A stretch of 64,000 nucleotides of DNA from Balamuthia mandrillaris. Lineage: Eukaryota. This document shows, one piece after another, positions 1-64,000 of the stretch. How positions within the stretch are numbered: position 1 is the first letter of the stretch; each line of letters starts with the position of its first letter. A program made the translations under genes and the position numbers. Location: contig JAVKOQ020000061.1 of assembly GCA_031835245.2 (NCBI GenBank), positions 1 through 64,000 of the forward strand, written 5' to 3'. The notes under the pieces were generated by a model. The model had not been told where the DNA came from. It searched no databases and saw only the letters and a program-made list of their open reading frames with translations.

Positions 1-681
1 CGTGAAAGGCTTTTTACCCCAGTTGCAACCTGCAGCCAAGGCGAGGAGAGTCACGTTGTGATGCTGTTGCACGCCATAACATTGAACGAGAGGGTCGTAG
101 AGTCGGGAGAGCGAAGGTTCGTAGTCGTTGTGGTGGCAGTGCTGGCGCTGAGGGTTTTTAGGAAAGAGAGAGACGGAGCGACAGAAGACAGTTTGTTTGT
201 AGTAATCCTGACATGAGGCTGTTGTGGGGCCGAAGAGATGAACGCTATTGCCTTCTATCCAGCTGTTTACTCCAATGGGAGGGAGTTTCTTTTTAGGATG
301 AAACGAAACGTAAGCCATATGAAGAACCAAGAAAGGGGAGAGACAACGAAGAATGAAGAACGGAGAAATTGGAATGAAGAAAAGAGATACCAAATAATTG
401 ATAGGTTTCTTTTGTTTGGTGGAGACTTGGGCTTTGAAAGATGGATATATCTTTCCTTCTCTTGAAAACTTTCGAAGAATGTACTTTGCTCGGATCCATT
501 TTTCTTTTCGTTGACTGCATGGAATCATGTTAGTTTCAAAAGGAGGAATATAACAGCATATACGGAACTAAGTATCGTCAGGGGATGGGCGCTTGGTCCG
601 CCATGAGGGAGGTATGTCTTCTTCCCAAACTTTTCGGTGAGCAGCATTTCCTTTCGTCACCAATTCCTACAACACAAAACA

Positions 682-719
<38 letters not shown>

Positions 720-2625
720 GGAGAGAAGAGAAAAGAGAGAGAAAGAGAGGAGAAGAAGAAGAAGAAGAAGAAGAAAAAGAAGAAGAAAAAGAAGAAGAAC
801 AAGAAGAAAACAAGAACAAGAACAAGAACAAGAACAAGAAGAAGAAGAAGAAGAAGAAAAAGAAGAAGAAAAAGAAGAAGAACAAGAAGAAGCAACCTTG
901 ACGGATTCTTCAGTCCACATATCCAGGTCAAGCGACCGTATCTTGGAGATGTGAACACCAAGAGAGCGATGAATGCCAGAACATACCAAACATAAGAATA
1001 CTCCTAAGTTTATGGACACCCATCTTGGCTCTGTTTGTTCAGTATCTTATCGTAAGCTTGCCATTGAAGAAAAAGAAAAAGAAGAGCGAGAACAAGAAGA
1101 ACCTGAATCACCACATTCAACACAAACGTGGTTTTCTGGGAGAGCAGCAAACTGAGAAAGGCTTTCAGGAATAGCTCCGTCTCCGTTTACACAGTCCCTG
1201 CTGCTGTGTCTTCTTATCTTGAACATGGAGCCACGACTGGCGGCTCTTTTCCTCATCGCTTCTGTTCTTTGCTCCAATATGAGATTCGCCAACTCGTCAC
1301 TCTTATCTTTTCCTTTCGCATTCTCGTCCTTCTTTTTATCCTCCTCTCTGTCTTTCTCCCTTTCGCTCCCTCTCTCCTTTGCTTTCTTTTCCAAAGCGCT
1401 CTTGTTCTTGCTGGACGTGGTCGAAACCGTTGCAGCAGCTTTCCTTTGCTTCACCCGTGGACTCTCCTCTGATGATGTTGTCGGTAATGTGGATGATGAC
1501 TTTGATGTCGGCATCCTTGCAGAATAAGCTAGGTCGGTGGGCTCGGGAGAGACTTGATGTTTGATTTTGTTGGGTGTAACGGTGTGTCTGTCCTCTCTGG
1601 TGCGTCTCAGAGTTGGAGTTGTCAACAGCCCTTCGCTCAACTTTTGCATTCTGTTCACCCATTCGTTTTGTTGTTCCGCTTTGTAGATAAAGAAAAGGAG
1701 TCAGCAAGAAGGAAGAAAAAGAGAAAAGAGTAAAGCGAAAAGAAGCAGTGCACCGTTTTCGGCTTGAAAGTGATGAACGAGGTTGGGAGTGGCGATGTCA
1801 AAGCCGTTGTTCTTCGTCACTTTGATGGAACAGAGAAACATGCTTATTTTTCCTGCTGGCTCCAAATCCTGTTTTGTTCATTGTTTGTTGTTCAGCTCCT
1901 TTGTTGTTGGTCTTCTTCTTTTCCTTTCACTTTTCTCATAACAACAAAAAAACAAAAACAAAAAACAAAAAAATAACAAAAAATAACAAAAAATAACAAA
2001 AAATAACAAAAATAACAAAAAATAACAAACAAACAAACAAACAAACAAACAAACAAACAAACAAAAAAAAACAAAAAAAACAAAAAACTAAGAAAATAAA
2101 AAAACAGAAAAGAGAAAAAAAAAGAAAAGAAAAGAAAAACAAAAATAACTTCAAAATAAAAATAAATAAATAAATATAACAAAAAACCAAACAAACCTTT
2201 TTGTTCTTATAGTACAACAACTCGTCCCTCTCGAGCACGCACCAGTGCTTGCGCCACCCTTTTATCAGGTTGGAGCTGAGCTTCAGCAAAAAGCCGGACA
2301 GCACCACGTCGTTCAGCCTGGCCTTCATGGTGGAGGTGCGCGCCCGCGCCGCCGTCTCCTGCATTTCCTTCATGTAGATGGACATCTCTTCCGGCAGGGG
2401 GCTTTCCTCGGGCAACACTCCAGACTCGGCGGCCTCTTCTCCTCCATTTTCAGCAAGAGAAGAAGAAGAGGAAGGGGGTTGTTGATGCGGTGAAGAAGAA
2501 TAAACGGTTGAATGGAGCGTTTCGGCGCGTTGCTTATCTTTTTTGTTGAAGATCTTTCCGATGGAGGAGCCGATGCGAAAGGTGGCCGTTTTTTCCTTCT
2601 CCTCTTTCTCTTTGCTCTTGCTCAT
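1..2625 (-). CDS. PH domain + ArfGAP protein (centaurin/ACAP-like), multi-exon, 3' end runs off the window
   Basis: ATG at 2625. PH-like segment [31 protein letters not shown]. ArfGAP zinc finger split over exons: ENHVCVECG...[34 protein letters not shown] (657-1140). Confidence 0.88.
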
Positions 2626-3074
2626 TTCGTTCTTGTTGTTGTTGCGGTGGAGGCTTGTGGGCCGGTTGCTCTTCGTTGTTTTTATTCTTTTGCCACCATA
2701 ACAATAATGAAAGCAAAAAAAAGTAACTTTCGTGTTTGGAATTTGCTGAGGTCAATGAATTGTCTTGATCAACCCGCAACCCCTTCTCCCATAATCCGCT
2801 AGACATGATTTTGGGGAAATTCGCTTGGGCCGTTTCTGTTCTCTGTGTAATGTTATTAATAATGTTATTTTTGCAGACATATTACACTAATATTAATATA
2901 CTGCTATATATTACGTTGGTCCATCCAAGTGGTAATAATATTAGGGTCGATTAACCTAATATATCTATTATTCATAATAATATGTGAGTAAATAAACGGC
3001 TATTAGGCGATGATTTCTATGAAGTCTATTAGGTTGAACATATATCTCTATATCAACTATAAAAGAAAAGCAAA

Positions 3075-4422
3075 ATGCAAGAGGAGGAAGAAACGATGCT
3101 CACCGCAGAGACCTTCTTTCTGCCCGACGAGATCTTTTTGCAGGTGTTGGAGGGGATCCCTGCAAAGGACCTCCTGGCCTCCGTGTTTCTCGTGTGCAAA
3201 CGGTGGAAGCGTAAAGCGTCCGATGACTCTTTGGTTTGTGTGTTTTTTTTTTTTGTGAGATTTTATTTTTGTTTGTAACCAGAAATTGTTTTTTTTTAAG
3301 TGGAAGTCCAAATGTGCTTTGAGGTGGGGCTCTGATGCGGCCCATGAGGCACAGCACTGTGGCGTCACTGATTGGCTGGCTTACTTTTCTGAAAAGTACT
3401 TTTTTGTTGTTCTCCTCGTTTGCTTTGCTTTGCAGCTTGCTCTCTCTCTCTTCCTCCCTCTCCCTCTCCCTCTCCCTCTCTCCCTCCTCCTCTTTTCTAA
3501 CTTTTCTCTTCTCTTCGTTCGTGTGCTCTCTTTGGTTCATTCTCTTGCCGTCTTGCTGTCTTGCTCTGCTCTCCCTGCTCTCCCTGCTCTCTCTCGGCTC
3601 TCTCTGCTCTCTGCTCTCTTGTTCAAAACATAGAGTTCGATTCGAGGCTTTGCCGCTGTTGCCAGTTACTTACCGCAGCTCCATGAAAGGACCTTACCAG
3701 CCCTATTACTCCAACACTGCTTCCACAGAAGACCTCCTTTCCATCAGGAACTTCTTTGAGGTCGGAGCTTTCTGTTTTCAAGAGGGGCAGCTCGCTGAGG
3801 CAATTCGAGCTTTGGAGGTGGAGGTTGTGCGACATCCTATGAACCATCGAGCTTGGGCCTTGCTTGCCAAAGCTCATATGGAAAACGATTGCGACACACC
3901 GTTCGTTCCTTCTTGTTCTTCTTCTTGTTGTTCTTCTTGTCATAACTTTATGGGTGTTCTTTGTTATCTGCTGCTTTCTACTTTACAATAACGGTTGCTA
4001 ATACCTTTGTTGAACTAGGTCGATTTACTGTGCCTGCACAGCGCTTAGAATAGAACCAAGCAACAGAGACGTTTTGTTGGATTTAGCAGTCAGCTTCATT
4101 AACGAAGTTGAAAGTGGCCATGTTTGTTCTCTCTCACACTCTCCCCCTCCCTCACTACTTTCACTATTAATACTGACGACAACGGAAAAAAACAAAACAC
4201 AAAGGCCAGTTACTTTTTGTCGCAATGGCTGTTATATTCTCCTTACAAAGCCAAGTTGGAGGGCTTTACACAATCCAACGTTTCGATGTTTTCTGAAAAC
4301 GAGTTCGCATCAGCAGGCAATTCACTCTCCGCGTTGAAAAAAGTGTTTTCAGAGATTATCGAGGAGCATCCTGATGACGTTGAAGTTAGAATCACTTTAG
4401 GTTTGGCTTCTCTGCTATTCAT

Positions 4423-4463
<41 letters not shown>

Positions 4464-7023
4464 TTCTCTCTCTTCTCTCTCTCTCTCTCTCGGTTTTCTG
4501 TTCTATTTTCAACATTTCACTTACGGAGACTTGAAAAAAGGCGTGCTGGAAACAGCTTCGTTCGACTTTACAAAAGCAATCCAACATTATGAGCAAGCTC
4601 TTAAAGTGGACCCCACTAACTACGCCTTGTGGAATAAACTTGGTCAGTCTCCTGCATTCTCTTTTAGGTGTTTTTAAACAAGACATCATTCATTAATGCC
4701 ATATTACATTCTATATCAGGAGCAACACGAGCCAACTCTACCCTTGCCCTCCATGCCTGTATGTCCAATCTCTTTCATTTTTCATGATTACCTCTCTAAC
4801 TAATGGAGTTTTACTGAACAATAAGGCCATGCATACCAAGAGGCTCTTCGTTTACGTCCAGGATACGTTCGCTGTTTGGCCAACGTTGGCATCGCCCATC
4901 AATTAATGAACAGTCCTCGGACAGCTGTTGCTTGGTGGACCACTGCTCTCTTGTAAGACCTTTTTCCCCCTCCTTTCTTTTCTTCTTTTTTTTTTCCGTG
5001 TCCTCACTTTCGTTTGTTTACTGCAGGCGCAATCCAAATGCAAGACACATATGGGACTATCTCCGAATGCAATTCTTGGAGGATAACACGGAAACAGCTC
5101 AATTAAAAGAGGCAGTTACACGACAGGACGTTTCTTGGCTGCAAAAACACTTTATTGATGAGGAGACCGAACCTCTTTCCGTCATTCCTCCAAATCACAA
5201 CGAACAAGAAGACAGGCCACCAATATCAACGACTGAATCAACAGTGGACTCTTTTTATCAAGATTGGCTACGAAACATGAATCAAGAGTCGGGGAGTGAG
5301 GATCCTCAAGTAAAAGAAGAAGAAGAAGAAGAAGAAGAAGAAGGAGAAAAAGGAGCACCAGAAGAAATGAAGGAAGAAGAAGCAAAACCACAAGGGCGAT
5401 TGTCATTTGCTGAAGTTATGCGGATGATTCAGGAAGGAAAGACGCCAAGCGATGTTCAGCAGATCGATGATAAGCCGCCAAACCCGAATGCTCCGATTGT
5501 GAAAGGCCAAAGGGCTGCTCCTTTGAAGGTATGTATATGTTTTATTATTTCGTTTTCTCGACGACTTTTCTCTTCCACGAATAACCGAGAATTACTTTCT
5601 TAAATAATAGCCGTGGCAACGTGCTAAGAAAGAAAAAGAAACTACATCAATAGAAAAACAAGCGGTAGCAACACAGCAATTCACCAACAACACTAACAGC
5701 AGTCTTCTTAGCAGTTCAACACTAGCGTCAAACTCTGGTACCAGCAGCAACAGCACGTCAACAGTTGCTTTTAACAACTTGAACCAACAACAAACAGACA
5801 GCACAATCACTTCCAAAGGAATGCCCATATTTACAGTTGACGCTTTCACTTCCAAGGTTCTTTCTTCTTTTTTCTTCTACCCTGTGTTTATTGTTAACTG
5901 CTTATTTCATCATGGTTAGCCTTTTGCAGGAAATCCGGCAGCAGTTTGTCTTCTACCCTTTCCCTCAGCTCTTTCCGAAGCTCTCATGTCAAAGATTGCC
6001 GCCGAAATGAATCTCTCGGAAACAGCTTTCGTTTGTCCTCTTCCTCTAGATCCTCTTTCCTCCACTCCTTCGGCAACAAGTTACAAAACAGCGAAGCGTT
6101 TTGGTCTTCGGTGGTTCACGCCTACCAACGAAGTGGCTTTATGCGGACATGCAACCTTGGCCACCGCACATGTTCTCTTTCATGAAGTTAAAGTTCCGCT
6201 GAACAGCATCACGTTCAGCACTCTTAGTGGAGACCTCATCGTGGAACGCAAACGCGTTGACGAAAGGCAAAAGGAACAAGGAGACTCGGAGGAAGGAACG
6301 ATGATGAGCATGAACTTTCCCCAAGGATTTCCTGAACTGGTGGAAATGCCAGTTGAATCAGTGGTTCTTCCTTTGTTAGGCGCCATGGGTTTACACCTAT
6401 CCGATCTTCTTCCTGTTCCTGCTTCTTCGTCTTTGTCCTCTCTTTCTTCATCTGCATCCTCTCAACTGTTTTCGTTTTGTCAGAAAACGAAAAAGTTGGT
6501 ATTGCACCTCAAGTCAGTTCAGCGGCTGTTAGAAGTGAACCCGGATCAAAAAGCGTTGCTGGCTCTTCGGTTTCCCTCCAATGTTCCTGTTCGCGGTGTT
6601 ATGATTACCACTCTCGGCGGTAACTCTACTCTCTTGTCTTCTTTCCCTTGCTACGAGGGTGAGGAGGCTCTGAGACTAAGAGAAGAAAGCATTGCTGTCT
6701 TTCCAACTTGGGATCGTTACGACTTCATTTCACGGTACTTCTCTCCGTGGAACGGCATTGAAGAGGATCCTGTACTCATTTCTCTCTCACTTCTGTCGTT
6801 GCTTACTTCTGTCTTACGTTTTTTCTGATTTGAAAAGGTAACTGGATCAGCACATACAGTATTGGCTGTTTATTGGAGCGAGCTTTTGGGAAAAGACGAA
6901 CTAAGAGCGTTTCAGGCAAGCAAACGTGGTGGTGAGCTGTTCATCCGGTTGGATCGTAGTAGTGGGCGGGTTAGTTTGGAAGGCACCGCCGTCACAGTGT
7001 TTGGCGGCCGACTTCGTGTTTGA
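3075..7023 (+). CDS. Multidomain fusion: F-box + PEX5-like TPR + KPWE-like domain + PhzF/PBLD-family isomerase
   Basis: F-box LPDEIFLQVL...VCKRWK. PEX5-like TPRs AWALLAKAHMEND, LDLAVSFINE, ALWNKLGATRANS, PGYVRCLANVG, HIWDYLRM. KPWE-like LSFAEVMRMIQEGK...PPNPN...LK|PWQ. PhzF motifs VDAF..PFAGNPAAV, EMNLSETAF, LCGHATLA, EDPVTGSAH. I could join all exons in frame with GT-AG introns; stop TGA at 7021-7023. Confidence 0.8.
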
Positions 7024-7204
7024 ATGAATTCACTTCTTTTCCTTCAACCTCTCTTCTCTCTTTTACTCAATTCCTAACAAACAGACAGTCCGAATGAACA
7101 ATTCAAGTCAACAGAGTACATCACAAAACAGAATACACAACATATTTGAAGTACGTGCACTTTTTTTGCCTTCCTCTTTCCCTTACTGCACCTTTCGTTC
7201 GTTT

Positions 7205-8999
7205 CTAGAAACTGTCTTCACTGGATCTATCGTCTTCCTCAAATGCATCATCACTATCCTTCTCCTTCTCCTTCTCTTCTCCTCCGCTGCTGCTGCCACT
7301 CGTCTTGGTTGACGACAACGAAGTCGACGAAGAGGAAGAGCTCGACGGCAGCTTCTCCACTGATTTTTTCCAAAATCTCCACCCACTGGCCTTCCTCTTG
7401 TGCCCCATAGCAGCCGGTGTCTTGGCTGCCTCCGATGCTCCTCCCCCATTCACCGGCAGCTTCAAGGCCGTCTCCTTGGGTACGGCTTCCTCCCTCTCCA
7501 CCCCCCTCCACACCATGATGACGTTGCCGGCGCTGCCACAGAGCAAGCCGTTGCTGCAGACCTTGATGACTCTAACTCCCTTCTCATTCTCATCCCTCAG
7601 CACGAACTGGGACTTGCCCTCTGCATCCCAGATGTAAACTCCTCTCGAGTCAAAATGACCGCTGCTCACCAACAAGCCTTTCCACACTTTGAGGCAAAAT
7701 ACACCGCTGCGTGGCCCCTCGATGACTCTTAGGCACTCTCCGCTCTCCCTCCACACTCGGATGGTCTTATCGCTGCTGCCGCTATAGAGCTGGTCGCCCC
7801 AGGCCAGCAGGCAGTTGACCTGGCCGGTGTGGCCAGTGAGGATCACGTCTGCGGTGCCTTCCTTCAAGTTCCAGCCACGAATGGAGAAGTCCTTGCTGCC
7901 GCTCCAGAGTTTGCGCTTCCAGCTCTTCAGGCAGAGCACGCCGTTGTCGTGCCCTTCCAAGATCTTTATACATTTGCCCTGTTGGTTCCACACGCGGATG
8001 CGCTCCATCTTTTGCCCGCTGGAGATGAGGTAAGAGCGGGACTTGCCCCGAAGAATCTTCAGGCAGTTGATGGTATCCTCGCTCCCTTCCATCACCATCG
8101 CGCAGGAGAGGTTCTCCCGCCAGCAGCGAATGGTTTTGTCCATCGACCCCGTTACCAGAAAGTTCCCCCAACCTTTGAAAGCAGAGAAACGGATGAGACG
8201 GAAGCATTGCATAAGGAAGACGAACGAGAGCGAGAGAGAGACAGACAGACGAGAGAGAGAGAGAGAGACAGAGAGAGACAGAGAGAGAGAGAGAGACAGA
8301 GAGAGAGAAAAGAAACTGTGGAACGAATAAAGAAAAGAACAGCACCTTTGAGAGCGTAGATTCCAGACTCGTGGCCCAGTAGTTTGCCCTTCTCCAAGAA
8401 ACGCAAACCCCTTGGGCCTCTATCCTCCTCCCACACGATAACGGAGGCGTCATTGCTGCCAGTCCACAGCTTGTTCTTCCAGATGGCCATGCACTTGACC
8501 ACGTTCTTGTGTCCCCTCATCACGCTCGAGTGTGCCTCCTCTCCTGGCCACGAGTCTTCCAACTGTGAAATCTGTGTGTTCGAGAAGCAGGAAGCAAGGT
8601 AGAAGAAATGAAGTGCCCAACCAGTGAACAAACAAGCATTAATGAAAGAGAGAGTCAAAAGTTTGTTACCTCCCAAGCTCGTATTGTGTCATCCCCGCTT
8701 CCACTCAACAGACAGTCTTTCCACACTTTCATGCACTCGACCCATCCGTTTCCGAAATGGCCTCTCAGAACGCCCACCTCCTCCACGTCAAAGTGAGTCA
8801 ACAGCTCTTTGTCCATGGGTTCCTCCTGGGTTGCCTTCCGCGGATGGGCTGTGGCCACGGCACCGGAGGTCAGAGGCCCGACGGAAGCTCGCAGAGGACT
8901 ACGCGCATTTGTAGGAGAGTTGAGCGGGCTTTCGTAGGTGGCCAGTACCTCATTGAAGCTTGTTTTCCGAGAGAGTGAATTTGAAGTGCCACCGTTCAT
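7205..8999 (-). CDS. WD40-repeat protein (myosin heavy chain kinase WD40-like repeats)
   Basis: Repeated GH...SGS.D.TIR.W units (GHFGNG...SGSGDDTIRAW; GHKNVV...TGSNDASVIVW; GHTGQV...SGSSDKTIRVW) across three exons. Confidence 0.88.
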
Positions 9000-9611
9000 T
9001 ATTATAAGGACGAAATAAAAAGAAGTTGCAGTTGTGTTCTTGGTCCAATACAAGTGGTAAAAATAGTAGATAGAAGGCACCGCTTTCTCCCCGAACTTTG
9101 TCTTTGAGAAAGAAAATACACTGCTATAGTGGCTTGAAGAGAGGACTCCGATTTCCCTCCGAAATCCCTCCGGTCCGTTTGGAACACTTCAAGGTCCTTC
9201 CCAGTCTGGCCCACCTCCTCTGCTGCCCGACCGCGCAGCTCTACAAGCAACACAGACCTCCTTCCAAAAAAGAATGGCAAATGCTTTTTTTTTTTTTTGC
9301 TTTGTTTGATAGTGTATATATGCGTGAGACTTGTGGTTTTGTTGTTTGTCCAACAGGTTTTCCCATTTTTGGGGCATTATTCCTTTTATAGATTCTAAAC
9401 GAGGAGTCATTTAAAAATAGCCCTTTAAAAGGCCCATCAGGATGTTCGTGTCGACCCGAAATATTATGTCCGCGTCGACGCGATAAAAATGAATATTCTT
9501 CGATCATGGAATGTTCAACATTCCATTTGTTCATGCGCGTAAACTGTTCATATTGCTTATCTTTGTAGAAAAAGTTTGGTGTTGTTTGTTTGTGTACAAT
9601 GAAGTCCATGG

Positions 9612-12600
9612 TTACTCAGAGGCAGGAGACATCTCCATTCCGTCCTCCTCCCCAAAGTTGACCTTGGTGCTTCTCCTGCTCCTTGCTTCTTTGTTGTATG
9701 CTGGTCACACACCACACCTGTCAGCTGCAATCAAACACACCAAAAGGAAAACAACGCAGAGACATGTCCAGCAGGAATGTTACCTTTGTTTCGTTTCCAA
9801 ATGATAAAGTATCCAACCGCGATGACAACGACCACGATGATGAATGCTGAGGGCACCAGCGCAGCTGCCAATATGGTGACCAGCTCGCTGTCTCCCCCTG
9901 AATCGTTGCCCTCTCCGTCGGTGTCCTCTCCTTCATTTAAGAGAACCGCAAAGTCGGAGAAATGGTTTGTCCGTCCAATCACCATTAGCTCTGTGAACCC
10001 ATCACCCTCCCCCAAAGTCCTGTTAGCCTCATCACTGGAAGAATTGCTGAGAGCATAAAGCTCCAGAGGATCAGGATTGCATTCCCAGCGCCCTGCATCC
10101 TCGTTGATGAAGGCCAAACAAACGTCGTCCAACGAGACACCATCCGGCAAGACAACGGCGAAGATGAGCAGTATGTCGTCTTCAAACGTGGTCACTTTGC
10201 GGAAGGACAGTTCCACCAGGGAAGAATAGACCTTGGAGAGACGAGCGCTGATACGTTCTTCACCTCGGCCCTCGTCAGATGCATCCCCTGAAAGAGGAGA
10301 GCAAGTCGGTAACATTGAAAGAGTAATTCAAAAAAAAAAAAAACAGGTTGAAAGTACGCACATCCCAAGTCACTGCTACTGTCGCCATCGCCAGAGTAGT
10401 CCTTTTCACCAGGAAAGAGGTATTGAAGAACGTCATCAAAGCTTTTGGAGTTAATGCTGAACTCTTCATCCTCAGCAAAGTTAGCTAAAACTTCTGGAGG
10501 TATCTCCACAGACAGCAAAGCATCGAAAGAGGAGTCTCCAGCATCGGTGGCTCGGCTCTCAGGCACCGTGATGACGAATTTTGTGGTTGGCTGTTCGCCG
10601 CCTCTCACGGTCAACGAGAATGATTCAGGAATCCTCAGTGCTGCTGGCTGTTTTGCTGACGATTAACGAGAAGGACGGGCCATTGGATGAGATAGAAATG
10701 TACATACCCTGTAGCAAGTAGTAAGTTGGTCAAAAGGCACACAAAGACCAGTGCCGGGGCATGGAACATGTCCTACAAAACATCTAGTGGCAGCGGTATT
10801 GCATTCTAATGGGCCCTGGGTGCACTTCCCTGTTGGACACTGTTGTAATGTTAATCAAAGGTAACTTGGCATCTCTCTGCAATGAGGTTTGACGCACCTG
10901 GAAGTAGGGACACCCTTGTAATGGTACTGCTTCGCATTCTAACGGGAACCGACACATGCCGTCGGTATTACATAGCTTTAGGCCTGGGGGACACAGTACG
11001 TCAGGAATGGTGCAATTCTCTGCTGGATTTAAGCATCTGCCGTAGCACCTGTTGATACAACAAACGAACGAATGAATAAACGAGAAGAGAAAGAAGATGA
11101 ACAAACAATAACAACAGCAGGGCGGAAGTGATGGAGAGCAAAAATGATACCGTTTCGATCTGGTGATAGGACAAGGGGGAACAGGCTTACAAAACTTAAC
11201 ATGTGAGGCACAAGCTCCATCTGGGCATGTCACAGGCTTCTCGGGTGTATCCAGCTTGCATGTGCTTCCTATCCCACATTCAAAGCTAAACCTGACACAT
11301 GTTCCGCTGCTGCAAGCGAAGCACTTGCCTTCCTTCTTGCACGGATCACTTGTTGGCCCGCAAGCAGGCAGCGTGGTACATTGTGCCAATGAGTCAGCAC
11401 AAGCGCCCGAGGGACAGCGAACAACAGCACAGAGGGGCGGAAGAGTAGGGTCTCCACCCAACTGAGCTTTGCAAGCAGTGCTGCAGAGGTTCTCTTTCAC
11501 TTCAGTCTGCTGGTTTGGTGAGACCACCTTGCAGCGAGGCGAGAGGCTCTCCACGCGGCCACATCGTTGATTCTTGTTTGTGAAAGGAGGAGCTTCATCT
11601 CCAGGTTGCAGCTCGATGGTGATGGGAACGAAACAGGCTATATCTTGAGAACAGGTGTCTCTGTCTGCTCTGTTTGCTACAGGTCGAATTCGGAAGGTTT
11701 GTCAAGTTAGCAAAGCAGAAGATGAAGTTGCACAAGAACAAGAACAAGAGATGAACAAGAACAAGGACGGAGGGAAAAGAGTACGATAGACAACGACGAA
11801 CTAACCAGAAAAGGTTGTGTCCATGATAACGACATCAGGTTCTTCGAGTGGTTCCAAGACATCAAAGTTTGCATCATTTGAGAACTGCGTGAGTCTGGCT
11901 TGTATGAAACTAGGGAAGATCTCCTTCAGCTCATCCGGGAAAGGGATAACGCCAAAAGCCCCTCCCACCCAAGCAAAGTTGTCCTCAAAGATCGAGTCCT
12001 CATTTATCCTTAACCTAGCCATGTCCCCAGACCACGCCAATGCTCCTGTTGTTGTTGTAAGTTAGGCAGAATACAGAAAGAACTGAGATGAAGCGCTCAC
12101 CTGCCAGGCCTTGTCTCGCTCTGTTGCTCTTGAACGTCGAGGAGCTCAACGACAGGGTCCCTGAGCGCCAGGACAACCAAGCCCCTCCTGCTGCCACCTC
12201 TGCCTCATTATTGTTGAACAAGAGGCCGCTCCAGGCAGCATTCAAGTTGCCCGACTCGACCCACAAGCCAGCCGCCACTTTGGCCTTATTGTTGAGAAAG
12301 TCTATATCCGCTAAGTAAACCGACTTTTCCACCTCGATGCGCGTGAGGGAGCCTGTTTCTTCTTCCTCGAACCCTTCCGCTTTTGCCTCTCGTTCCTTGG
12401 CACGTGATGGTCGTTCTTCGTTATTGGGCGGTCGGTGTGCGATGAACACTGAAGCTGCTTCTGCGAGGTTGTCTCTGAAGAGGCAGTTTTCGATGTAGAC
12501 TTGGTCGGAGTCTGGCGTAAACAAGCATATATCAGCACTTAACTTGGTATATAGGAGAGAAGAGCAGAAGAAGCAAATTACCAGTCCACAAGCCAGCGCC

Positions 12601-15228
12601 AGTGTTGCCGCTGTTTCCCACAAACTCGCCATGTTTTACTTCCAAGCGTACAGAAGTTGCTCTGAACGTGTTTTATGTACAACCAAGTTTCAGAGTAAGT
12701 GTTATGCATACCGATAACAATTCGTGTTCACAAACAGTACCTCAATGCGCCTTCCTTCTGTGCAATGTTCTTCTGGAACAAACAGTTCTGAACTGTTATT
12801 GTCAACGGAGCATTGACGAAGAAACCTGATGCAAAGACAGAATGAGAGAGAGACAGGACAAAGCAAAGAAGGAAGCAATAACAAGCGGAGGCTACAAACC
12901 AGATCCGCTTTCAGCCTCGTTGAAAGAGAGAATGGTACTGTTTCCACAGTTCATCTTGAAAGTAGTATAGGCAGGGTTAGGCGAGCCAAGCAGACACACC
13001 CCTCCTCCTGTGCAAGACGAAGAATACAAAGAAAAGGAGGAAAAGTAAGTACAAAGAGAGAACAACCAGAAGACGAACAGGAAGACTTCAATACAAATAA
13101 ACCTGGACCATACCTCGACCGCCAGGTTGGTTGTTGCCGTTGAAGCGAACGGTGGGCGGCTCGAAGTATTGCACGTCTTCCATATGAATACCCGCTCCAT
13201 CGAACACGTTTTCTCTGGCATTGTCCTTAACTTCGCTGTTCCCAAGGAATACCACTGTTGCTGCTCTACGAACTGCCACTCCACCTCCTGTGTTATTGTG
13301 GTGTGGTTTTGTTGTAAAGTTTAAACTCTGGTTAAAAGAGATATCAGAAGTATCTTACCATTTATTCTGGTTCCAGGACTCACAGCTCCATTGCGTTCAA
13401 TGGTGACGTTCTCAAAGGTAAGTTGAGTGCCTATGATGCCTTCAAAGAAAAGGCCTCCACCATGCACCGAGCGGAATCCCACTAACTTGTTTTCCGATAT
13501 GGTGGTCCTGCGAAGGTGTGCGGTTGGCGTTGGAGGATCTATTTCATTTGTACGTTTTGCCTCATCGTTTCTTCGCTCATTGTTGAGCGGAGGAGGAACG
13601 GCAGAGAGATAGATGGCACCGCCTCTGAACGTGGCGACATTCTGTTCGAATGTGCTGTCATTGATGTCCAACTGCAATACTTTGATGGAAAGAAAAATAA
13701 CCATGGAGAATGAGAAAAGAGGATATCAGCGGAGATAGCGTGACAGAAAGAGAAAAGAAAGAGAGAGAGAGAGTTTTAGAGGAAACTATACAATTGTGAA
13801 CTTCAAGAGCTCCACCATCAGCATTATCAGCAGCCACATTCTGTGCAAACGTGCACCACCGTAGATAAACACTCTCAGTTCTTGCCACTGACAGGCCTCC
13901 TCCCTTGTTACCTTCATAAGTGCAACACAAAAAGCATATGTTAAACCACACCTGATGGAGTAAAAAAAGAAGCTGTGACCAACCTGTAATGTCGCAAGAC
14001 AGCAACTCCACATTGCCGATTTTCTCAAAGACAACAGTAGGCACATGACATTTGTTCTCCTCCTCCAGCCCGCTCCCTACCGACAAAGACTCTTCGGAAC
14101 TCTCTGCGCTCTCGCTCTCGTAACCACATTCATTGAACTCAATGTAAGAATCGCTCATCTCAAAGTTTGCAACACCTTCCACGTGAAGAGCGACAGCTCC
14201 GAAGGAGTTATGTTCTTCTCCGCTGTAGCTGATCCGCTTGTTGTTTCGGAAGGTAACGCCGACGAGGCTTGCAACAGTGGAGGAAAACGGAGGGCTCGCT
14301 CTTATAGTGACGCTTTTTGTTGTTGACGGTTGGAGTTAGAAAAGTGGTCGAGAATAGAAAAGGAAAGCGAGAATGTAAGAAAGAACTAACCCAGGGGTGG
14401 TTGAACCTTCATTGCCTGCTACTAGACATTCCTCCATCTGAACGCTGGCTCCAACTGGCGACTGTCTCGTCTCTTTTAGTGGTGGCTCCAGCGGGTCCCA
14501 AGCGAAAGCTTGAAAATTGTTCTGAAAAGTCACCCCCTTCAGCGTTACAGAAGCTGGCGACTGAACAGAGATGGCCTTTGAGCTGTGCTCGTGTAGTGCC
14601 ACGTTCTCAAGGGTGATCTGGGAGGGACCGGCACCAGCTTGCACGGAGATGGCAGTGCGGCAGTTGCTTATGTTGACAGATCCACCGCCTCCACCCTTGA
14701 TCACGAGCCCGTGCCGTTTAGGTATGGAAATAAAGTCACTGTCTGTGTTGTTTTGATAGTTTGTTTAACAACCACAATTTTCTCAGAAAAGAGAAGTAGA
14801 GAATAGAACACAGATAGCTAAGATAAAGAGACAGCCAGAGAGCGAACGAGAGAGAGAGAGAGAGGAAAGATAACAGAATTGGTACCTTTGGAAGCACAAC
14901 GAATGCTAACTGTCTTCCCAGCAGCTTGGAGGGTTATGTCCCCAAGAAACTCAACGGGCGGAGCTACGGTATAGTCAAACACCATATCGTCATCGCTCAG
15001 GTGGAACTCGTAAGCGTCTGGTATCAAGCCAAAGGGGAGTATGAATTGGATGTGGTCAGAGGTGCAGTTGTAGCGCCCTTGCGGTTCCACAACCTCACAA
15101 GCAGAGGAAAACCATTGACTGACGTGCACTTCCACTTGAAGGAAACCCTCAGCGCAAGGGGTACAGAGGAACAACACCAAAGCCAAGCTCAACGGAACAA
15201 ATATGACTATGGTTGGTCCCTTCGTCAT
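9612..15228 (-). CDS. Type I membrane protein, paralog A: Pmp-like beta-helix repeats, Cys-rich repeats, GPS-like motif, single TM
   Basis: Signal peptide MTKGPTIVIFVPLSLALVLFLC. FxxN/GGA motifs (FEQNVATFRGGAIY, FAQNVA...GGALEV). CPSGAC/CPDGAC repeats. WEC...RTNHFSDFAVLL. TM VTILAAALVPSAFIIVVVVIAVGYFII. Stop at 9612-9614. Confidence 0.75.
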
Positions 15229-15899
15229 CCCTTGTTGCCACCGCACGTTCTCCCGCGACAAAACAGAACAAACCCCAAAGTTCGTGCAACAAAAAAAAAA
15301 AAGCAACGTTGTTGGAGGTGCACTGCTGGCCCGGTCTTTCGTTTCAAATCTTTTTGCGATCAGAAAACAAAAAAGAAAGGAAAGTTTAGGGTTCTGTTTT
15401 GTGTCGACGTGTTGCCTTTTTAAGGATTTTTAGATGAAGAGACGCAATCAGGTCGACCTGGTTGGTTTTTACACTGAGAAAGAACAAGAAGAAGCAGAGG
15501 AAGAAGAAGAAGAAGAAGAAGAAGAAGAAGAAGAAGAAGAAGAAGAAAAAGAAGAAGAACAAGAACAAGAACAAGAAGAACAAGAACAAGAACAAGAAGA
15601 AGAAGAAGAAGAAGAAGAACAAGAAGTAACAATAAACTAAGAAGCAGAAGAAGAAGAACAAGAAGAAGAACAACAACAAGAAAATGAACAAGCACAAGAA
15701 TAATAAAACGAAGGACGAGATAATACAACGATGATCATTACAAAAAAGAGAACGAGTACAAAAACCTATGAAGTGCACAGGAAACTCACGCGGAGGATTT
15801 CACCTGCAGAACGTTGTAATTATTCTTCAAAACAGTTAAGAAGGCTCCATAAAATGAAATATGTACCGGGGAGAGAAGCCAAAAATAAAACCACATTCC

Positions 15900-18800
15900 T
15901 TACTCGCTAGAAGAGCGAGAAGACATTTCCATTCCGTCCCGGTCGTCGCCAAAGTTTACCTTTGTGCTCAACCTCTTTTTGACTTGCTTTTTGTAAGCTT
16001 TGAAGAGCAGAACAGGAGTGTTAGCAAACAATAACACATACACAAACAGAAAGCAACATGTAACATTACCTTTGTTTCGCTTGTGAATTCGGATGTAGCC
16101 CACTACAACCACCACGCAAATGATTACAATGGCAGCCGGCACCAAAGTGGCCGCCAAGATGACGATCAGGTCGTCGCTTCCTCCTCCTGAACCGTCCTCG
16201 CCGCCGTCGTTGTCTCCTTCGTTCAACAAAACAGCAAAGTCAGAAAAATGTCGCGTCTTTCCCACCACCATTATCTCCTTGAACCCATCTTCCGCCTCTT
16301 CCGATGAGTCCTCTTCACCGAGCTCTGAGTCTTCTTCTCCTGAAGAGTAGAGCTCGATGGGATCAGGGTTGCATTCCCAACGTCCAGCCTCCTCATTGAT
16401 GAACGCCAAGCAGATATCTTCCAGCGAGACTCCCTTTGGCAGGCGAACGGTGAAGATGAGCAGAATGTCGTCGTTGAACTGGGTCACCTTGCGGAAGGAC
16501 AGTTCCACCAGAGAAGAAAAGACCTTGGAGAGACGCGCGTTGATATCCTCTTGATCCACGCCCTCATCCGATGCTGAAAGAAAGAGGAGAGGATCACATC
16601 AACAACTGAAGAAGGAAGAGCTACGAAAGAAGAACTAAAACAAGAAGAGCAACAAAGCGAGAGCAGAAGGAGGAATGAAGAACGTACAACTAAAGTCACT
16701 GTTGCTGGCAATGAAATCAACTTCCTCCTCACCAGGGAACAAATATTGAAGAACGTCATCAAAGCTTTTGGAGTTAATGCTGAACTCTTCATCCTCATTT
16801 AAGCTGGCCAAGACCTCCGGTGGAATCTCAATGGATAGCAAAGCATCGAAAGCAGAGTCTCCGGCATCGGTGGCTCCGCTCTCAGGCACCGTGATGACGA
16901 ACTTTGCGGTTGGTTGCTCGCTTCCTCTCACGGTCAACGAGAACGATTCAGGAATCCTCAGTGCTGCTGGCTGTTATGTTGTTTTATTGAAGTAATGCAG
17001 GAGGAGGAGTTACGTTTCTGAATAGAATAATAAAAAGAGAAAATAAAAACGAACCCTGAAACAAGAAGCCACCTTGTCCAACGGGACACAAACATCGCTG
17101 CCAGGGCAAGGAAGTTGTCCGGAAGGACATGTGGAGCCTTCATTGCATTGCATTGCTGAATCGGTACACTTTCCCGTTGGGCACTATGTATGTTGTGAGA
17201 TTGTTAAAGAATTATAGCGGCTTATGCCCGCTCAAGTGAGAGAGAGACGTACCTGGAAGCGAGAACATCCTTGAAAGGGTACAGCACCACATTCCACAGC
17301 GGTGCGACACATGCCATCTACGTTACACGGCTTTTGGTTAGGGGGGCATTCAACGTCAGGGAGTGTACAATTCTCTGCCGGAAGTAAGCATCGGCCAAAG
17401 CATCTAGATGGGTTGCAAGAGAAATAGAAGAAGATTAGAAAGGACGACGAGCAGGAAAAACGAGGGCTCTCAAGATAGAGGAATGAAGAGAGGGAGAGAG
17501 AGAGAGAGAGAGAGGAGAAAACCTTCTCGGCTTGCTAATAGGACAAGGTGGAACAGGTTTACAGAGTCTGATATGCGACGCACATGCCCCATCGGGACAC
17601 GTCACAGGTGTCTCAGGTAAACCGGTGCATCCACTGACTGCGCCGCACTCGTAACCAAACCTGACACACGCCCCGCCCTTGCAGGTGAAGCACTTGCCTT
17701 CCTTCTTACACGAGTCTGAGAGGGGGCCACAACCAGAAAGGTCGCTGCATTGTGTCAGAGCAGCAGCACAAGCTCCCGAGGGACATCGAACAGCAGGACA
17801 GAGAGGAGGCAGCGTGGGGTCTCCGCCCAACTGAGCTCGACAGTCATTGCTGCAAGTGTTTTGCTCCGCTGCGATTTCCAAGTTTACAGTGACCACACTA
17901 CAGCGAGGGGAGACGCTCTCCACTCGGTCGCAGCGTTGGTGCTTGTTACTGAGGGTAGGGGCGCCATCTGGAGGGTTGAGGTGGATGGTGATAGGGAGGA
18001 AGCAGGCCACGTCTTGGGAGCAGCTGTCTCGGTCCGCTCTGTTGGCTATATGTAGTTTAGAGAGATTGTTATGAGTGACGTTGTTGTAATGGTGGGTGCT
18101 AACACAAGGAGAGCGTATGCGAAACAAACCAGTAAAAGGGGTGTTAAGTATGATGATTTCAGGCTCTTCCGACGGCTCTACAACATCAAAGTTGGGATCA
18201 TGGGCAAACTGGGTAAACCTTGCTTGAATGAAGCTTGGGTAGACGTCCTGCAGCTCCTCTGGATCAGGAAAAACGCCCATTGCTCCTCCCACCGATGCAA
18301 AGTTGTCCTTAAACTCCGAGTTGAGGATTCTCAGCCTTGCGTGGTCACCGGAAACCGCCAATGCGCCTTTGGTGATGTGTTTCGTGTGTTTTGGAGGTGT
18401 CATGAGGAAGGGAAGACGATGAAGAAGAAAGAAGAAACGTAAGCACAAGTAGAGCAAGAAGCAGTCCTGTAGAAAATACACCAGAAACTCTTACCTGCAA
18501 CGCCTTGTCTCGCTTGGTTATTGAAAAAGGACACGGAATCCAACCACACCATGCCAAACTCCCAATGCAACCAAGCTCCTCCTGCCGCCACCTCCGCTTC
18601 ATTGTTCTTGAAGATGAGGTCACTCCATTCCATGTCTACGTGGCCAGAGTGGACCCACAAGCCAGCTGCCACCATGGCCTTGTTTTCGATGAAAAGAAGC
18701 TCGGAGAGGTTGAGACTTCTCACGATGTCTAGGCTTTTAAAGACTACAGCTTCATTCACCTCCTCCCTCACCTCCTTTGTTGAACGTACTTTGGATGGTT

Positions 18801-21366
18801 TCACAGTTCCTCCATCCTCACTCTCAGAGCTGTGGGTGCTGGAAAAGTCAGAAGAGGAGGAAGAAGAGGACGAGTCGTTCGTATCGTTGGTGTATGGCTC
18901 CTGAATGAAGAGCGCTCCCACTCTACCTTGGTTATATTTGAATTCGCAGTTGTTTAGAGTGACTTGATGCGAGTCTGTATATCAGATACAATCAATTGAG
19001 AGAGCTGAGCAGATTTGAAGACGAAAGGAAGAGAAGGGAGAGAAATGGAACAACAGAATACCTGTATTCACGCCGCTGCCATGCCTACCAATATTCTGAA
19101 GAAAGTTGCAATGCAGGATAGTCAAAGCTCGTGAAGTTGCGCTACAGGAGCAAAACATAATATCGAGTCATCTCTTAGTGCTTACTCTTCTGTTAAAAAA
19201 AAAAAAGCAAGAGTAAAAACGCTTACGTCAAAGCGCCTGATTCTGAGGCAATGTTCTGTTTGAAGGAGCACCTCTGAATCGTCACGTCCAACAAAGCAGA
19301 GACGTAGAAACCTGAGCCATCGCTAGCTTCATTCGAAATAAGAGACGTGGTGTCATTGCAATCCATCAAGAATGAAGTGTAGGCTTGAGTCGACCCGACT
19401 CCTCCCAGATATATTCCTCCACCTTATTTGGCACAAGAAAGAAAGAGTAGAAGAAGAAGAAGAAGAAGAAGAAGAAGAAGAAGAAGAAGAAGAAGAAGAA
19501 GAAGAAGAAGAAGAAGAAGAAGAAGAAGAACAAGAACAAGAACAAGAACAAGAACAAGAACAAGAACAAGAACAAGAACAAGAACAAGAACAAGAACAAG
19601 AACAAGAACAAGAAGAGGAACAAGCAGAAGAGCGAAGACGAACAAGATGAAGGTGAGGATGAAAAGTCAAGAAGACCTGCAATAAGGGAAATACAAGCGG
19701 GAGATATAAATACCCAGGGTGTAAGCCTTGTTGTTGCCATTGAGTGTAATCTCAGGCGCTATAAGGTGCCCAACATCCTCCAGAAACATGCCTGCACCAA
19801 GAAATACGTTTCCTTTGGCGTTTTCTCTAACCTGGCTTTGCAAGAATTCCACATAGGCAGCCCTTGCTATGTAAGCACCTCCACCTTATTTTGTTTATGT
19901 TGTTGTTAGTTTGATTGCTGGTTGTTTTTGTTTTTGTGCTTTGAAGCCAGGTACCATACACCAAGGCGTTCTCGTGCAAGGCTCCATTGTGCTGGATGGT
20001 AACCTCATCAAAATACAACTCGCTGTCCACGTTGCCACGGACAAACAGCCCTGCGCCATGTGCGGACTCGAATCTCACTTTGTTGCCAGAGATGGTGGTC
20101 TCAGCAATGGTGGCAGTCAGCGGAGCGGTAGCGCTTCTTGTGCCATCATTCTCTTCACCAATAAGAGACAGCCCGCCTCCTCTGTACGGTGCGATATTGT
20201 CGGTGAATCTGCACCCCTTGATATCCGCCAACACCGCTTCACAAAGTTCAACATAAGAAGAGCGATGCAGCCAAAGGATAGGAGATAAGGTGGCGTACAT
20301 CGGTGGAATTGTAAAGCACCGCCTTCCTGAGGGTAAGCAGCTTCATTTCCAAAGAAGTCACAATCTCTCAAGAAAAGACTGTCCGCTCTTAAAACAGATA
20401 TGCCTCCTCCCTTATTGTCTTCAGCGGAGATGAATAAGACAAAGAATAGAGAACAGAAGGAGAGAAAGGGCGTGGAGATGAGCAAGCACAAAAGCAACAT
20501 ACGTTGAATAATGCACGACCGAATCTCCACGTTTGTTGTATCAGCAAAGACACTCGTTCGTGTAAAACAGTTCCTCTCATCGTCATCTGGCCCAACTGAT
20601 GATCCATCCTCGTCCTCTTCCTCTTTCCTCCACTCACAGTGATTGCTCTCGATGCGACATTCAGTCTCAGAGCGGCTCATCTCAAAGTTGGCAGCGCCTT
20701 GCACCAAAAGAGCGATGGCCCCATTGGAGTCCTCGTCATTGGGATGCTTGCGGAGCCGTCTGTTGTTGCGCAAGACGATGTCGGTGATGCTCACCACTGG
20801 GGGTAAGGACGAAGCCCTTATTGTAATGCTTTGTTTTGTGTGTTGTTTTGCAGTTATTATACAAATGAAACAAAAGAAGATAGGAAGACCAAACGAACAA
20901 GGAGGAGAAGAAGGAGAAGAACAACAAAAAGGAGACTAACCCTGGTGTCCGATATCCTTCGTTTTCCTCTACTATACATCTGTTCAGCACAATGCTGGGT
21001 ACCTGTTGTCTCTCCATTGCTCCTGCTGCTGCTGCTTCTTCGTTCTCTGAAGGTGAGGATCGTCGACTCCGGGAAGGTGACTCCCACACCATCGCCTGAC
21101 TGTTGTTCCGAAGCGTCACGTCGGACATAGAGAGCGAAGCGGGCGCTTGGATAAAGACAGCTGCCCCTTGGTGTCCCGTCATGTCCAAGTTTTCAAGCGT
21201 GACCTTGGCGTCACCGGCGTCGTTTTGCACGAACACGCCATAGCGACAGTTGGAAATGGTGAGTCGGTTAACCTCGGTGCCTTGGATAAGAAGGTCCGTT
21301 GGTTGGAACAACTCGAGAAAGTCCATCCCTGAAGAAGACATGTTAGCTTGCTTAAAGCCAAAACTC

Positions 21367-21411
<45 letters not shown>

Positions 21412-21769
21412 TACCTTGGTAAGTACATCGAAGGGTAACAGGTTCCGTTGTGAGTCGAATGGAAAGCTTGTTGCCTGTAAAGGCCACAGGCGGTACCACC
21501 GTCTCGTCTATCACCAGGTCTCCCCCGCGTTTCAACAAAAAGTGATAGGCATTGGGGAGTTGGTCGTTGATGGTGAAGAACTCAAAGAACGTGGAGTAAC
21601 AGATGTAGTAGGCGGCTGAAACCGCTTCGCAGCCTTCTTTCGTGAGGGTCTTCTCGATGTTGACTTGTACCTCAAAGCCCTTCGCCAAAGCTACGGGCAG
21701 CAGAGCCAAGCAGAAGAAGAGGAACAACAGGGTTGCTGTTAACCCACCCAATGGTTTACTTTCGTTCAT
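15900..21769 (-). CDS. Type I membrane protein, paralog B (tandem duplicate of 9612-15228)
   Basis: Signal peptide MNESKPLGGLTATLLFLFFCLALL. Same domain order: FTDNIAPYRGGGL, CRAQLGGDPTLPPLC, WECNPDP...KTRHFSDFAVLL, TM, tail STKVNFG. Confidence 0.75.
19447..19620. repeat. Compound microsatellite (GAA)n-(GAACAA)n in an intron of paralog B
   Basis: Directly visible; similar arrays at about 750-895, 15480-15670 and 36018-36125. Confidence 0.95.
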
Positions 21770-22225
21770 CCCTGAGGAAGGGTCGGTGCGCCTTCTCTTG
21801 TTTGTTTTGTTCTTGTTTTTTCTCCCTGTTTGCATAAAGCAGAAGCAAAAGAGCGTTAACAGCCTTTTCGGCCTTGTGCTGTATTGCACAAGAAGAAACG
21901 GTTTTATATACCTTTAAAAGGCAACTTCACGAAGAGGTTTTTTTTTTGTTGTTGTTGAGGTGAACACTCCAGGTGATACCAAAGGAATGGGCTTGTTGAT
22001 GTTATTGGGTCGTTGTGTGTCGGGGTTGGTTGGTTGTTTCGGTTGTTGCTTTCGGGAAGTGTTGTTCTTGCTATAGCGACCAATATTAATACATAAAAAA
22101 ACACAGAAGACGAGATGCAATGCAACGCAGCAGCACTCTTTCGTTGGATTGGTTCGTTCCGTTTGTTCGTTTGTTCGTTTTGTGCTGTGTTAAGTGCTTA
22201 CTCTTTTCATGGGGTGTTGTTTTTT

Positions 22226-24436
22226 TTACAAACGTGAACCGCGGACGGTGGTGGCGGTCGTCGAAGTTCTACTGTACAAGTAAAAGTGGATGTGAAATAA
22301 GGAGAGGAGGCATAACACCACGAACAGGGAGCGGTCTTGAGAGTACACCACGATGACGGCGTAGACGAGGCAAGAAAGGACCACCAGCACCCTTTTGTGA
22401 AGAAAGCAGAAAGAAGAGAGAGAAAGAAAGAAGAAAGAGAGGAAAAAAAAAGCCCAAACGAAGGAACGAAGGGACGAAGAGAGAGGAAAACAGTTAGGCA
22501 AAACAAGAAGATAAAACCGCAAGAAAAAGCAGAAAAAATGAAGAGGCACAAGAAGAAGAAGCACGAGAACAACAGAAGAAAACGAAGCAAAACAAGAATA
22601 AGCACGTTATTAAGACGAAGAATCAGAATAAGCATAAGAGAAAAAGCAAGAGAACCATCCAGTATGAAGTCTCTCCGGAAGAACGGAGAAAGGAAGACTC
22701 AAGAACGGCCGTTGGTTGTTTCTCGCCCTAATAATACCAACCGAAGGGAGCATAGAACATCTCGCCTCTTCCCCTTCTTCGCTTCTTCTGTTTCGACGAA
22801 GTTGGTCCTTCAAGAAGTTGATCCTTTGTTGAATGCGATTCTTCTCCGTTTCGAACTCTTCGATCTCCTTTTCCAGTTCTTCTAACACTGTTTTCGCTTC
22901 TAAAGCGTTTTGTTCGGTTTGCTCTGTCTCCTTTTCTTCCCCCTTTACATGTTGACGCGATGGGCTTATATTTACACGAATCGCTTCCCCCTCCTCATCC
23001 TCTTCATATCCTTCTTCTCCTTCCTCATCGTCTTGTTGTTGAAGCAAACGCTCCTCGTTGTTCTCATCACGCGTGTCGTTCCGGAAGAATGAGGAAGAAT
23101 TTCTTCTCGTTCCTGAGGATGACGATGATGAGGTCAACAGCCAATCGTACGATGCAATTTGCATCCGAAGATCTGAAGTGAATGGAACACACAATAAGAA
23201 TAAATAACGTGAACAACAAGGGAAAGAAAGAAGAAACAGAAGACGAAAAAAAAAACGAGAAGCAGAAGAAGAACAAGAAGAAGAAGAAAGGTCGTAACCT
23301 TCCAAAGTATCAAGAAAATGAGTATCATGAGAGAGATCTGCCCGAGATGCGGCCGGTTTTGAGGTTGTCCACTTTCTTCGCTTCCGCTTCACCTTTCTGG
23401 GAGAGAATATATCCTTCCTCGCTGTCTCTTCTTCTTTCCTTTTGCCTCCATTCTCATCTCCCTCTTGCTTATCTTGTTCACCATTTCCATCTCCTTCTCT
23501 TTCTTCTCCTTCCTCTTCCTCCTCCTCCTCTTCGTCTTCTTCCACTGGTTGCAACCCGCTCATCTCCAAGGACGTCTCCATTTGTTCCTGCAACGAAACC
23601 ATTTGCGTCGTCTCCGTCTCTATCTCTTGCACCAACTCGTTGACGTAACGCTCCAAGGCTTCCTTCTCGTTTTGAAGCGAGTCGATCGTCCGGTCCTTCT
23701 CCTCGCAGCGAAAAGAGAGCTCCATGATCTCTTCGGTCAGCTTGGACTTCTCTGAGTTCAGCCTTCGATTGGTCTCTTTCTCTCTTCGCAGAGAGCCTTT
23801 GCAGCGTTCTAACTCTTGTTTGAGCTTTGTAATGGTATTTTCTTCTTCCTTTAGTTGTTTTTAAGAAATAAGAGAAAAGAATTAAAAAAAGACATCAAAA
23901 AAAAAAAGAAAAAAACAGAAAAAAAAAGAAAAAAAAAGAAAAAAAAAGAAAAAAGAAAAAAGAAAAAAGAAAAAAGAAAAAAGAAAAAGAAAAGAATTAA
24001 GAAAACGAAATTATAAAATAACATAAATTCATACCTGAGAAGAAGCAGCAACCTCCAGAGACCTTCTGGAAATATTGAAGCTTCTCCGTCGGAAGCTTCC
24101 ACCAGCAGAGCCGCTTTTCTTGGTTTTGTTATTGTGGTGACCCTCTCCTCCCCCAAACTCAAAAGAAGCTGAAGACTCGTCGTCGGAGCTAAAGCCGTTG
24201 TGCTGGGCTCGCAGGCGGTCGTAGTGCCGCAGCTTGGTGGCCCAGCTTCGTCCGTACCACTCCTGGGTGTTGTTCCATTCGCGGCTCAGCTGCTCCAACT
24301 CGCTCTCCCATTCCGCCTTTAGGGAGCTGAAACTGGACCTTCTCTCTTCTGAAGAAGAAGAGGAGGAGCCTTCGGCCGAAGGTGGCACGATGGAACTCGT
24401 TGTCATTGGTGCAGGAACCTCTTGATCGAGGCTCAT
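22226..24436 (-). CDS. Coiled-coil protein with C-terminal hydrophobic membrane anchor, function unknown
   Basis: Heptad-like E/L/K-rich exons (DSLQNEKEALERYVNELVQEIE; LEELEKEIEEFETEKNRIQQRINFLKDQL). Last exon WVLVVLSCLVYAVIVV...LFVVLCLLSLF. Confidence 0.6.
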
Positions 24437-24565
24437 GTTTGGTTTTTAAGGTGTGTAGAAGAATGAAACAGAAAAAAAATACAAGTTCGTTCACCTGCGT
24501 AATGCTTTATGTAATGCTTTTTTTTTTATTATTTTTCGGTCTTTTCTTTTGTTTTGCTCCTAAAA

Positions 24566-24681
24566 ATTTGTCGACTTTTCATTCATTTCGCCGATATTTG
24601 TCGACATACATTTCTGAAATTCCTTCCTGTTCACGTTATTTGTCGACGAACATTTTTCGCAATTCCGGTATATTTGTCGAC
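24566..24681. promoter_or_regulatory. Four exact ATTTGTCGAC copies in a divergent promoter
   Basis: Copies at 24566, 24596, 24638 and 24672, between divergent ATGs at 24436 and 24786. Confidence 0.55.
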
Positions 24682-24785
24682 TTTCACACATTCCTGACGT
24701 TCTTTGTCCGCATAAAAATATTTGGCATTCTTTAATATACACAAAAAGAAAAGAAAAGAAAAGAAAGTAAAAAAGAAAGAAAGAG

Positions 24786-26046
24786 ATGGCGATGAAAGCC
24801 CGTTCCAAAGATCCAAAGAAACGCTTGTTCCAGCGGTCCTCTTCCGTTGCACAGGTGCGCACAACAATATATACTACAACCATTTTTTTTTTCCTCGTCT
24901 CTGTTTGTTTGGATGATGACGATGTAACAATGTTTCGATTATAAAATAAAACAAAGCCTGCTTGATTGAAGCCTAATAACCAAAACACAAAAACACAAAC
25001 AGTTTGCACAAGCATTTACGGAGGAACAGGTGGCAGTTATGAGAGAACTGTTTGATCTTTGCGACCAGGATGGCGACGGACAAGGTAATTTTTTTACAAT
25101 GAAATTCCTTTATTGTTTTTCTATTTTTTCTAATTTTTTGATTTTTTTTATTTATTTATTTATTGTTTTTTTTTTCTGTTTTACTTTTTTTTTTTTGTAT
25201 GAAAAAAAGTAACGCCAAGCGAGCTGCGATCGGTAATGAGTGAACTCAACGTGGGGACCAGCGAGGAAGAGACGGACAACCTCTTCAAGTCTCTCGACAC
25301 GAACAATGGTTTTGTTCTATTTTCTTTCTATTTTTTAAAACCTTTTCTTTTTTTCTTTTTTTTTCTTTTTTTTCTTTTTTTCTTTTTTCTTTATTTCTTT
25401 ATTTCTTTATTTCTTTATTTCTTTATTTCTTTTTTCTTATTTCTTTTTTCTTATTTCTTATTTCTTTTTTCTTTTTTTCTTTCATTTAATTATTTATTTA
25501 TTTTTTCTTTTTCATTCCTTTTTCTTTTTTCCTTTTGTTTTGTTGTTTCTTTTTGTTGTTTCTTATCCTTTCTTTCTTTTTTTTTTTTCGCTTTGGCACT
25601 TACTGAATTCACAAAAGATGGACTCCTTTCCTTTGGCGACTTCCTGAGGTATTTTTTGTTCTATCCTCTCATCTCTTCTCATCTTCTCGTCCTCAGCGAC
25701 TCTAAACAACAAATAATTCCATACAAAGTGGTTTTCGATGGATGCAAAAATCACAACGTTTGCAAGCGGCGGCCAATATAGCCGCGTTAGAGGGATCCGC
25801 TTCTTCTCCCTCCTCCACTTCTCCGACTTCGTCTCCTTCCGCCCCAAAACTTAACAAGTCAAAAAGCGTTATTGATGTACGCCTTTTTCGTTTTCTTTCT
25901 CTTTCGTTCTATTTGTTTGTCTTTCATTCTCTTCTTTTCTATTTTTGTCTAATAGTTCATTCGAGATTGTTCATTGAACGAAACGGAACTGGCCAAAATG
26001 GAGAAACTCTTTCAAGAATGTGATGAAGATAACAATGGAGGCGGTA

Positions 26047-26080
<34 letters not shown>

Positions 26081-26932
26081 CTCTGTCCCTCCGTTTTTCT
26101 TTCTTCTTTTGGTCTTTACGCAACCACAAAACTAAACAGCCAAACAATAAAAGTGAGCAAGCAAGAGTTATGGAAGTTTTTGCACAGGCAAGGCGTACGC
26201 TGTTCCAAAGAGGAGTTTATCTCTTTCTTCAACGAGCTGGATGAAGACAAAAGTGGCTCCCTTAGTTTCAGCGAGTTTGCGAAAGGCATGCGTGGTCTTC
26301 AAGCGGTATCGCTACTATCCTCACTTGCTCTAGTTTTTTTTCTTTCTTTGATCTTTTTCGTTTTGCTTCATAATATGTTTTCTTTAACTTGCTAATCTAC
26401 CAAAGGGTTTCAATATGAGCATCGGAGCAAAAGGAGGAAAGAAAATGGCTGCCAGGTTAAAGAATATTGGTGGCAGCAACAACAAAACCAGCAAAGAGGA
26501 AACCTCCTCCCCGGCTTCGTCATCCCCAAGAGAAGACAGATCCGTCCAAAGTAAACTTAAAGAGTTGGAGCAGAAGAACGCCATCTTATTTAACGTTTGT
26601 CTACATTCTTCCTCCTTCGATGTTTCTGTTATCGTAATTGTAACTCGTATTTTACAGTATTTGAAAGAGTTTGTGAGTAAAGGATTGGATTTGGCAGAAC
26701 GAGAACATGCAGCAAAACATTACAACGCAGCTGCTGCTCTCCTCCAGCTTATTGACTATCCTTTGGTACGCCATTTCTTTTTCATTTGTTACTATTGCTC
26801 ATGTTTCATGTTTTAACTTGTTCAAAGGTACAAAACATGGCAGTGTTTGTTGGGGATGACTTAACCTCCACCGAAACAGACGACCTCTACAACAAACTTC
26901 AAAAATCTCTCAAATCGCTAAACAAAAAGTAA
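24786..26932 (+). CDS. Calmodulin-like four-EF-hand protein with C-terminal extension
   Basis: EF loops DQDGDGQVTPSE, DTNNDGLLSFGD, DEDNNGGVSKQE and DEDKSGSLSFSE after splicing; stop TAA at 26930-26932. Confidence 0.82.
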
Positions 26933-27009
26933 CATCATTCAACCCTATTCGATTCGAAGCGAAGCAGAAAAGAGAGAGAGTGTGAAGATAGGCGAGATGC
27001 AGAGAAGCA

Positions 27010-27054
<45 letters not shown>

Positions 27055-27219
27055 ACAATAAAGTGAGAGACTGAGTGAGAGAGCAGAGAAGCAGAGAAGC
27101 AACCAAGCGAGAAAGAGAGGAGGGAAGTAATGAGGTAGATGAGAGATCTTAGCTGGAAAAGAACAGAGACCACGCAATTGTGGCCTCGAGGAAGGTATCG
27201 GCGAATTACCATGGCCGCC

Positions 27220-27360
27220 ATTTCTCCGTCGGAGAAATTTGATCTCCGTTTAACCAATAGGGACTAATCGGTGTATTTCTCCGATACTATTAACCAATAG
27301 GGAAGTTTTCGGAGCATTCAAAATCCTCCGGGCGTTTAACGTGCCTCCCAGCATAAAAAC
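27220..27360 (+). promoter_or_regulatory. GST promoter: CCG palindrome, duplicated CCAAT box, TATA-like element
   Basis: ATTTCTCCG-T-CGGAGAAAT at 27220-27238; TTAACCAATAGGGA at 27250 and 27290; CATAAAAA at about 27352. Confidence 0.55.
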
Positions 27361-27431
27361 CGCTTCTCGCTTCTTGCTTCAGTCCTCAACACTCAACAGA
27401 ACGAACATCACTCTCACCAACTACACACACA

Positions 27432-28204
27432 ATGTCCGTCGCAAAGCCTACTCTCACTTACTTCAACGGCCCCGGTCGCGCTGAGGTCCCCCGCCTGCTC
27501 CTCGAGCTGGCCGGCGTGGACTACGAGTGGGTGGGCTTCGCCTACAAGGGCTCCCCCGGCCCCGACTGGGCCGAGTACAAGAGCAAGCACGGGGAGGAGC
27601 TGGCCTTTGGCCAGGTGCCCCGGTACCAGGAGCCCGAGGGTCTTGACCTCGTCCAAAGCAACGCCATCTCTCGCCACCTTGCCAACAAACACGGCTTCAA
27701 TGGTTACCTTTCTCGCTCTCTCTCTTCTCACTCTCTCTCTCATGCTATCAAGATCGACTTTGTCAAACTCATCTTCTTTTCTTCTCTTTCTTCTTCCTGT
27801 TTGTTTGTTTGTGCACAAAAGGCACCAACGAAACAGAAGCTGCTCTGATCGATCAGTTCAGCGAGGGAGTGGGGGAGTTTGCTACTGCCGGCCTCAAGGT
27901 GATTTTTGCTCCCGAGGGCGCCAACAAGGCCGAGCTCCTCGCCAAGTTCCTCTCCGAGGACCTGCCCAAGTGGCTGGGCCACTTTGACCGCGCCCTCGCC
28001 AAGAACGGCACCGGCTTCTTCGTCGGCGACAAGGTCTCCTATGCCGACGTCGGCCTCTTCGTCACCTTCAACTTTGTGTTCAAGCTGCTGGAGGGCGCCC
28101 GCGAGGTCTTTGAGGGCTTCTCCCAGGTGAAGGCCGCCTACGAGAAGGTGGCCAGCCTGCCCAAGATCAAAGCGTTCTATGACTCCAAGCCCTATGGCAA
28201 CTAA
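27432..28204 (+). CDS. Glutathione S-transferase (Tyr-type, sigma/alpha-like), one intron
   Basis: LTYFNGPGRAE, FGQVP, QSNAISRHLA, FFVGDKVSYAD; strong C/G-ending codon bias. Confidence 0.93.
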
Positions 28205-28739
28205 AACCTTTTAGACAAGAAAAAGAAAAAGAAAAATAAAAAGCTGTATAGACACCTTGCCCGTTGCTATATTGCCTTGTGGTTTGTTTTGCTTGCATTC
28301 CAAGCACAAGAAGGAAGGAAGGAAGGAAAGGAAAGTAAGAAAGGAAGGAAGGAAGGAAAGAAAGAAAGAAAGAAAGAAAGAAACGACAATAAAGAAACGA
28401 CAAGAAAGAAACGACAAGAAAGGCAAAGTGGAGAGTTATTGATGGAGCACGGGTCATCAGCCAGGACAGAGGAGGAGGAGAAGGAAAGCAAAGCCCTTCC
28501 CTCCCTTCTCCAACCCTTTGCACACTCCACCGCCTGCAGCTTCGCCTTCGAGGATTTGACCTCCTTGTCGAGGGAGTTTGGCCAGCTCACCGCTCTGAGA
28601 GGCGTTTGGTGGGAGTTGTTGTGTTGCAGCCAAAGCTGCTTCCTCCGGCCCCTTGCTTGCTAAATGCTACCTCGCAACGAAGCAGTCGTGAGAAGAGAGA
28701 GAAAGAACGAACATGCGACAAAGTCTCTATATTAAAAAA

Positions 28740-38242
<9,503 letters not shown>

Positions 38243-38351
38243 CTTAGTTTTTCTTTCTTTCCCTTTTCTCTTCCCTTCTTTTACGTGAGCAAGAATAGGG
38301 AGGGAAAAGCCCTAATTTTTTTGCACAAGGTCGATTTTGGCGGGAAAAACA

Positions 38352-38470
38352 TGTCGACGGAAACAACAAAATGTCTACAGCAATGAACATATATCGTGTC
38401 GACATGATAACAGTATGTCTGTCGACAGTATTAGCAGTCTACAGAAATGTGTTGTAAAATTTTTGTCGAC
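38352..38470. promoter_or_regulatory. Four TGTCGAC copies in the divergent POLE promoter
   Basis: Copies at 38352, 38397, 38420 and 38464. Confidence 0.55.
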
Positions 38471-38614
38471 AGAATTACCGGGAAACGGGAACACATCTCG
38501 TAGAACTGCATTGTCGGAGACACTTTGGACAATGGAGAGTGATGGATTTGCACTCGCCTACTCCTCCTGTGACTTAACCTCACCAGCAGCAGAACGGAGG
38601 AGGAAGGGAAGAAA

Positions 38615-39419
38615 ATGGTGGAGAACATCAAAGGCACCTTCGAGATCCACCTCTTTGTGGCTCCCTTGAACCCGGACCAAGAGACCGTGGACCGGTTCGT
38701 GCAGGCCTGCGAGAGGGCCACCACCGGCCCCAACCACACCGTCAAGGGCCTCTTCCTCTACCTTGACTTTGAGCACCTGGGCTATGCCGGCGTCCTCCAG
38801 AGCTCGCGCTACACCCAAGGCACCATCGAGGACGCTCGTCGCGTGGTCCAAGAGGACTGCGAGATGTTGGAAGCGGCGGGCTTTGAGGTCATTCGCAGAA
38901 AGATCGAGTGTTTGGCCTCTAACGAAGGTAAAAGGAAACAGGAAGAAAGTAACAAACAACAAGCTAACTCTTTTGTCTGTCGTGACAACAACAGGTGTGC
39001 CTAGAAACGAGCAAGAAGATAAGGAACAACTCCCGGGCCACTACTTTGAGTTTCACATCAAGTGCGTCCCCACCGCTACCACGACAGTGGAGGAGGTACA
39101 GGCGGAGCAAGCAGTGGACGTCGAGACCCTGAAGCAACTCTCCGAGAAGCTCTCCAAGGAGCTGAACGTCCGCATCCCGCTCAGCTACAACGCCCTCCGA
39201 CCCTCCCAGCGCTTCCTCAACACCAGAACCTACGGGCTCGGCAGGGATCCCTCCTTCAAGACCGTGGAGGCCATCCGGGAGAGCATCAACGCCCTGGGCC
39301 ACATCCGAGTGGAAAAGGTCATCCGGGAGTTTATCTGCCAGGACGACAACACCGCCCTGGACGCCGGCTGGTTGGAACCCCTTGCCTATCAGAACAAACC
39401 CCTGCCTTGCGCTTCATAG
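38615..39419 (+). CDS. Conserved hypothetical protein (two exons)
   Basis: GC-biased codons and an in-frame GT-AG intron (about 38928-38995). Motifs GTFEIHLFV, IRRKIE, YFEFHIK, LSYNA, REF..DDNTALDAGWL. Confidence 0.75.
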
Positions 39420-39707
39420 CCCCCAACCAGATCCGCCCTCTCACGTGCGCATTTTATGTAGACTAATTCATTTTAGAATTTGCCCCCATATAGGCATATT
39501 GTCCCGGTATCTCGCTTGAAACACCCATTTATTGTTATTTTTTCATTTATTGAGTTTCTACTTCCCCGTTTTTCGGTTGCTTTTTTTTTTATTTATTTTT
39601 TTGCCAAGCAACAAAGCACATCTGTCTGGATAGAGCGGTAAGGAGAAGCTGCGAACACAGGAGAGATAGAGAGAGACCCCAAAAAAAAAATAAAATAAAC
39701 AGAGGAC

Positions 39708-40835
39708 ATGTCTGGGAGTAATGGTTGGTGGTTTTTGGTGGCGTTGTTCTTGTCAGCGGCGGTGGACGTTGGGCAAGGGAGTTGGGCGTTCCTCCGAGTG
39801 GAGAATCCGACCCCTGGCACCACCGCCTCTGCCCTCTTCCAAATGAAAATGCAAGGAGTTCATTACGGCACCTATAAATTCCAGCTAACCTCCTCATCCT
39901 TGGCGAAAGAGAACTGTAGGTGTTCCCCTTTTTCTTCTCCTCTTCCCTTTTTTTCTCAAAAAAAACTTTTCTCCTACCAAGACGGCGTCGTCAGCAGCAG
40001 CAGTCCCAACCAGGAATGGACATGCGACGACCAGCGCTGTTTTAGTGATGACGCTTGGGCGTTTTGTCATACGTTCGAGGGCGACCCAACGATCTATTGC
40101 ACTTATTCCGACCTCGTTCTCAAGGTAGACATTGCCATCCCCTCCGATGCCATCCGTGAACGAATAACCAACGGCAAGGGAGTCTTCACCAATGTCCGTT
40201 ACAGTACGCATAACACCTTCTCTCCTTGCGTTCCTCCGTCCTGCACAGCTCTTATGGCCAACAACATTTTTTTTCTGTGTTCACAGGTTACCCTGAGAAT
40301 GTCGCGCAGCAAACAACTCGGTGGGAGAGTCCATTGAGCTTCACCACCGGAGAGGCGTTGGTCTCGTTGAACTCCTCCATCCGGTCTCAACAGCCCCTTC
40401 ATGTGGCTGGAGAGCCTGCGGTGGTCGAGCTATGGGTCGGCAACGCCGGCCCATCCAACGCAAGAGACTCCGCATGTGATATCACCGTTTCGCATCCTGA
40501 CTTTGTGGTGCTCCCTTCCAATTGCCAAACTCTGGAGGGTAACCGGCTGAGATGCAACGGAACCGGGGACATCTTGCCACTGGCAGAAGGTATTTGTCTG
40601 AGCTTGGAGCAGGAGAGAGTTTGATAGATTGCAAGGTGATGGACTCATCTTGCAAATTTCTCAATAGGATCCGTCGCCGAACTGGTCATACTTCCAGCAG
40701 CGGACTATCGTGACTCCGTAACCATAGAGGCGGACAATTGTTACGTGTTTGGCACCGTTAGCTCCATGGCTTCGCAGGTACTCAGCTTTGACGTCACTCC
40801 AGTTTGGAACCTCGCCCAATCCTTTGCAGGTATTG

Positions 40836-40873
<38 letters not shown>

Positions 40874-43663
40874 CTTCTCTTGTTATTTCGTTCTTTTGTT
40901 TGTTATAGAATGAATATGAACCTCCTCCCAACACCCTTGCAGAAGATACCGAAAGCAGCCTCCAAGTCGGCTCAGTGGCTCACATCACTTCCCTCATTCA
41001 CAATGTTGGTCCCTCCTCTTCCTTGGGATCGCTTTGTACCTGGAACTTTTCCGTTGCTGCCCTTCTCTTTGAAGGCAGCGCTGCTCACGCCTCCAACTGT
41101 GAAGCAAGTTACCATCCAAATCTTAGGGTCTCTTGCGAAGTAGATGCTGCCCCAGGCGACACCACGCCCACCATTTCGGTCTCATCTTTGCCCGAACTTT
41201 CAGGCACTCCATCTTTCAATGTTTCTTTCACTTGCCTGGATGAAGCGGGCATCGAAGTGGGAGGAGAACAGCCTTCTCTGAACGTGATGTTCATTGAAGA
41301 ACTCGGTAATGTTGATGTCCGTGTTGATATCCTCTCTTGGTCCTCAGACGAGAAGGAGGAGACCAAACGGCAGCCAGAAGCCGGCCTGGATGGAGAGGAA
41401 ACCAAAGTACAAAGCAAAAGAAAGCAGGTGAGTTCTCCTCCTATGCTTGGTTCAAGTTCCATACTCACGCATATCCTCGCGATAACACCTCAATATTATT
41501 TGCAAGACGGAAGATGGGGCTATCGTCTTTAATGCAACCATTGCTGTGTTTTTAGAGGCCAACATTTCCGGTGCTGGCTTCGCCAGGGATGTGACCTGCG
41601 GAGTCTTTTTCAACGGAGTAGACGCTCCCCTGCTTTCTTCCTCCTCCGAGTCTTCCCCCTCTTGTGTGGACCATGGCGTGCAGTTCACCACCGATGGTCT
41701 TCCCTTTTGGTTGACAGAATGTACATTCGAGGAGATGAGAGCTGGGATTGCATCCAAAGCACAGGCCATCCTCTCTGTGGATCCACGAGTGAGAGAGTTG
41801 CAAGTGTCCGTGGAATGCGACAGCCCTTTCCCAAACACCATCCAAAACCCAGTCGTTCAACCGGTGAGCTTCCATTTTGTGCACGGTACGCTTCCCTTGC
41901 GTTCCTTACGTCGATCCTCGAGTAATGAACTTAGTTTTTGTTTTTTTACCCCAAACAACAGTGGATGCTATCGACGATGATTCCTCAAGTTCTTCTTCAT
42001 CATCATCATCGTCATCGTCGTCGTCTTCTTCTCCGACAGGAGAAAACAATTCAGAAGAGGGTTTCGCGGGCAAATGGATTTGGGTCACCATCGGAGCGGG
42101 AGGCGGGCTGCTCTTGATCCTTCTCATCGTTCCAACCTTGGCATGCATTGCCTATCGCCGACGCAGAGCCCTGCAAAGAAAGAGAAGAGACATGATCGAC
42201 CTGGAGTCTGCTGATGAAATGGAGGTCTACGCCACTCCCACGGCGTTTTCAAGATCGGGAGCCAGCAAACAGGCCTCAGCCTCAGGAGAGAGAGGAATCC
42301 AATGGGAAATACCATTCTCCGAACTGGAGTTCATTGAGGTGATTGGCAAAGGGTAAGTTCCATTCTCCTCACATCCTCTTTTCTTATGAAGTTGGAGCAC
42401 AAACAATACGTTGTTCCTGAAACAGAGGTTTCGGTGTGGTATGGCGAGGCAACTGGAGAGAAACACCTGTCGCCATCAAACTGGTTCGTTCATTCCTTCT
42501 TCATTTCCTCTCCGGACTTTGGATACGGAGAGACTTACCGGGTTGTTGTTTGTTCTTGATGCATAGTTCAACGAGATCATGGATTCTCCGGCCCTCAAAG
42601 AGAACTTCAAAGCTGAAATGAACATTATGAAGTACCCATCTTTGCTCTCTGACTGAGGCCCTTTTCTTTTTCTGTGCACACTCATTGGTTTCATTCTGTG
42701 TTAAACAAAAAACAGGAACCTGAGACCACACACCAATGTTGTGCAACTGTACGGGGTCTGCATGGAAGAGGACCACCCGTGGTGCTTGGTGACGGAGTAC
42801 TTGGAGAAAGGCGACCTCAAGCATTTCCTTTGCGACAACCCGCCTGAAGGTTATCGGCCCATCATCCAGATGGCCATTCAGGTGGCCAGAGGCATGCATC
42901 ACTTGCACTCGGAAGGCATCATCCATCGTGACCTTGCTGCCCGCAACATTCTCCTCACTTCAGAGCTCTCCATCAAAGTTGGAGGTTTGGTTTCTTCTGC
43001 CGTTTTCTTCTTCCTCCTCCTCCCTCTCCTTCGTTCATGGCTTACGAGCCGTGACAACAGACTTTGGTTTGTCAAGCATGGTGGATGAATCCGCTGGAGA
43101 GTCAAAGGTTCCGATAAGATGGACTGCTCCAGAAGCTTTGGACGGAAAAGGCCAAGCCACAGACAAGTCCGACGTGTGGAGTACGTTCTCTGCTCTTCAT
43201 TGCTCTCATCTCTTTCTCTTTCCTTCTCTCCTTCGTTCTTCCTTCCCTCCTGCGTTCGCCAACCATCCCATTCCTCTGTGCGCCTCTTACTCTTTTCCAA
43301 CAGGTTATGGTGTGTTGCTTTGGGAGATGGTGAATCCGGGAAAACAGCCCTACGCCGGACAGAACAACGTTCAGGTCGTTCTCTCCGTGCTGAACGGAGA
43401 GGTGCTCAGCCTGCCTCCTTCCGCTCCACAGCTGTTGCACGACTTGTTGCACGAATGCTTCCAAATAGATCCCAAGAAAAGGTACCTTCTTCCATTCTTT
43501 CGAATGTTCTCCTTCCCTCTCCTCCCCATTTGGTTGGTGCCGGCACTCTCTGACCAGGTCTTTCTCCTCATCTTCTTCATCCTCTCGTTTGTTGCTTTGC
43601 CCGGCAAAAAGGCCTTCATTCCGAGACATCATTAAGCGGTTGCAAAAGGCCAAAGAAGTTTAG
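39708..43663 (+). CDS. Receptor-type tyrosine kinase / TKL with NxGPS-containing (DUF11/Ig-like) ectodomain
   Basis: Signal peptide. VGNAGPSNA and HNVGPSSS in the ectodomain. TM WIWVTIGAGGGLLLILLIVPTLACIAY followed by RRRR. Kinase motifs IGKG.FGVV, VAIK, HRDLAARN, DFGLS, VPIRWTAPE, SDVWS. Confidence 0.88.
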
Positions 43664-43754
43664 GGCGTGAGTTTTGTTCTGTTCCACTGTATGTATCATG
43701 ATGTAAGAAAGGGAGGTACCCTATGAAACTCAACCAGGAGGCACAGAGAAAGAC

Positions 43755-43795
<41 letters not shown>

Positions 43796-43844
43796 AAGAG
43801 AGAGAGAGAGAGAGAGTAGAGAGAAGAACAGGAGACTGGAGATT

Positions 43845-43902
43845 CACGTCGTCATGAAAGGTTTTTCGCGTCGTCATGATGAATGGTCACGTCGTCATGA
43901 AA
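43845..43902 (+). promoter_or_regulatory. Triple CRCGTCGTCATGA repeat upstream of PSAT-Maf
   Basis: Copies at 43845, 43867 and 43888, 42-99 nt before the ATG at 43944. Confidence 0.55.
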
Positions 43903-43943
43903 CTTCAAACGCAAACAAAACTCTTCATCCGATCAACAAAAGA

Positions 43944-44415
43944 ATGAAAGGAGGAGGAGGGCGCGACAGAGCCAAGACGTTCAACTTTAGCGCTGGCCCA
44001 GCCACCTTGCCCACGGAGGTGCTCGAGAGGGCATCCGCGGAGCTGCTAAACTGGCGAGGCTCCGGCATGAGCGTCATGGAAATGTCCCATCGTGGCAAGG
44101 AGTTCATCTCCATTCTTCATCAGGCTGAGGCCGACCTTCGTGAATTGCTGTGAGCAAACTAACTACTTTTTTTTTTCACTTTCTTTTGTGTTGTTGTGAT
44201 CACACTGAACTTTGTTTTGTCGATTCTTGTTGGCTGATGAAAAAACAGTGATTTGCCATCCAACTACAAAGTGTTGTTCCTGCAGGGTGGTGCCACTGCC
44301 CAATTTGCGGCCATCCCGCTCAACATGTTGGCTAACAAGGACAGCGCTGACTACCTTGTCACTGGAAACTGGTCTGACAAGGCTTTTTTCGAAGTACCTT
44401 TTTTTTTTCTCTTTC

Positions 44416-44451
<36 letters not shown>

Positions 44452-46414
44452 CACTCGTGCTCTCTGTTCTCACTCTCACTTTCTTTCTCTCACTGGTTCT
44501 CACTCTGCTCTCTGCTCTCTGCCTAACCTCTTTCGGTCTCTCTCTCTCTCTCTCTCTCTATTTTTCTCTCTATCAAGGCAAAACTCTACTTTAAACCAAA
44601 CATGGTTATGTCAGACTTGCCCAAATTTACTACTGTGCCAGAGCGTGACACGTGGTTCTGCAATCCTGATGCTGCTTACTTTCACTATTGCGACAATGAA
44701 ACCGTTCATGGTGCGTACGTTTCTTTCGTTTTATCATCTATTTTCTTCTTGTTCTTCTTCTCTTCTATCATACCGCTGGTTTGTTCTTCTGGTTCTCTTT
44801 AACAATACGGTTTTCCTATCAGGCATAGAGTTTCCAGCAGACTACTTTGCACAACCAGAGAACAAAGTCTCAGTTCCTCTCGTCGCCGACATGTCCTCCA
44901 ACTTCTGCTCTCGCCCCTTTGATATCACTCCCTACTCAGTCATCTACGCCGGCGCCCAAAAGAACATCGGCATCGCCGGTTTGACCGTCGTCATCGTTCG
45001 CGAGGATGTTCTCTCCGACGAAGAAGGAGATTCAAGAAAGAGCGAGAGGCATCTTTGTCCCACCATTCTCGATTGGCAGCTTTATGCCGACAACGAAAGT
45101 TGTCTCAACACTCCTTCATGCTACGCTATCTACATGGCTGGACTTTGCTTTCGTTGGTTGTTGGACCAAGCAAAGAAAGAAGAACAAGGAGAAGGAAGCT
45201 CGTCGAGTTCAAGCAAGAAGCGATCTCCGTTGGAATGGATCGGCCGACGCAACGAACGGAAAAGCAAGCGACTCTACGATTTCTTGGACCAAAGTAAACT
45301 CTTTCGCTGTCGCGTGCAGGACAAACGTTACCGCTCACGCATGAACGTCACTTTTGGCTTTGCTCATGGAGCGGATCCGGAGCTGGAAGCCCTTCTGGTG
45401 AAGGAGGCCGAAGGGAGATTGTTGTTGGGACTGAAGGGCTATCGCACGTTGGGAGGATTTCGAGCTTCTCTCTACAACGCAATGACCGAAGAAGGAGTGG
45501 AACGGTTGGTGGCGTTCTTGAAAGAGTTTGAGCAGAAGCACGCTTTGCACAAGATGTTGCAGAAGAGGAAGATGAGAGTGGTGTTGGGATCTTCTTCAGT
45601 GTACAGGAAGGCGGTGTTGAAGGAGGAAATGGGATTTAAGGAGTTTGTGACGATGAGCCCTGACATTGACGAGAAGAGCATTCGTAAGCATTTTCCCCGC
45701 CTCTTTCCCTCCTTTCTCTTCTCTCTCTTTTTCCCTCTAAGTGCTTTCAAACGTGTTGCAGGTGATGATGATCCGAAAAAAATGGTTGTGAAGATTGCCA
45801 ATGCGAAAGCTGATGCTCTCCTTCCACTGGTACATACTTCTTTTCTCTCTCTCTTTCTCTTCTCCTTTCTCTCCACATTTGTATCCAATGCTGATTCTCT
45901 GTTTGCACAAAAAAAGTTAAAAGAAGGAGCATTGCTGATAACGTCTGATCAAGTGGTGATGTGCAACGGCGAAGTCAGAGAGAAGCCAACCAATGCTGAG
46001 CACTGTAAATCCTATCTGCGGAGCTATGCCCAACACCCCGCTCAGACCATCTGTGGTGTCGTGGTCACGAATACTTCAACTGGTTTGTTCTTCTCTTTCT
46101 CTCTTTCTTCCTTGTGCATTTGCTTTTCTTCTCTCTTTCTGCAACTTAACAATAACGAATGAACAAACAAACAAACAGGAAAACGTTATGAAGGAGTGGA
46201 TATCGCTGTGCAACACTTCAAACCCATCCCAGAAGAAGCCATCCAAAAGCTGATCGACATCGGGGATGTGATGCACTGCTGCGGCGGGTTCGTGGTCGAA
46301 CAAATGGAGGAGTGGTTGGGCGCTTTGGAAGGAGAGATAGAGTCCGTTCGAGGTCTGCCCAAAGCGCTTACCCTTCGTCTTTTGCAGCAAGCTCTCTCGG
46401 AAAGGTCATCTTAA
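43944..46414 (+). CDS. serC: Phosphoserine aminotransferase fused to a C-terminal Maf (YceF-type) nucleotide pyrophosphatase
   Basis: PSAT motifs [41 protein letters not shown] (PLP Lys), [10 protein letters not shown]. The same exon continues into Maf motifs [15 protein letters not shown], then [24 protein letters not shown]. Confidence 0.88.
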
Positions 46415-46435
46415 ATCCAAGGTTCTGCTTGCTAT

Positions 46436-48133
46436 TTATTCTTTTATACAAAAGAGAGAAGCGTAATGGTGGGGAGAGGGTGGAGAGGAGGAAGATGAAG
46501 TGGATGAACCCAGTTTTTTGTTGTATCCTTTACGCCCGTGCAGGAACACTTTGAACCATTCGTGTGATGCCTCGTGGCCAGGCGCCACCGCAGGGGCTGT
46601 GCATGAAGAAAGGATGGAGAACGAGACAAGTGAGAAGTGAAGACAAGCGAGAAGAGAAGAGTGCAGAGAGAAAAAGATTTTACCAACGGGATTCTTTCCT
46701 TCGGTAAAGCAGGTGTGGCAGAGATCTAACCAAGAAGAGTTGAGGAGAGGGTAAATCTCTTGGCGTGACCGAAAGAGAAGAGAAGAGAGAAAGGAAGGCA
46801 TACCAAAGTTGCATCTTTTGAAGCAACGATAACGCAAACCCGTTATCGGAATGACGTCGCCTTTTTGCCCAAGTTAGAGTTCAAGAAAATAATAGAGAAC
46901 GAAGAGAAAGAGAAATAGAAAGGGAGCTTAGAGATGACTTACATCCATCGCATTGATAGCCATTATGTCTCACTGGGTAAACAGAAAGAGGTGAGAACAA
47001 CGTTTTAAAATGGAAATGAAAACATGTATGCAAACCTCCAGTCACACGCTGTTCGAACCGGCCTCGCACTTCTTCTGCATCCGAAGCTACAAAAGAGAGT
47101 CATGAATCACAAGAGAGAAGCGTAGAGAAGACAGAGCAAAGCGATAAAGAACGACAAATAAAATAAACGTACGAGGCGGAGGAACAAGTCTGAAAAGTTG
47201 TTGCATCTCGTTCCTTGCAAGCGCTCTTCCTCCATAATACAAGACTGAGTCCAAATGACCATCCAGATGATAGGTTTCCACCTGTGAACCGGCTTGTTCT
47301 TCTTCCCGTTGCTCTTCTACCTCTTGATCTCCCTCTGATTCTTCGTCTTCCTCTGCTGGTTCTTCTTCTTCCATTGTTTGTGGCTGAATAAAAGGGAGAG
47401 GGAGCTGTACTTCAAACCCAGAAAAAAGTGAGAGCGGTCTTCGTCGCTCCGGTCCTCCTCTTCTTCTTCTACCAATCATTGCAAGCAAAGCAAGGATGTC
47501 GTCATTGGCAATATCGTCGAATCGTGATAGCAGTTCACCTCTTATTGAATCCATTTCTTCATTCTCATCTTCTTCATTGTGAGTGTCCTCTCTTTCTTTC
47601 GAAAATATGCTCTTATGAAGACGCGACGATGCAACAATGACGCCGTCAAAGTAGAGCACGAGGTGGTACGTTTCGTCATCCTTTTTGCTGTTGCTGCTTA
47701 CAGCTGCTTCTTCCTCCTCTCCTTCCATCTCTTCATATGAGTGGACTGCTTCCGTTGTTGCTGCTTCATCGCCATCTTTGTGTTCGGTTTCTTCTTCCTT
47801 CTGCGTTGAAGACTTGAAGGAAGAGGAACGACAGCACCGAAGCAGAACATGAGTCCATTCAAGAGGCGGCAAAGTCTGAGAAGATTCCATCAGCGACAAC
47901 CATTTTCTTCTTTCGTTGGCTGAAGATGTTGCTCCTCCCTCTTTCGGCTTTGGTTTTCCTTTGTTTGCACAAACGGAGAGGGCGTTCGCGGTGCGAGCCC
48001 CCATGACCACAGAGAGCGAAGCCCTCTTGCCTTCGATGTAGACTAATGGGATCGGTTCGTTCGGTTGCACCATTGCGTGGTATATCTTTTTTTCGAAGAG
48101 AGGAAGAAAAAGACAGAGCCAAACACAGAGAGA

Positions 48134-48165
<32 letters not shown>

Positions 48166-48839
48166 ATGAAGAGCAGAACAGAGCAAATGAGAAAGAAAGC
48201 GACAGATAGAGAAGAGGGAGAGAGAGAGAGAGAGAGAAGACAGAGAGGAGGGAGCAAAGAGAAGAGAGAGGACAGAGAGGAGAGAAACAAAGAGAGAGCG
48301 TACCCAAAAGGAGAGAGTGAACTCATGAAGGCGAAGTTGGGTGTCCTCCACCACCAAAGGGCCACCAGGGCGTGGTGGTTGGTGCTGCTGCCAAAAGACG
48401 ACCGGCTTGGGTGCAGCATGAGCCTCTCTGCTGGAGAGCGTGTATCTCACTTCTCCTCTCTCCACAAATCCTTTTTGCCGAAATGAGAATTAAAAATAAA
48501 GCGAGTCGAGTGCCACCAAAGGGTCTTACCTAGATGCTTGAAAAGCTCTTTCCAAGAAGAGAAGTTGTTGTGAGAAGCATCCAGAGGTCCAAACTGGTGC
48601 AAGAAGAGTTCGTTCCAGAGTTGCTTTGTTGCAAATGAATGAATGAATCAGCTGAAAGAAAAATGCAAAGATATTTTTATTTAAACCTCATCAGAAGCAA
48701 CGGCGCAGAAAGTGGAAGAGACAGAGTGAACGTTGAGTAGGTCCGACGGCGGAAGAAAACGGAAGATGTGCAGCAGCACCTCGTTGGGCAGCAGGTGGAA
48801 GAGCGAAGCCGCAGCTGGCGCTACTCCAGCGCTGTTCAT
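46436..48839 (-). CDS. F-box protein with LamG/ConA-like middle region and C-terminal ZZ-type zinc finger
   Basis: F-box LLPNEVLLHIFRFLPPSDL at about 48740-48800. LamG-like EFTLSFW, WTHVLL, LYFDG, GHLDSVLYYGGRAL. ZZ-like HNGYQCDGC...ITGLRYRCFKRCNFDLCHTC...H..SH. Confidence 0.7.
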
Positions 48840-49099
48840 CTTTAAAGGTATAATAACCGGGTCGACACGAAATAATAGACCAGGAATGCTGCAGCTTTTG
48901 TGGACGATTTTTGCAGGATATGATTGAAATTTGGACGAAAAAATTTGAATTTTTCGAATGAAAATTGAATGAAATTTGGATGAAAAAATTTGACTATACC
49001 ATTTTTTTTTTTGCTATTTAAAAATCATTTATGTAATAAAGCCCAACCACGACAGACAGGTTTGAACGCCAAACAACAACAACAACAGCACCAAATACT

Positions 49100-50651
49100 A
49101 TGTCAAGCCAGAGCCTCCACACCGCCAAATCCATTCTCTCCATTCGCTCACCTTCTTTGGCCGCCTCTGCTCTTCGTCTCTCTCCTGGCCGCTGCTTCTC
49201 CTCTCACTGCTGCCCCTCTTCTTCGCCCTCCAGCCCTCCCGCCCTTCTTCTGGACCGCAGCAAGCAGAAGACGATGAAGGCGGCGGTCTTCAAGGGGGCC
49301 GACCGCATCCTCCTCGAGGAGAAGCCCATCCCCAGGCCCGGCCCCGGCGAGGCCCTCATCAAGATCACCACCACGACCATCTGCGGGACGGACGTGCACA
49401 TCCTCAAGGGCGAATACCCCGTGGAGAGAGGGCTGACCATCGGCCACGAGCCTGTGGGGGTGATCGCCGAGCTCGGCCCCGGCCTCCAGGAGAAGCAGGC
49501 CTGCGGGGGATACCAGGTGGGGCAGAGGGTGGTTGTCGGCGCCATCACGCCCTGCGGGCAGTGCTTCAGCTGCTTGTCCCACCATTCGTCGCAATGCGGA
49601 GGAAAGGTTTGCTTCCGTTTCGTTTCGTTTCGTTCGTTTCGTTCGGTGTTGTCGTTCCCGTTTCGTTCTAACCACTCGCCACCACCACAAATGAAACACA
49701 GGCCATGGGAGGATGGCGCTTTGGCAACACGATCGATGGCGCGCAGGCGGAGTACCTGCTGGTGCCGGATGCAATGGCCAACCTGGCGCCCATCCCCGCC
49801 GGCCTGTCCGACGAGCAGGTGTTGATGTGCCCTGACATTATGAGCACCGGGTTCAGCGGGGCTGAGAGCGGAAACGTGAATATCGGTAGGCAAGTTTTTT
49901 GAGAGAAAGAAGGAGAAACGGCAGAGGAGAAAGAGAGAGAACGAAGAAAGAAAAAGAAACTACAAATGAGCAAGGACACGACCGATAAGATACTCATCCA
50001 TTGTCTTTCCACACCAATGTGCGCAGGAGATAAAGTGGCCGTCTTCGCACAGGGACCCATCGGCCTCTGCGCCACTCTGGGAGCGAAGCTTCGGGGGGCT
50101 TCGATGATCATCGCTGTTGACAGCAATCCCATCCGTCTGGAGATGTCCCGCCGACTCGGTGCCACTCACACCATCAACTTCCGACAGGAGGGAGACGTGG
50201 TGAGGAAAATCCGAGAGGAGCTGACGGAGGGGCGTGGCGTGGATGTCAGCATCGAGGCTTTGGGCCTGCAGGAGACCTTGGAGAGCTGTTTGAAGGTATT
50301 GAAGCCGGGAGGCACGTTGTCCTCGTTGGGAGTCTATTCAGGAAAGTCGGTGCAGCTCCCGTTGGACGCCTTCGCCGCCGGTTTGGGTGACCACAAGGTT
50401 TGTGTTTTAACTTTGTTGCATTCTTGCTTGTCTCTCTTACGCGTCTTCTCTCTGTGTTTGAAAAGTTGGTAACAACGCTATGTCCCGGAGGCAAAGAACG
50501 AATGCGTCGCTTGATGGATGTGTTGGCCTCCGGCTCTGCTGACTTGCGTCCGTTGGTAACCCACCACTTCAAGCTGGATGATATTGAGAAGGCGTATGAC
50601 CTCTTTGCCCATCAGAGGGATGGTGTCTTGAAGGTTGCCATCAAGCCTTAA
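49100..50651 (+). CDS. Zinc-dependent medium-chain alcohol dehydrogenase (bacterial-like) with N-terminal presequence
   Basis: TICGTDVH, GHEPVG, structural Zn motif CGQCFSC...C, PDIMSTG, AQGPIG; three introns. Confidence 0.92.
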
Positions 50652-50804
50652 TAACAGAGGAGTAAAGAGAGAGTTTTGTTAGTGGTTCTCGTTGTACTTT
50701 GAAAAAAACTAACAGAAACAAAATGTACATTCTTTATCAAGTTTTATGCACAATAAACAACCAAGAAAGAAAGAGAAGAAACAAGGAAAGGAAGAGAAAA
50801 GAGG

Positions 50805-51408
50805 TTAGAATGCTTTGGCAGTGTTCCACATGACTTCAATTTGGGTTCGGTTGGTATAGTCTATAAGATCAGCATTCCAAATGCCAACACCACGGAGAAA
50901 CTTGGCCTTGGCGAGCTTCACCTTCAGCGTCAGAGAAGCTGGATCGTCGTACCATATCTGATGCATTTGTCCTTGCGTCTGTGTAAAAAGACACATATTG
51001 AGAAAAGAGATAAGAAACTAAAAGAAAGCAAAAGAGGAAAACTAAACTGCAAAGAACACATAAAAGACAATAACAAGAAAAAAGAAAACGAAAAAGGCTA
51101 ACCGCGTTGAAATAGTTCGTGTACGGAGAGAGTGAACGCTCATCCCATTGTCGTCCATTTAACGACCCACCAGAAGCATATAACTTCTCTATCCAGTCAA
51201 AGAATCTTCCTTTTGCGTTTGCATCGCTGCAATAAGCCCCTCGAAACGGAACCGGTTCGTTTGGACAGACAGTCATGTTGGTGGGATGAATGCAGCGATA
51301 GTCACGACCGTACCAAGGTAATGCTAAGACCAGCTTGCTTTTATCGACTCCCAATTGAATGAAACGATCGATTCCCTTTGTTATTTGAAAAAGACAAACA
51401 GATAGTAA

Positions 51409-51473
<65 letters not shown>

Positions 51474-52503
51474 ACATGTCCAACACTATAGTAACCGGAA
51501 TTGGGACCAGCAATGCATGGTTGAGGCTCAAAGATTTGTGACTGCAAGTCATAGGCCATTACCACCAGAAAGTCAAGTGCTTGGCTTAGGCCTAAATAGT
51601 CGTAGCATCTGTTATCAACGCAATCGGGAGACCACGCCACCTTTTGAATTGCGAAAGAATCGGAACAGAAAGAAAAACGAGTTAAAGACAGAAGACAACG
51701 AGAACAGAGAGAAGCAAGAGAAAGAGAAAGAGAAACGACGAAAGAGAAAGAGAAAGAGAAACGGCGAAAGAGAAAGAGAAACGACGAAAGAAAATGAGAG
51801 AAAGAGAAAGAACGAATGAGAGCAAAAGAGAGAGGAGAGAATAGGGAAACAGATAAGAGAGAAAAAAGAAGAGAGTACATCGAAAGAAACTTGAGAGCCA
51901 GGAATGCGGCTATGAAACGCTGCCACGGTTTCTTGCATGAGAACGACCTGCATTTTGCGCTCCTCCACAGCGGATGCAGGGATCTGGGCCTCCATGTCAA
52001 AGTTGATGCCATCGGCATTCTTGCTGGCCACCCTCTCTATTTGTTGCTCTATCCACTCGTGTCTTTTGGTGCCAAGATAAAAAAACATTAAAGAAAATTT
52101 AGTTATAAAAATAAAAACCACAATAAAACCAAAAATAAAAACAAAACAAATAAAATAAAATACAAAACTAATACAAAGAAAAATAAAAAAATAAAAAACA
52201 AAAACAAAATAAAAACAAAACAAAACACAGGTTAATATAAACAAATAAAATCACAAATAGTAAACAAAACAAATAAAATACAAAAAATACAAAGAAATTC
52301 AAAAAACAAAACAAATAAAAATACAAAAATAAAATAAAAAACAAAAATAAAATAAAATAAAAACAAAAAAACAAAAAAAAATTACAAATAAAATTAAAAA
52401 AACAAAAAATGAAGCAAAAAAAAATACCTTTGTTGAGCATTGGAGAGGTTGGCCACAGGAAAGCTGGTAGAGAGAACCACCCTTGCTCCCACGGAATGGA
52501 CAT
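50805..52503 (-). CDS. CTBS: Di-N-acetylchitobiase-like GH18, apparently 5'-truncated (possible pseudogene)
   Basis: HSVGARVV, DGINFDME (GH18 DxxDxE-type motif), DVAWSP..D.RCYDY, VMAYD, LALPWYG, QIWYDDPASL, GVGIWNAD. No in-frame ATG or signal peptide was found upstream of 52503. Confidence 0.75.
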
Positions 52504-52619
52504 GTTTTGGCGGCGCGGTTCTAATGATGTAATCATCATACAAATATTGTAGACACTGAGCTGACGTCAATCCCAAGAGATCATTTGGGGTTTGCCGAAC
52601 GACGCCCCATAGATTAAAT

Positions 52620-52890
52620 TCTCTCTCTGCTCTCTTCTCTCTTCTCTCTTCTCTCTTCTCTCTTCTCTCTTCTCCCTTCTCCCTTCTCCCTTCTCTCTTC
52701 TCTCTTCTCTCTTCTCTCTTCTTCTTCTCTTCCTCTTCTCTCTTCTCTCTTTCTTCCTCTTCTCTTCTCTCTTCTCTCTTCTCTCTCTCTCTCTTCTCTC
52801 TTCTCTTCTCTTCTCTTCTCTTCTCTCTTCTCTCTTCTCTCTTCTCCCTTCTCTCTTCTCTCTTCTCTCTTCTCTCTTCTCTCTTCTCTC
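52620..52890. repeat. Long (CTCTTCT)n-type polypyrimidine tract
   Basis: About 270 nt of almost pure C/T between the RABGGTB 3' end and the GH18 gene. Confidence 0.95.
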
Positions 52891-53058
52891 GGATCTCTGC
52901 TCTCTTCTGTATAACAAATAAAAAACGGTTCTCTTCTTTGCTTCTTTCAACAGTGTTTTATTTCTCTTCCCTTTCCGTTTGCTTTTTTCCTCTTCTATGT
53001 TCTTTGCTTTGTTTTTTTTTTTCTTTGTTCAAAAGTTCAAAACAATGCAGGTTTCAAC

Positions 53059-54642
53059 TTAGGATGAAGAGGAAGCAGCAGCCAGCCAGGAAGTTGTTGG
53101 AATCTTAACGCCTGTTCTTGACAGAGTCTCCTTCGTCAAGGCATATGCCGGATCTATCTCCTTCAACGACTCATATCCCAACAAAGATAGGCCTAGACGC
53201 ACACAAGTAGAAACGTGTGAAAACAGGTAGAAGAGAGAACAAGAAGAGAAAGAAGATACCTCCTACGCCAAAGAAAGTGTGAAAGATGTCAACCATGTCG
53301 CCAGGTCTGTCTGCAATGCCGCCCGTTTCTGCATCTTGAGAGGCAAGAATAAACTCGCGCAGCTTCTCTCTGTCGATCCAGTGTATCCTGTCCAAGATGC
53401 TCAATGCTGACATTACCCACCACGAATAACATACCTGTTTAACGAAACAATAGAGTCAACCCCATCGATAAAAAAGCAAAAAGGAGAAAGGAGAAGAGAG
53501 AAGCAATGAAGGAGGAGGAAGCGAAGAAACGAAAAAGAACAAGTGTTTTGTACATCAGCAAGTTTTTCAGGTCTGCCATTAAGTCCACCGTTTTCCAGTT
53601 GCCGCTCGCACAGCCACCACCCCAACAGATCGGCATTCAAATGGTGCAACGCCCCAGCAATGGCCAAAGCTGCTACACAACAAAACGCTGCAGCATGGAA
53701 AACAAAATGGAAAGAAGTTGTTTTTTGTTAGCCAGAGAGAAAGTAGAAAAAGAAAAGGCGAGTAAGGAAGAAGAATCGAAGGGTATACTTTGTCCAGCAT
53801 GAGACTCAGCACCAGGAGTACAGCCAAAGGCACCGTCAAAGTTTTTGCAGGACACGATGTACTCCACCGCTTTGTCCAGGTTCATGGCATCCAGCCTGCC
53901 CAACAGCGACAAGCAATTGATGGCACAGTACACAAACCTAAGCGAGAACGAGGTCAGCTCGCCGAGAAGAAACGATGACGGCGTACAAAAATAAAGAGCA
54001 CAGAGCAACAAACATAAAAACGAAAAGCAAAGAGCACATGCCTTGTATCAACTTCACCCCATTCATCACCAAAGAAAGAACCATCGGGTTGTTGCAGGCC
54101 AGCCACAAAGCCGACCACCGCTTCTTTGTCTGGCAAGCGGTCCAATGCACCCAGTATGGCCAAGACTTGCACCGCGCTCAGGGTGTAGAGCATGTGTGGG
54201 TCGTGTCCTACATTGCCTCCGAACCCGCCTTTGTGGTTTTTGTTGTTATTGTCAGTGTCACGACGAACGAAGAGAAGCAGAGAACGAGAGAAGCAGAGAA
54301 GAGAAGAGGAACGAAGATAAACCGTTAGGGTGTTGGCACTTTAACACCCATTGAATGGTGCGTTCGCGTTGTGGTTGCAGGACAGAAAGGGCGTCCAGCA
54401 TGTCCATGGCGCAGGTGCCCCAGTACACTCCGCTTACTCGAAGATGCTCTGTGGTGTAGTACTCAAAGTTGTCCTTTTTCTATGCACACAAAGAAACGAA
54501 CAGGTTACAAAGAAGCACGCATAAGGGAGAGAGACAAGAGAAGAGAGATCTGAGAAACCTGCTCCAGAGAAACAATGTACTCTTTGTGCTTGTCCCGCAG
54601 AAAAGAAAGTGGTTTCGTCTCTTGTTTCGTCGTATCTTCCAT
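53059..54642 (-). CDS. RABGGTB: Rab geranylgeranyltransferase (type II) beta subunit
   Basis: [70 protein letters not shown]. Confidence 0.95.
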
Positions 54643-54888
54643 GCCTATCAAGTGACTTGCAGTTAAGCTCAAACGTGAATGTGTGTTTTTTTTTTAAAAA
54701 AAAAAAAAGGTTCAGCAAAGCACTTGACACAAAACCCAAACACTTCTCCTTCGCTTCGTCTCTCTTTCTTCTTCGCTCCACTTCTGTTCTTTTTTGTCGA
54801 CATACCTAACATGCGTAACATTTCTGGTATCCTTTAAATTCCATGCATTCTTTAAATTGTTTTAATTTATTAGGCCGTAACCCTAACC

Positions 54889-55041
54889 CTAACCCGTGAG
54901 CCCTAACCCAGAGTTGGCTTGAGGCGTCTTGTTGGCGGAGGAGGAGCCCTTCATGCGAATGGAGTTCAAGAAGCTCAAATCGATGTAGTTGTTGGCCTTT
55001 TCTGCTCGCTTCTTCTTCTGTTGGAGGATATTGTGAAAGCA

Positions 55042-55084
<43 letters not shown>

Positions 55085-55340
55085 AGAGAAAGAGAAAGAG
55101 AAAGAGATAGAGAAAGAGAAAGAGAAAGAGAAAGAGAAAGAGAAAGAGAAAGAGAAAGAGAAAGAGAAAGAGAAAGAGAAAGAGTGAGTGAACAAAGAGT
55201 GGAAAACGAAGATGAAGAATGGAGAGGAGTGTGAAACAAAACGGCAAGCGAGCAAACAGAGTAGACATAGGGACAGGCGGAGCAGCAGCGGGAGGAGAGC
55301 AGAGGAGAGAAGAGGGAAGAGAAGTAAAAGCTAGAGAGAG

Positions 55341-55372
<32 letters not shown>

Positions 55373-55994
55373 GCAAGACCTCTTTTTCCCAACGTTTAGA
55401 CACCTCCTTCTTCTCTCTGGTTGCCCGCGCAGCGGTCTTTGGTGCTTCCGAGCGGAAGCTGTCATAGTTCACCTCCCTGCCCTCAATGTCCTCCGCATGC
55501 ACCTCTTTGTAGGCACGCAGCACCAAAGGATCTGTTATCAGTTCGCCCTGCATGCAAAAAAAAAAAAGGGATGAGAAGGGCAAAACAAAAACACAACAAA
55601 AAAAAGAGTAGCGGTGCGGTCGGCTATGTTTTCTTTTCTCGCTACTCAAAATCAAACATTCAAAAACAAAACATTAAAAAAAAACGTAGCACTACGGTAC
55701 TTGTTGTTTTTGCTTTTCTTTCACTTCTCTTGTCTCTTGAATCCTCTTTCGCACGGCCTCCATGCTGCTCACCCTCTTCTGCAGGCGCTGGTTCATCAGC
55801 GGTACGGAGGAGCGGTGATAGCCAGCAGCGCATGGGGAGGAGAAGAGGCCGCGGCCTCTGCCGGAATTCAAGCGAGAGGAGGATGATGAAGAAGAAGAAG
55901 AAGAAGAGAAGGAGGGCACAGCGGAAAGGAAGCTCCGGCAACCGCAAGCACTGCTGGCGCGAGGGAGTGCCATCATCATTCGTGGCCGCTGCAT
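54889..55994 (-). CDS. Hypothetical basic protein with mitochondrial-presequence-like N-terminus
   Basis: R/S-rich, acid-free N-terminus MQRPRMMMALPRASS...; charged exons at 55380-55548 and 54889-55030 separated by CT-repeat introns. Confidence 0.45.
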
Positions 55995-56517
55995 AGATGA
56001 TCTTTTTTTTGTCTTAGTTGTCCTGTTCTTGTGCACAATCGCTTAACAGTTTTCGAGCAGCTTTTCCTGTCGACAATGGCCATTTCAAGGTTGCTGCTAT
56101 CCGATACTGGCAGAGCAACTTCCCAATAGTGTCCAACCCGAGGCACTACAGCTCGTGCTGATCGTTCTTCCATCGTGTCACCAGCGGTAATTTGGAACGG
56201 GTACTTTTGGTAATTGTTGTCGACAAGGAAGAGAAGAAAAAAAAAAACAAGAGCCAATATCATTTTTTTCCTCCCTATCGGGCACACGTACGTAAAGAGC
56301 TTCAGCGTTGGCACCACGGCCAACCCCACTTGTAATACTGTCTGTTGAAGTTCGTGCTTGTTCTTCTTTTTTTTTTTGATTCAAAAACCCCCAAAAAAAA
56401 AGTTTTTGATTGATTTCTTTGGAGACACGATTGACTGAACAAACATATTTTTTTTATTGAAGTTTGCATAACAGAGTTGAAGAACGCTCAAGTTGGGTGT
56501 GTAATCCATCCCCAAAG

Positions 56518-58757
56518 ATGCCAAGTCCAGCTTTGCTAGCAGGCCTCGCCACCTTCTTGCTCGCCCTCCACCTGCTCGTCTTGCCCTCCCAGGCAGACAT
56601 CTACATGCACAACCCGCGGGGTAGCAACAACCGCCTGGTGGCCGCCTCCAACAACCGCCTCTTTGACTCCCAAAACAACAACAACGGCGGCTACCACTGG
56701 GGTCCCAAGATGCACTTCCTCACTGGCTCCCGCCTTTCCATCGAGTGGACCCACCAGCACTCCTGCGCCAACCCCAACACCCACTGCAACATCGTCATCC
56801 AGTACATGTGCCAGGACGACGGGATTGCCGACCGCTTGGGCTGGGACACCTGGCACATCCGCGACGGGGTGAGCAACGACATCATCCCCGACGACGTCAA
56901 CACTTACAACCAGCTGCAGGCCGACCCCCAGGAGTTCCAGGCCCGCGGGGACGAGCCCGCCAGGGAGTGCGTCACCGGCAGTGGCGACGGCTGCCAGGTC
57001 TACACCTACGGCATGCACGAGCCCTACGAGTACTACCAGGCCTGCAAGGTCAGGCCCAGGAACCAGGGCCTCTTTGTAGCCGACCAGAACCCTGGCAACC
57101 AGGCCACCAGGACCAGACAGAACCCTGGCGGCACCCGACGGGGCTTTGAGTGCCCCGAGGAGAGAGACTACTACCCTTATTGGTATCCCTCCCCCTGGAA
57201 GGACATTGCCGTGCTAGTGGACGACTCGGATGACTGTGACTACTTCACCACCAACAGTCAGAACAAGAGGGCCAAGGGCTATTGCTCCCTGCCGCAGTTT
57301 GCGACGGAGAAGACCTGCCTTGATGGAGGCGGTCGGTGGGACTGGTTTACTTGGGGCATTGGTGAGCCTGATTGCTTTGTCATGAGGCGCGATGACCGTG
57401 ACAACCACTTGGGTACCCTTTCCATTCTCTGCTTCTTTCTTCTTGTTTTGCTATTTCCCTCCAATTCTCTTCTTATTCTTGTTCTCGTTCTTTTGTGCTT
57501 CTTGGCCTTCTTCTGCTTCTCCCTCCTCCCGTTCCTCCTCCTCCTTCTCTCTCTCTCTCTCTCTCTCTCTCCTTCTCTCTCCCTCTCTCTCTTCCTGCTT
57601 GTTCTTCATTTTAACAAGAACAAATATTGGTTAGGCAACTCTGGAGGAGGACCCTACACCAGTATGTACAACTGGACCATCCCCGACGATGTCAACGAGC
57701 GCTGCGTGCTGCGCATCCGCTACAACATCTCCACCGGCGACTACAGCCGCAACCTCGACTACCGCCACAACGGCGCCGAGCTCTCCCCAGTCACTAACAA
57801 CCCCTCCGTCCCCCTTTTTAACGATGACCTCTACAAAGTCCGCCTGGCCGTCAACACCGCCCAGTTTGGCAGGACCTTCCAGGACCGCTCCCACGTCTTT
57901 GCCATTCGCGACCGCGGCGTGGACGACATCAAGCGCATCTTCAACATCAACGTCCGCGGCAAGCGTGGTAACATCGTGCAGGTCTACCCCGCCGTGGAAT
58001 ACGACTTTACTCCCAACAACCTGGACGTTCGCGTCGGCGACTACATCCACTTCCAATGGACCGGGGCGGACAGCAACCCCACCGGCAACGACGGCGAGGG
58101 CACCCTGGGCACCGATCGCAGCAACGTGGTCTTTGTGAACCACCTCAGCAAGAACTACCCCGCAGGCGATCAGGACTTCTTCTCCGGCAGCAGCACCGCC
58201 CGGCGCTTTGCCTATCTTGATCAGGACCCCGAGCAGTGCGCAGCGGACTATCAGGCCATGCTCGACGAGGGCCTCAACCAGGATCAGAGGGAGAGGGACC
58301 CGAGGAACTGCGAGCTCCTGAACGCGGCCTCGAGGTACTTTGATGGCGGGTTGTTGGAGATCACGGAGGACCATGCCTGGACTACCTACCATTACATCTC
58401 CACCAGGAACAACAACTTTAGCAATCGTTCTCAAAAAGGTTTGTGTTGTGCTGTGTTGTGTTGCTTTGTTTGATCGTGGTCTAATGCCTATTCTACGTTG
58501 ACAAAAGGGACAATAACGGTGGTGCCATTCTTGCCTGTTTGGGCTATTGTATTGGTGAGCCTTGGCGGTCTCTTCTGTCTTGTCTCGCTGGCTCTTTCTG
58601 GAGTGATGATGTGGGCTCGTTTTCATCCTCAATCTGGATTGGTATGATACATTGCTTACTTCTTCTTCCCTCTCATTTCCGTTACCATGTTAGTTCTAAT
58701 GCTTGTTGCTTTCTTCTATTCATTTTTCAGGCACACACTTTCTCTAAGCTGTCTTAA
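56518..58757 (+). CDS. DD3-3-like type I membrane protein
   Basis: Signal peptide, then DIYMHNPRGSNNRL, RLFDSQNN..GGY, ECPEERDYYPYW.PSPW.DIA, CVLRIRYNIST, GRTFQDRSH, NVRGKRGNIVQVYPAVEYDF, TRNNNFSNRSQKG, and a C-terminal TM. Matches my recollection of Dictyostelium DD3-3. Confidence 0.85.
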
Positions 58758-58897
58758 GATGGCTAAGAGAGAGGGAGGGAGAACAAAAGAAGACAACGAA
58801 TCGCTTTCTTTTTCTTTTTTGTTTAGATGTTCTTTTGTTGCTTATTTTCTTTTTTGTTATTATTTTTATTTATCATTTGTTTGTGTTTTATAAAAAC

Positions 58898-60776
58898 TCA
58901 TACCAACTTTCTTCTCTTTTGCTTCTCTTGTTTTCCTCCTGCCACTTCCTCTTCTTTTTCTTTCTCTTTCTCTTCTTCTGCTTCTTCTTTATCCTCTTCT
59001 GCTTCTTCTTCCTCATTACTCTCTTTCTCCTCTTCCTCTTCCTCTTCTTCGTTCGCTTCTTCTTTTTGGTCTTCTTTTTCAGCAGCAACAACAAAGTCTT
59101 GCTCAAAGCCATCCGGAATATATCCATAGTAATAGAGGTACCACTGCCTCCACTGCTCTTTCGTGTACTGCTGCTGGGCTCCCGCTTGTTGATGCGGCCA
59201 TCCTCCTCCTCCTCCATAACCAGAAGCATTTGAGGAAGAAGCATAAGCAGCAGAAGAATCACCATATTGGGTATCGGTATTGGGATAGGCATCTCCGTTG
59301 GAGAGAGCTTGCATGTCGGGATAGAGCGGTGTGCCGTACGTTTGTTGAACGGCTTGCCGTACTTTGAGCTCCATGGCGCGTGCGTTCTCCTCCTGCGCGC
59401 GTGGGTTGGGATCCTCGTTGGCCCATCGCACGTTTAGCACCTCCTTGTAGCCGAGGGTTTGGTCGGCCATGGCCTCCTTGGCAAACTCGGCAGCAGCGCG
59501 CAGTTTGTACCTTACAAAGGCGATCGACTTGTCGTAGATGACTCTCACTGATGAGTTTTATTTTATTGCAAGTTAGTATTTGTTGTGCGAAAAGGATAGA
59601 AAAGAGAAGGAGAGATAGAGAGAAACGTACATGATTCGATGTGGCCCCATTCGATAAAGTTTTTCCGTATGAGCTCTTCTAGGTCAGCGCCTTTGACTCT
59701 ACGAAGGCCACCCACGTAGAGAGTTCTGTTGTCTCTGGAGAAGGAGCCTCTGCCACCCATATCATCACGATCCATGCTATTTTTTTGTGTCAAAGGGTGA
59801 GCAAACAAACAATAGCTTTTTTTGTCTTGGGCTTTGTCTTCTCTCTCTCTCTCTCTCTCTCTCTCCCTCCCTTGTGTCGTCTCTTCTCTCCCTTCCCTTC
59901 TCTCTCTCTCTCTCTCTCTCGTCGTTCTCTATTTTTCACCCACGCATGGAATAAGAAGGTCGTACCGATGCCGTTCTCTGCCGAAAACGTCGTAGGCAAG
60001 GTCCAATCGGGCTTCTTCTTGCTCATCTGGCAAGCGATGGTAGAAAGTGCACTCTGCTCCCTGCTCGCCCGCATCGCTAGCAGGTTAGCTCTCCATAGAG
60101 GATTGACAACACACCAGGGAGAAGAACGAAAGACGGAGAGAACACGGGAGGGTAGAGAAGAGTGGAGGTGGAAGAAAAGAACAGTAACAGAGGGAGAGGC
60201 AAAGAAGCGGACAAAGAACCTTGATGCATTTGCCTTTGGCAAAGAAGAGACAAATCCAACTGTCTGGCGCCGCTTTGGTCTCTCCCGCATCTCGTCTTGG
60301 CACACAGCGATAAGCTGCATTTTCTCTGCAGCAACATTTTTTTCAGAAACACTTAGCCACCCACCACAAATCGAAAACAGGATAAAACGAGAAGAGATTG
60401 AGAGAGAGAGAAAGAGCGAAAGAGAGAAGAGGAGGGCGAGAAGGATGACGCACTTTCCCGCGACACGAGTGCTCTGGTAGTCGCCCAGTTTTCTGTGGTA
60501 CCAAATATTGTACATGGTGGCATCTGTGTCCCACTTGTCCACCTCTGCGGCCTGTTTTCTAGCTGGTCGATTGAAGGTGCCCAGGAAGGGAGGGCCTTGC
60601 GGACTGATTGAATCAGTTGGTACCAGCGCCTGCCCCGCTTCCTCCCGGTCCGCACTGGCACTCCCGCCGCTTCGACTGGCACTTCCGCCACGCGAAGGTG
60701 GCCCGACCGGGTTCTGCTGTTGTTGCCACGCGAAGGTTGCCATGGCTTGATCGACGGCTTCTGCTCCTCTCTTCAT
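58898..60776 (-). CDS. CWC2: Pre-mRNA splicing factor Cwc2 (CCCH zinc finger + RRM)
   Basis: RPARKQ, YNIWY, ICLFFAKGKC, DVFGRERH, RDDMGGRGSF, RTLYVGG, AEFAKEAM, LNVRWA.EDPNP. Confidence 0.9.
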
Positions 60777-60982
60777 CTTTACTTTTTTCTGCACAAATTC
60801 TCGTGACGACGTGATAAAATCATTCATGTCGTCAAAAAAGGCGAAATTTCATACATTGAGATCGTTAAAGGTCTCTGATTTATGATTGGTGATTATAATT
60901 TGTCGACGTATAGATTAAGAAATAGATCATTTAAGATATCTGATTTATGATTGGCGCTTTGAAAATATAGGGAACCAAAGGA

Positions 60983-61138
60983 ATGGAAGAAGCGAGAAGC
61001 AGCTGGGTGGAGGAGGTGCTGCCCAGCGAGGTTCTTTTGGTGGCCTTTTCGTACTTGAACGAAAGAGAGCTGTGCGGCTCCTGCGCTGGTGTTTGTAATC
61101 GGTGGAAGGAGTTGGCAGAGTCTGATTATTTGTGGTTA

Positions 61139-61172
<34 letters not shown>

Positions 61173-63160
61173 ACTAAAATCATCTAGGAAAGAGCTCTAC
61201 CGAAGGAGGTGGAGAAGACAGCGCCAAAGCAAAGCAAAGCAACGCGATGAGGAAGATGAGCAGCAACTCTGTACGTCGCACCTTGCATCGGTGGAGGGGA
61301 GCAAAGGTGAACAAGTCTCGTGGAAGGAGTTTTACCTGGAGCAAGTGCGCTCGCCAGCGCAAACGCTGTTGAACAGAATACAGGCCAACCCTTTGCCCTT
61401 CGCGAAACTGGTTGGCATGATGCCGGAGGCCATTGAAGCTCGCAAACTTGCCAACCGAATGACGGTTCGCTTCTGTCTCTTCTGTCTCTCTCTCATTCTC
61501 TTCTTCTCGCTTCTTCGCTTCTTCGCTTCTTCTCGCCTCTTCTCCTCTTCTCTTTTCTCTCTTCTCTTTTCTCTCTTCTCTCTTCTCTTCTCTCTTCTCT
61601 CTTCTCTCTTCTCTCTTCTCTCTTCTCTCTTCTCTCTTCTCTCTTCTCTCCCTCTAGCTTCTCTCTCCCCTTCTCTCTTGTTCTCTTCTACTGTTGTTTC
61701 CTTTGTTAATGGACGGCAAACAGGCTGAGGATGAGCTCGTTCTTCAACTTATGAGCTTGGATCATTCCTCCGTTCTTCATCACGCTCTTTCTGCCTTTCC
61801 AACTTTGCCTAGGCAGAACTTGCTCTATGCGCGCGACGTACTCAACTCCCAAATACTTCTTTGGAGAACGATTACTTCTGCTGGTTTGTTGCTATACTAC
61901 CTCCCTACAGAAGAAGAGCAGAGAAGAGAAGGGCGAACAGAAGCGAGAGAAGAGAAGAGAGAAGAGAGATGAATTACGAGAAAAGAGAAGAGTAATGTGT
62001 TGACAACGTTTCATAGGTATATTGGTGCCAATGTTCGTGCTATCGGTTGTGTTACAAAAGGCACTACCTTCGCTCTACACAGCGCCGAGCAACTATGCAA
62101 CGGCTCCACTGCGACTAAGCCGTTTGAAAAGCTTTTGGTTGTTCTTTGCCTGTTCTGGCGCATATGCATCCCTGCAGCTTCTACTTTTAGGGTACGACAT
62201 TCGTTTCTCTCTCTCTTTTTTCCTTCTATTACTTTTCCTTATCATTTTTTCTACGAACAAACAAGCACTCTGCCAGGTTACAAAACACCAAGTACAAGTT
62301 ACAGGTCGCTAAGAATATTATGTTTCAAATTCGTTAACCAGATGAGTACTGGCATCGTGAGCGAGGTCAGCCGTTGGTTGAGTTGTGTAGTCTCCATGGC
62401 GTTTTTCTTGCTTTGGAACTTTGGTCTCAAAACAACTTTCATTTCTTCAGGTTTAACTCTTCTTTCTTTTCTTTACTCTTCTGTAATGTAATGTTCTCAC
62501 TATTGTGTGTGTTTTTCTTTTTAAAGGCGCTCTTGTGATGTACAACGCTTTAAAAAGATGGAGACGTGGCTCCCAAACCTTCTCCGAGATATTGGCCACC
62601 GCGGTGCTTGTACTGGTAGCCATCTATCAAGTCGGCAGCAAAAATATTCTCCTTTCTCTCTTCAACTGGACGGCGATGCCTTTATTTCATCTCCTCACTG
62701 CGAATGCCTACCGCTCTTTGCTTGCTCATTCTTCTACTATTCCTTCTGCCTTTGCTTTGGCTGTCCCTCTTCTGCAACAACGTTCTGGACAAGCACTTGT
62801 GGACTACCAAGGCACCAAAAACTCTCATCTCTTCGCATGTGCGATGTTCTTTGAAACTGTTGTCACTGTGCTCTTTCGCATTTATCCTCTTCATTATCGC
62901 TCCGTGCGTGCTGGAAGCAGGACCACCATCACCCTCTCGCTGCTATCTTTTAAGGAGTGGTGTAAGCACCTGTTACAAACGTATGGAAATGAGAGCCGTG
63001 CTTCCATGGAAGAGGAGGAAGCGGGAGGAGGAGAGGAGAACAATAGTATCACAAGCAGAAGAAAACTGCTGAGCAGGGCAAGAAGTTGCTTGGGCGCTGC
63101 TTTGGCGGTTTTTCATTTCGGCCTGTTGCAGTTTTACTTAACCAACGTGACAATGAGGTG

Positions 63161-63203
<43 letters not shown>

Positions 63204-63362
63204 TCTGATTTCGCTTCGTCTAACTTGATGTAAACAAACAAAAACAGATACGGACTGAAGACATCGTTGGCTGTGAGATGTCTCCACGAGTTGGAGTTGT
63301 TTGCCTTTCAACTCTGCCCAACGCTTATTAGCTTCTTTCGAAGAAGCCTCACACAAAAGTAA
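60983..63362 (+). CDS. F-box protein with multi-pass hydrophobic C-terminal region
   Basis: F-box LPSEVLLVAFSYL...VCNRWKELAESDYLW; several hydrophobic stretches in the exons at 62018-63160; stop at 63360-63362. Confidence 0.7.
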
Positions 63363-63418
63363 GCCTTTTTTTCCCTTGCATTTCTTGCTTTCTTTGCACT
63401 GGTACTAGTCGTACAACA

Positions 63419-64000
63419 TCAGTTTGACGAAGAGGAAGAGGAAGAGGAAGAAGCAAGTTTGATGGCCTCTTCAAGAACATCGGAGGATGCGGTGGTCACC
63501 AACACGGCCAACGTGGCAAAGGTGCCCCAAGCTGCATGAGAGACCACCTTGCAGCAGCCCAGCTCCAGTATGTCATAGCCCAAGAGGCCGATGACCTCGT
63601 CCGTTTCCATAAAGACTGTATTCACGGGCTCTCCAAAGAACTAACGAAGCCAGCATGGGTTTTAAAGAAAGCGAAGAGTGAGAAACAGACAAAGAGAGAG
63701 AAGAGAGAAGCCAGAGAGGAAAGCATACGGGAACTCCTGAGGACGGGTCGATAAAGTCAGCCCAGTGCCCTTTCTCTTTCACATGCCGGCAAACCAGCTG
63801 AGCATGCTTGACAAACTATTGTGTTGCTTCCATGTTTAACAGGAGAATACAAAGAGAGAGAGAGAGAGAGAGAGAGAGAACCTTGGCGCTCAGTTTGTCT
63901 CTTTCTTCGGTGGTGTCGAAGGAATAGCCGCTCATGTCGTTGGCGGAGCGCTGCCAAACGGCGGCAAGCACCACCTCCGCCTCCCTGGGCAATTCCGATA
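63419..64000 (-). CDS. MMADHC: MMADHC/CblD-like cobalamin trafficking protein, 5' part outside the window
   Basis: GHWADFIDPSSG and FMETDE...LGYDILELGCCKVVSHAAWGT match the CblD C-terminal motifs. Confidence 0.85.

Follow-up and report, generated by a model that had tools for sequence, protein, structure and literature searches.

We identify in Balamuthia mandrillaris a protein that, on sequence evidence, joins an F-box, a PEX5-type TPR domain, a PEX39 module and a PhzF domain in one chain, and that is conserved in Balamuthia, Acanthamoeba and related amoebae. The window, by which we mean the whole 64,000-nt stretch of contig analysed, carries its gene near one end. An initial annotation of this DNA knew of no described protein with such an architecture, and our literature searches likewise returned no description of an F-box/PEX5-TPR/PEX39/PhzF protein. 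Databases mask it, since the Balamuthia entry is named only "PhzF family" and the annotation of A. castellanii Neff divides the same protein between the neighbouring models ELR14884.1 and ELR14885.1. The fate of non-imported peroxisomal matrix proteins and the control of PEX7 and PEX39 levels are open questions, and an F-box-PEX5-PEX39 fusion found in nature allows both to be put to the test in a single soluble construct. The amoebal protein also breaks the published pattern in which PEX39, except in fungi and animals, is fused to PEX14, and it ties the little-understood PhzF/PBLD family to peroxisomes through a conserved link.

A single spliced gene and its relatives

Positions 3075-7023 of the window form a single gene of 12 exons, encoding 957 aa and a stop codon without an internal stop (Table 1). 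All 11 introns are GT-AG and all are spliced in transcript data. Ten of the exon joints lie directly in transcript contigs, the 11th (3901-4018) being deduced from adjacent pieces in one contig; eight are crossed by raw RNA-seq reads (25, 23 and 10 reads placed, from about 3-5% of each of three runs). The initial annotation had placed the modules in one spliced gene, and both the transcripts and the reading frame agree, as do the positions it gave for the introns at 3234-3300 and 5529-5610 and the exactly 70 open codons (5611-5820) upstream of the ATG at 5821. Its claim that the TPR end and the KPWE domain share one exon holds for most of the latter (5027-5528), but intron 9 splits the KPWQ motif. 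The joint within this motif is supported only by a contig of one RNA-seq run, and a second run gave no contigs matching 5020-5700. F-box-like, several TPR models, KPWE_dom and PhzC-PhzF all exceed their Pfam gathering scores, matching the domains first read from the translation. Inter-domain confidence is low in the AlphaFold model (pTM 0.49). The poly-GAA tract varies in length between alleles, and transcript contigs break there.

Table 1. Features of the gene, in window positions
Feature	Position	Strand	Evidence
Whole coding span	3075..7023	+	splicing in transcripts; 96% identity to KAL6047931.1
Exons 1-6	3075-3233, 3301-3395, 3634-3900, 4019-4121, 4205-4400, 4541-4642	+	
Exons 7-12	4720-4758, 4826-4952, 5027-5528, 5611-5856, 5920-6771, 6838-7023	+	
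F-box, aa about 14-60, broken by intron 3234-3300	3114..3321	+	PF12937
PEX5-type TPR and C-terminal bundle, aa about 122-405, exons 3-9	3743..5153	+	PEX5 match
Acidic low-complexity linker, poly-GAA tract	5154..5393	+	low pLDDT; shorter in KAL6047931.1
PEX39 module: amphipathic helix, DDKPPNP linker, KPWQ (split by intron 5529-5610)	5394..5625	+	PF17733
Ser/Thr/Asn-rich disordered linker	5626..5820	+	open frame; low pLDDT; spliced contig passes through
PhzF/PBLD-type isomerase domain, aa 601-957, introns 5857-5919 and 6772-6837, stop codon	5821..7023	+	

We find it hardly credible that two or three neighbouring genes have been fused here by annotation or read-through. A merger would fit the paired Neff models, the in-frame ATG at the PhzF start and the finding that, among the placed contigs and reads, no single molecule covers the whole gene. 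Overlapping spliced contigs and reads nevertheless bridge every module boundary, the Met at 5821 is not conserved in relatives, and the placed reads, at low depth, form no clusters of starts or ends within 3075-7023. In Acanthamoeba, moreover, the protein (P0122) is an uninterrupted 941-aa ORF on a 2898-nt contig, and the corresponding genomic DNA (L007) bears introns. Intron positions are also held in common with a metagenome amoeba (L001), nine of the ten in the shared span falling at the identical column and phase and the tenth two columns off.

All four domains occur in three lineages, namely Balamuthia (KAL6047931.1, P0001), Acanthamoeba and the metagenome amoeba (L001 and L002), and the architecture thus recurs in other Amoebozoa, where the initial annotation had suggested looking for it. 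A Luapelamoeba transcript (P0005) reads TPR-KPWE-PhzF; it begins within TPR2 and has no F-box. Identity across lineages is about 40% in the TPR domain and about 60% in the KPWE domain. A further protein, P0172, joins KPWE directly to PhzF; its PhzF branches outside the family clade, and it is possibly a truncated call. PhzF stands alone in Phalansterium and apparently also in Vermistella. One candidate relative, P0097, was ruled out because it has PhzF and TPR in reverse order without KPWE, and none of 161 pattern matches on viral contigs was a relative. Weak matches to spike proteins (E 0.04 or worse) are chance hits to a Ser/Thr-rich loop.

Domain identities

The N-terminal domain is a bona fide F-box standing where PEX5 has its WxxxF N-terminus, as originally read. 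PF12937 scores 36.1 bits on exon 1 of the window gene against a cut-off of 24.3, and 40.1, 46.9 and 42.2 bits in P0001, P0122 and L001, so that it is above the cut-off in all three members possessing an N-terminus (P0005 is without the region). Its best PDB matches are the F-boxes of SKP2, FBXO2 and FBXW7, so that it resembles F-boxes of solved structure that bind Skp1. The PEX5-type TPR domain that follows occupies the place of the C-terminal substrate-binding domain expected of F-box proteins, and an F-box beside a peptide-binding domain is the usual layout of substrate adaptors.

As judged by profile and alignment, the TPR domain is PEX5-derived with its C-terminus clamp intact. It matches human PEX5 over one 240-aa stretch (E 4e-29), and a profile of 13 canonical-type PEX5 proteins rates the best domain of family members at 123-228 bits, whereas the other TPR proteins compared reach no more than 89, which bears out the earlier assignment. 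Foldseek target TM is 0.86-0.90 to PEX5/TRIP8b (0.90 to TRIP8b, 4eqf) and 0.52 to a consensus TPR, for a model whose alignment contained PEX5 rows. Atlas structure matches to residues 10-400 were generic bacterial TPRs (TM <0.5); similarity in atlas features to clusters for KPWE and Peroxin-5, with scores of 0.80-0.86, serves as a lead only. The TPR tree places the family as monophyletic (100/99) on long branches; it contains neither a non-PEX5 outgroup nor a verified amoebal PEX5, and the donor lineage of the TPR therefore cannot be read from it.

Like PEX5, the amoebal protein has the TPR ring with its C-terminal bundle and the clamp residues, numbered here as in human PEX5 and anchored on the alignment and PMC3328432. 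Equivalents of N415, E416, N526, N534, R557 and N561 are retained in four of four members, that of N382 in three of three, and that of K527 in three of four, with R in the other; the PTS1-clamp asparagines (N415, N526, N561) are thus kept, as had been suggested, and with N534 and R557 they make up the carboxylate and backbone clamp. N568, a pocket asparagine present in 13/13 canonical-type PEX5, is replaced in all four members (L/A/A/A), a change that the initial annotation overlooked, and specificity may consequently depart from canonical PTS1. The position that we count as human S600 is likewise variable (L/P/R/M); with these changes and the long branches, PTS1 may be bound less tightly, or the affinity may have shifted to other termini. 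In complex prediction, a 30-residue SKL-ending stand-in (from a chance L013 frame, no real amoebal cargo) scored 0.79 with the TPR domain versus 0.73 for one unrelated control, which we count neither for nor against binding, and no genuine gene with a PTS1 ending was recognised among the ORF ends of the window.

The amoebal protein differs from PEX5 in having an F-box for the disordered N-terminus and in gaining two C-terminal domains. No WxxxF array, PEX7 box or N-terminal (recycling) cysteine was found in the family proteins, in which WxxxF/Y motifs are scattered at one to three per protein, compared with up to 10 in the canonical set. Two of four members carry a WxxxF within a hinge insert, which could permit docking. 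Separate canonical PEX5 and PEX7 have been reported in Balamuthia and Acanthamoeba, with PEX14 beside the PEX5 (PMC7549135). This is the separate canonical PEX5, elsewhere in the genome, for which the initial annotation had proposed a search.

The initial annotation overlooked the identity of the KPWE domain, which its profile and motif mark as a PEX39 module. PF17733 scores 44.3, 35.3, 27.2, 31.4 and 38.5 bits in P0001, P0122, P0005, L001 and P0172 against a cut-off of 27. The helix-to-KPW spacing is 42 aa in all five (hydrophobic moment 0.25-0.50), and the predicted model has a helix at residues 483-491 upstream of KPW. PF17733, the amphipathic helix and the (K/R)PW motif are shared with PEX39 (C6ORF226/Yjr012c) and with plant and algal PEX14-PEX39 fusions, and the PEX14-fused modules are the closest relatives among the sequences retrieved. 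Unlike these, the amoebal module, which neither stands alone nor sits on PEX14, shares its chain with an F-box, a PEX5 TPR and PhzF, and the last residue of its (R/K)PWE motif departs in two members (KPWE in three of five, KPWQ in Balamuthia, KPWK in Luapelamoeba). This E position is the most tolerant in human PEX39, E-to-A being the least harmful single change in the motif (PMC12339391). Since the PEX39 module is a described PEX7 binder (PMC12339391, PMC12173945), the PTS2 pathway is indicated as much as PTS1.

The PhzF domain scores 188 bits with PF02567 and 106 with TIGR00654 (cut-off 76), and falls under the PRK10281 equivalog cut-off. It resembles PhzF/YddE/PBLD isomerases in fold (1s7j/4dun) and in motifs, including a Glu aligned to PhzF E45, and differs from them in being the C-terminal domain of a multidomain protein. 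In a quick PhzF tree, 21 of 36 inner branches remained open.

Proposed function and competing readings

We propose, with confidence slightly short of even, that the protein may work in the cytosol as an SCF adaptor, taking up PTS1-type cargo that failed to be imported as well as PEX7-bound PTS2 cargo or PEX7 itself. The single spliced gene, the recurrence of all four domains in three lineages, the retained clamp and the missing import motifs speak for this, as do the strain differences: of the 37 listed, the domains have 22 synonymous and 5 non-synonymous ones, the linkers 5 of each. The F-box would bind Skp1-Cul1-Rbx1, and the TPR ring would grip a free PTS1-like C-terminus, perhaps from an altered range of such termini given the missing N568 equivalent. 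Helix and KPW motif would hold PEX7 in the manner of PEX39, whether or not PEX7 carries PTS2 cargo. For want of a WxxxF array, a recycling cysteine and a PEX7 box, no crossing of the membrane would be expected, and the clients that the protein captures would be ubiquitinated rather than imported. In the weakest step, the PhzF domain may dimerise the adaptor or be a small-molecule isomerase or sensor. A more doubtful extension is that such an adaptor, dedicated to this task and assembled from parts of the import machinery, reads both signals, PTS1 through the PEX5 ring and PTS2 through PEX39-held PEX7, as a signal-based import quality-control or shut-off switch that is perhaps gated by a metabolite bound to PhzF. 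Several points weigh against an SCF adaptor: PEX5 would face competition from any protein that destroys PTS1 cargo, PhzF is left without a clear role, and PEX39 is described as an import helper and stabiliser of yeast Pex7. The N568 loss and long branches, the KPWQ and KPWK variants, the hinge WxxxF of two members, the Luapelamoeba transcript without an F-box and the low inter-domain confidence of the model also count against it.

CHIP (TPR plus U-box), FBXO31 and the CRL2 C-degron receptors couple a peptide-terminus pocket to a ubiquitin-ligase module, as here; none is known to be PEX5-derived or to have a PEX7-binding module. Yeast SCF-Ucc1 offers a precedent, as it degrades the peroxisomal/cytosolic citrate synthase Cit2 and non-imported Cit1 (PMC10104474), comparable to the SCF removal proposed for the amoebal protein. 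Ucc1 reads a folded enzyme surface with a unique domain, whereas the amoebal reader would be the targeting-signal receptor itself. PEX5R/TRIP8b and yeast Pex9 are likewise second PEX5-type TPR proteins with an altered N-terminus, and TRIP8b redeploys the ring for a non-import job; the amoebal paralog is independent, and from PMC8172628 and PMC7153792 neither of the two is known to carry an enzyme domain, a PEX39 module or an F-box.

An unlikely but substantial alternative is that the protein is the Centramoebian PEX39, its module having moved from PEX14 to a scaffold in solution from which PEX7 is extracted, chaperoned and reloaded, so that import is promoted and not degradation. Through auto-ubiquitination the F-box would then chiefly cap how much of the protein accumulates, while its TPR would serve as a tether to the import site or to PTS1 cargo. 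PEX39 aids import and stabilises yeast Pex7 rather than destroying it, and its loss and excess alike impair import (PMC12339391), so dose control matters. The module is complete, with its spacing fixed; PEX39 outside opisthokonts is normally PEX14-fused (PMC12339391), as in six of the seven non-family KPWE ORFs tested, which have Pex14_N; and the published Balamuthia PEX14 GENSCAN model retains, by eye, only a KPYQ remnant and has no helix-PPNP segment. This PEX14 evidence is, however, one ab initio model, the profile search scored only 250 candidates and so leaves room for a separate PEX39, and the F-box beside an intact clamp favours a substrate adaptor.

We regard as very improbable a reading in which the PhzF enzyme is the business end, its TPR and KPWE domains giving it a ride, on oligomeric PTS1 cargo or on PEX7, as far as the peroxisome or into it, with turnover set by the F-box. 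Active-site motifs are intact in every member, and P0172 hints at an older or repeated KPWE-PhzF link, with the reservation that a truncated call could mimic it. Yet our literature search gave no paper tying PhzF (phenazine biosynthesis-like), peroxisomes and PEX5 together, and yeast PEX39 enters neither the YG phase nor peroxisomes (PMC12173945). Improbable, to a lesser degree, is a TRIP8b-like repurposing into a general C-degron F-box adaptor for non-peroxisomal C-termini, the PEX39 module only localising it near peroxisomes. The family-wide loss of N568, the altered C-terminal bundle and the long branches would suit this, and TRIP8b shows a PEX5 ring at work in vivo on clients of another kind (PMC7153792). 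Against it, two independent peroxisomal modules are retained together across lineages at the identities given above, which favours a peroxisomal context.

Gene structure, transcripts and domains

The gene at 3075–7023 reads as 12 exons carrying 957 codons plus a stop (three-frame reading, junctions set by transcript data). All 11 introns have GT-AG ends and the frame is uninterrupted, as the initial annotation had it. Ten of the 11 exon joints, every one GT..AG, are present in contigs from X1, a run whose contigs are spliced and whose RNA status is a guess; the eleventh is deduced from neighbouring pieces of contig 1. Eight joints are also crossed by unassembled RNA-seq reads, of which 25, 23 and 10 were placed from ~3–5% of each of three runs. 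Contig 1 (1411 nt) extends from the F-box exon to 5303; its pieces are displayed from 3634 on, and the other 273 letters comprise exon 2, 3098–3233 and 42 loose letters. Starting at 5406, contig 2 (527 nt) crosses the joint that splits the KPWQ motif, passes through the linker and reaches the PhzF exon. The interval between them is a poly-GAA tract within a single exon, covered by two short allele contigs (5358–5435) and by raw reads at depth 1–3. Transcription across the gene is seen as joints in overlapping spliced contigs and reads, with no molecule spanning it end to end among those examined. The encoded protein shares 96% identity with KAL6047931.1 (Balamuthia mandrillaris, 952 aa; database name 'PhzF family phenazine biosynthesis protein'), and the 37 strain differences listed are 22 synonymous and 5 non-synonymous in domains, 5 and 5 in linkers. 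The gene is real, expressed and conserved; that an annotation artefact explains it is highly improbable.

Pfam cut-offs are exceeded by F-box-like, several TPR models, KPWE_dom (PF17733) and PhzC-PhzF, in agreement with the domains first proposed, as is the TIGR00654 cut-off. AlphaFold2 (72-row alignment, pTM 0.49) gives confident TPR and PhzF domains, disordered linkers and an F-box of low confidence, where alignment rows are few. Foldseek matches the PhzF part to 1s7j and 4dun, and ranks cargo-bound human PEX5 and TRIP8b (target TM 0.86–0.90) above consensus TPRs (0.52) for the TPR part, a result not independent of sequence because the alignment included PEX5 rows. The protein itself carries neither a PTS1 nor a PTS2, and its hydrophobicity over 19 residues peaks (1.65) within the PhzF fold.

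A PEX5-type TPR joined to a PEX39-like module

The suggested PEX5 affinity of the TPR is borne out by a 240-aa stretch aligned to human PEX5 (E 4e-29) and by a profile of 13 canonical-type PEX5 sequences, which scores the family at 123–228 bits and the other TPR proteins compared at no more than 89. The TPR tree groups the four family members together (support 100/99), and their branches are long. PEX5 residues were numbered via the 2j9q alignment with an offset of 311, which returns Asn415, Asn526 and Asn561 as given in PMC3328432 (see also PMC9328179). Equivalents of N415, E416, N526, N534, R557 and N561 are retained in all four members, N382 in 3/3 and K527 in 3/4, so that the clamp asparagines are kept as anticipated. 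N568, present in 13/13 canonical PEX5, is absent from all four, and the site counted as S600 carries a bulky residue. The WxxxF array, N-terminal Cys and PEX7 box found in most canonical PEX5 of the comparison set are absent from the family, and an F-box stands instead of the canonical N-terminus, as the initial annotation held. From sequence, we judge the TPR to be PEX5-derived and the protein not to be an import receptor.

Long acidic Trp-rich inserts with one WxxxF each occupy the TPR4 hinge in the Luapelamoeba protein (P0005, residues ~70–140) and in the metagenome locus L001 (1709–2168); the insert is shorter in Acanthamoeba and missing in Balamuthia. These inserts could be leftover PEX13/PEX14 docking motifs.

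PEX7, and a separate canonical PEX5 beside PEX14, are reported for Balamuthia and Acanthamoeba in PMC7549135. The window gene is flanked by PH-domain and WD40 genes, not PEX14, and is therefore a second PEX5 paralog. In the same paper, peroxin genes look clustered: locus numbers of A. castellanii PEX5, PEX14, PEX13 and a PEX11 are nearly consecutive (ACA1_053800, 053820, 053870 and 053960), and B. mandrillaris and A. royreba both have PEX5 and PEX14 arranged head to head.

According to PMC12339391 and PMC12173945, two elements of PEX39 bind PEX7, an (R/K)PWE motif and, upstream of it, an amphipathic helix; PEX39 also stabilises PEX7-PTS2 cargo, pulls PEX7 out of the PEX13 phase, needs dose control and, outside opisthokonts, is fused to PEX14. 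Helix-to-motif spacing is exactly 42 residues in all five KPWE-bearing relatives, whose motif is KPWE in three and KPWQ or KPWK in the others; we identify the KPWE domain, by these sequence features, as a PEX39 module. By eye, the published Balamuthia PEX14 model keeps no more than a KPYQ remnant, a hint that the module may have moved away from PEX14.

Distribution across amoebae

The architecture recurs in other Amoebozoa. A search that scored 7989 candidates gave 127 matches longer than 497 aa, and TPR, KPWE and PhzF occur together in three of the best 120 (P0001, which is KAL6047931.1, P0004 and P0005). All four domains are present in an Acanthamoeba ORF from the P0004 cluster (P0122; 941 aa, contig of 2898 nt); the Luapelamoeba hula sequence starts within TPR2, downstream of any F-box region. 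In the P0004 cluster, the A. castellanii Neff model ELR14885.1 (563 aa) lacks F-box and TPR, and its missing front is the adjoining model ELR14884.1. The Neff reference annotation splits the ortholog between these models and in part mis-splices it, which may explain its absence from PEX5 and PEX39 surveys.

A metagenome scan using the KPWE alignment returned 25 loci. L001 and L002, which share 94% identity across 992 nt, carry all four domains, and an Acanthamoeba-like genomic piece (L007) carries the TPR end, KPWE and PhzF; seven ORFs sampled from the other 22 loci comprised six Pex14_N+KPWE fusions and one fragment. Nine of ten introns in the span shared with L001 match in column and phase, the remaining one lying 2 columns off. 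Identity to the window protein is ~35–42% in the TPR, 59–61% in KPWE, 51–54% in PhzF and 28–46% in the F-box. Among the best 150 of 32131 matches, a full-library HMMER search added fragments and P0172, a Logan protein of 349 aa whose PhzF falls outside the family clade. Its KPWE module is fused nearly directly to PhzF, without TPR or F-box, which points either to a PEX39-PhzF fusion that is older or arose independently, or to a call that is truncated. Closely related PhzF proteins of Phalansterium and Vermistella are without KPWE.

Candidate functions and genomic surroundings

We propose, at somewhat less than an even chance, that the protein serves SCF in the cytosol as an adaptor for PEX7 complexes and for peroxisomal cargo that was not imported. 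The F-box would bind Skp1, the TPR would capture PTS1-like C-termini, the PEX39 module would bind PEX7, and captured clients would be ubiquitinated. PhzF motifs are intact, among them the Glu that aligns with E45 of PhzF, and this domain might dimerise or sense a ligand, both guesses. Of the adaptor originally envisaged, the domains, the clamp and the loss of import motifs are observed; Skp1 binding, capture and ubiquitination we infer. SCF-Ucc1 offers a precedent (PMC10104474). We favour the adaptor over a relocated, self-limiting PEX39, to which we give about half as much credence; both may hold at once. It is unlikely that the protein reads other C-termini in the manner of TRIP8b, and slightly less likely still that it is a hitch-hiking enzyme. 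TRIP8b and Pex9 are precedents for PEX5 paralogs (PMC7153792, PMC8172628), and Ustilago has two Pex5 proteins of differing specificities (PMC9133605).

The initial annotation knew of no protein with this architecture, and our literature searches agree. Within a mainly open-access literature, the protein was undescribed in work on PEX39/KPWE and amoebal peroxins, in titles and abstracts on F-box proteins with PTS1 quality control, and in listed entries on C-degrons with PTS1 and SCF. Nothing was found linking PhzF-like proteins, the peroxisome and PEX5, and the PEX39 paper and preprint nowhere mention amoebae, PhzF or F-box. The parts are known singly; that one protein, expressed and conserved, combines them has apparently not been described.

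Between the gene and its PH-domain neighbour, which carries a putative ArfGAP-like zinc-finger motif, lie a few hundred AT-rich bases.

Features of the window
Feature	Position	Strand	Remark
PH-domain gene (Pfam)	~600–2620	-	divergent neighbour
Gene studied	3075–7023	+	F-box, TPR, KPWE, PhzF
Intron splitting KPWQ	5529–5610	+	
WD40-repeat gene	7205–~8900	-	convergent; end ~180 bases from stop of gene studied; by eye not PEX7-like
Several long ORFs	~9700–21900	-	look like a tandem family of paralogous large surface proteins, rich in repeats and with a membrane anchor; alike C-terminal segments near 9734–10327 and 15903–16598
ORF resembling glutathione S-transferase	27357–28201	+	by eye, putative
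ORFs resembling DNA polymerase epsilon catalytic subunit	~29100–37900	-	by eye, putative

Follow-up and report, generated by a model that had tools for sequence, protein, structure and literature searches.

A Spliced F-Box–TPR–PEX39–PhzF Fusion Gene in Balamuthia mandrillaris: A Candidate SCF Receptor for Peroxisomal Targeting Signals

Introduction

PEX39 (human C6ORF226, yeast Yjr012c) was named in 2024–25. SCF receptors are typically laid out with an F-box next to a domain of substrate-binding repeats. CHIP combines a TPR domain with a U-box, and CRL2 C-degron receptors read C-termini. Little is understood of how cells dispose of peroxisomal enzymes left behind in the cytosol.

According to the accessible part of PMC12173945, PEX39 is cytosolic and entered neither YG gels nor Xenopus peroxisomes. 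In the accessible text of PMC13591263 and PMC12339391 it occurs in two contexts, stand-alone in opisthokonts and PEX14-fused elsewhere; fusion to PEX14 outside opisthokonts is reported in PMC12339391 and the corresponding preprint. The sole extra domain named in the legend of Extended Data Fig. 1a (PMC12339391, accessible part) is the opisthokont ‘X’ region. Plant PEX14 is treated in the available part of PMC13591263, and PEX5 paralogues in that of PMC8172628.

Balamuthia mandrillaris has peroxisomes, PEX5, PEX7, PEX13 and PEX14 (PMC7549135, table 1 and supplement). The presence of a separate canonical PEX5 is deduced from 52% identity over 66% of the Acanthamoeba castellanii PEX5 (PMC7549135, supplement). 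In both B. mandrillaris and A. royreba the matches to PEX5 and PEX14 are near each other, and in A. castellanii the locus numbers of PEX5, PEX14 and PEX13 are neighbouring (PMC7549135, tables 2, 4 and 5). The accessible text of PMC12339391, most of its supplementary files and the preprint mention neither Acanthamoeba nor a PhzF fusion. No description of an F-box–TPR–PEX39–PhzF architecture was found in the accessible text of the literature searched.

Gene Structure and Transcription

The DNA analysed, referred to below as the window, is a stretch of 64,000 nucleotides of B. mandrillaris (contig JAVKOQ020000061.1). The gene occupies positions 3075–7023 of the plus strand and consists of 12 exons (3075–3233, 3301–3395, 3634–3900, 4019–4121, 4205–4400, 4541–4642, 4720–4758, 4826–4952, 5027–5528, 5611–5856, 5920–6771 and 6838–7023). 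The model, which is based on RNA joints, GT..AG introns and open translation, encodes 957 amino acids with a single terminal stop. RNA evidence over 2800–7300 comprised one contig set (X1) and three raw-read runs. Ten splice joints were taken from RNA, seven of which are backed by raw reads, and the eleventh (3900/4019) was deduced from adjoining pieces of a single contig; all 11 introns have GT..AG borders. A 1411-nt RNA contig connects the upstream exons as far as 5303, and a separate contig spans the joint within the KPWQ motif. A B. mandrillaris protein of 952 residues at NCBI (P0001), labelled just “PhzF family”, is 96.4% identical to the product.

The product of 3075–7023 is a genuine, expressed and conserved fusion of four domains: F-box, TPR, PEX39 and PhzF. 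The initial annotation described the KPWE–PhzF half correctly and left the F-box and the PEX5-type TPR domain, located upstream in the same frame, unnamed. In the AF2 model of the full protein (27 sequences in the alignment) the mean pLDDT is 74, and the pTM of 0.47 suggests domains without a fixed mutual arrangement. The ESM Atlas gave leads below 0.9 only, to PhzF and PEX5.

The neighbours identified by Pfam are ordinary, and none is peroxin-related: a PH domain (1939–2751, minus strand), glutathione S-transferase (27647–28201, plus), DNA polymerase epsilon (28743–37233, minus), a protein kinase (42793–43632, plus) and a zinc alcohol dehydrogenase (49040–50469, plus). The downstream gene (7208–8419, minus) encodes a WD40 propeller with generic WD40 matches and is not treated here as PEX7. 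At 44378–46159 (plus) a class V aminotransferase domain is followed by a Maf domain in one open frame, an unusual pairing.

Orthologues and Distribution

A word-limited protein search with residues 100–530 returned 50 proteins. Besides P0001, two of them carry TPR, KPWE and PhzF: P0002, which clusters with ELR14885 of A. castellanii Neff, and P0003 from Luapeleamoeba hula. All four domains, the F-box included, are present in P0052, a continuous ORF of 941 residues belonging to the same 90% cluster as ELR14885. P0003 is devoid of the F-box; it is 5′-partial by alignment, though the source labels its ORF complete. In P0056 (349 residues, 2880-nt contig) KPWE is fused directly to PhzF without TPR, and this protein may be either a truncated ORF or a real two-domain short form.

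Another word-limited search, with a profile of four KPWE sequences, yielded 15 proteins and 29 metagenome loci. The proteins include five PhzF fusions, five fragments resembling the same exon and five PEX14-domain proteins (four labelled plant). Two of the 29 loci, L001 and L002, represent the same gene, and most of the others match plant-type PEX14. The model of L001, from a metagenome amoeba, was built by hand without RNA support; it is open over 640 residues with no stops, includes F-box, TPR and KPWE, and runs into PhzF, inside which the contig ends. The remainder of the gene is carried by the near-identical L002. Intron column and phase are common to the window and L001 at nine of the ten comparable introns. 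At the tenth the phase is common, and the column is two positions off in one alignment and the same in another. The named sources are acanthamoebid amoebae, and, the searches being word-limited, the range could be wider.

These sequences bear on the question of whether the gene could be an artefact of modelling, or a read-through of two neighbours encoding F-box–TPR and KPWE–PhzF. The public annotation of A. castellanii Neff contains a 563-residue protein beginning after the TPR domain, as such a split would predict, and no one RNA record covers the window gene end to end. However, the unbridged interval (5304–5366, the poly-Glu repeat) falls within a single open exon; this exon 9 contains both the end of the TPR domain and the PEX39 domain in one frame, and independent fused copies are found in P0052, P0003 and the L001 model. 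An artefact is thus very improbable.

F-Box

The F-box (LPDE...VCKRW...LW) is encoded by exons 1 and 2 at 3120–3330 of the plus strand. Both PF12937 and PF00646 matched above cut-off. The PF12937 score is 36.1 bits in the window (cut-off 24.3) and 46.9 bits in P0052; the domain is above the Pfam cut-off in the window protein, P0001 and P0052, and its motif is visible in the L001 model. With 31% and 48% identity to orthologues, the F-box ranks lowest in conservation among the folded domains (TPR, 35–47%), and it is poorly modelled by AF2 (pLDDT about 40–58).

TPR Domain and the PTS1 Pocket

The TPR domain of the PEX5 type (3737–5091, plus strand, residues ~120–385) was recognised by PDB PEX5 matches, Foldseek and pocket motifs. 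Its best PDB matches are PEX5 structures (E 4e-29), to which Foldseek on the AF2 model gave TM scores by target of up to 0.89 for the predicted fold. PDB 4eqf (PEX5R/TRIP8b) was also among the matches, both by sequence and by Foldseek. The pocket residues N202, E203, N305, K306, A309, N313, R336 and N340 are equivalent to N415, E416, N526, K527, A530, N534, R557 and N561 of human PEX5, the human numbering having been counted by hand along the chain; the motif SFINE is the equivalent of human N415/E416. The pocket residues E203, K306, A309, N313 and R336 are thus kept along with the three Asn. Asn415, Asn526 and Asn561 of human PEX5 bind the PTS1 terminus (PMC3328432, accessible part), and the three PTS1-binding Asn are present in all four orthologues compared.

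In a midpoint-rooted tree of only 14 rows, the six TPR domains of the family lie on one side of a branch with 100/99 support versus eight other PEX5 sequences, and their branches are long compared with those of canonical PEX5. Two further B. mandrillaris proteins encoded on other contigs, P0053 and P0201, are TPR-only paralogues with the equivalent of Asn526 changed to His; P0053 gave no Pfam matches to F-box, KPWE or PhzF.

No PEX5-type Cys was found in the first 15 residues of the window protein. The N-terminus contains no WxxxF/Y array, bar one non-conserved WLAYF within a helix; three full-length PEX5s have 5–6 such motifs. Because an F-box replaces the N-terminal Cys and WxxxF array of PEX5, the four-domain protein is, to judge from its sequence, not a shuttling import receptor.

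The TPR domain is followed by an acidic linker (5092–5399, plus strand) with a poly-Glu run and one FxxxW motif, 20–27% identity to orthologues and low pLDDT. At least one WxxxF or FxxxW-like motif occurs in a loop of each of the four orthologues at positions that are not conserved (5253–5267 in the window, residue 427 in P0052, residues 111–119 in P0003, residues 234 and 299 in the L001 model). These motifs are weak: they are reached by 151–650 of 5000 shuffles (650 for the window FxxxW) with a pattern picked after looking.

The TPR domain could have been repurposed, like that of vertebrate PEX5R/TRIP8b, for SKL-like C-termini of non-peroxisomal targets, and the protein would then be a general SCF receptor of C-terminal degrons. 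PEX5R, represented by the 4eqf match, shows that a PEX5 paralogue can act outside import (PMC8172628, accessible part), and this explanation is compatible with the long branches of the family and with the TPR-only paralogues of Balamuthia, in which N526 has already become His. It is nevertheless decidedly unlikely, since the most conserved complete domain is PEX39, whose known partner is PEX7 and which links the protein with import into peroxisomes.

PEX39 Domain and the KPWQ Motif

The PEX39/KPWE domain (DUF5572) is located at 5400–5619 of the plus strand and comprises the helix LSFAEVMRMIQ, the linker GKTP..DDKPPNP and KPWQ. The peptide running from LSFAEV to APLK and continuing with PWQ is in frame, as proposed initially, at 5400–5528 and 5611–5619 (K at 5526–5528). 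Its assignment to the KPWE domain of PEX39 and plant PEX14 was borne out by an HMM search: PF17733 (KPWE_dom, cut-off 27) gave 36.5 bits (E 5e-9) on the exon-9 frame alone, without the spliced PWQ, 44.3 bits on full-length P0001 and 27.2–38.5 bits on orthologues.

The GT..AG intron at 5529–5610 of the plus strand, inside the K|PWQ motif, is spliced, as had been assumed. It is skipped by one X1 contig (depth 20.3; its shorter side measures 121 letters); X1 is the only source of this joint, the three raw-read runs having zero depth across 5367–5668. An intron is present at the identical LK|PW position in L001 and L002.

The PEX39 domain is 60–62% identical to three orthologues and is the most conserved complete domain of the protein (linkers, 6–27%). 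The spacing from Gly to KPW equals 30 in all ten sequences compared. K-P-W is invariant, and the fourth position is occupied by Q in the window, Q, E or K across orthologues and D in one plant PEX14. A helix is predicted by AF2 at residues 483–491. The hydrophobic moment of this helix does not exceed that of shuffled sequences either in the window (reached by 292 of 2000) or in plant PEX14 (322 of 2000). Pfam gave no PEX14_N match in the four-domain protein, which is therefore neither a stand-alone PEX39 nor a PEX14 fusion.

Of the single changes made in human PEX39, W61A did the most damage and E62A the least (PMC12339391, accessible part). Since orthologues vary between Q, E and K at the latter position and E62A was the least impaired, the exchange of E for Q would hardly matter, and loss of PEX7 binding through it is unlikely.

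The main rival to the SCF-receptor reading discussed below is that the protein is a relocated PEX39. As a cytosolic import helper it could extract PEX7 from the pore, reload PTS2 cargo and hold PTS1 cargo for PEX5, with the F-box controlling only its own turnover. The helix–linker–KPW domain is complete and has the spacing of plant PEX14. PEX14 fusion is reported outside opisthokonts (PMC12339391, accessible part), yet in the 484-residue GENSCAN model for the PEX14 of B. mandrillaris no [KR]PW is visible by eye, only KPYQ at the place where one might look for an intact PEX39 motif (PMC7549135, supplement, accessible part). No amoebozoan PEX14 was found among the 15 matches of the word-limited KPWE profile search. 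Moreover, the PEX39 level must stay low (PMC12173945 and PMC12339391, accessible parts), which an F-box could enforce. However, the GENSCAN model may miss exons, the profile search was word-limited, and an import helper needs neither a conserved PTS1 pocket nor an F-box directly beside it. We regard this alternative as rather doubtful in its own right; it is compatible with the SCF-receptor reading, and both can hold.

PhzF Domain

A Ser/Thr/Asn/Gln low-complexity linker (5620–5820, plus strand; 6–13% identity to orthologues, pLDDT <50) leads to the PhzF/PBLD/YddE-family isomerase domain at 5821–7020 of the same strand. The domain is supported by PF02567 (188 bits), TIGR00654 (above cut-off) and its motifs, and Foldseek gave the modelled fold a TM score by target of 0.91 to 1s7j. 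The linker, NLSET, LCGH, EDPVTGSAH (split by the intron 6772–6837) and the GRLRV end are all as the initial annotation described them. The motifs NLSET (E646), LCGH (H689) and EDPVTGSAH (D895) are kept, and we take their Glu, His and Asp to have active-site roles; the Foldseek matches include the structure of a PhzF E45Q mutant.

Identity of the domain to orthologues is 50–54% (66% over the 29 residues covered by L001), and the motifs are intact in every orthologue covering it. In a quick tree of 128 rows, the eight labelled PhzF rows of the fusion family fall inside one 12-row clade (SH-aLRT 95), whose remaining four rows comprise P0126, the stand-alone P0058 and two near-copies of P0055. Among PDB entries, uncharacterised family members match better (E 8e-32) than true PhzF does (E 5e-7), and no phenazine genes were found among the 77 long open frames scanned in the window. 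Two-cysteine racemases and epimerases of the PhzF fold have Cys in both active-site motifs. Such an assignment does not fit here: Cys is present in the first motif, LCGH, and the second carries Thr or Asn (DPVTGS, DPVNGS). On the basis of these residues, the domain may be a real isomerase or a ligand-sensing and dimerising module.

A PTS1, whether terminal or internal, was rejected (C-termini of the family are RLRV, LRAY, LRAI and VRVQ), and the PTS2 pattern had no matches in the 957-residue protein.

The peroxin modules could deliver the PhzF enzyme to the peroxisome or into its interior, either as a fellow passenger of PEX7 or PTS1 cargo or by tethering it at the docking site, where it would process a metabolite. 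This is consistent with the intact motifs, with the clade that unites all eight labelled rows, with the KPWE–PhzF pair standing alone in P0056 and with the weak diaromatic motifs. Against it, PEX13 displaces PEX39, which is not imported (PMC12173945, accessible part), only one of 152 motif-selected proteins has a PTS1-like C-terminal tripeptide, so there is no sign of a peroxisomal family, and the F-box is left unexplained. Delivery of this kind is unlikely. The same applies to the ferrying of PhzF into the peroxisome suggested at first, given a cytosolic, non-imported PEX39 (PMC12173945, accessible part) and the missing PEX5-type N-terminal Cys/WxxxF array.

Proposed Role

The gene is spliced and conserved with its four domains, has kept the pocket and motif residues and is missing the PEX5 shuttle region. 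Its PTS1-reading module (TPR) and its module of the PEX7-binding type (PEX39) are, on comparison of orthologues, both under selection. The initial annotation proposed a bridge between the PTS1 and PTS2 import machineries. A link to both routes is supported by the anatomy, that is, the PEX5-type TPR domain with its PTS1 pocket kept; the F-box in the same protein, however, speaks for ubiquitination instead of transport.

The protein could act in the cytosol as an SCF substrate receptor whose targets are PTS1 proteins and complexes of PEX7 with PTS2 cargo, a reading to which we assign a probability of about 0.45. Skp1/Cullin1 would be recruited through the F-box. C-terminal PTS1 tails would be held by the TPR domain, and PEX7, either empty or loaded with PTS2 cargo, by the PEX39 domain. 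Un-imported peroxisomal proteins, or PEX7 itself, would then be ubiquitinated and degraded. All the binding events, the ubiquitination and the cytosolic location are predicted. This is the simplest reading because the reading modules are conserved, the F-box replaces the docking and recycling parts of PEX5, and PEX39 is cytosolic and not imported.

Several points weigh against the SCF receptor. The diaromatic motifs in loops could mean PEX14 docking rather than a free cytosolic role. A ligase destroying PTS1 cargo would be in competition with import and would require regulation not visible in the sequence, and the PhzF domain is given no clear job. The F-box is weakly conserved and poorly modelled, P0003 is without it, and P0056 comprises KPWE and PhzF only. 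In a fuller version, which we offer tentatively and at somewhat less than even odds, an SCF receptor of acanthamoebids would treat PTS1 and PEX7-bound PTS2 as degrons, clearing un-imported enzymes or shutting import down. It would perhaps be gated by a metabolite through PhzF, and possibly it is the only PEX39 of these amoebae.

With an F-box and both signal-reading modules united in one natural protein, whether targeting signals can act as degrons becomes a question directly testable in vitro. An orphan eukaryotic PhzF/PBLD family is hereby tied to peroxisome biology, which gives a lead to its substrate. The four-domain architecture is concealed by the label “PhzF family protein” and by the way the Acanthamoeba gene model is split.

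Comparison with Known Systems

Each domain is known, and the combination is new to the literature searched; it provides a third PEX39 architecture beyond the two published. The domain shares with PEX39 and the plant PEX14 domain the PF17733/DUF5572 arrangement of helix, linker and (R/K)PW, and its Gly-to-KPW spacing and PPNP linker are those of plant PEX14. Unlike PEX39, it sits between a PEX5-type TPR domain and PhzF in a protein with an F-box, and the fourth residue of its motif is Q, E or K. The TPR fold and the PTS1-pocket residues are common to PEX5, PEX9 and PEX5R/TRIP8b, whereas the window protein has an F-box instead of the N-terminal Cys/WxxxF array and belongs to a separate clade. 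With the PhzF/YddE/YHI9/PBLD superfamily the C-terminal domain has in common the fold (TM by target up to 0.91, from the model) and the motifs NLSET, LCGH and EDPVTGS, but here it is fused to peroxin modules.

SCF receptors, CHIP and CRL2 C-degron receptors presumably offer the nearest parallel in layout, a ligase-recruiting module beside a repeat domain gripping a free C-terminus. To our knowledge, no ligase reading PTS1 or PEX7 in such a manner has been described. In contrast to those C-terminus-reading ligases, the reader in the window protein has the fold of a PTS1 receptor and is joined to a putative PEX7 clamp and an enzyme domain.

What the first reader, a model, noticed from the sequence alone, without database searches (positions are those of the whole stretch)
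9612..21769. Tandem pair of beta-helix surface proteins with a GPS autoproteolysis-like site but a single TM
Seen in both copies: signal peptide; many FxxN...GGA(I/L) repeats; CPxGxC-rich stalk; WEC...T(N/R)HFSDFAVLL a short acidic linker before one TM. Known: FxxN/GGA(I/L/V) repeats mark Chlamydia Pmp adhesin-type beta-helices, and H-(L/F)-(S/T)-x-F-A-V-L is the GPS cleavage motif of adhesion GPCRs and polycystin-1. Inference: self-cleaving, sheddable adhesins or mechanosensors with no 7TM domain, possibly for prey or host contact.
Basis: partly seen in the sequence, partly recalled or inferred. Interest (0 to 1): 0.7.

Follow-up and report, generated by a model that had tools for sequence, protein, structure and literature searches.

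The report
Amoeba break-away surface proteins, GAIN-B anchored
Two neighbouring genes of the amoeba Balamuthia encode large surface proteins whose predicted beta-helix head is tied to a single membrane helix through a domain predicted to have the self-cleaving fold of animal adhesion receptors, which would likely let the head break away when pulled.

Summary
Two intron-rich paralogues (1440 and 1416 aa) match NCBI Balamuthia mandrillaris gene models letter for letter, and RNA reads confirm two junctions of one. Each has a signal peptide, beta-helix repeats, a 36-cysteine stalk, a ~210-residue domain ending in HF/SDFAVLL, an acidic linker, one TM helix and a short tail. An alignment-based model of the domain (pLDDT 79.5) matches GAIN subdomain B and ZU5 equally (Z 9.9 vs 9.6), with HF/S on the known scissile bond of latrophilin-1 and NLRP1. 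It is not a full GAIN domain: no helical subdomain A and no canonical GPS cysteines. The closest working analogue is the prokaryotic GAIN-B-only MAIN domain (bioRxiv 2026), which self-cleaves at HF/S. 37 relatives share the module; 36 end in one TM, and all 6 with a taxon name are amoebozoans. Best reading: a self-cleaved, clasped break-away tether for a swappable head. Cleavage, ligand and shedding are untested; the Pmp-like motifs are degenerate and do not prove adhesion. This scan already noted similar single-pass GAIN-B proteins in Naegleria. New variant of a known kind.

The parts
15900..21769 (-). Gene A, 16 exons, 1440-aa type I membrane protein (identical to NCBI QOT17_008096)
   Evidence: RNA reads and two exact splice junctions
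9612..15228 (-). Gene B, 17 exons, 1416-aa paralogue (identical to NCBI QOT17_008095), 51% identical to A over the global alignment
   Evidence: sparse exonic RNA reads, no listed junction
21683..21769 (-). A: likely signal peptide, aa 1-29
   Evidence: hydropathy; cleavage point by eye
18275..21278 (-). A: predicted right-handed beta-helix head, about aa 136-830, with degenerate FxxN/GGx repeats and acidic or Ser-rich loops
   Evidence: PF13229 E 1.8e-25; repeat count; coordinates
17061..18022 (-). A: cysteine-rich stalk, aa 887-1144, 36 Cys, 3 CPxGxC
   Evidence: no significant Pfam or PDB sequence match
16224..16970 (-). A: GAIN-B/ZU5/MAIN-type beta-sandwich, aa 1147-1357 (exons 14-15)
   Evidence: model pLDDT 79.5; fold searches; profile hit to ADGRG6
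16242..16250 (-). A: His1349-Phe1350/Ser1351, predicted scissile bond
   Evidence: Phe aligns with latrophilin-1 L837 and NLRP1 F1212
16092..16169 (-). A: single TM helix, aa 1376-1401, after an 18-residue acidic Gly-rich linker
15900..16091 (-). A: 39-aa cytoplasmic tail with a VNF motif, interrupted by the last intron
15148..15228 (-). B: likely signal peptide, about aa 1-27
   Evidence: hydropathy
11951..14704 (-). B: predicted beta-helix head, about aa 128-806
   Evidence: PF13229 E 1.3e-15
10714..11653 (-). B: cysteine-rich stalk, aa 863-1122, 36 Cys
9938..10647 (-). B: GAIN-B/ZU5/MAIN-type domain, aa 1125-1336, 78% identical to that of A (not folded separately)
9956..9964 (-). B: His1328-Phe1329/Ser1330, predicted scissile bond
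9803..9880 (-). B: single TM helix, aa 1356-1381
9612..9802 (-). B: 35-aa cytoplasmic tail with a VNF motif, interrupted by the last intron

Best explanation
These are single-pass surface proteins in which a predicted beta-helix head and a cysteine-rich stalk are tied to the membrane through a predicted stand-alone GAIN-B/ZU5-type domain that likely cleaves itself at His-Phe/Ser, would stay clasped on its last strand, and would likely let the head break away under pull. Shown: gene structure, domain order, one TM, short tail, transcription of A. Predicted: the fold and the register of HF/S. Inferred from homologues: His1349, held by Phe1298, activates Ser1351; an N-to-O acyl shift and hydrolysis give a ~143 kDa ectodomain held non-covalently on a 90-residue (9.6 kDa) membrane stub. 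Inferred, least certain: the head binds a surface, prey or matrix ligand, and force releases it, so the module works as a detachment or shedding fuse rather than as a G-protein switch. My odds: fold 0.93, cleavage 0.7, break-away role 0.5.
For: Model pLDDT 79.5, pTM 0.77 from 41 sequences. Against 48,161 chains, 17 of the top 20 rows are titled GAIN, ZU5, FIIND or Nup98 entries (CELSR1 Z 9.9, rmsd 4.2, 148 aligned; CD97 9.7, 2.6, 128; ankyrin-B 9.6, 3.3, 127), the other 3 are axonemal chains of unstated family, and unrelated folds start at Z 5.4. Model Phe204 is the last aligned residue against latrophilin-1 L837 (H836-L837/T838) and NLRP1 1212 (Ser1213 nucleophile). By sequence alone the family profile hits ADGRG6 (E 1.1e-4) over the whole subdomain B, and ADGRG6 itself has HF/T. 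The Phe that stacks on the catalytic His (latrophilin F803) aligns with A Phe1298 and is F or Y in 30 of 36 relatives. 35 of 37 relatives keep H-[FL]-[ST]. GAIN-B-only MAIN domains cleave at HF/S in isolation and stay associated; 3 of 39 proteins scanned weakly hit the MAIN-bearing end of the YfkN-like NCBIfam model. The linker is 18-19 residues against 5-6 in adhesion GPCRs, there is no 7TM, and heads differ among relatives.
Against: No cleavage was observed. ADGRB2 keeps a canonical HLS triad yet does not cleave, and the Gly-Cys motif tied to cleavage competence is absent here and in 36 of 36 relatives. Latrophilin-1 needs subdomain A to cleave. Among the equally good structural matches are ankyrin ZU5 domains, which are scaffolds (recalled). 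Cleaved GAIN strands normally stay bound, and force release of MAIN domains is itself only proposed. A and B have no Pfam GPS or ZU5 hit and the A allele has no NCBIfam MAIN-region hit. No ligand or adhesion evidence exists for the head. AlphaFold was trained on GAIN and ZU5 structures.
Confidence: 0.55

Rival explanations
1. The domain has the GAIN-B/ZU5 fold but is not cleaved; it is a folding or spacer module at the base of an ordinary adhesin.
For: No Gly-Cys motif and no subdomain A; ADGRB2 is a precedent for an intact triad without cleavage; 2 of 37 relatives lack the His.
Against: Triad and stacking aromatic are conserved across a family with only 18-48% identity to A; MAIN domains cleave without subdomain A.
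Confidence: 0.2
2. A force-gated receptor: loss of the ectodomain exposes the stub, which signals by intramembrane proteolysis, by tail partners, or in trans through a separate 7TM protein.
For: The post-cleavage strand matches the tethered-agonist consensus TxFxxLM; a 1TM Cirl isoform works with a 7TM partner in Drosophila; a V[NH]F tail motif occurs in A, B and 6 of 36 relatives against 0.17 expected (chosen after seeing A and B, relatedness not controlled, one case abuts the TM).
Against: No 7TM; tails are short (median 29 aa) and mostly unconserved; the linker is long, acidic and Gly-rich; amoebozoan family 2 GPCRs lack GAIN domains and no partner was identified.
Confidence: 0.13
3. The beta-helix head is a polysaccharide-binding or -degrading enzyme, displayed and then shed to work on prey or cyst walls.
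For: Many MAIN proteins carry glycoside hydrolases and lectins; weak Pfam hints in single exons (PF12708 E 0.059, PF14262 E 0.083).
Against: No significant match to any solved enzyme; the hints are below cut-off; the head was not folded here.
Confidence: 0.12

Closest known systems
MAIN domains of bacteria and archaea (Brogan and Rudner, bioRxiv 10.64898/2026.05.12.724683; B. subtilis YfkN)
   Same: GAIN-B-only fold, HF/S triad, order signal peptide - adhesion or enzyme domains - domain - surface anchor, large size, no signalling unit; weak profile link through 3 relatives.
   Different: Eukaryotic, intron-rich, anchored by one TM with a cytoplasmic tail rather than mostly by sortase, wall-binding or S-layer anchors; likely hairpin disulfide and Cys-rich stalk. 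That paper removed eukaryotic hits and has no mention of amoebae or protists.
GAIN domain of adhesion GPCRs (latrophilin-1, CD97, BAI3, ADGRG6, CELSR1)
   Same: Subdomain B fold (Z 7.3-9.9), cleavage register, stacking Phe, xxFAVL last strand, position just before a TM.
   Different: No helical subdomain A, no four-Cys GPS pattern, no Gly-Cys, longer linker, one TM instead of seven.
ZU5 / FIIND / Nup98 autoproteolytic domains (PIDD, CARD8, NLRP1, ankyrin, UNC5b)
   Same: Fold match tied with GAIN-B (ankyrin-B Z 9.6); HF/S is the PIDD and Nup98 site; relative P0015 hits both Pfam ZU5 (1.4e-7) and GPS (1.6e-3).
   Different: Those examples are intracellular and mostly followed by UPA and death-fold domains; here the domain is extracellular and followed by a TM.
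Polycystin-1 / REJ proteins
   Same: Non-GPCR membrane proteins with a juxtamembrane GAIN and self-cleavage.
   Different: No REJ, PKD or PLAT hit, no subdomain A, one TM.
Chlamydia Pmp autotransporters
   Same: Beta-helix coils with FxxN and GGx motifs; PF02415 passes its cut-off in 1 of 27 exon pieces.
   Different: Strict core pattern once per protein; no Pmp middle domain or beta-barrel hit; type I membrane protein.
Naegleria single-pass GAIN-B proteins
   Same: Stripped GAIN-B plus one TM in an amoeba.
   Different: NHL propeller, EGF or REJ heads there; beta-helix head and Amoebozoa here. Relationship not tested.

Membership tests
GAIN-B/ZU5/Nup98/MAIN autoproteolytic fold superfamily | Beta-sandwich fold of GAIN-B/ZU5 type | tested here: met
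   Model pLDDT 79.5; Z 9.9-9.2 to GAIN-B and 9.6-8.3 to ZU5; Foldseek E 4e-4 CD97, 9e-4 ankyrin ZU5
GAIN-B/ZU5/Nup98/MAIN autoproteolytic fold superfamily | H-x-[ST] triad in the turn before the last strand | tested here: met
   HF/S; Phe aligns to latrophilin-1 L837 and NLRP1 1212, Ser to Nup145 994
GAIN-B/ZU5/Nup98/MAIN autoproteolytic fold superfamily | Self-cleavage with fragments staying associated | not testable with these tools
   needs protein biochemistry
GAIN domain (adhesion GPCR / PKD1 type) | Helical subdomain A of 2-6 helices N-terminal to B | tested here: not met
   The 150 residues before the domain are 15-16% Cys with CPxGxC repeats and the sandwich starts at model residue 5-8; the stalk has only a low-confidence model
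GAIN domain (adhesion GPCR / PKD1 type) | GPS motif with four conserved Cys and Gly-Cys | tested here: not met
   Two Cys only, in other positions, covarying as a pair (28 both, 6 neither, 0 mixed of 34); WxxxGC in 0 of 36 relatives and Thr, not Cys, at His-2 in 32 of 36; no PF01825 hit
GAIN domain (adhesion GPCR / PKD1 type) | Aromatic residue stacking on the catalytic His | tested here: met
   By sequence alignment to the CxFW Phe of ADGRG6 and ADGRG3; geometry not measured, model coordinates not available
Adhesion GPCR | Seven-TM domain after GAIN | tested here: not met
   One TM then a 35-39 aa tail and stop; last junction of A confirmed by RNA
Polycystin-1 / REJ family | REJ, PKD, PLAT domains, multi-pass body | tested here: not met
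   No such Pfam hit at E up to 10; single TM
MAIN domain proteins | GAIN-B only, HX[ST], between ectodomain and surface anchor | tested here: met
   against the description
MAIN domain proteins | Sequence homology to YfkN MAIN | tested here: inconclusive
   3 of 39 proteins hit NF006937 positions 1264-1350 of 1411 at E 1.7e-4 to 0.015; the A domain and its allele did not; equating this model with YfkN rests on its description and my recall
MAIN domain proteins | Bacterial or archaeal protein | tested here: not met
   Spliceosomal introns; Amoebozoa
Chlamydia Pmp adhesins | Multiple GGA(I/L/V)-x14-18-FxxN repeats | tested here: not met
   1 strict core per protein
Chlamydia Pmp adhesins | C-terminal autotransporter beta-barrel | tested here: not met
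Chlamydia Pmp adhesins | Adhesion to cells | not testable with these tools
   needs a binding assay

The most novel reading that the evidence does not exclude
Amoebozoa use a widespread, database-invisible cassette (Cys-rich or mucin stalk, stand-alone self-cleaving GAIN-B, one TM) as a force-set fuse under interchangeable heads; it is the eukaryotic survivor of the prokaryotic MAIN design and a living model of the pre-GPCR state from which adhesion GPCRs arose by adding subdomain A and a 7TM, and in Balamuthia it sheds large surface proteins during crawling, feeding or host contact.
Probability: 0.3. Interest if true: 0.75.

Novelty: new variant of a known kind. Interest (0 to 1): 0.52.

Why it matters
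Recent reviews list only adhesion GPCRs and PKD1-like or egg-jelly receptors as eukaryotic GAIN carriers, and the 2026 MAIN paper covers prokaryotes only, although GAIN domains in Dictyostelium and ciliates were noted in 2012. A family of single-pass, subdomain-B-only proteins in amoebae fills the gap between the two and gives a minimal 210-residue construct to ask what GAIN cleavage does without a GPCR, and whether it can work without subdomain A or the Gly-Cys motif. Pfam misses the domain in both proteins and in 36 of 37 relatives, so these surface proteins are annotated as hypothetical. For Balamuthia, an amoeba that causes encephalitis (recalled), a shed 140 kDa ectodomain would be a candidate diagnostic antigen.

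Tried and rejected
Single-sequence fold of the 454-aa allele was poor (pLDDT 43.7) and its fold searches gave only generic Ig-like rows: no information. Single-sequence searches of Pfam and PDB found no GPS, GAIN or ZU5. Word-indexed homologue searches found only Balamuthia alleles; the third was run on an unsuitable length range (2483-5000 aa) and found nothing. DNA scans found no relatives in metagenome, viral or prokaryote contigs or plasmids; these are insensitive, so no conclusion on absence. Viral structure library: nothing at E 0.001 or better. Atlas hits were leads only (ZU5 0.88; GPS 0.79, DUF1191 0.75). No whole genome was held, so no genome-wide family count; at least two further Balamuthia loci carry the domain. 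No RNA run was listed as an indexed holder; runs X5 and X6 gave next to no reads. I dropped the argument that the domain is the most constrained part: it is 78% identical between paralogues against 45% for the head, but dN/dS is similar throughout (0.20-0.31) and silent divergence is lower in exon 14 (21 of 76 codons, p 0.0014), which points to partial gene conversion. Rejected: membership in adhesion GPCRs, polycystins and Pmps. The head was not folded and no complex was predicted. Liao et al. 2014 (PMC4258472) was not held; the main supplement of Arac 2012 was too large to read and the MAIN preprint's supplements were not seen; all three may already list amoebozoan single-pass members.
Full report
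Gene structure. The window is eukaryotic DNA. Reading the minus strand gave two tandem genes, A (21769-15900, 16 exons, 1440 aa) and B (15228-9612, 17 exons, 1416 aa), with 31 of 31 introns GT..AG and open reading frames. All 15 introns of A have a same-phase counterpart in B, so this is an old tandem duplication (749 identities in 1480 columns). The models are letter-for-letter identical to two NCBI 'hypothetical proteins' of Balamuthia mandrillaris (Amoebozoa); alleles at 92-96% identity lie on other contigs. In RNA run X4, 56 reads covered 26 of 30 bins of the 3.6 kb of A tested, and two junctions matched my introns exactly (72 and 69 nt). Gene B had sparse exonic reads and no junction above the listing threshold.

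Anatomy. Each protein has an N-terminal hydrophobic stretch, a Pfam beta-helix region (E 1.8e-25 and 1.3e-15), a stalk with 36 Cys, a ~210-residue domain ending in HF/SDFAVLL, an 18-19 residue acidic Gly-rich linker, one TM and a 35-39 residue tail. The GPS-like motif occurs only in these two genes in the window and never twice in 200 shuffles. The beta-helix repeats are real (14 and 13 relaxed repeats against about 0.2 by shuffle) but the strict Pmp core occurs once per protein. A structural study of Pmps finds these motifs point into the helix core and are not Chlamydia-specific (PMC11166332, passages), so they do not show adhesion.

Family. A profile of the two exon-15 products against 1.84 billion representatives returned 38 proteins at E up to 0.001: one allele of A and 37 others. 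All 37 carry the motif: HFT 27, HLT 5, HFS 3, TFS 2; 36 end in exactly one TM a median 28 residues after the site, with a median 29-residue tail; the exception, P0015, has five tandem copies and no TM. Caveats: the profile included the TM, and many hits are fragments. Of 20 looked up, 6 carry a taxon: Synstelium, Tieghemostelium, Physarum, Clastostelium and two more Balamuthia loci (that the first four are Amoebozoa is recalled); 14 are unnamed environmental proteins. Of 9 relatives long enough to judge, 6 have a Cys-rich and 2 a Ser/Thr/Pro-rich stretch directly before the domain; heads include propeller plus EGF, Kelch and mucin-like regions. Pfam recognises the domain in 1 of 37 (P0015: ZU5 1.4e-7, GPS 1.6e-3). 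A profile built from 36 relatives scores A and B at 78 and 76 bits, reversed controls at 1.2 or less (not fully independent, since the relatives were found with A and B).

Fold. With a 41-sequence alignment the domain of A folded at pLDDT 79.5, pTM 0.77. Foldseek ranked CD97 GAIN (4e-4) and ankyrin ZU5 (9e-4) first. In the unbiased search of 48,161 chains, 17 of the top 20 rows are GAIN, ZU5, FIIND or Nup98 entries, GAIN-B and ZU5 are tied (9.9 against 9.6), three rows are axonemal chains of unstated family, and unrelated folds begin at Z 5.4. The register is right: against cleaved chains the alignment ends at model Phe204, opposite latrophilin-1 L837 (site H836-L837/T838, PMC3321182 passages) and NLRP1 1212 (Ser1213 is the nucleophile, PMC3210808 passages), and Ser205 meets Nup145 residue 994, the residue mutated in that entry. 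Independently of AlphaFold, the family profile hits ADGRG6 at E 1.1e-4 from the first to the last strand, and ADGRG3 at 0.005.

What it is not. The GAIN domain is defined as helical subdomain A plus B (PMC11697300 passages). Here the Cys-rich stalk abuts the sandwich; the four-Cys GPS pattern (PMC13197933 section V) is replaced by one covarying Cys pair (28 both, 6 neither of 34; relatedness not controlled), and the Gly-Cys motif is missing in 36 of 36 relatives. There is no 7TM, REJ or autotransporter barrel. GAIN-B, ZU5 and Nup98 are known to form one superfamily (PMC3482391 section 8; PMC9539791 passages citing Liao 2014; Liao itself not seen).

Will it cleave? For: intact HF/S; the His-stacking Phe (bioRxiv 10.1101/2023.03.12.532270, passages) aligns with Phe1298 and is F or Y in 30 of 36 relatives; prokaryotic GAIN-B-only MAIN domains cleave at HF/S as isolated domains and stay associated (bioRxiv 10.64898/2026.05.12.724683, parts 1-4 of 7 read), and 3 of 39 proteins weakly hit the C-terminal end of the YfkN-like model. 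Against: ADGRB2 has a perfect triad and does not cleave, latrophilin-1 needs subdomain A, and the Gly-Cys is absent. I put cleavage at about 0.7.

Mechanism. Most likely the protein self-cleaves during biosynthesis, reaches the surface as a ~143 kDa ectodomain clasped on a 9.6 kDa stub (unglycosylated masses), and parts when the bound head is pulled. With no 7TM, a long flexible linker and a short tail, I favour a break-away or shedding role over signalling; a V[NH]F tail motif shared with 6 of 36 relatives keeps a signalling or trafficking role open. The ligand and the role in prey or host contact are unknown.

Novelty. GAIN domains outside GPCRs in Dictyostelium and Tetrahymena were reported in 2012 and are assumed in recent work (PMC12716839 passages; PMC10445921 passages). 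I found no paper on this single-pass subdomain-B-only amoebozoan family or on GAIN in Balamuthia (0 papers; nothing relevant in the listings), but the library lacks most subscription journals and I could not see Liao 2014 or the relevant supplements. This scan has earlier, unchecked notes on similar single-pass GAIN-B proteins in Naegleria and other protists; one of them led me to the MAIN preprint. Verdict: a real feature and a new variant of a known kind, with the beta-helix head as the locus-specific element. Interest 0.52.

Noticed in passing
protein P0015 (JGI/IMG): 831-aa protein with five tandem copies of this domain, each with an intact H-[FL]-T triad and no TM, behind an N-terminus that looks dockerin-like by eye; hits Pfam ZU5 and GPS and the YfkN-like model, so it bridges the families. 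Origin unknown; no relative found in prokaryote genomes.
   Followed up: partly
window 22600-24440 (-) and protein P0006: In an allelic contig the NCBI model QOT17_020882 joins the upstream coiled-coil gene directly to a gene B allele with no gene A sequence between: either that haplotype lacks gene A or the predictor skipped it.
   Followed up: no
window 16688-16970 and 10362-10647: Exon 14 of A and B has lower silent divergence than the other exons, with identical runs of 30 and 54 nt, suggesting partial gene conversion.
   Followed up: partly
window 15900-16000 and 9612-9700: Tail motif V[NH]F shared by A, B and 6 of 36 relatives; in A and B it reads KVNF, resembling a PP1-docking RVxF motif (recalled, untested).
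   Followed up: partly
A aa 205-208; B aa 1027-1030: One furin-type RxxR site in each ectodomain at different places: possible second processing site.
   Followed up: no
window 44378-46159 (+): One 594-aa open frame holds an aminotransferase class V domain followed by a Maf-like domain: a possible fusion or two close genes.
   Followed up: no
window 38000-43630 (+): Tyrosine-kinase-like domain at 42705-43632 behind several kb of unannotated frames; may be a receptor kinase.
   Followed up: no
window 1-9200 and 24790-54340: Unrelated housekeeping neighbours: PH-domain gene, KPWE-domain gene with F-box/TPR-like stretches (by eye), PhzF-like, WD40, EF-hand-like (by eye), GST, DNA polymerase epsilon, alcohol dehydrogenase, prenyltransferase. 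No functional cluster with A and B.
   Followed up: partly
fold search rows 8glv_AE, 9fqr_Hn, 9y6s_9f: Three axonemal doublet-microtubule chains match the domain at Z 7.2-9.4, suggesting a ZU5-like fold in a ciliary protein; identity not checked.
   Followed up: no
BFVD entry A0A5Q2W8E7: A 175-aa unnamed viral protein matches the model at E 1.7e-3, possibly a viral ZU5/MAIN-like domain.
   Followed up: no
protein P0034 (KYR02658): Tieghemostelium protein annotated as phosphatidylinositol 3-kinase 2 is a mucin plus Cys-rich plus GAIN-B single-pass protein with no kinase hit: probable mis-annotation.
   Followed up: partly

What the first reader, a model, noticed from the sequence alone, without database searches (positions are those of the whole stretch)
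43944..46414. Phosphoserine aminotransferase-Maf fusion
Seen: the PSAT C-terminal helix (...[11 protein letters not shown]) runs with no stop or intron into a Maf N-terminus ([20 protein letters not shown]) at about 45520-45610. Known: residues Y/Q/E at the Maf subfamily positions (SSSVYR, SDQ, GGFVVE) resemble the YceF type, which hydrolyses m7GTP; PSAT acts in serine biosynthesis. Inference: a bifunctional enzyme linking serine/one-carbon supply with methylated-nucleotide house-cleaning, or a recent read-through fusion of neighbouring genes.
Basis: partly seen in the sequence, partly recalled or inferred. Interest (0 to 1): 0.7.

Follow-up and report, generated by a model that had tools for sequence, protein, structure and literature searches.

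The report
Amoeba serine enzyme fused to Maf
In the brain-infecting amoeba Balamuthia mandrillaris, a gene for a serine-making enzyme is joined in frame to a gene for a nucleotide-cleaning enzyme and the join is transcribed; the two halves look intact and likely work independently, so this is a real but probably incidental gene fusion that we found in no other organism.

Summary
The fusion is real. A 7-exon gene (43944-46414) encodes 604 aa, identical to NCBI KAL6068469.1 of Balamuthia mandrillaris: PSAT (1-402), a 9-residue linker, then Maf (412-604). A second allele (97%) is also fused. RNA reads, spliced contigs and genomic contigs from five studies (one may be the source) cover the junction with no stop. 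Maf keeps all six family residues and the YceF triad (Y422, Q483, E567). PSAT keeps its PLP and substrate residues except one His (Y368), and that Tyr is shared with the stand-alone Acanthamoeba orthologue. Variants are mostly synonymous in both halves. The two nearest PSATs stand alone and the nearest named Maf is a stand-alone amoebozoan protein, so the fusion is derived and arose in the Balamuthia line. No other PSAT+Maf protein turned up, and no paper on it in the searches run. Best reading: two independent enzymes on one chain. The proposed link between serine supply and m7GTP cleaning has no support here. A Maf-only transcript is not excluded. The scan had not noted this before.

The parts
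43847..43900 (+). Three exact copies of an 11-mer 44-97 nt upstream of the ATG; possible promoter element, untested
   Evidence: 3 exact copies at 43847, 43869, 43890 plus 1 one-mismatch site elsewhere; shuffle mean 0.72, 0 of 100 reach 4
43944..44149 (+). Exon 1, PSAT residues 1-69 (H49, R50)
   Evidence: RNA joint 44149-44249
44249..44393 (+). Exon 2, PSAT residues 70-117 (W110)
   Evidence: X10 contig piece adjacent to the exon 3 piece
44578..44710 (+). Exon 3, PSAT residues 118-161
   Evidence: joint 44709-44822 in X10
44823..45683 (+). Exon 4: PSAT residues 162-402 (D184, K208, Y368, R369, R375), linker, and Maf residues 412-448
   Evidence: reads and contigs
45545..45571 (+). Linker, residues 403-411; predicted to continue the last PSAT helix; M406 reads V in two RNA runs
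   Evidence: helix 384-409/410 in both AlphaFold2 models; variants
45572..45574 (+). M412, at the position where many stand-alone relatives start; likely the old Maf start codon
   Evidence: relatives begin with Met just before the ILGS/VLGS motif; inference
45762..45829 (+). Exon 5, Maf residues 449-471 (K464)
   Evidence: joint 45683-45762 in X17, X10, X4
45917..46082 (+). Exon 6, Maf residues 472-526 (D482, Q483, K494)
   Evidence: X10 piece
46179..46414 (+). Exon 7, Maf residues 527-604 (E567) and stop
   Evidence: joint 46081-46178 in X16, X17, X10

Best explanation
This is one spliced, transcribed Balamuthia gene that joins a phosphoserine aminotransferase in frame to a YceF-type Maf domain; it likely arose in the Balamuthia line when the PSAT stop was lost, and it likely makes a two-enzyme protein whose halves work independently. 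Shown: reading frame, splicing, presence in several alleles, catalytic residues, stand-alone orthologues in relatives. Inferred: the PSAT half forms the usual PLP dimer and makes phosphoserine from 3-phosphohydroxypyruvate; each subunit carries a Maf domain on its extended last helix, and that domain splits a methylated purine triphosphate, most likely m7GTP, into the monophosphate and pyrophosphate. No channelling is expected; the fusion would persist because it harms neither half.
For: Open frame, with reads or contigs across the junction in 6 of 8 runs laid, from 5 studies, one of which may be the source. Second NCBI allele fused, 586 of 603 identical. Maf: S420, R423, E445, K464, D482, K494 plus Y422, Q483, E567 align to YceF and Tb-Maf1 (motif from PMC3899018); it departs at 1 of 45 columns conserved in relatives; fold best matches 2AMH, E 1.7e-15, TM 0.89. 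PSAT: NF003764 452.2 bits against a cut-off of 253; the residues named for Arabidopsis PSAT1 are kept except H396. Listed variants, nonsynonymous/synonymous: PSAT 9/13, Maf 2/11, linker 1/2, against about 3.5 nonsynonymous sites per synonymous site in each domain. The nearest PSATs, Acanthamoeba ELR15305.1 (394 aa) and L081, stand alone and group with Balamuthia at support 100. Nearest named Maf: Soliformovum, stand-alone, 190 aa, 60%. The 11 other long Maf hits carry unrelated partners (NUDIX, HAD, GNAT, acyltransferase, histone fold, L30) or no second Pfam family.
Against: No protein-level evidence that the full chain is made. Raw RNA depth is about 3 times higher over Maf (6.3x) than over PSAT (2.1x), pooled over three runs (about 12 against 8 fragments, rough p 0.014); X18 shows the reverse, with no Maf reads. 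The PSAT half departs at 18 of 113 columns conserved in 80 bacterial SerCs; Acanthamoeba shares 7 of these. TIGR01364 (439.9 against 443.6) and TIGR00172 (93.1 against 117.15) fall below their cut-offs. A second aminotransferase-Maf fusion in the same Maf subclade (P0002) hints that the pairing may not be pure chance. No eukaryotic YceF-type Maf was assayed in the parts of PMC3899018 that I read.
Confidence: 0.7

Rival explanations
1. The locus makes mainly separate products: a Maf-only mRNA from a start inside exon 4 (translated from M406 or M412), or a chain cut at the basic linker, with the full fusion as the PSAT-bearing form.
For: Higher raw RNA depth on the Maf side in X16 and X17; M412 sits where stand-alone relatives start.
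Against: Counts are tiny (17, 28 and 8 reads) and X18 shows the reverse. 3' bias, skipped repeats and the 95% filter could give the same picture. A 2037-nt spliced X4 contig at one depth has 867 letters upstream of 45200, against 861 expected to reach the ATG (only 45200-45900 was laid, and a contig does not prove a single transcript). No pile-up of read ends was listed, but depth is too low to show one.
Confidence: 0.14
2. The fusion is functional: the Maf domain senses or clears methylated guanine nucleotides and tunes PSAT, or two dimer-forming halves build a larger assembly that ties serine supply to nucleotide pools.
For: Short linker predicted to be a continuous helix; both halves under purifying selection; a separate class I/II aminotransferase tail is fused to a Maf of the same subclade in P0002.
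Against: No shared metabolite. No second PSAT+Maf protein (13 hits; 12 hits; 0 of 150 representatives carry Maf; 0 of 80 bacterial serC loci have maf within 3 kb) or 70 (0 of 29 metagenome loci). Other PSAT fusions found are within the pathway and N-terminal: one PGDH and three HAD, among 13 long hits scanned. P0002 is a single partial record on a 1187-nt contig.
Confidence: 0.13
3. An artefact: a miscalled stop, a misassembly or a gene-prediction merge.
For: Automatic merges exist among the hits; some other Maf fusions may be such merges.
Against: The junction lies inside one exon, needs no splice prediction, and is read without a stop in runs from five studies with distinct alleles.
Confidence: 0.02

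Closest known systems
Acanthamoeba castellanii phosphoserine aminotransferase (ELR15305.1; AGL39310.1)
   Same: Nearest orthologue, 240 of 405 identical by BLASTP; same Tyr in place of the usual His of the GHR loop.
   Different: 394 aa, stand-alone, ends two residues after the point where the Balamuthia chain runs on into the linker and Maf.
YceF-type Maf pyrophosphatases (E. coli YceF; T. brucei Tb-Maf1, PDB 2AMH; Soliformovum Maf)
   Same: All six Maf residues, the aromatic-Q-E triad and the fold.
   Different: Those are stand-alone. m7GTP activity was measured for E. coli YceF and Salmonella STM1189 only; Tb-Maf1 was docked (PMC3899018).
Human ASMTL (Maf-methyltransferase fusion)
   Same: A eukaryotic Maf fused to a second enzyme (PMC3899018).
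   Different: YhdE-type, N-terminal Maf, methyltransferase partner, present in many eukaryotes; here YceF-type, C-terminal, PSAT partner, seen in one species.
PGDH-PSAT fusions of oomycetes, brown algae and Thecamonas
   Same: PSAT fused to another enzyme in a protist (PMC5715807).
   Different: The partner is the preceding pathway enzyme and lies N-terminal, and that PSAT is the SerC_2 type; here the partner is outside the pathway and C-terminal, and the PSAT is the SerC_1 type.

Membership tests
Phosphoserine aminotransferase (SerC_1 type, class V) | Family profile over the full domain | tested here: met
   NF003764 452.2 against 253; Pfam Aminotran_5 above cut-off; TIGR01364 439.9, just under 443.6
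Phosphoserine aminotransferase (SerC_1 type, class V) | PLP-binding residues (Arabidopsis K265, D241, W171, T221, Q264, N306, T307) | tested here: met
   K208, D184, W110, T159, Q207, N257, T258, by the alignment to 6CZX and the residue list in PMC6043687
Phosphoserine aminotransferase (SerC_1 type, class V) | Substrate carboxylate and phosphate site (Arabidopsis R403; H110, R111, H396, R397) | tested here: inconclusive
   R375, H49, R50, R369 kept; H396 is Y368. His in 80 of 80 bacterial SerCs; Tyr in 12 of 137 rows, including Acanthamoeba PSAT and L081, so a natural variant of unknown effect
Phosphoserine aminotransferase (SerC_1 type, class V) | Dimer with transaminase activity on 3-phosphohydroxypyruvate | not testable with these tools
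   needs an assay
Maf nucleotide pyrophosphatase | S-R-E-K-D-K signature | tested here: met
   S420, R423, E445, K464, D482, K494
Maf nucleotide pyrophosphatase | Maf/ITPase fold and profile | tested here: met
   Pfam Maf 122.2 against 27; pLDDT above 90 over most of the domain; Foldseek 2AMH TM 0.89; TIGR00172 is below its cut-off, 93.1 against 117.15
YceF subfamily of Maf | Aromatic-Gln-Glu triad (W12, Q70, E154) instead of R-T-Q | tested here: met
   Y422, Q483, E567
YceF subfamily of Maf | Hydrolysis of m7GTP and not of canonical NTPs | not testable with these tools
   needs an assay
Pathway-coupled bifunctional enzyme (as PGDH-PSAT) | Halves share an intermediate and the fusion recurs across lineages | tested here: not met
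   no shared intermediate (established chemistry of the two families); no second PSAT+Maf protein

The most novel reading that the evidence does not exclude
The Maf domain is a built-in nucleotide sensor or partner for PSAT. Protist YceF-type Mafs have been fused to PLP aminotransferases twice (here, and to a class I/II enzyme in P0002) because their real substrate or signal is tied to amino-acid metabolism, so that methyl-guanine nucleotide levels feed back on serine synthesis in Balamuthia.
Probability: 0.1. Interest if true: 0.7.

Novelty: new variant of a known kind. Interest (0 to 1): 0.38.

Why it matters
It is a domain pairing not found in other organisms in these searches, in a lethal amoeba with few drugs, and it sets Balamuthia apart from its relative Acanthamoeba. 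It offers one purifiable protein in which to test two open points: what eukaryotic YceF-type Mafs hydrolyse, and what the Tyr for His in the PSAT phosphate loop does. If the halves proved coupled, it would be a new link between serine synthesis and modified-nucleotide pools. If not, it is a clean example of a tolerated fusion of unrelated housekeeping genes.

Tried and rejected
Degeneration of the PSAT half: considered because of Y368, rejected when Acanthamoeba PSAT and L081 proved to share it. Bacterial operon origin: none of 80 bacterial serC loci has maf within 3 kb, the best identity is 55%, and all three PSAT introns are shared with a eukaryotic stand-alone gene; these 80 are the best of 560 and were picked by short patterns. 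Complex prediction of two PSAT copies with one Maf gave no verdict (score 0.00, alignments not used) and is not used either way. A joint alignment of both halves misaligned (69 rows straddled the junction; one search likewise showed low PSAT identities) and was dropped; two models were folded instead, each reliable for one half only, so the orientation of the domains is unknown. The run search listed no RNA holder on record; X11 and X18 have no cover at the junction. The ESM Atlas gave only PSAT clusters at scores up to 0.80. No whole genome is held, so other PSAT or Maf copies in Balamuthia could not be counted; none of the 120 listed short Maf hits (of 412) is named Balamuthia or Acanthamoeba, but most carry no name. 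The representative library hides proteins within one 50% cluster (P0001 itself is not listed), so fusions close to the Acanthamoeba protein could be missed. Paper searches on the fusion listed nothing on it by title; searches for data on the His gave none. The original AcPSAT paper is not held. bioRxiv supplements are closed; those of 10.1101/2025.02.25.640156 may hold expression data for this gene. Intron loss through a reverse-transcribed read-through mRNA (L081 has three introns where exon 4 has none) was considered as the fusion route; it is speculation.

Full report
Observation. The window is intron-rich eukaryotic DNA. Six GT-AG introns of 78-184 nt give a 7-exon reading frame from 43944 to 46414, 604 aa, with no internal stop. 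It is identical to P0001, NCBI KAL6068469.1 of Balamuthia mandrillaris, an amoebozoan of the Centramoebida. Pfam places Aminotran_5 at 13-390 and Maf at 413-597. The junction lies inside exon 4, so it does not depend on a splice prediction; one frame of three is open there. A second NCBI record, KAL6048731.1, is 586 of 603 identical and fused in the same way.

Reads. In one search, raw RNA runs X16 and X17 have 4 and 2 reads at 45550-45559, and X10 has a spliced 661-nt contig from 45464 to 46385; X18 does not cover the junction. Introns 1, 3, 4 and 6 appear as joints; introns 2 and 5 follow from adjacent contig pieces. In one search, X1 (possibly the source sample), X4 and X9 bridge the junction and X11 does not cover it; X9 keeps intron 4, X4 lacks it. 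X4's contig is 2037 nt at one depth, with 867 letters upstream of 45200 against 861 expected to the ATG; that fits a full-length mRNA, but only 45200-45900 was laid. Of 38 letter differences taken from the two tables, none makes a stop; PSAT has 9 nonsynonymous and 13 synonymous, Maf 2 and 11, the linker 1 and 2. Against a single product: pooled raw depth is 6.3x over Maf and 2.1x over PSAT (about 12 against 8 fragments, rough p 0.014; X18 shows the reverse). This is a weak hint with several technical explanations.

Maf half. PMC3899018 (abstract and parts 1-3 of 6 of the main text) defines the family by S-R-E-K-D-K and the YceF subfamily by aromatic-Q-E, and measured m7GTP hydrolysis in E. 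coli YceF and Salmonella STM1189; T. brucei Maf1 was only docked. All nine residues are present: S420, R423, E445, K464, D482, K494; Y422, Q483, E567. The domain departs at 1 of 45 columns conserved among 148 relatives, and its model best matches 2AMH. In a quick tree of 150 domains (151 found, one short row left out) it falls in an 18-row clade (SH-aLRT 95) with stand-alone Soliformovum Maf, apart from the named Patescibacteria and plant rows; most rows of that clade are unnamed. 127 of 151 domains start within 15 residues of their N-terminus.

PSAT half. The best solved match is Arabidopsis PSAT1 (E 1.7e-112). The PLP and substrate residues named in PMC6043687 (passages) are kept, except H396, which binds the phosphoserine phosphate and is Y368 here. 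His is present in 80 of 80 bacterial SerCs, which first suggested decay. But L081, an intron-bearing metagenome gene, has the same Tyr, shares all three PSAT intron positions and phases, stops just after the last helix, and has a PPR gene and no Maf in the 3 kb downstream. The top hit among 1.84 billion representatives is Acanthamoeba castellanii PSAT, 394 aa, stand-alone, also with Tyr. The three form a clade at support 100 (FastTree, 137 rows, partial rows left out). PMC6257972 (passages) says an earlier study confirmed the phosphorylated pathway in Acanthamoeba and that AcPSAT is expressed stage-specifically; I could not read that study. So the Tyr is a lineage trait older than the fusion, and the fusion is the derived state.

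Distribution. No other protein with both domains was found: 13 hits, 12, 0 of the best 150 representatives, 0 of 80 bacterial and 0 of 29 metagenome PSAT loci with maf within 3 kb. These searches have blind spots (word-based candidates; 50% clusters). Mafs of this type fuse freely: NUDIX, HAD, GNAT, acyltransferase, histone fold, L30 (some may be prediction merges). P0002 carries what looks like a class I/II aminotransferase tail (Atlas 0.95, family on 46% of cluster members; NCBIfam E 0.009; no Pfam hit) in front of a Maf of the same 7-row subclade (support 90). Other PSAT fusions are N-terminal pathway enzymes: PGDH and HAD (PGDH-PSAT in PMC5715807, passages).

Mechanism. Both models predict one helix from 384 to 409/410, so the linker extends the last PSAT helix, and Maf begins at M412, where stand-alone relatives start; each model is reliable for one half only. 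Most likely the PSAT stop was lost and a downstream Maf gene was captured in frame after the split from Acanthamoeba; the product is inferred to be a PSAT dimer carrying two Maf domains, each half working alone (0.70). Rivals: separate products (0.14), true coupling (0.13), artefact (0.02).

Literature and earlier notes. Searches for the fusion (listings only, 20 rows shown where more papers held the terms) gave nothing on it. The main text of 10.1101/2025.02.25.640156 has no occurrence of phosphoserine, Maf or aminotransferase; its supplements are closed. PMC9962836 (passages) describes a rice Maf with a knockout phenotype, with no assay in the passages seen. The scan's own notes hold nothing on this fusion.

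Verdict. Observation confirmed; interpretation partly supported. A real, transcribed, lineage-restricted fusion of two known enzymes: a new variant of a known kind, interest 0.38.

Noticed in passing
window 43847-43900: Three exact copies of an 11-mer just upstream of the PSAT-Maf start, more than chance gives; may be a transcription-factor site.
   Followed up: partly
window 45443-45445 (Y368); P0152; L081: Tyr replaces the phosphate-binding His of the PSAT GHR loop in Balamuthia, Acanthamoeba and L081, and in 12 of 137 rows overall.
   Followed up: partly
P0002 (partial, 1187-nt contig): A likely class I/II aminotransferase tail fused to a Maf of the same subclade: a second aminotransferase-Maf fusion.
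   Followed up: partly
P0173, P0229, P0250, P0166: HAD-PSAT fusions (possibly phosphoserine phosphatase) and a PGDH-PSAT fusion with SerC_1-like PSAT among the representatives.
   Followed up: no
P0026-P0144: This YceF-type Maf group is shared by protists, chytrids, plants and Patescibacteria at 44-62% identity; the aromatic position varies (W 47, G 39, F 12, Y 11, A 11 of 150 rows).
   Followed up: partly
P0039: A Maf filed under the locust Schistocerca gregaria groups with the clade that holds the amoebozoan Mafs; possibly a contaminant.
   Followed up: no
L081:1707-4142: Intronless PPR protein with an E motif next to the stand-alone PSAT of an unnamed eukaryote.
   Followed up: partly
window 41877-43664: Upstream neighbour on the same strand: a Tyr/Ser-Thr kinase preceded by a hydrophobic stretch; likely a receptor-type kinase.
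   Followed up: partly
window 38615-39419: Two overlapping ORFs with similar-looking starts of a small domain and no Pfam hit; likely one spliced gene of unknown family.
   Followed up: no
window 35337-37975 (-) and 49100-50651 (+): A family B DNA polymerase exonuclease domain and a zinc alcohol dehydrogenase.
   Followed up: no
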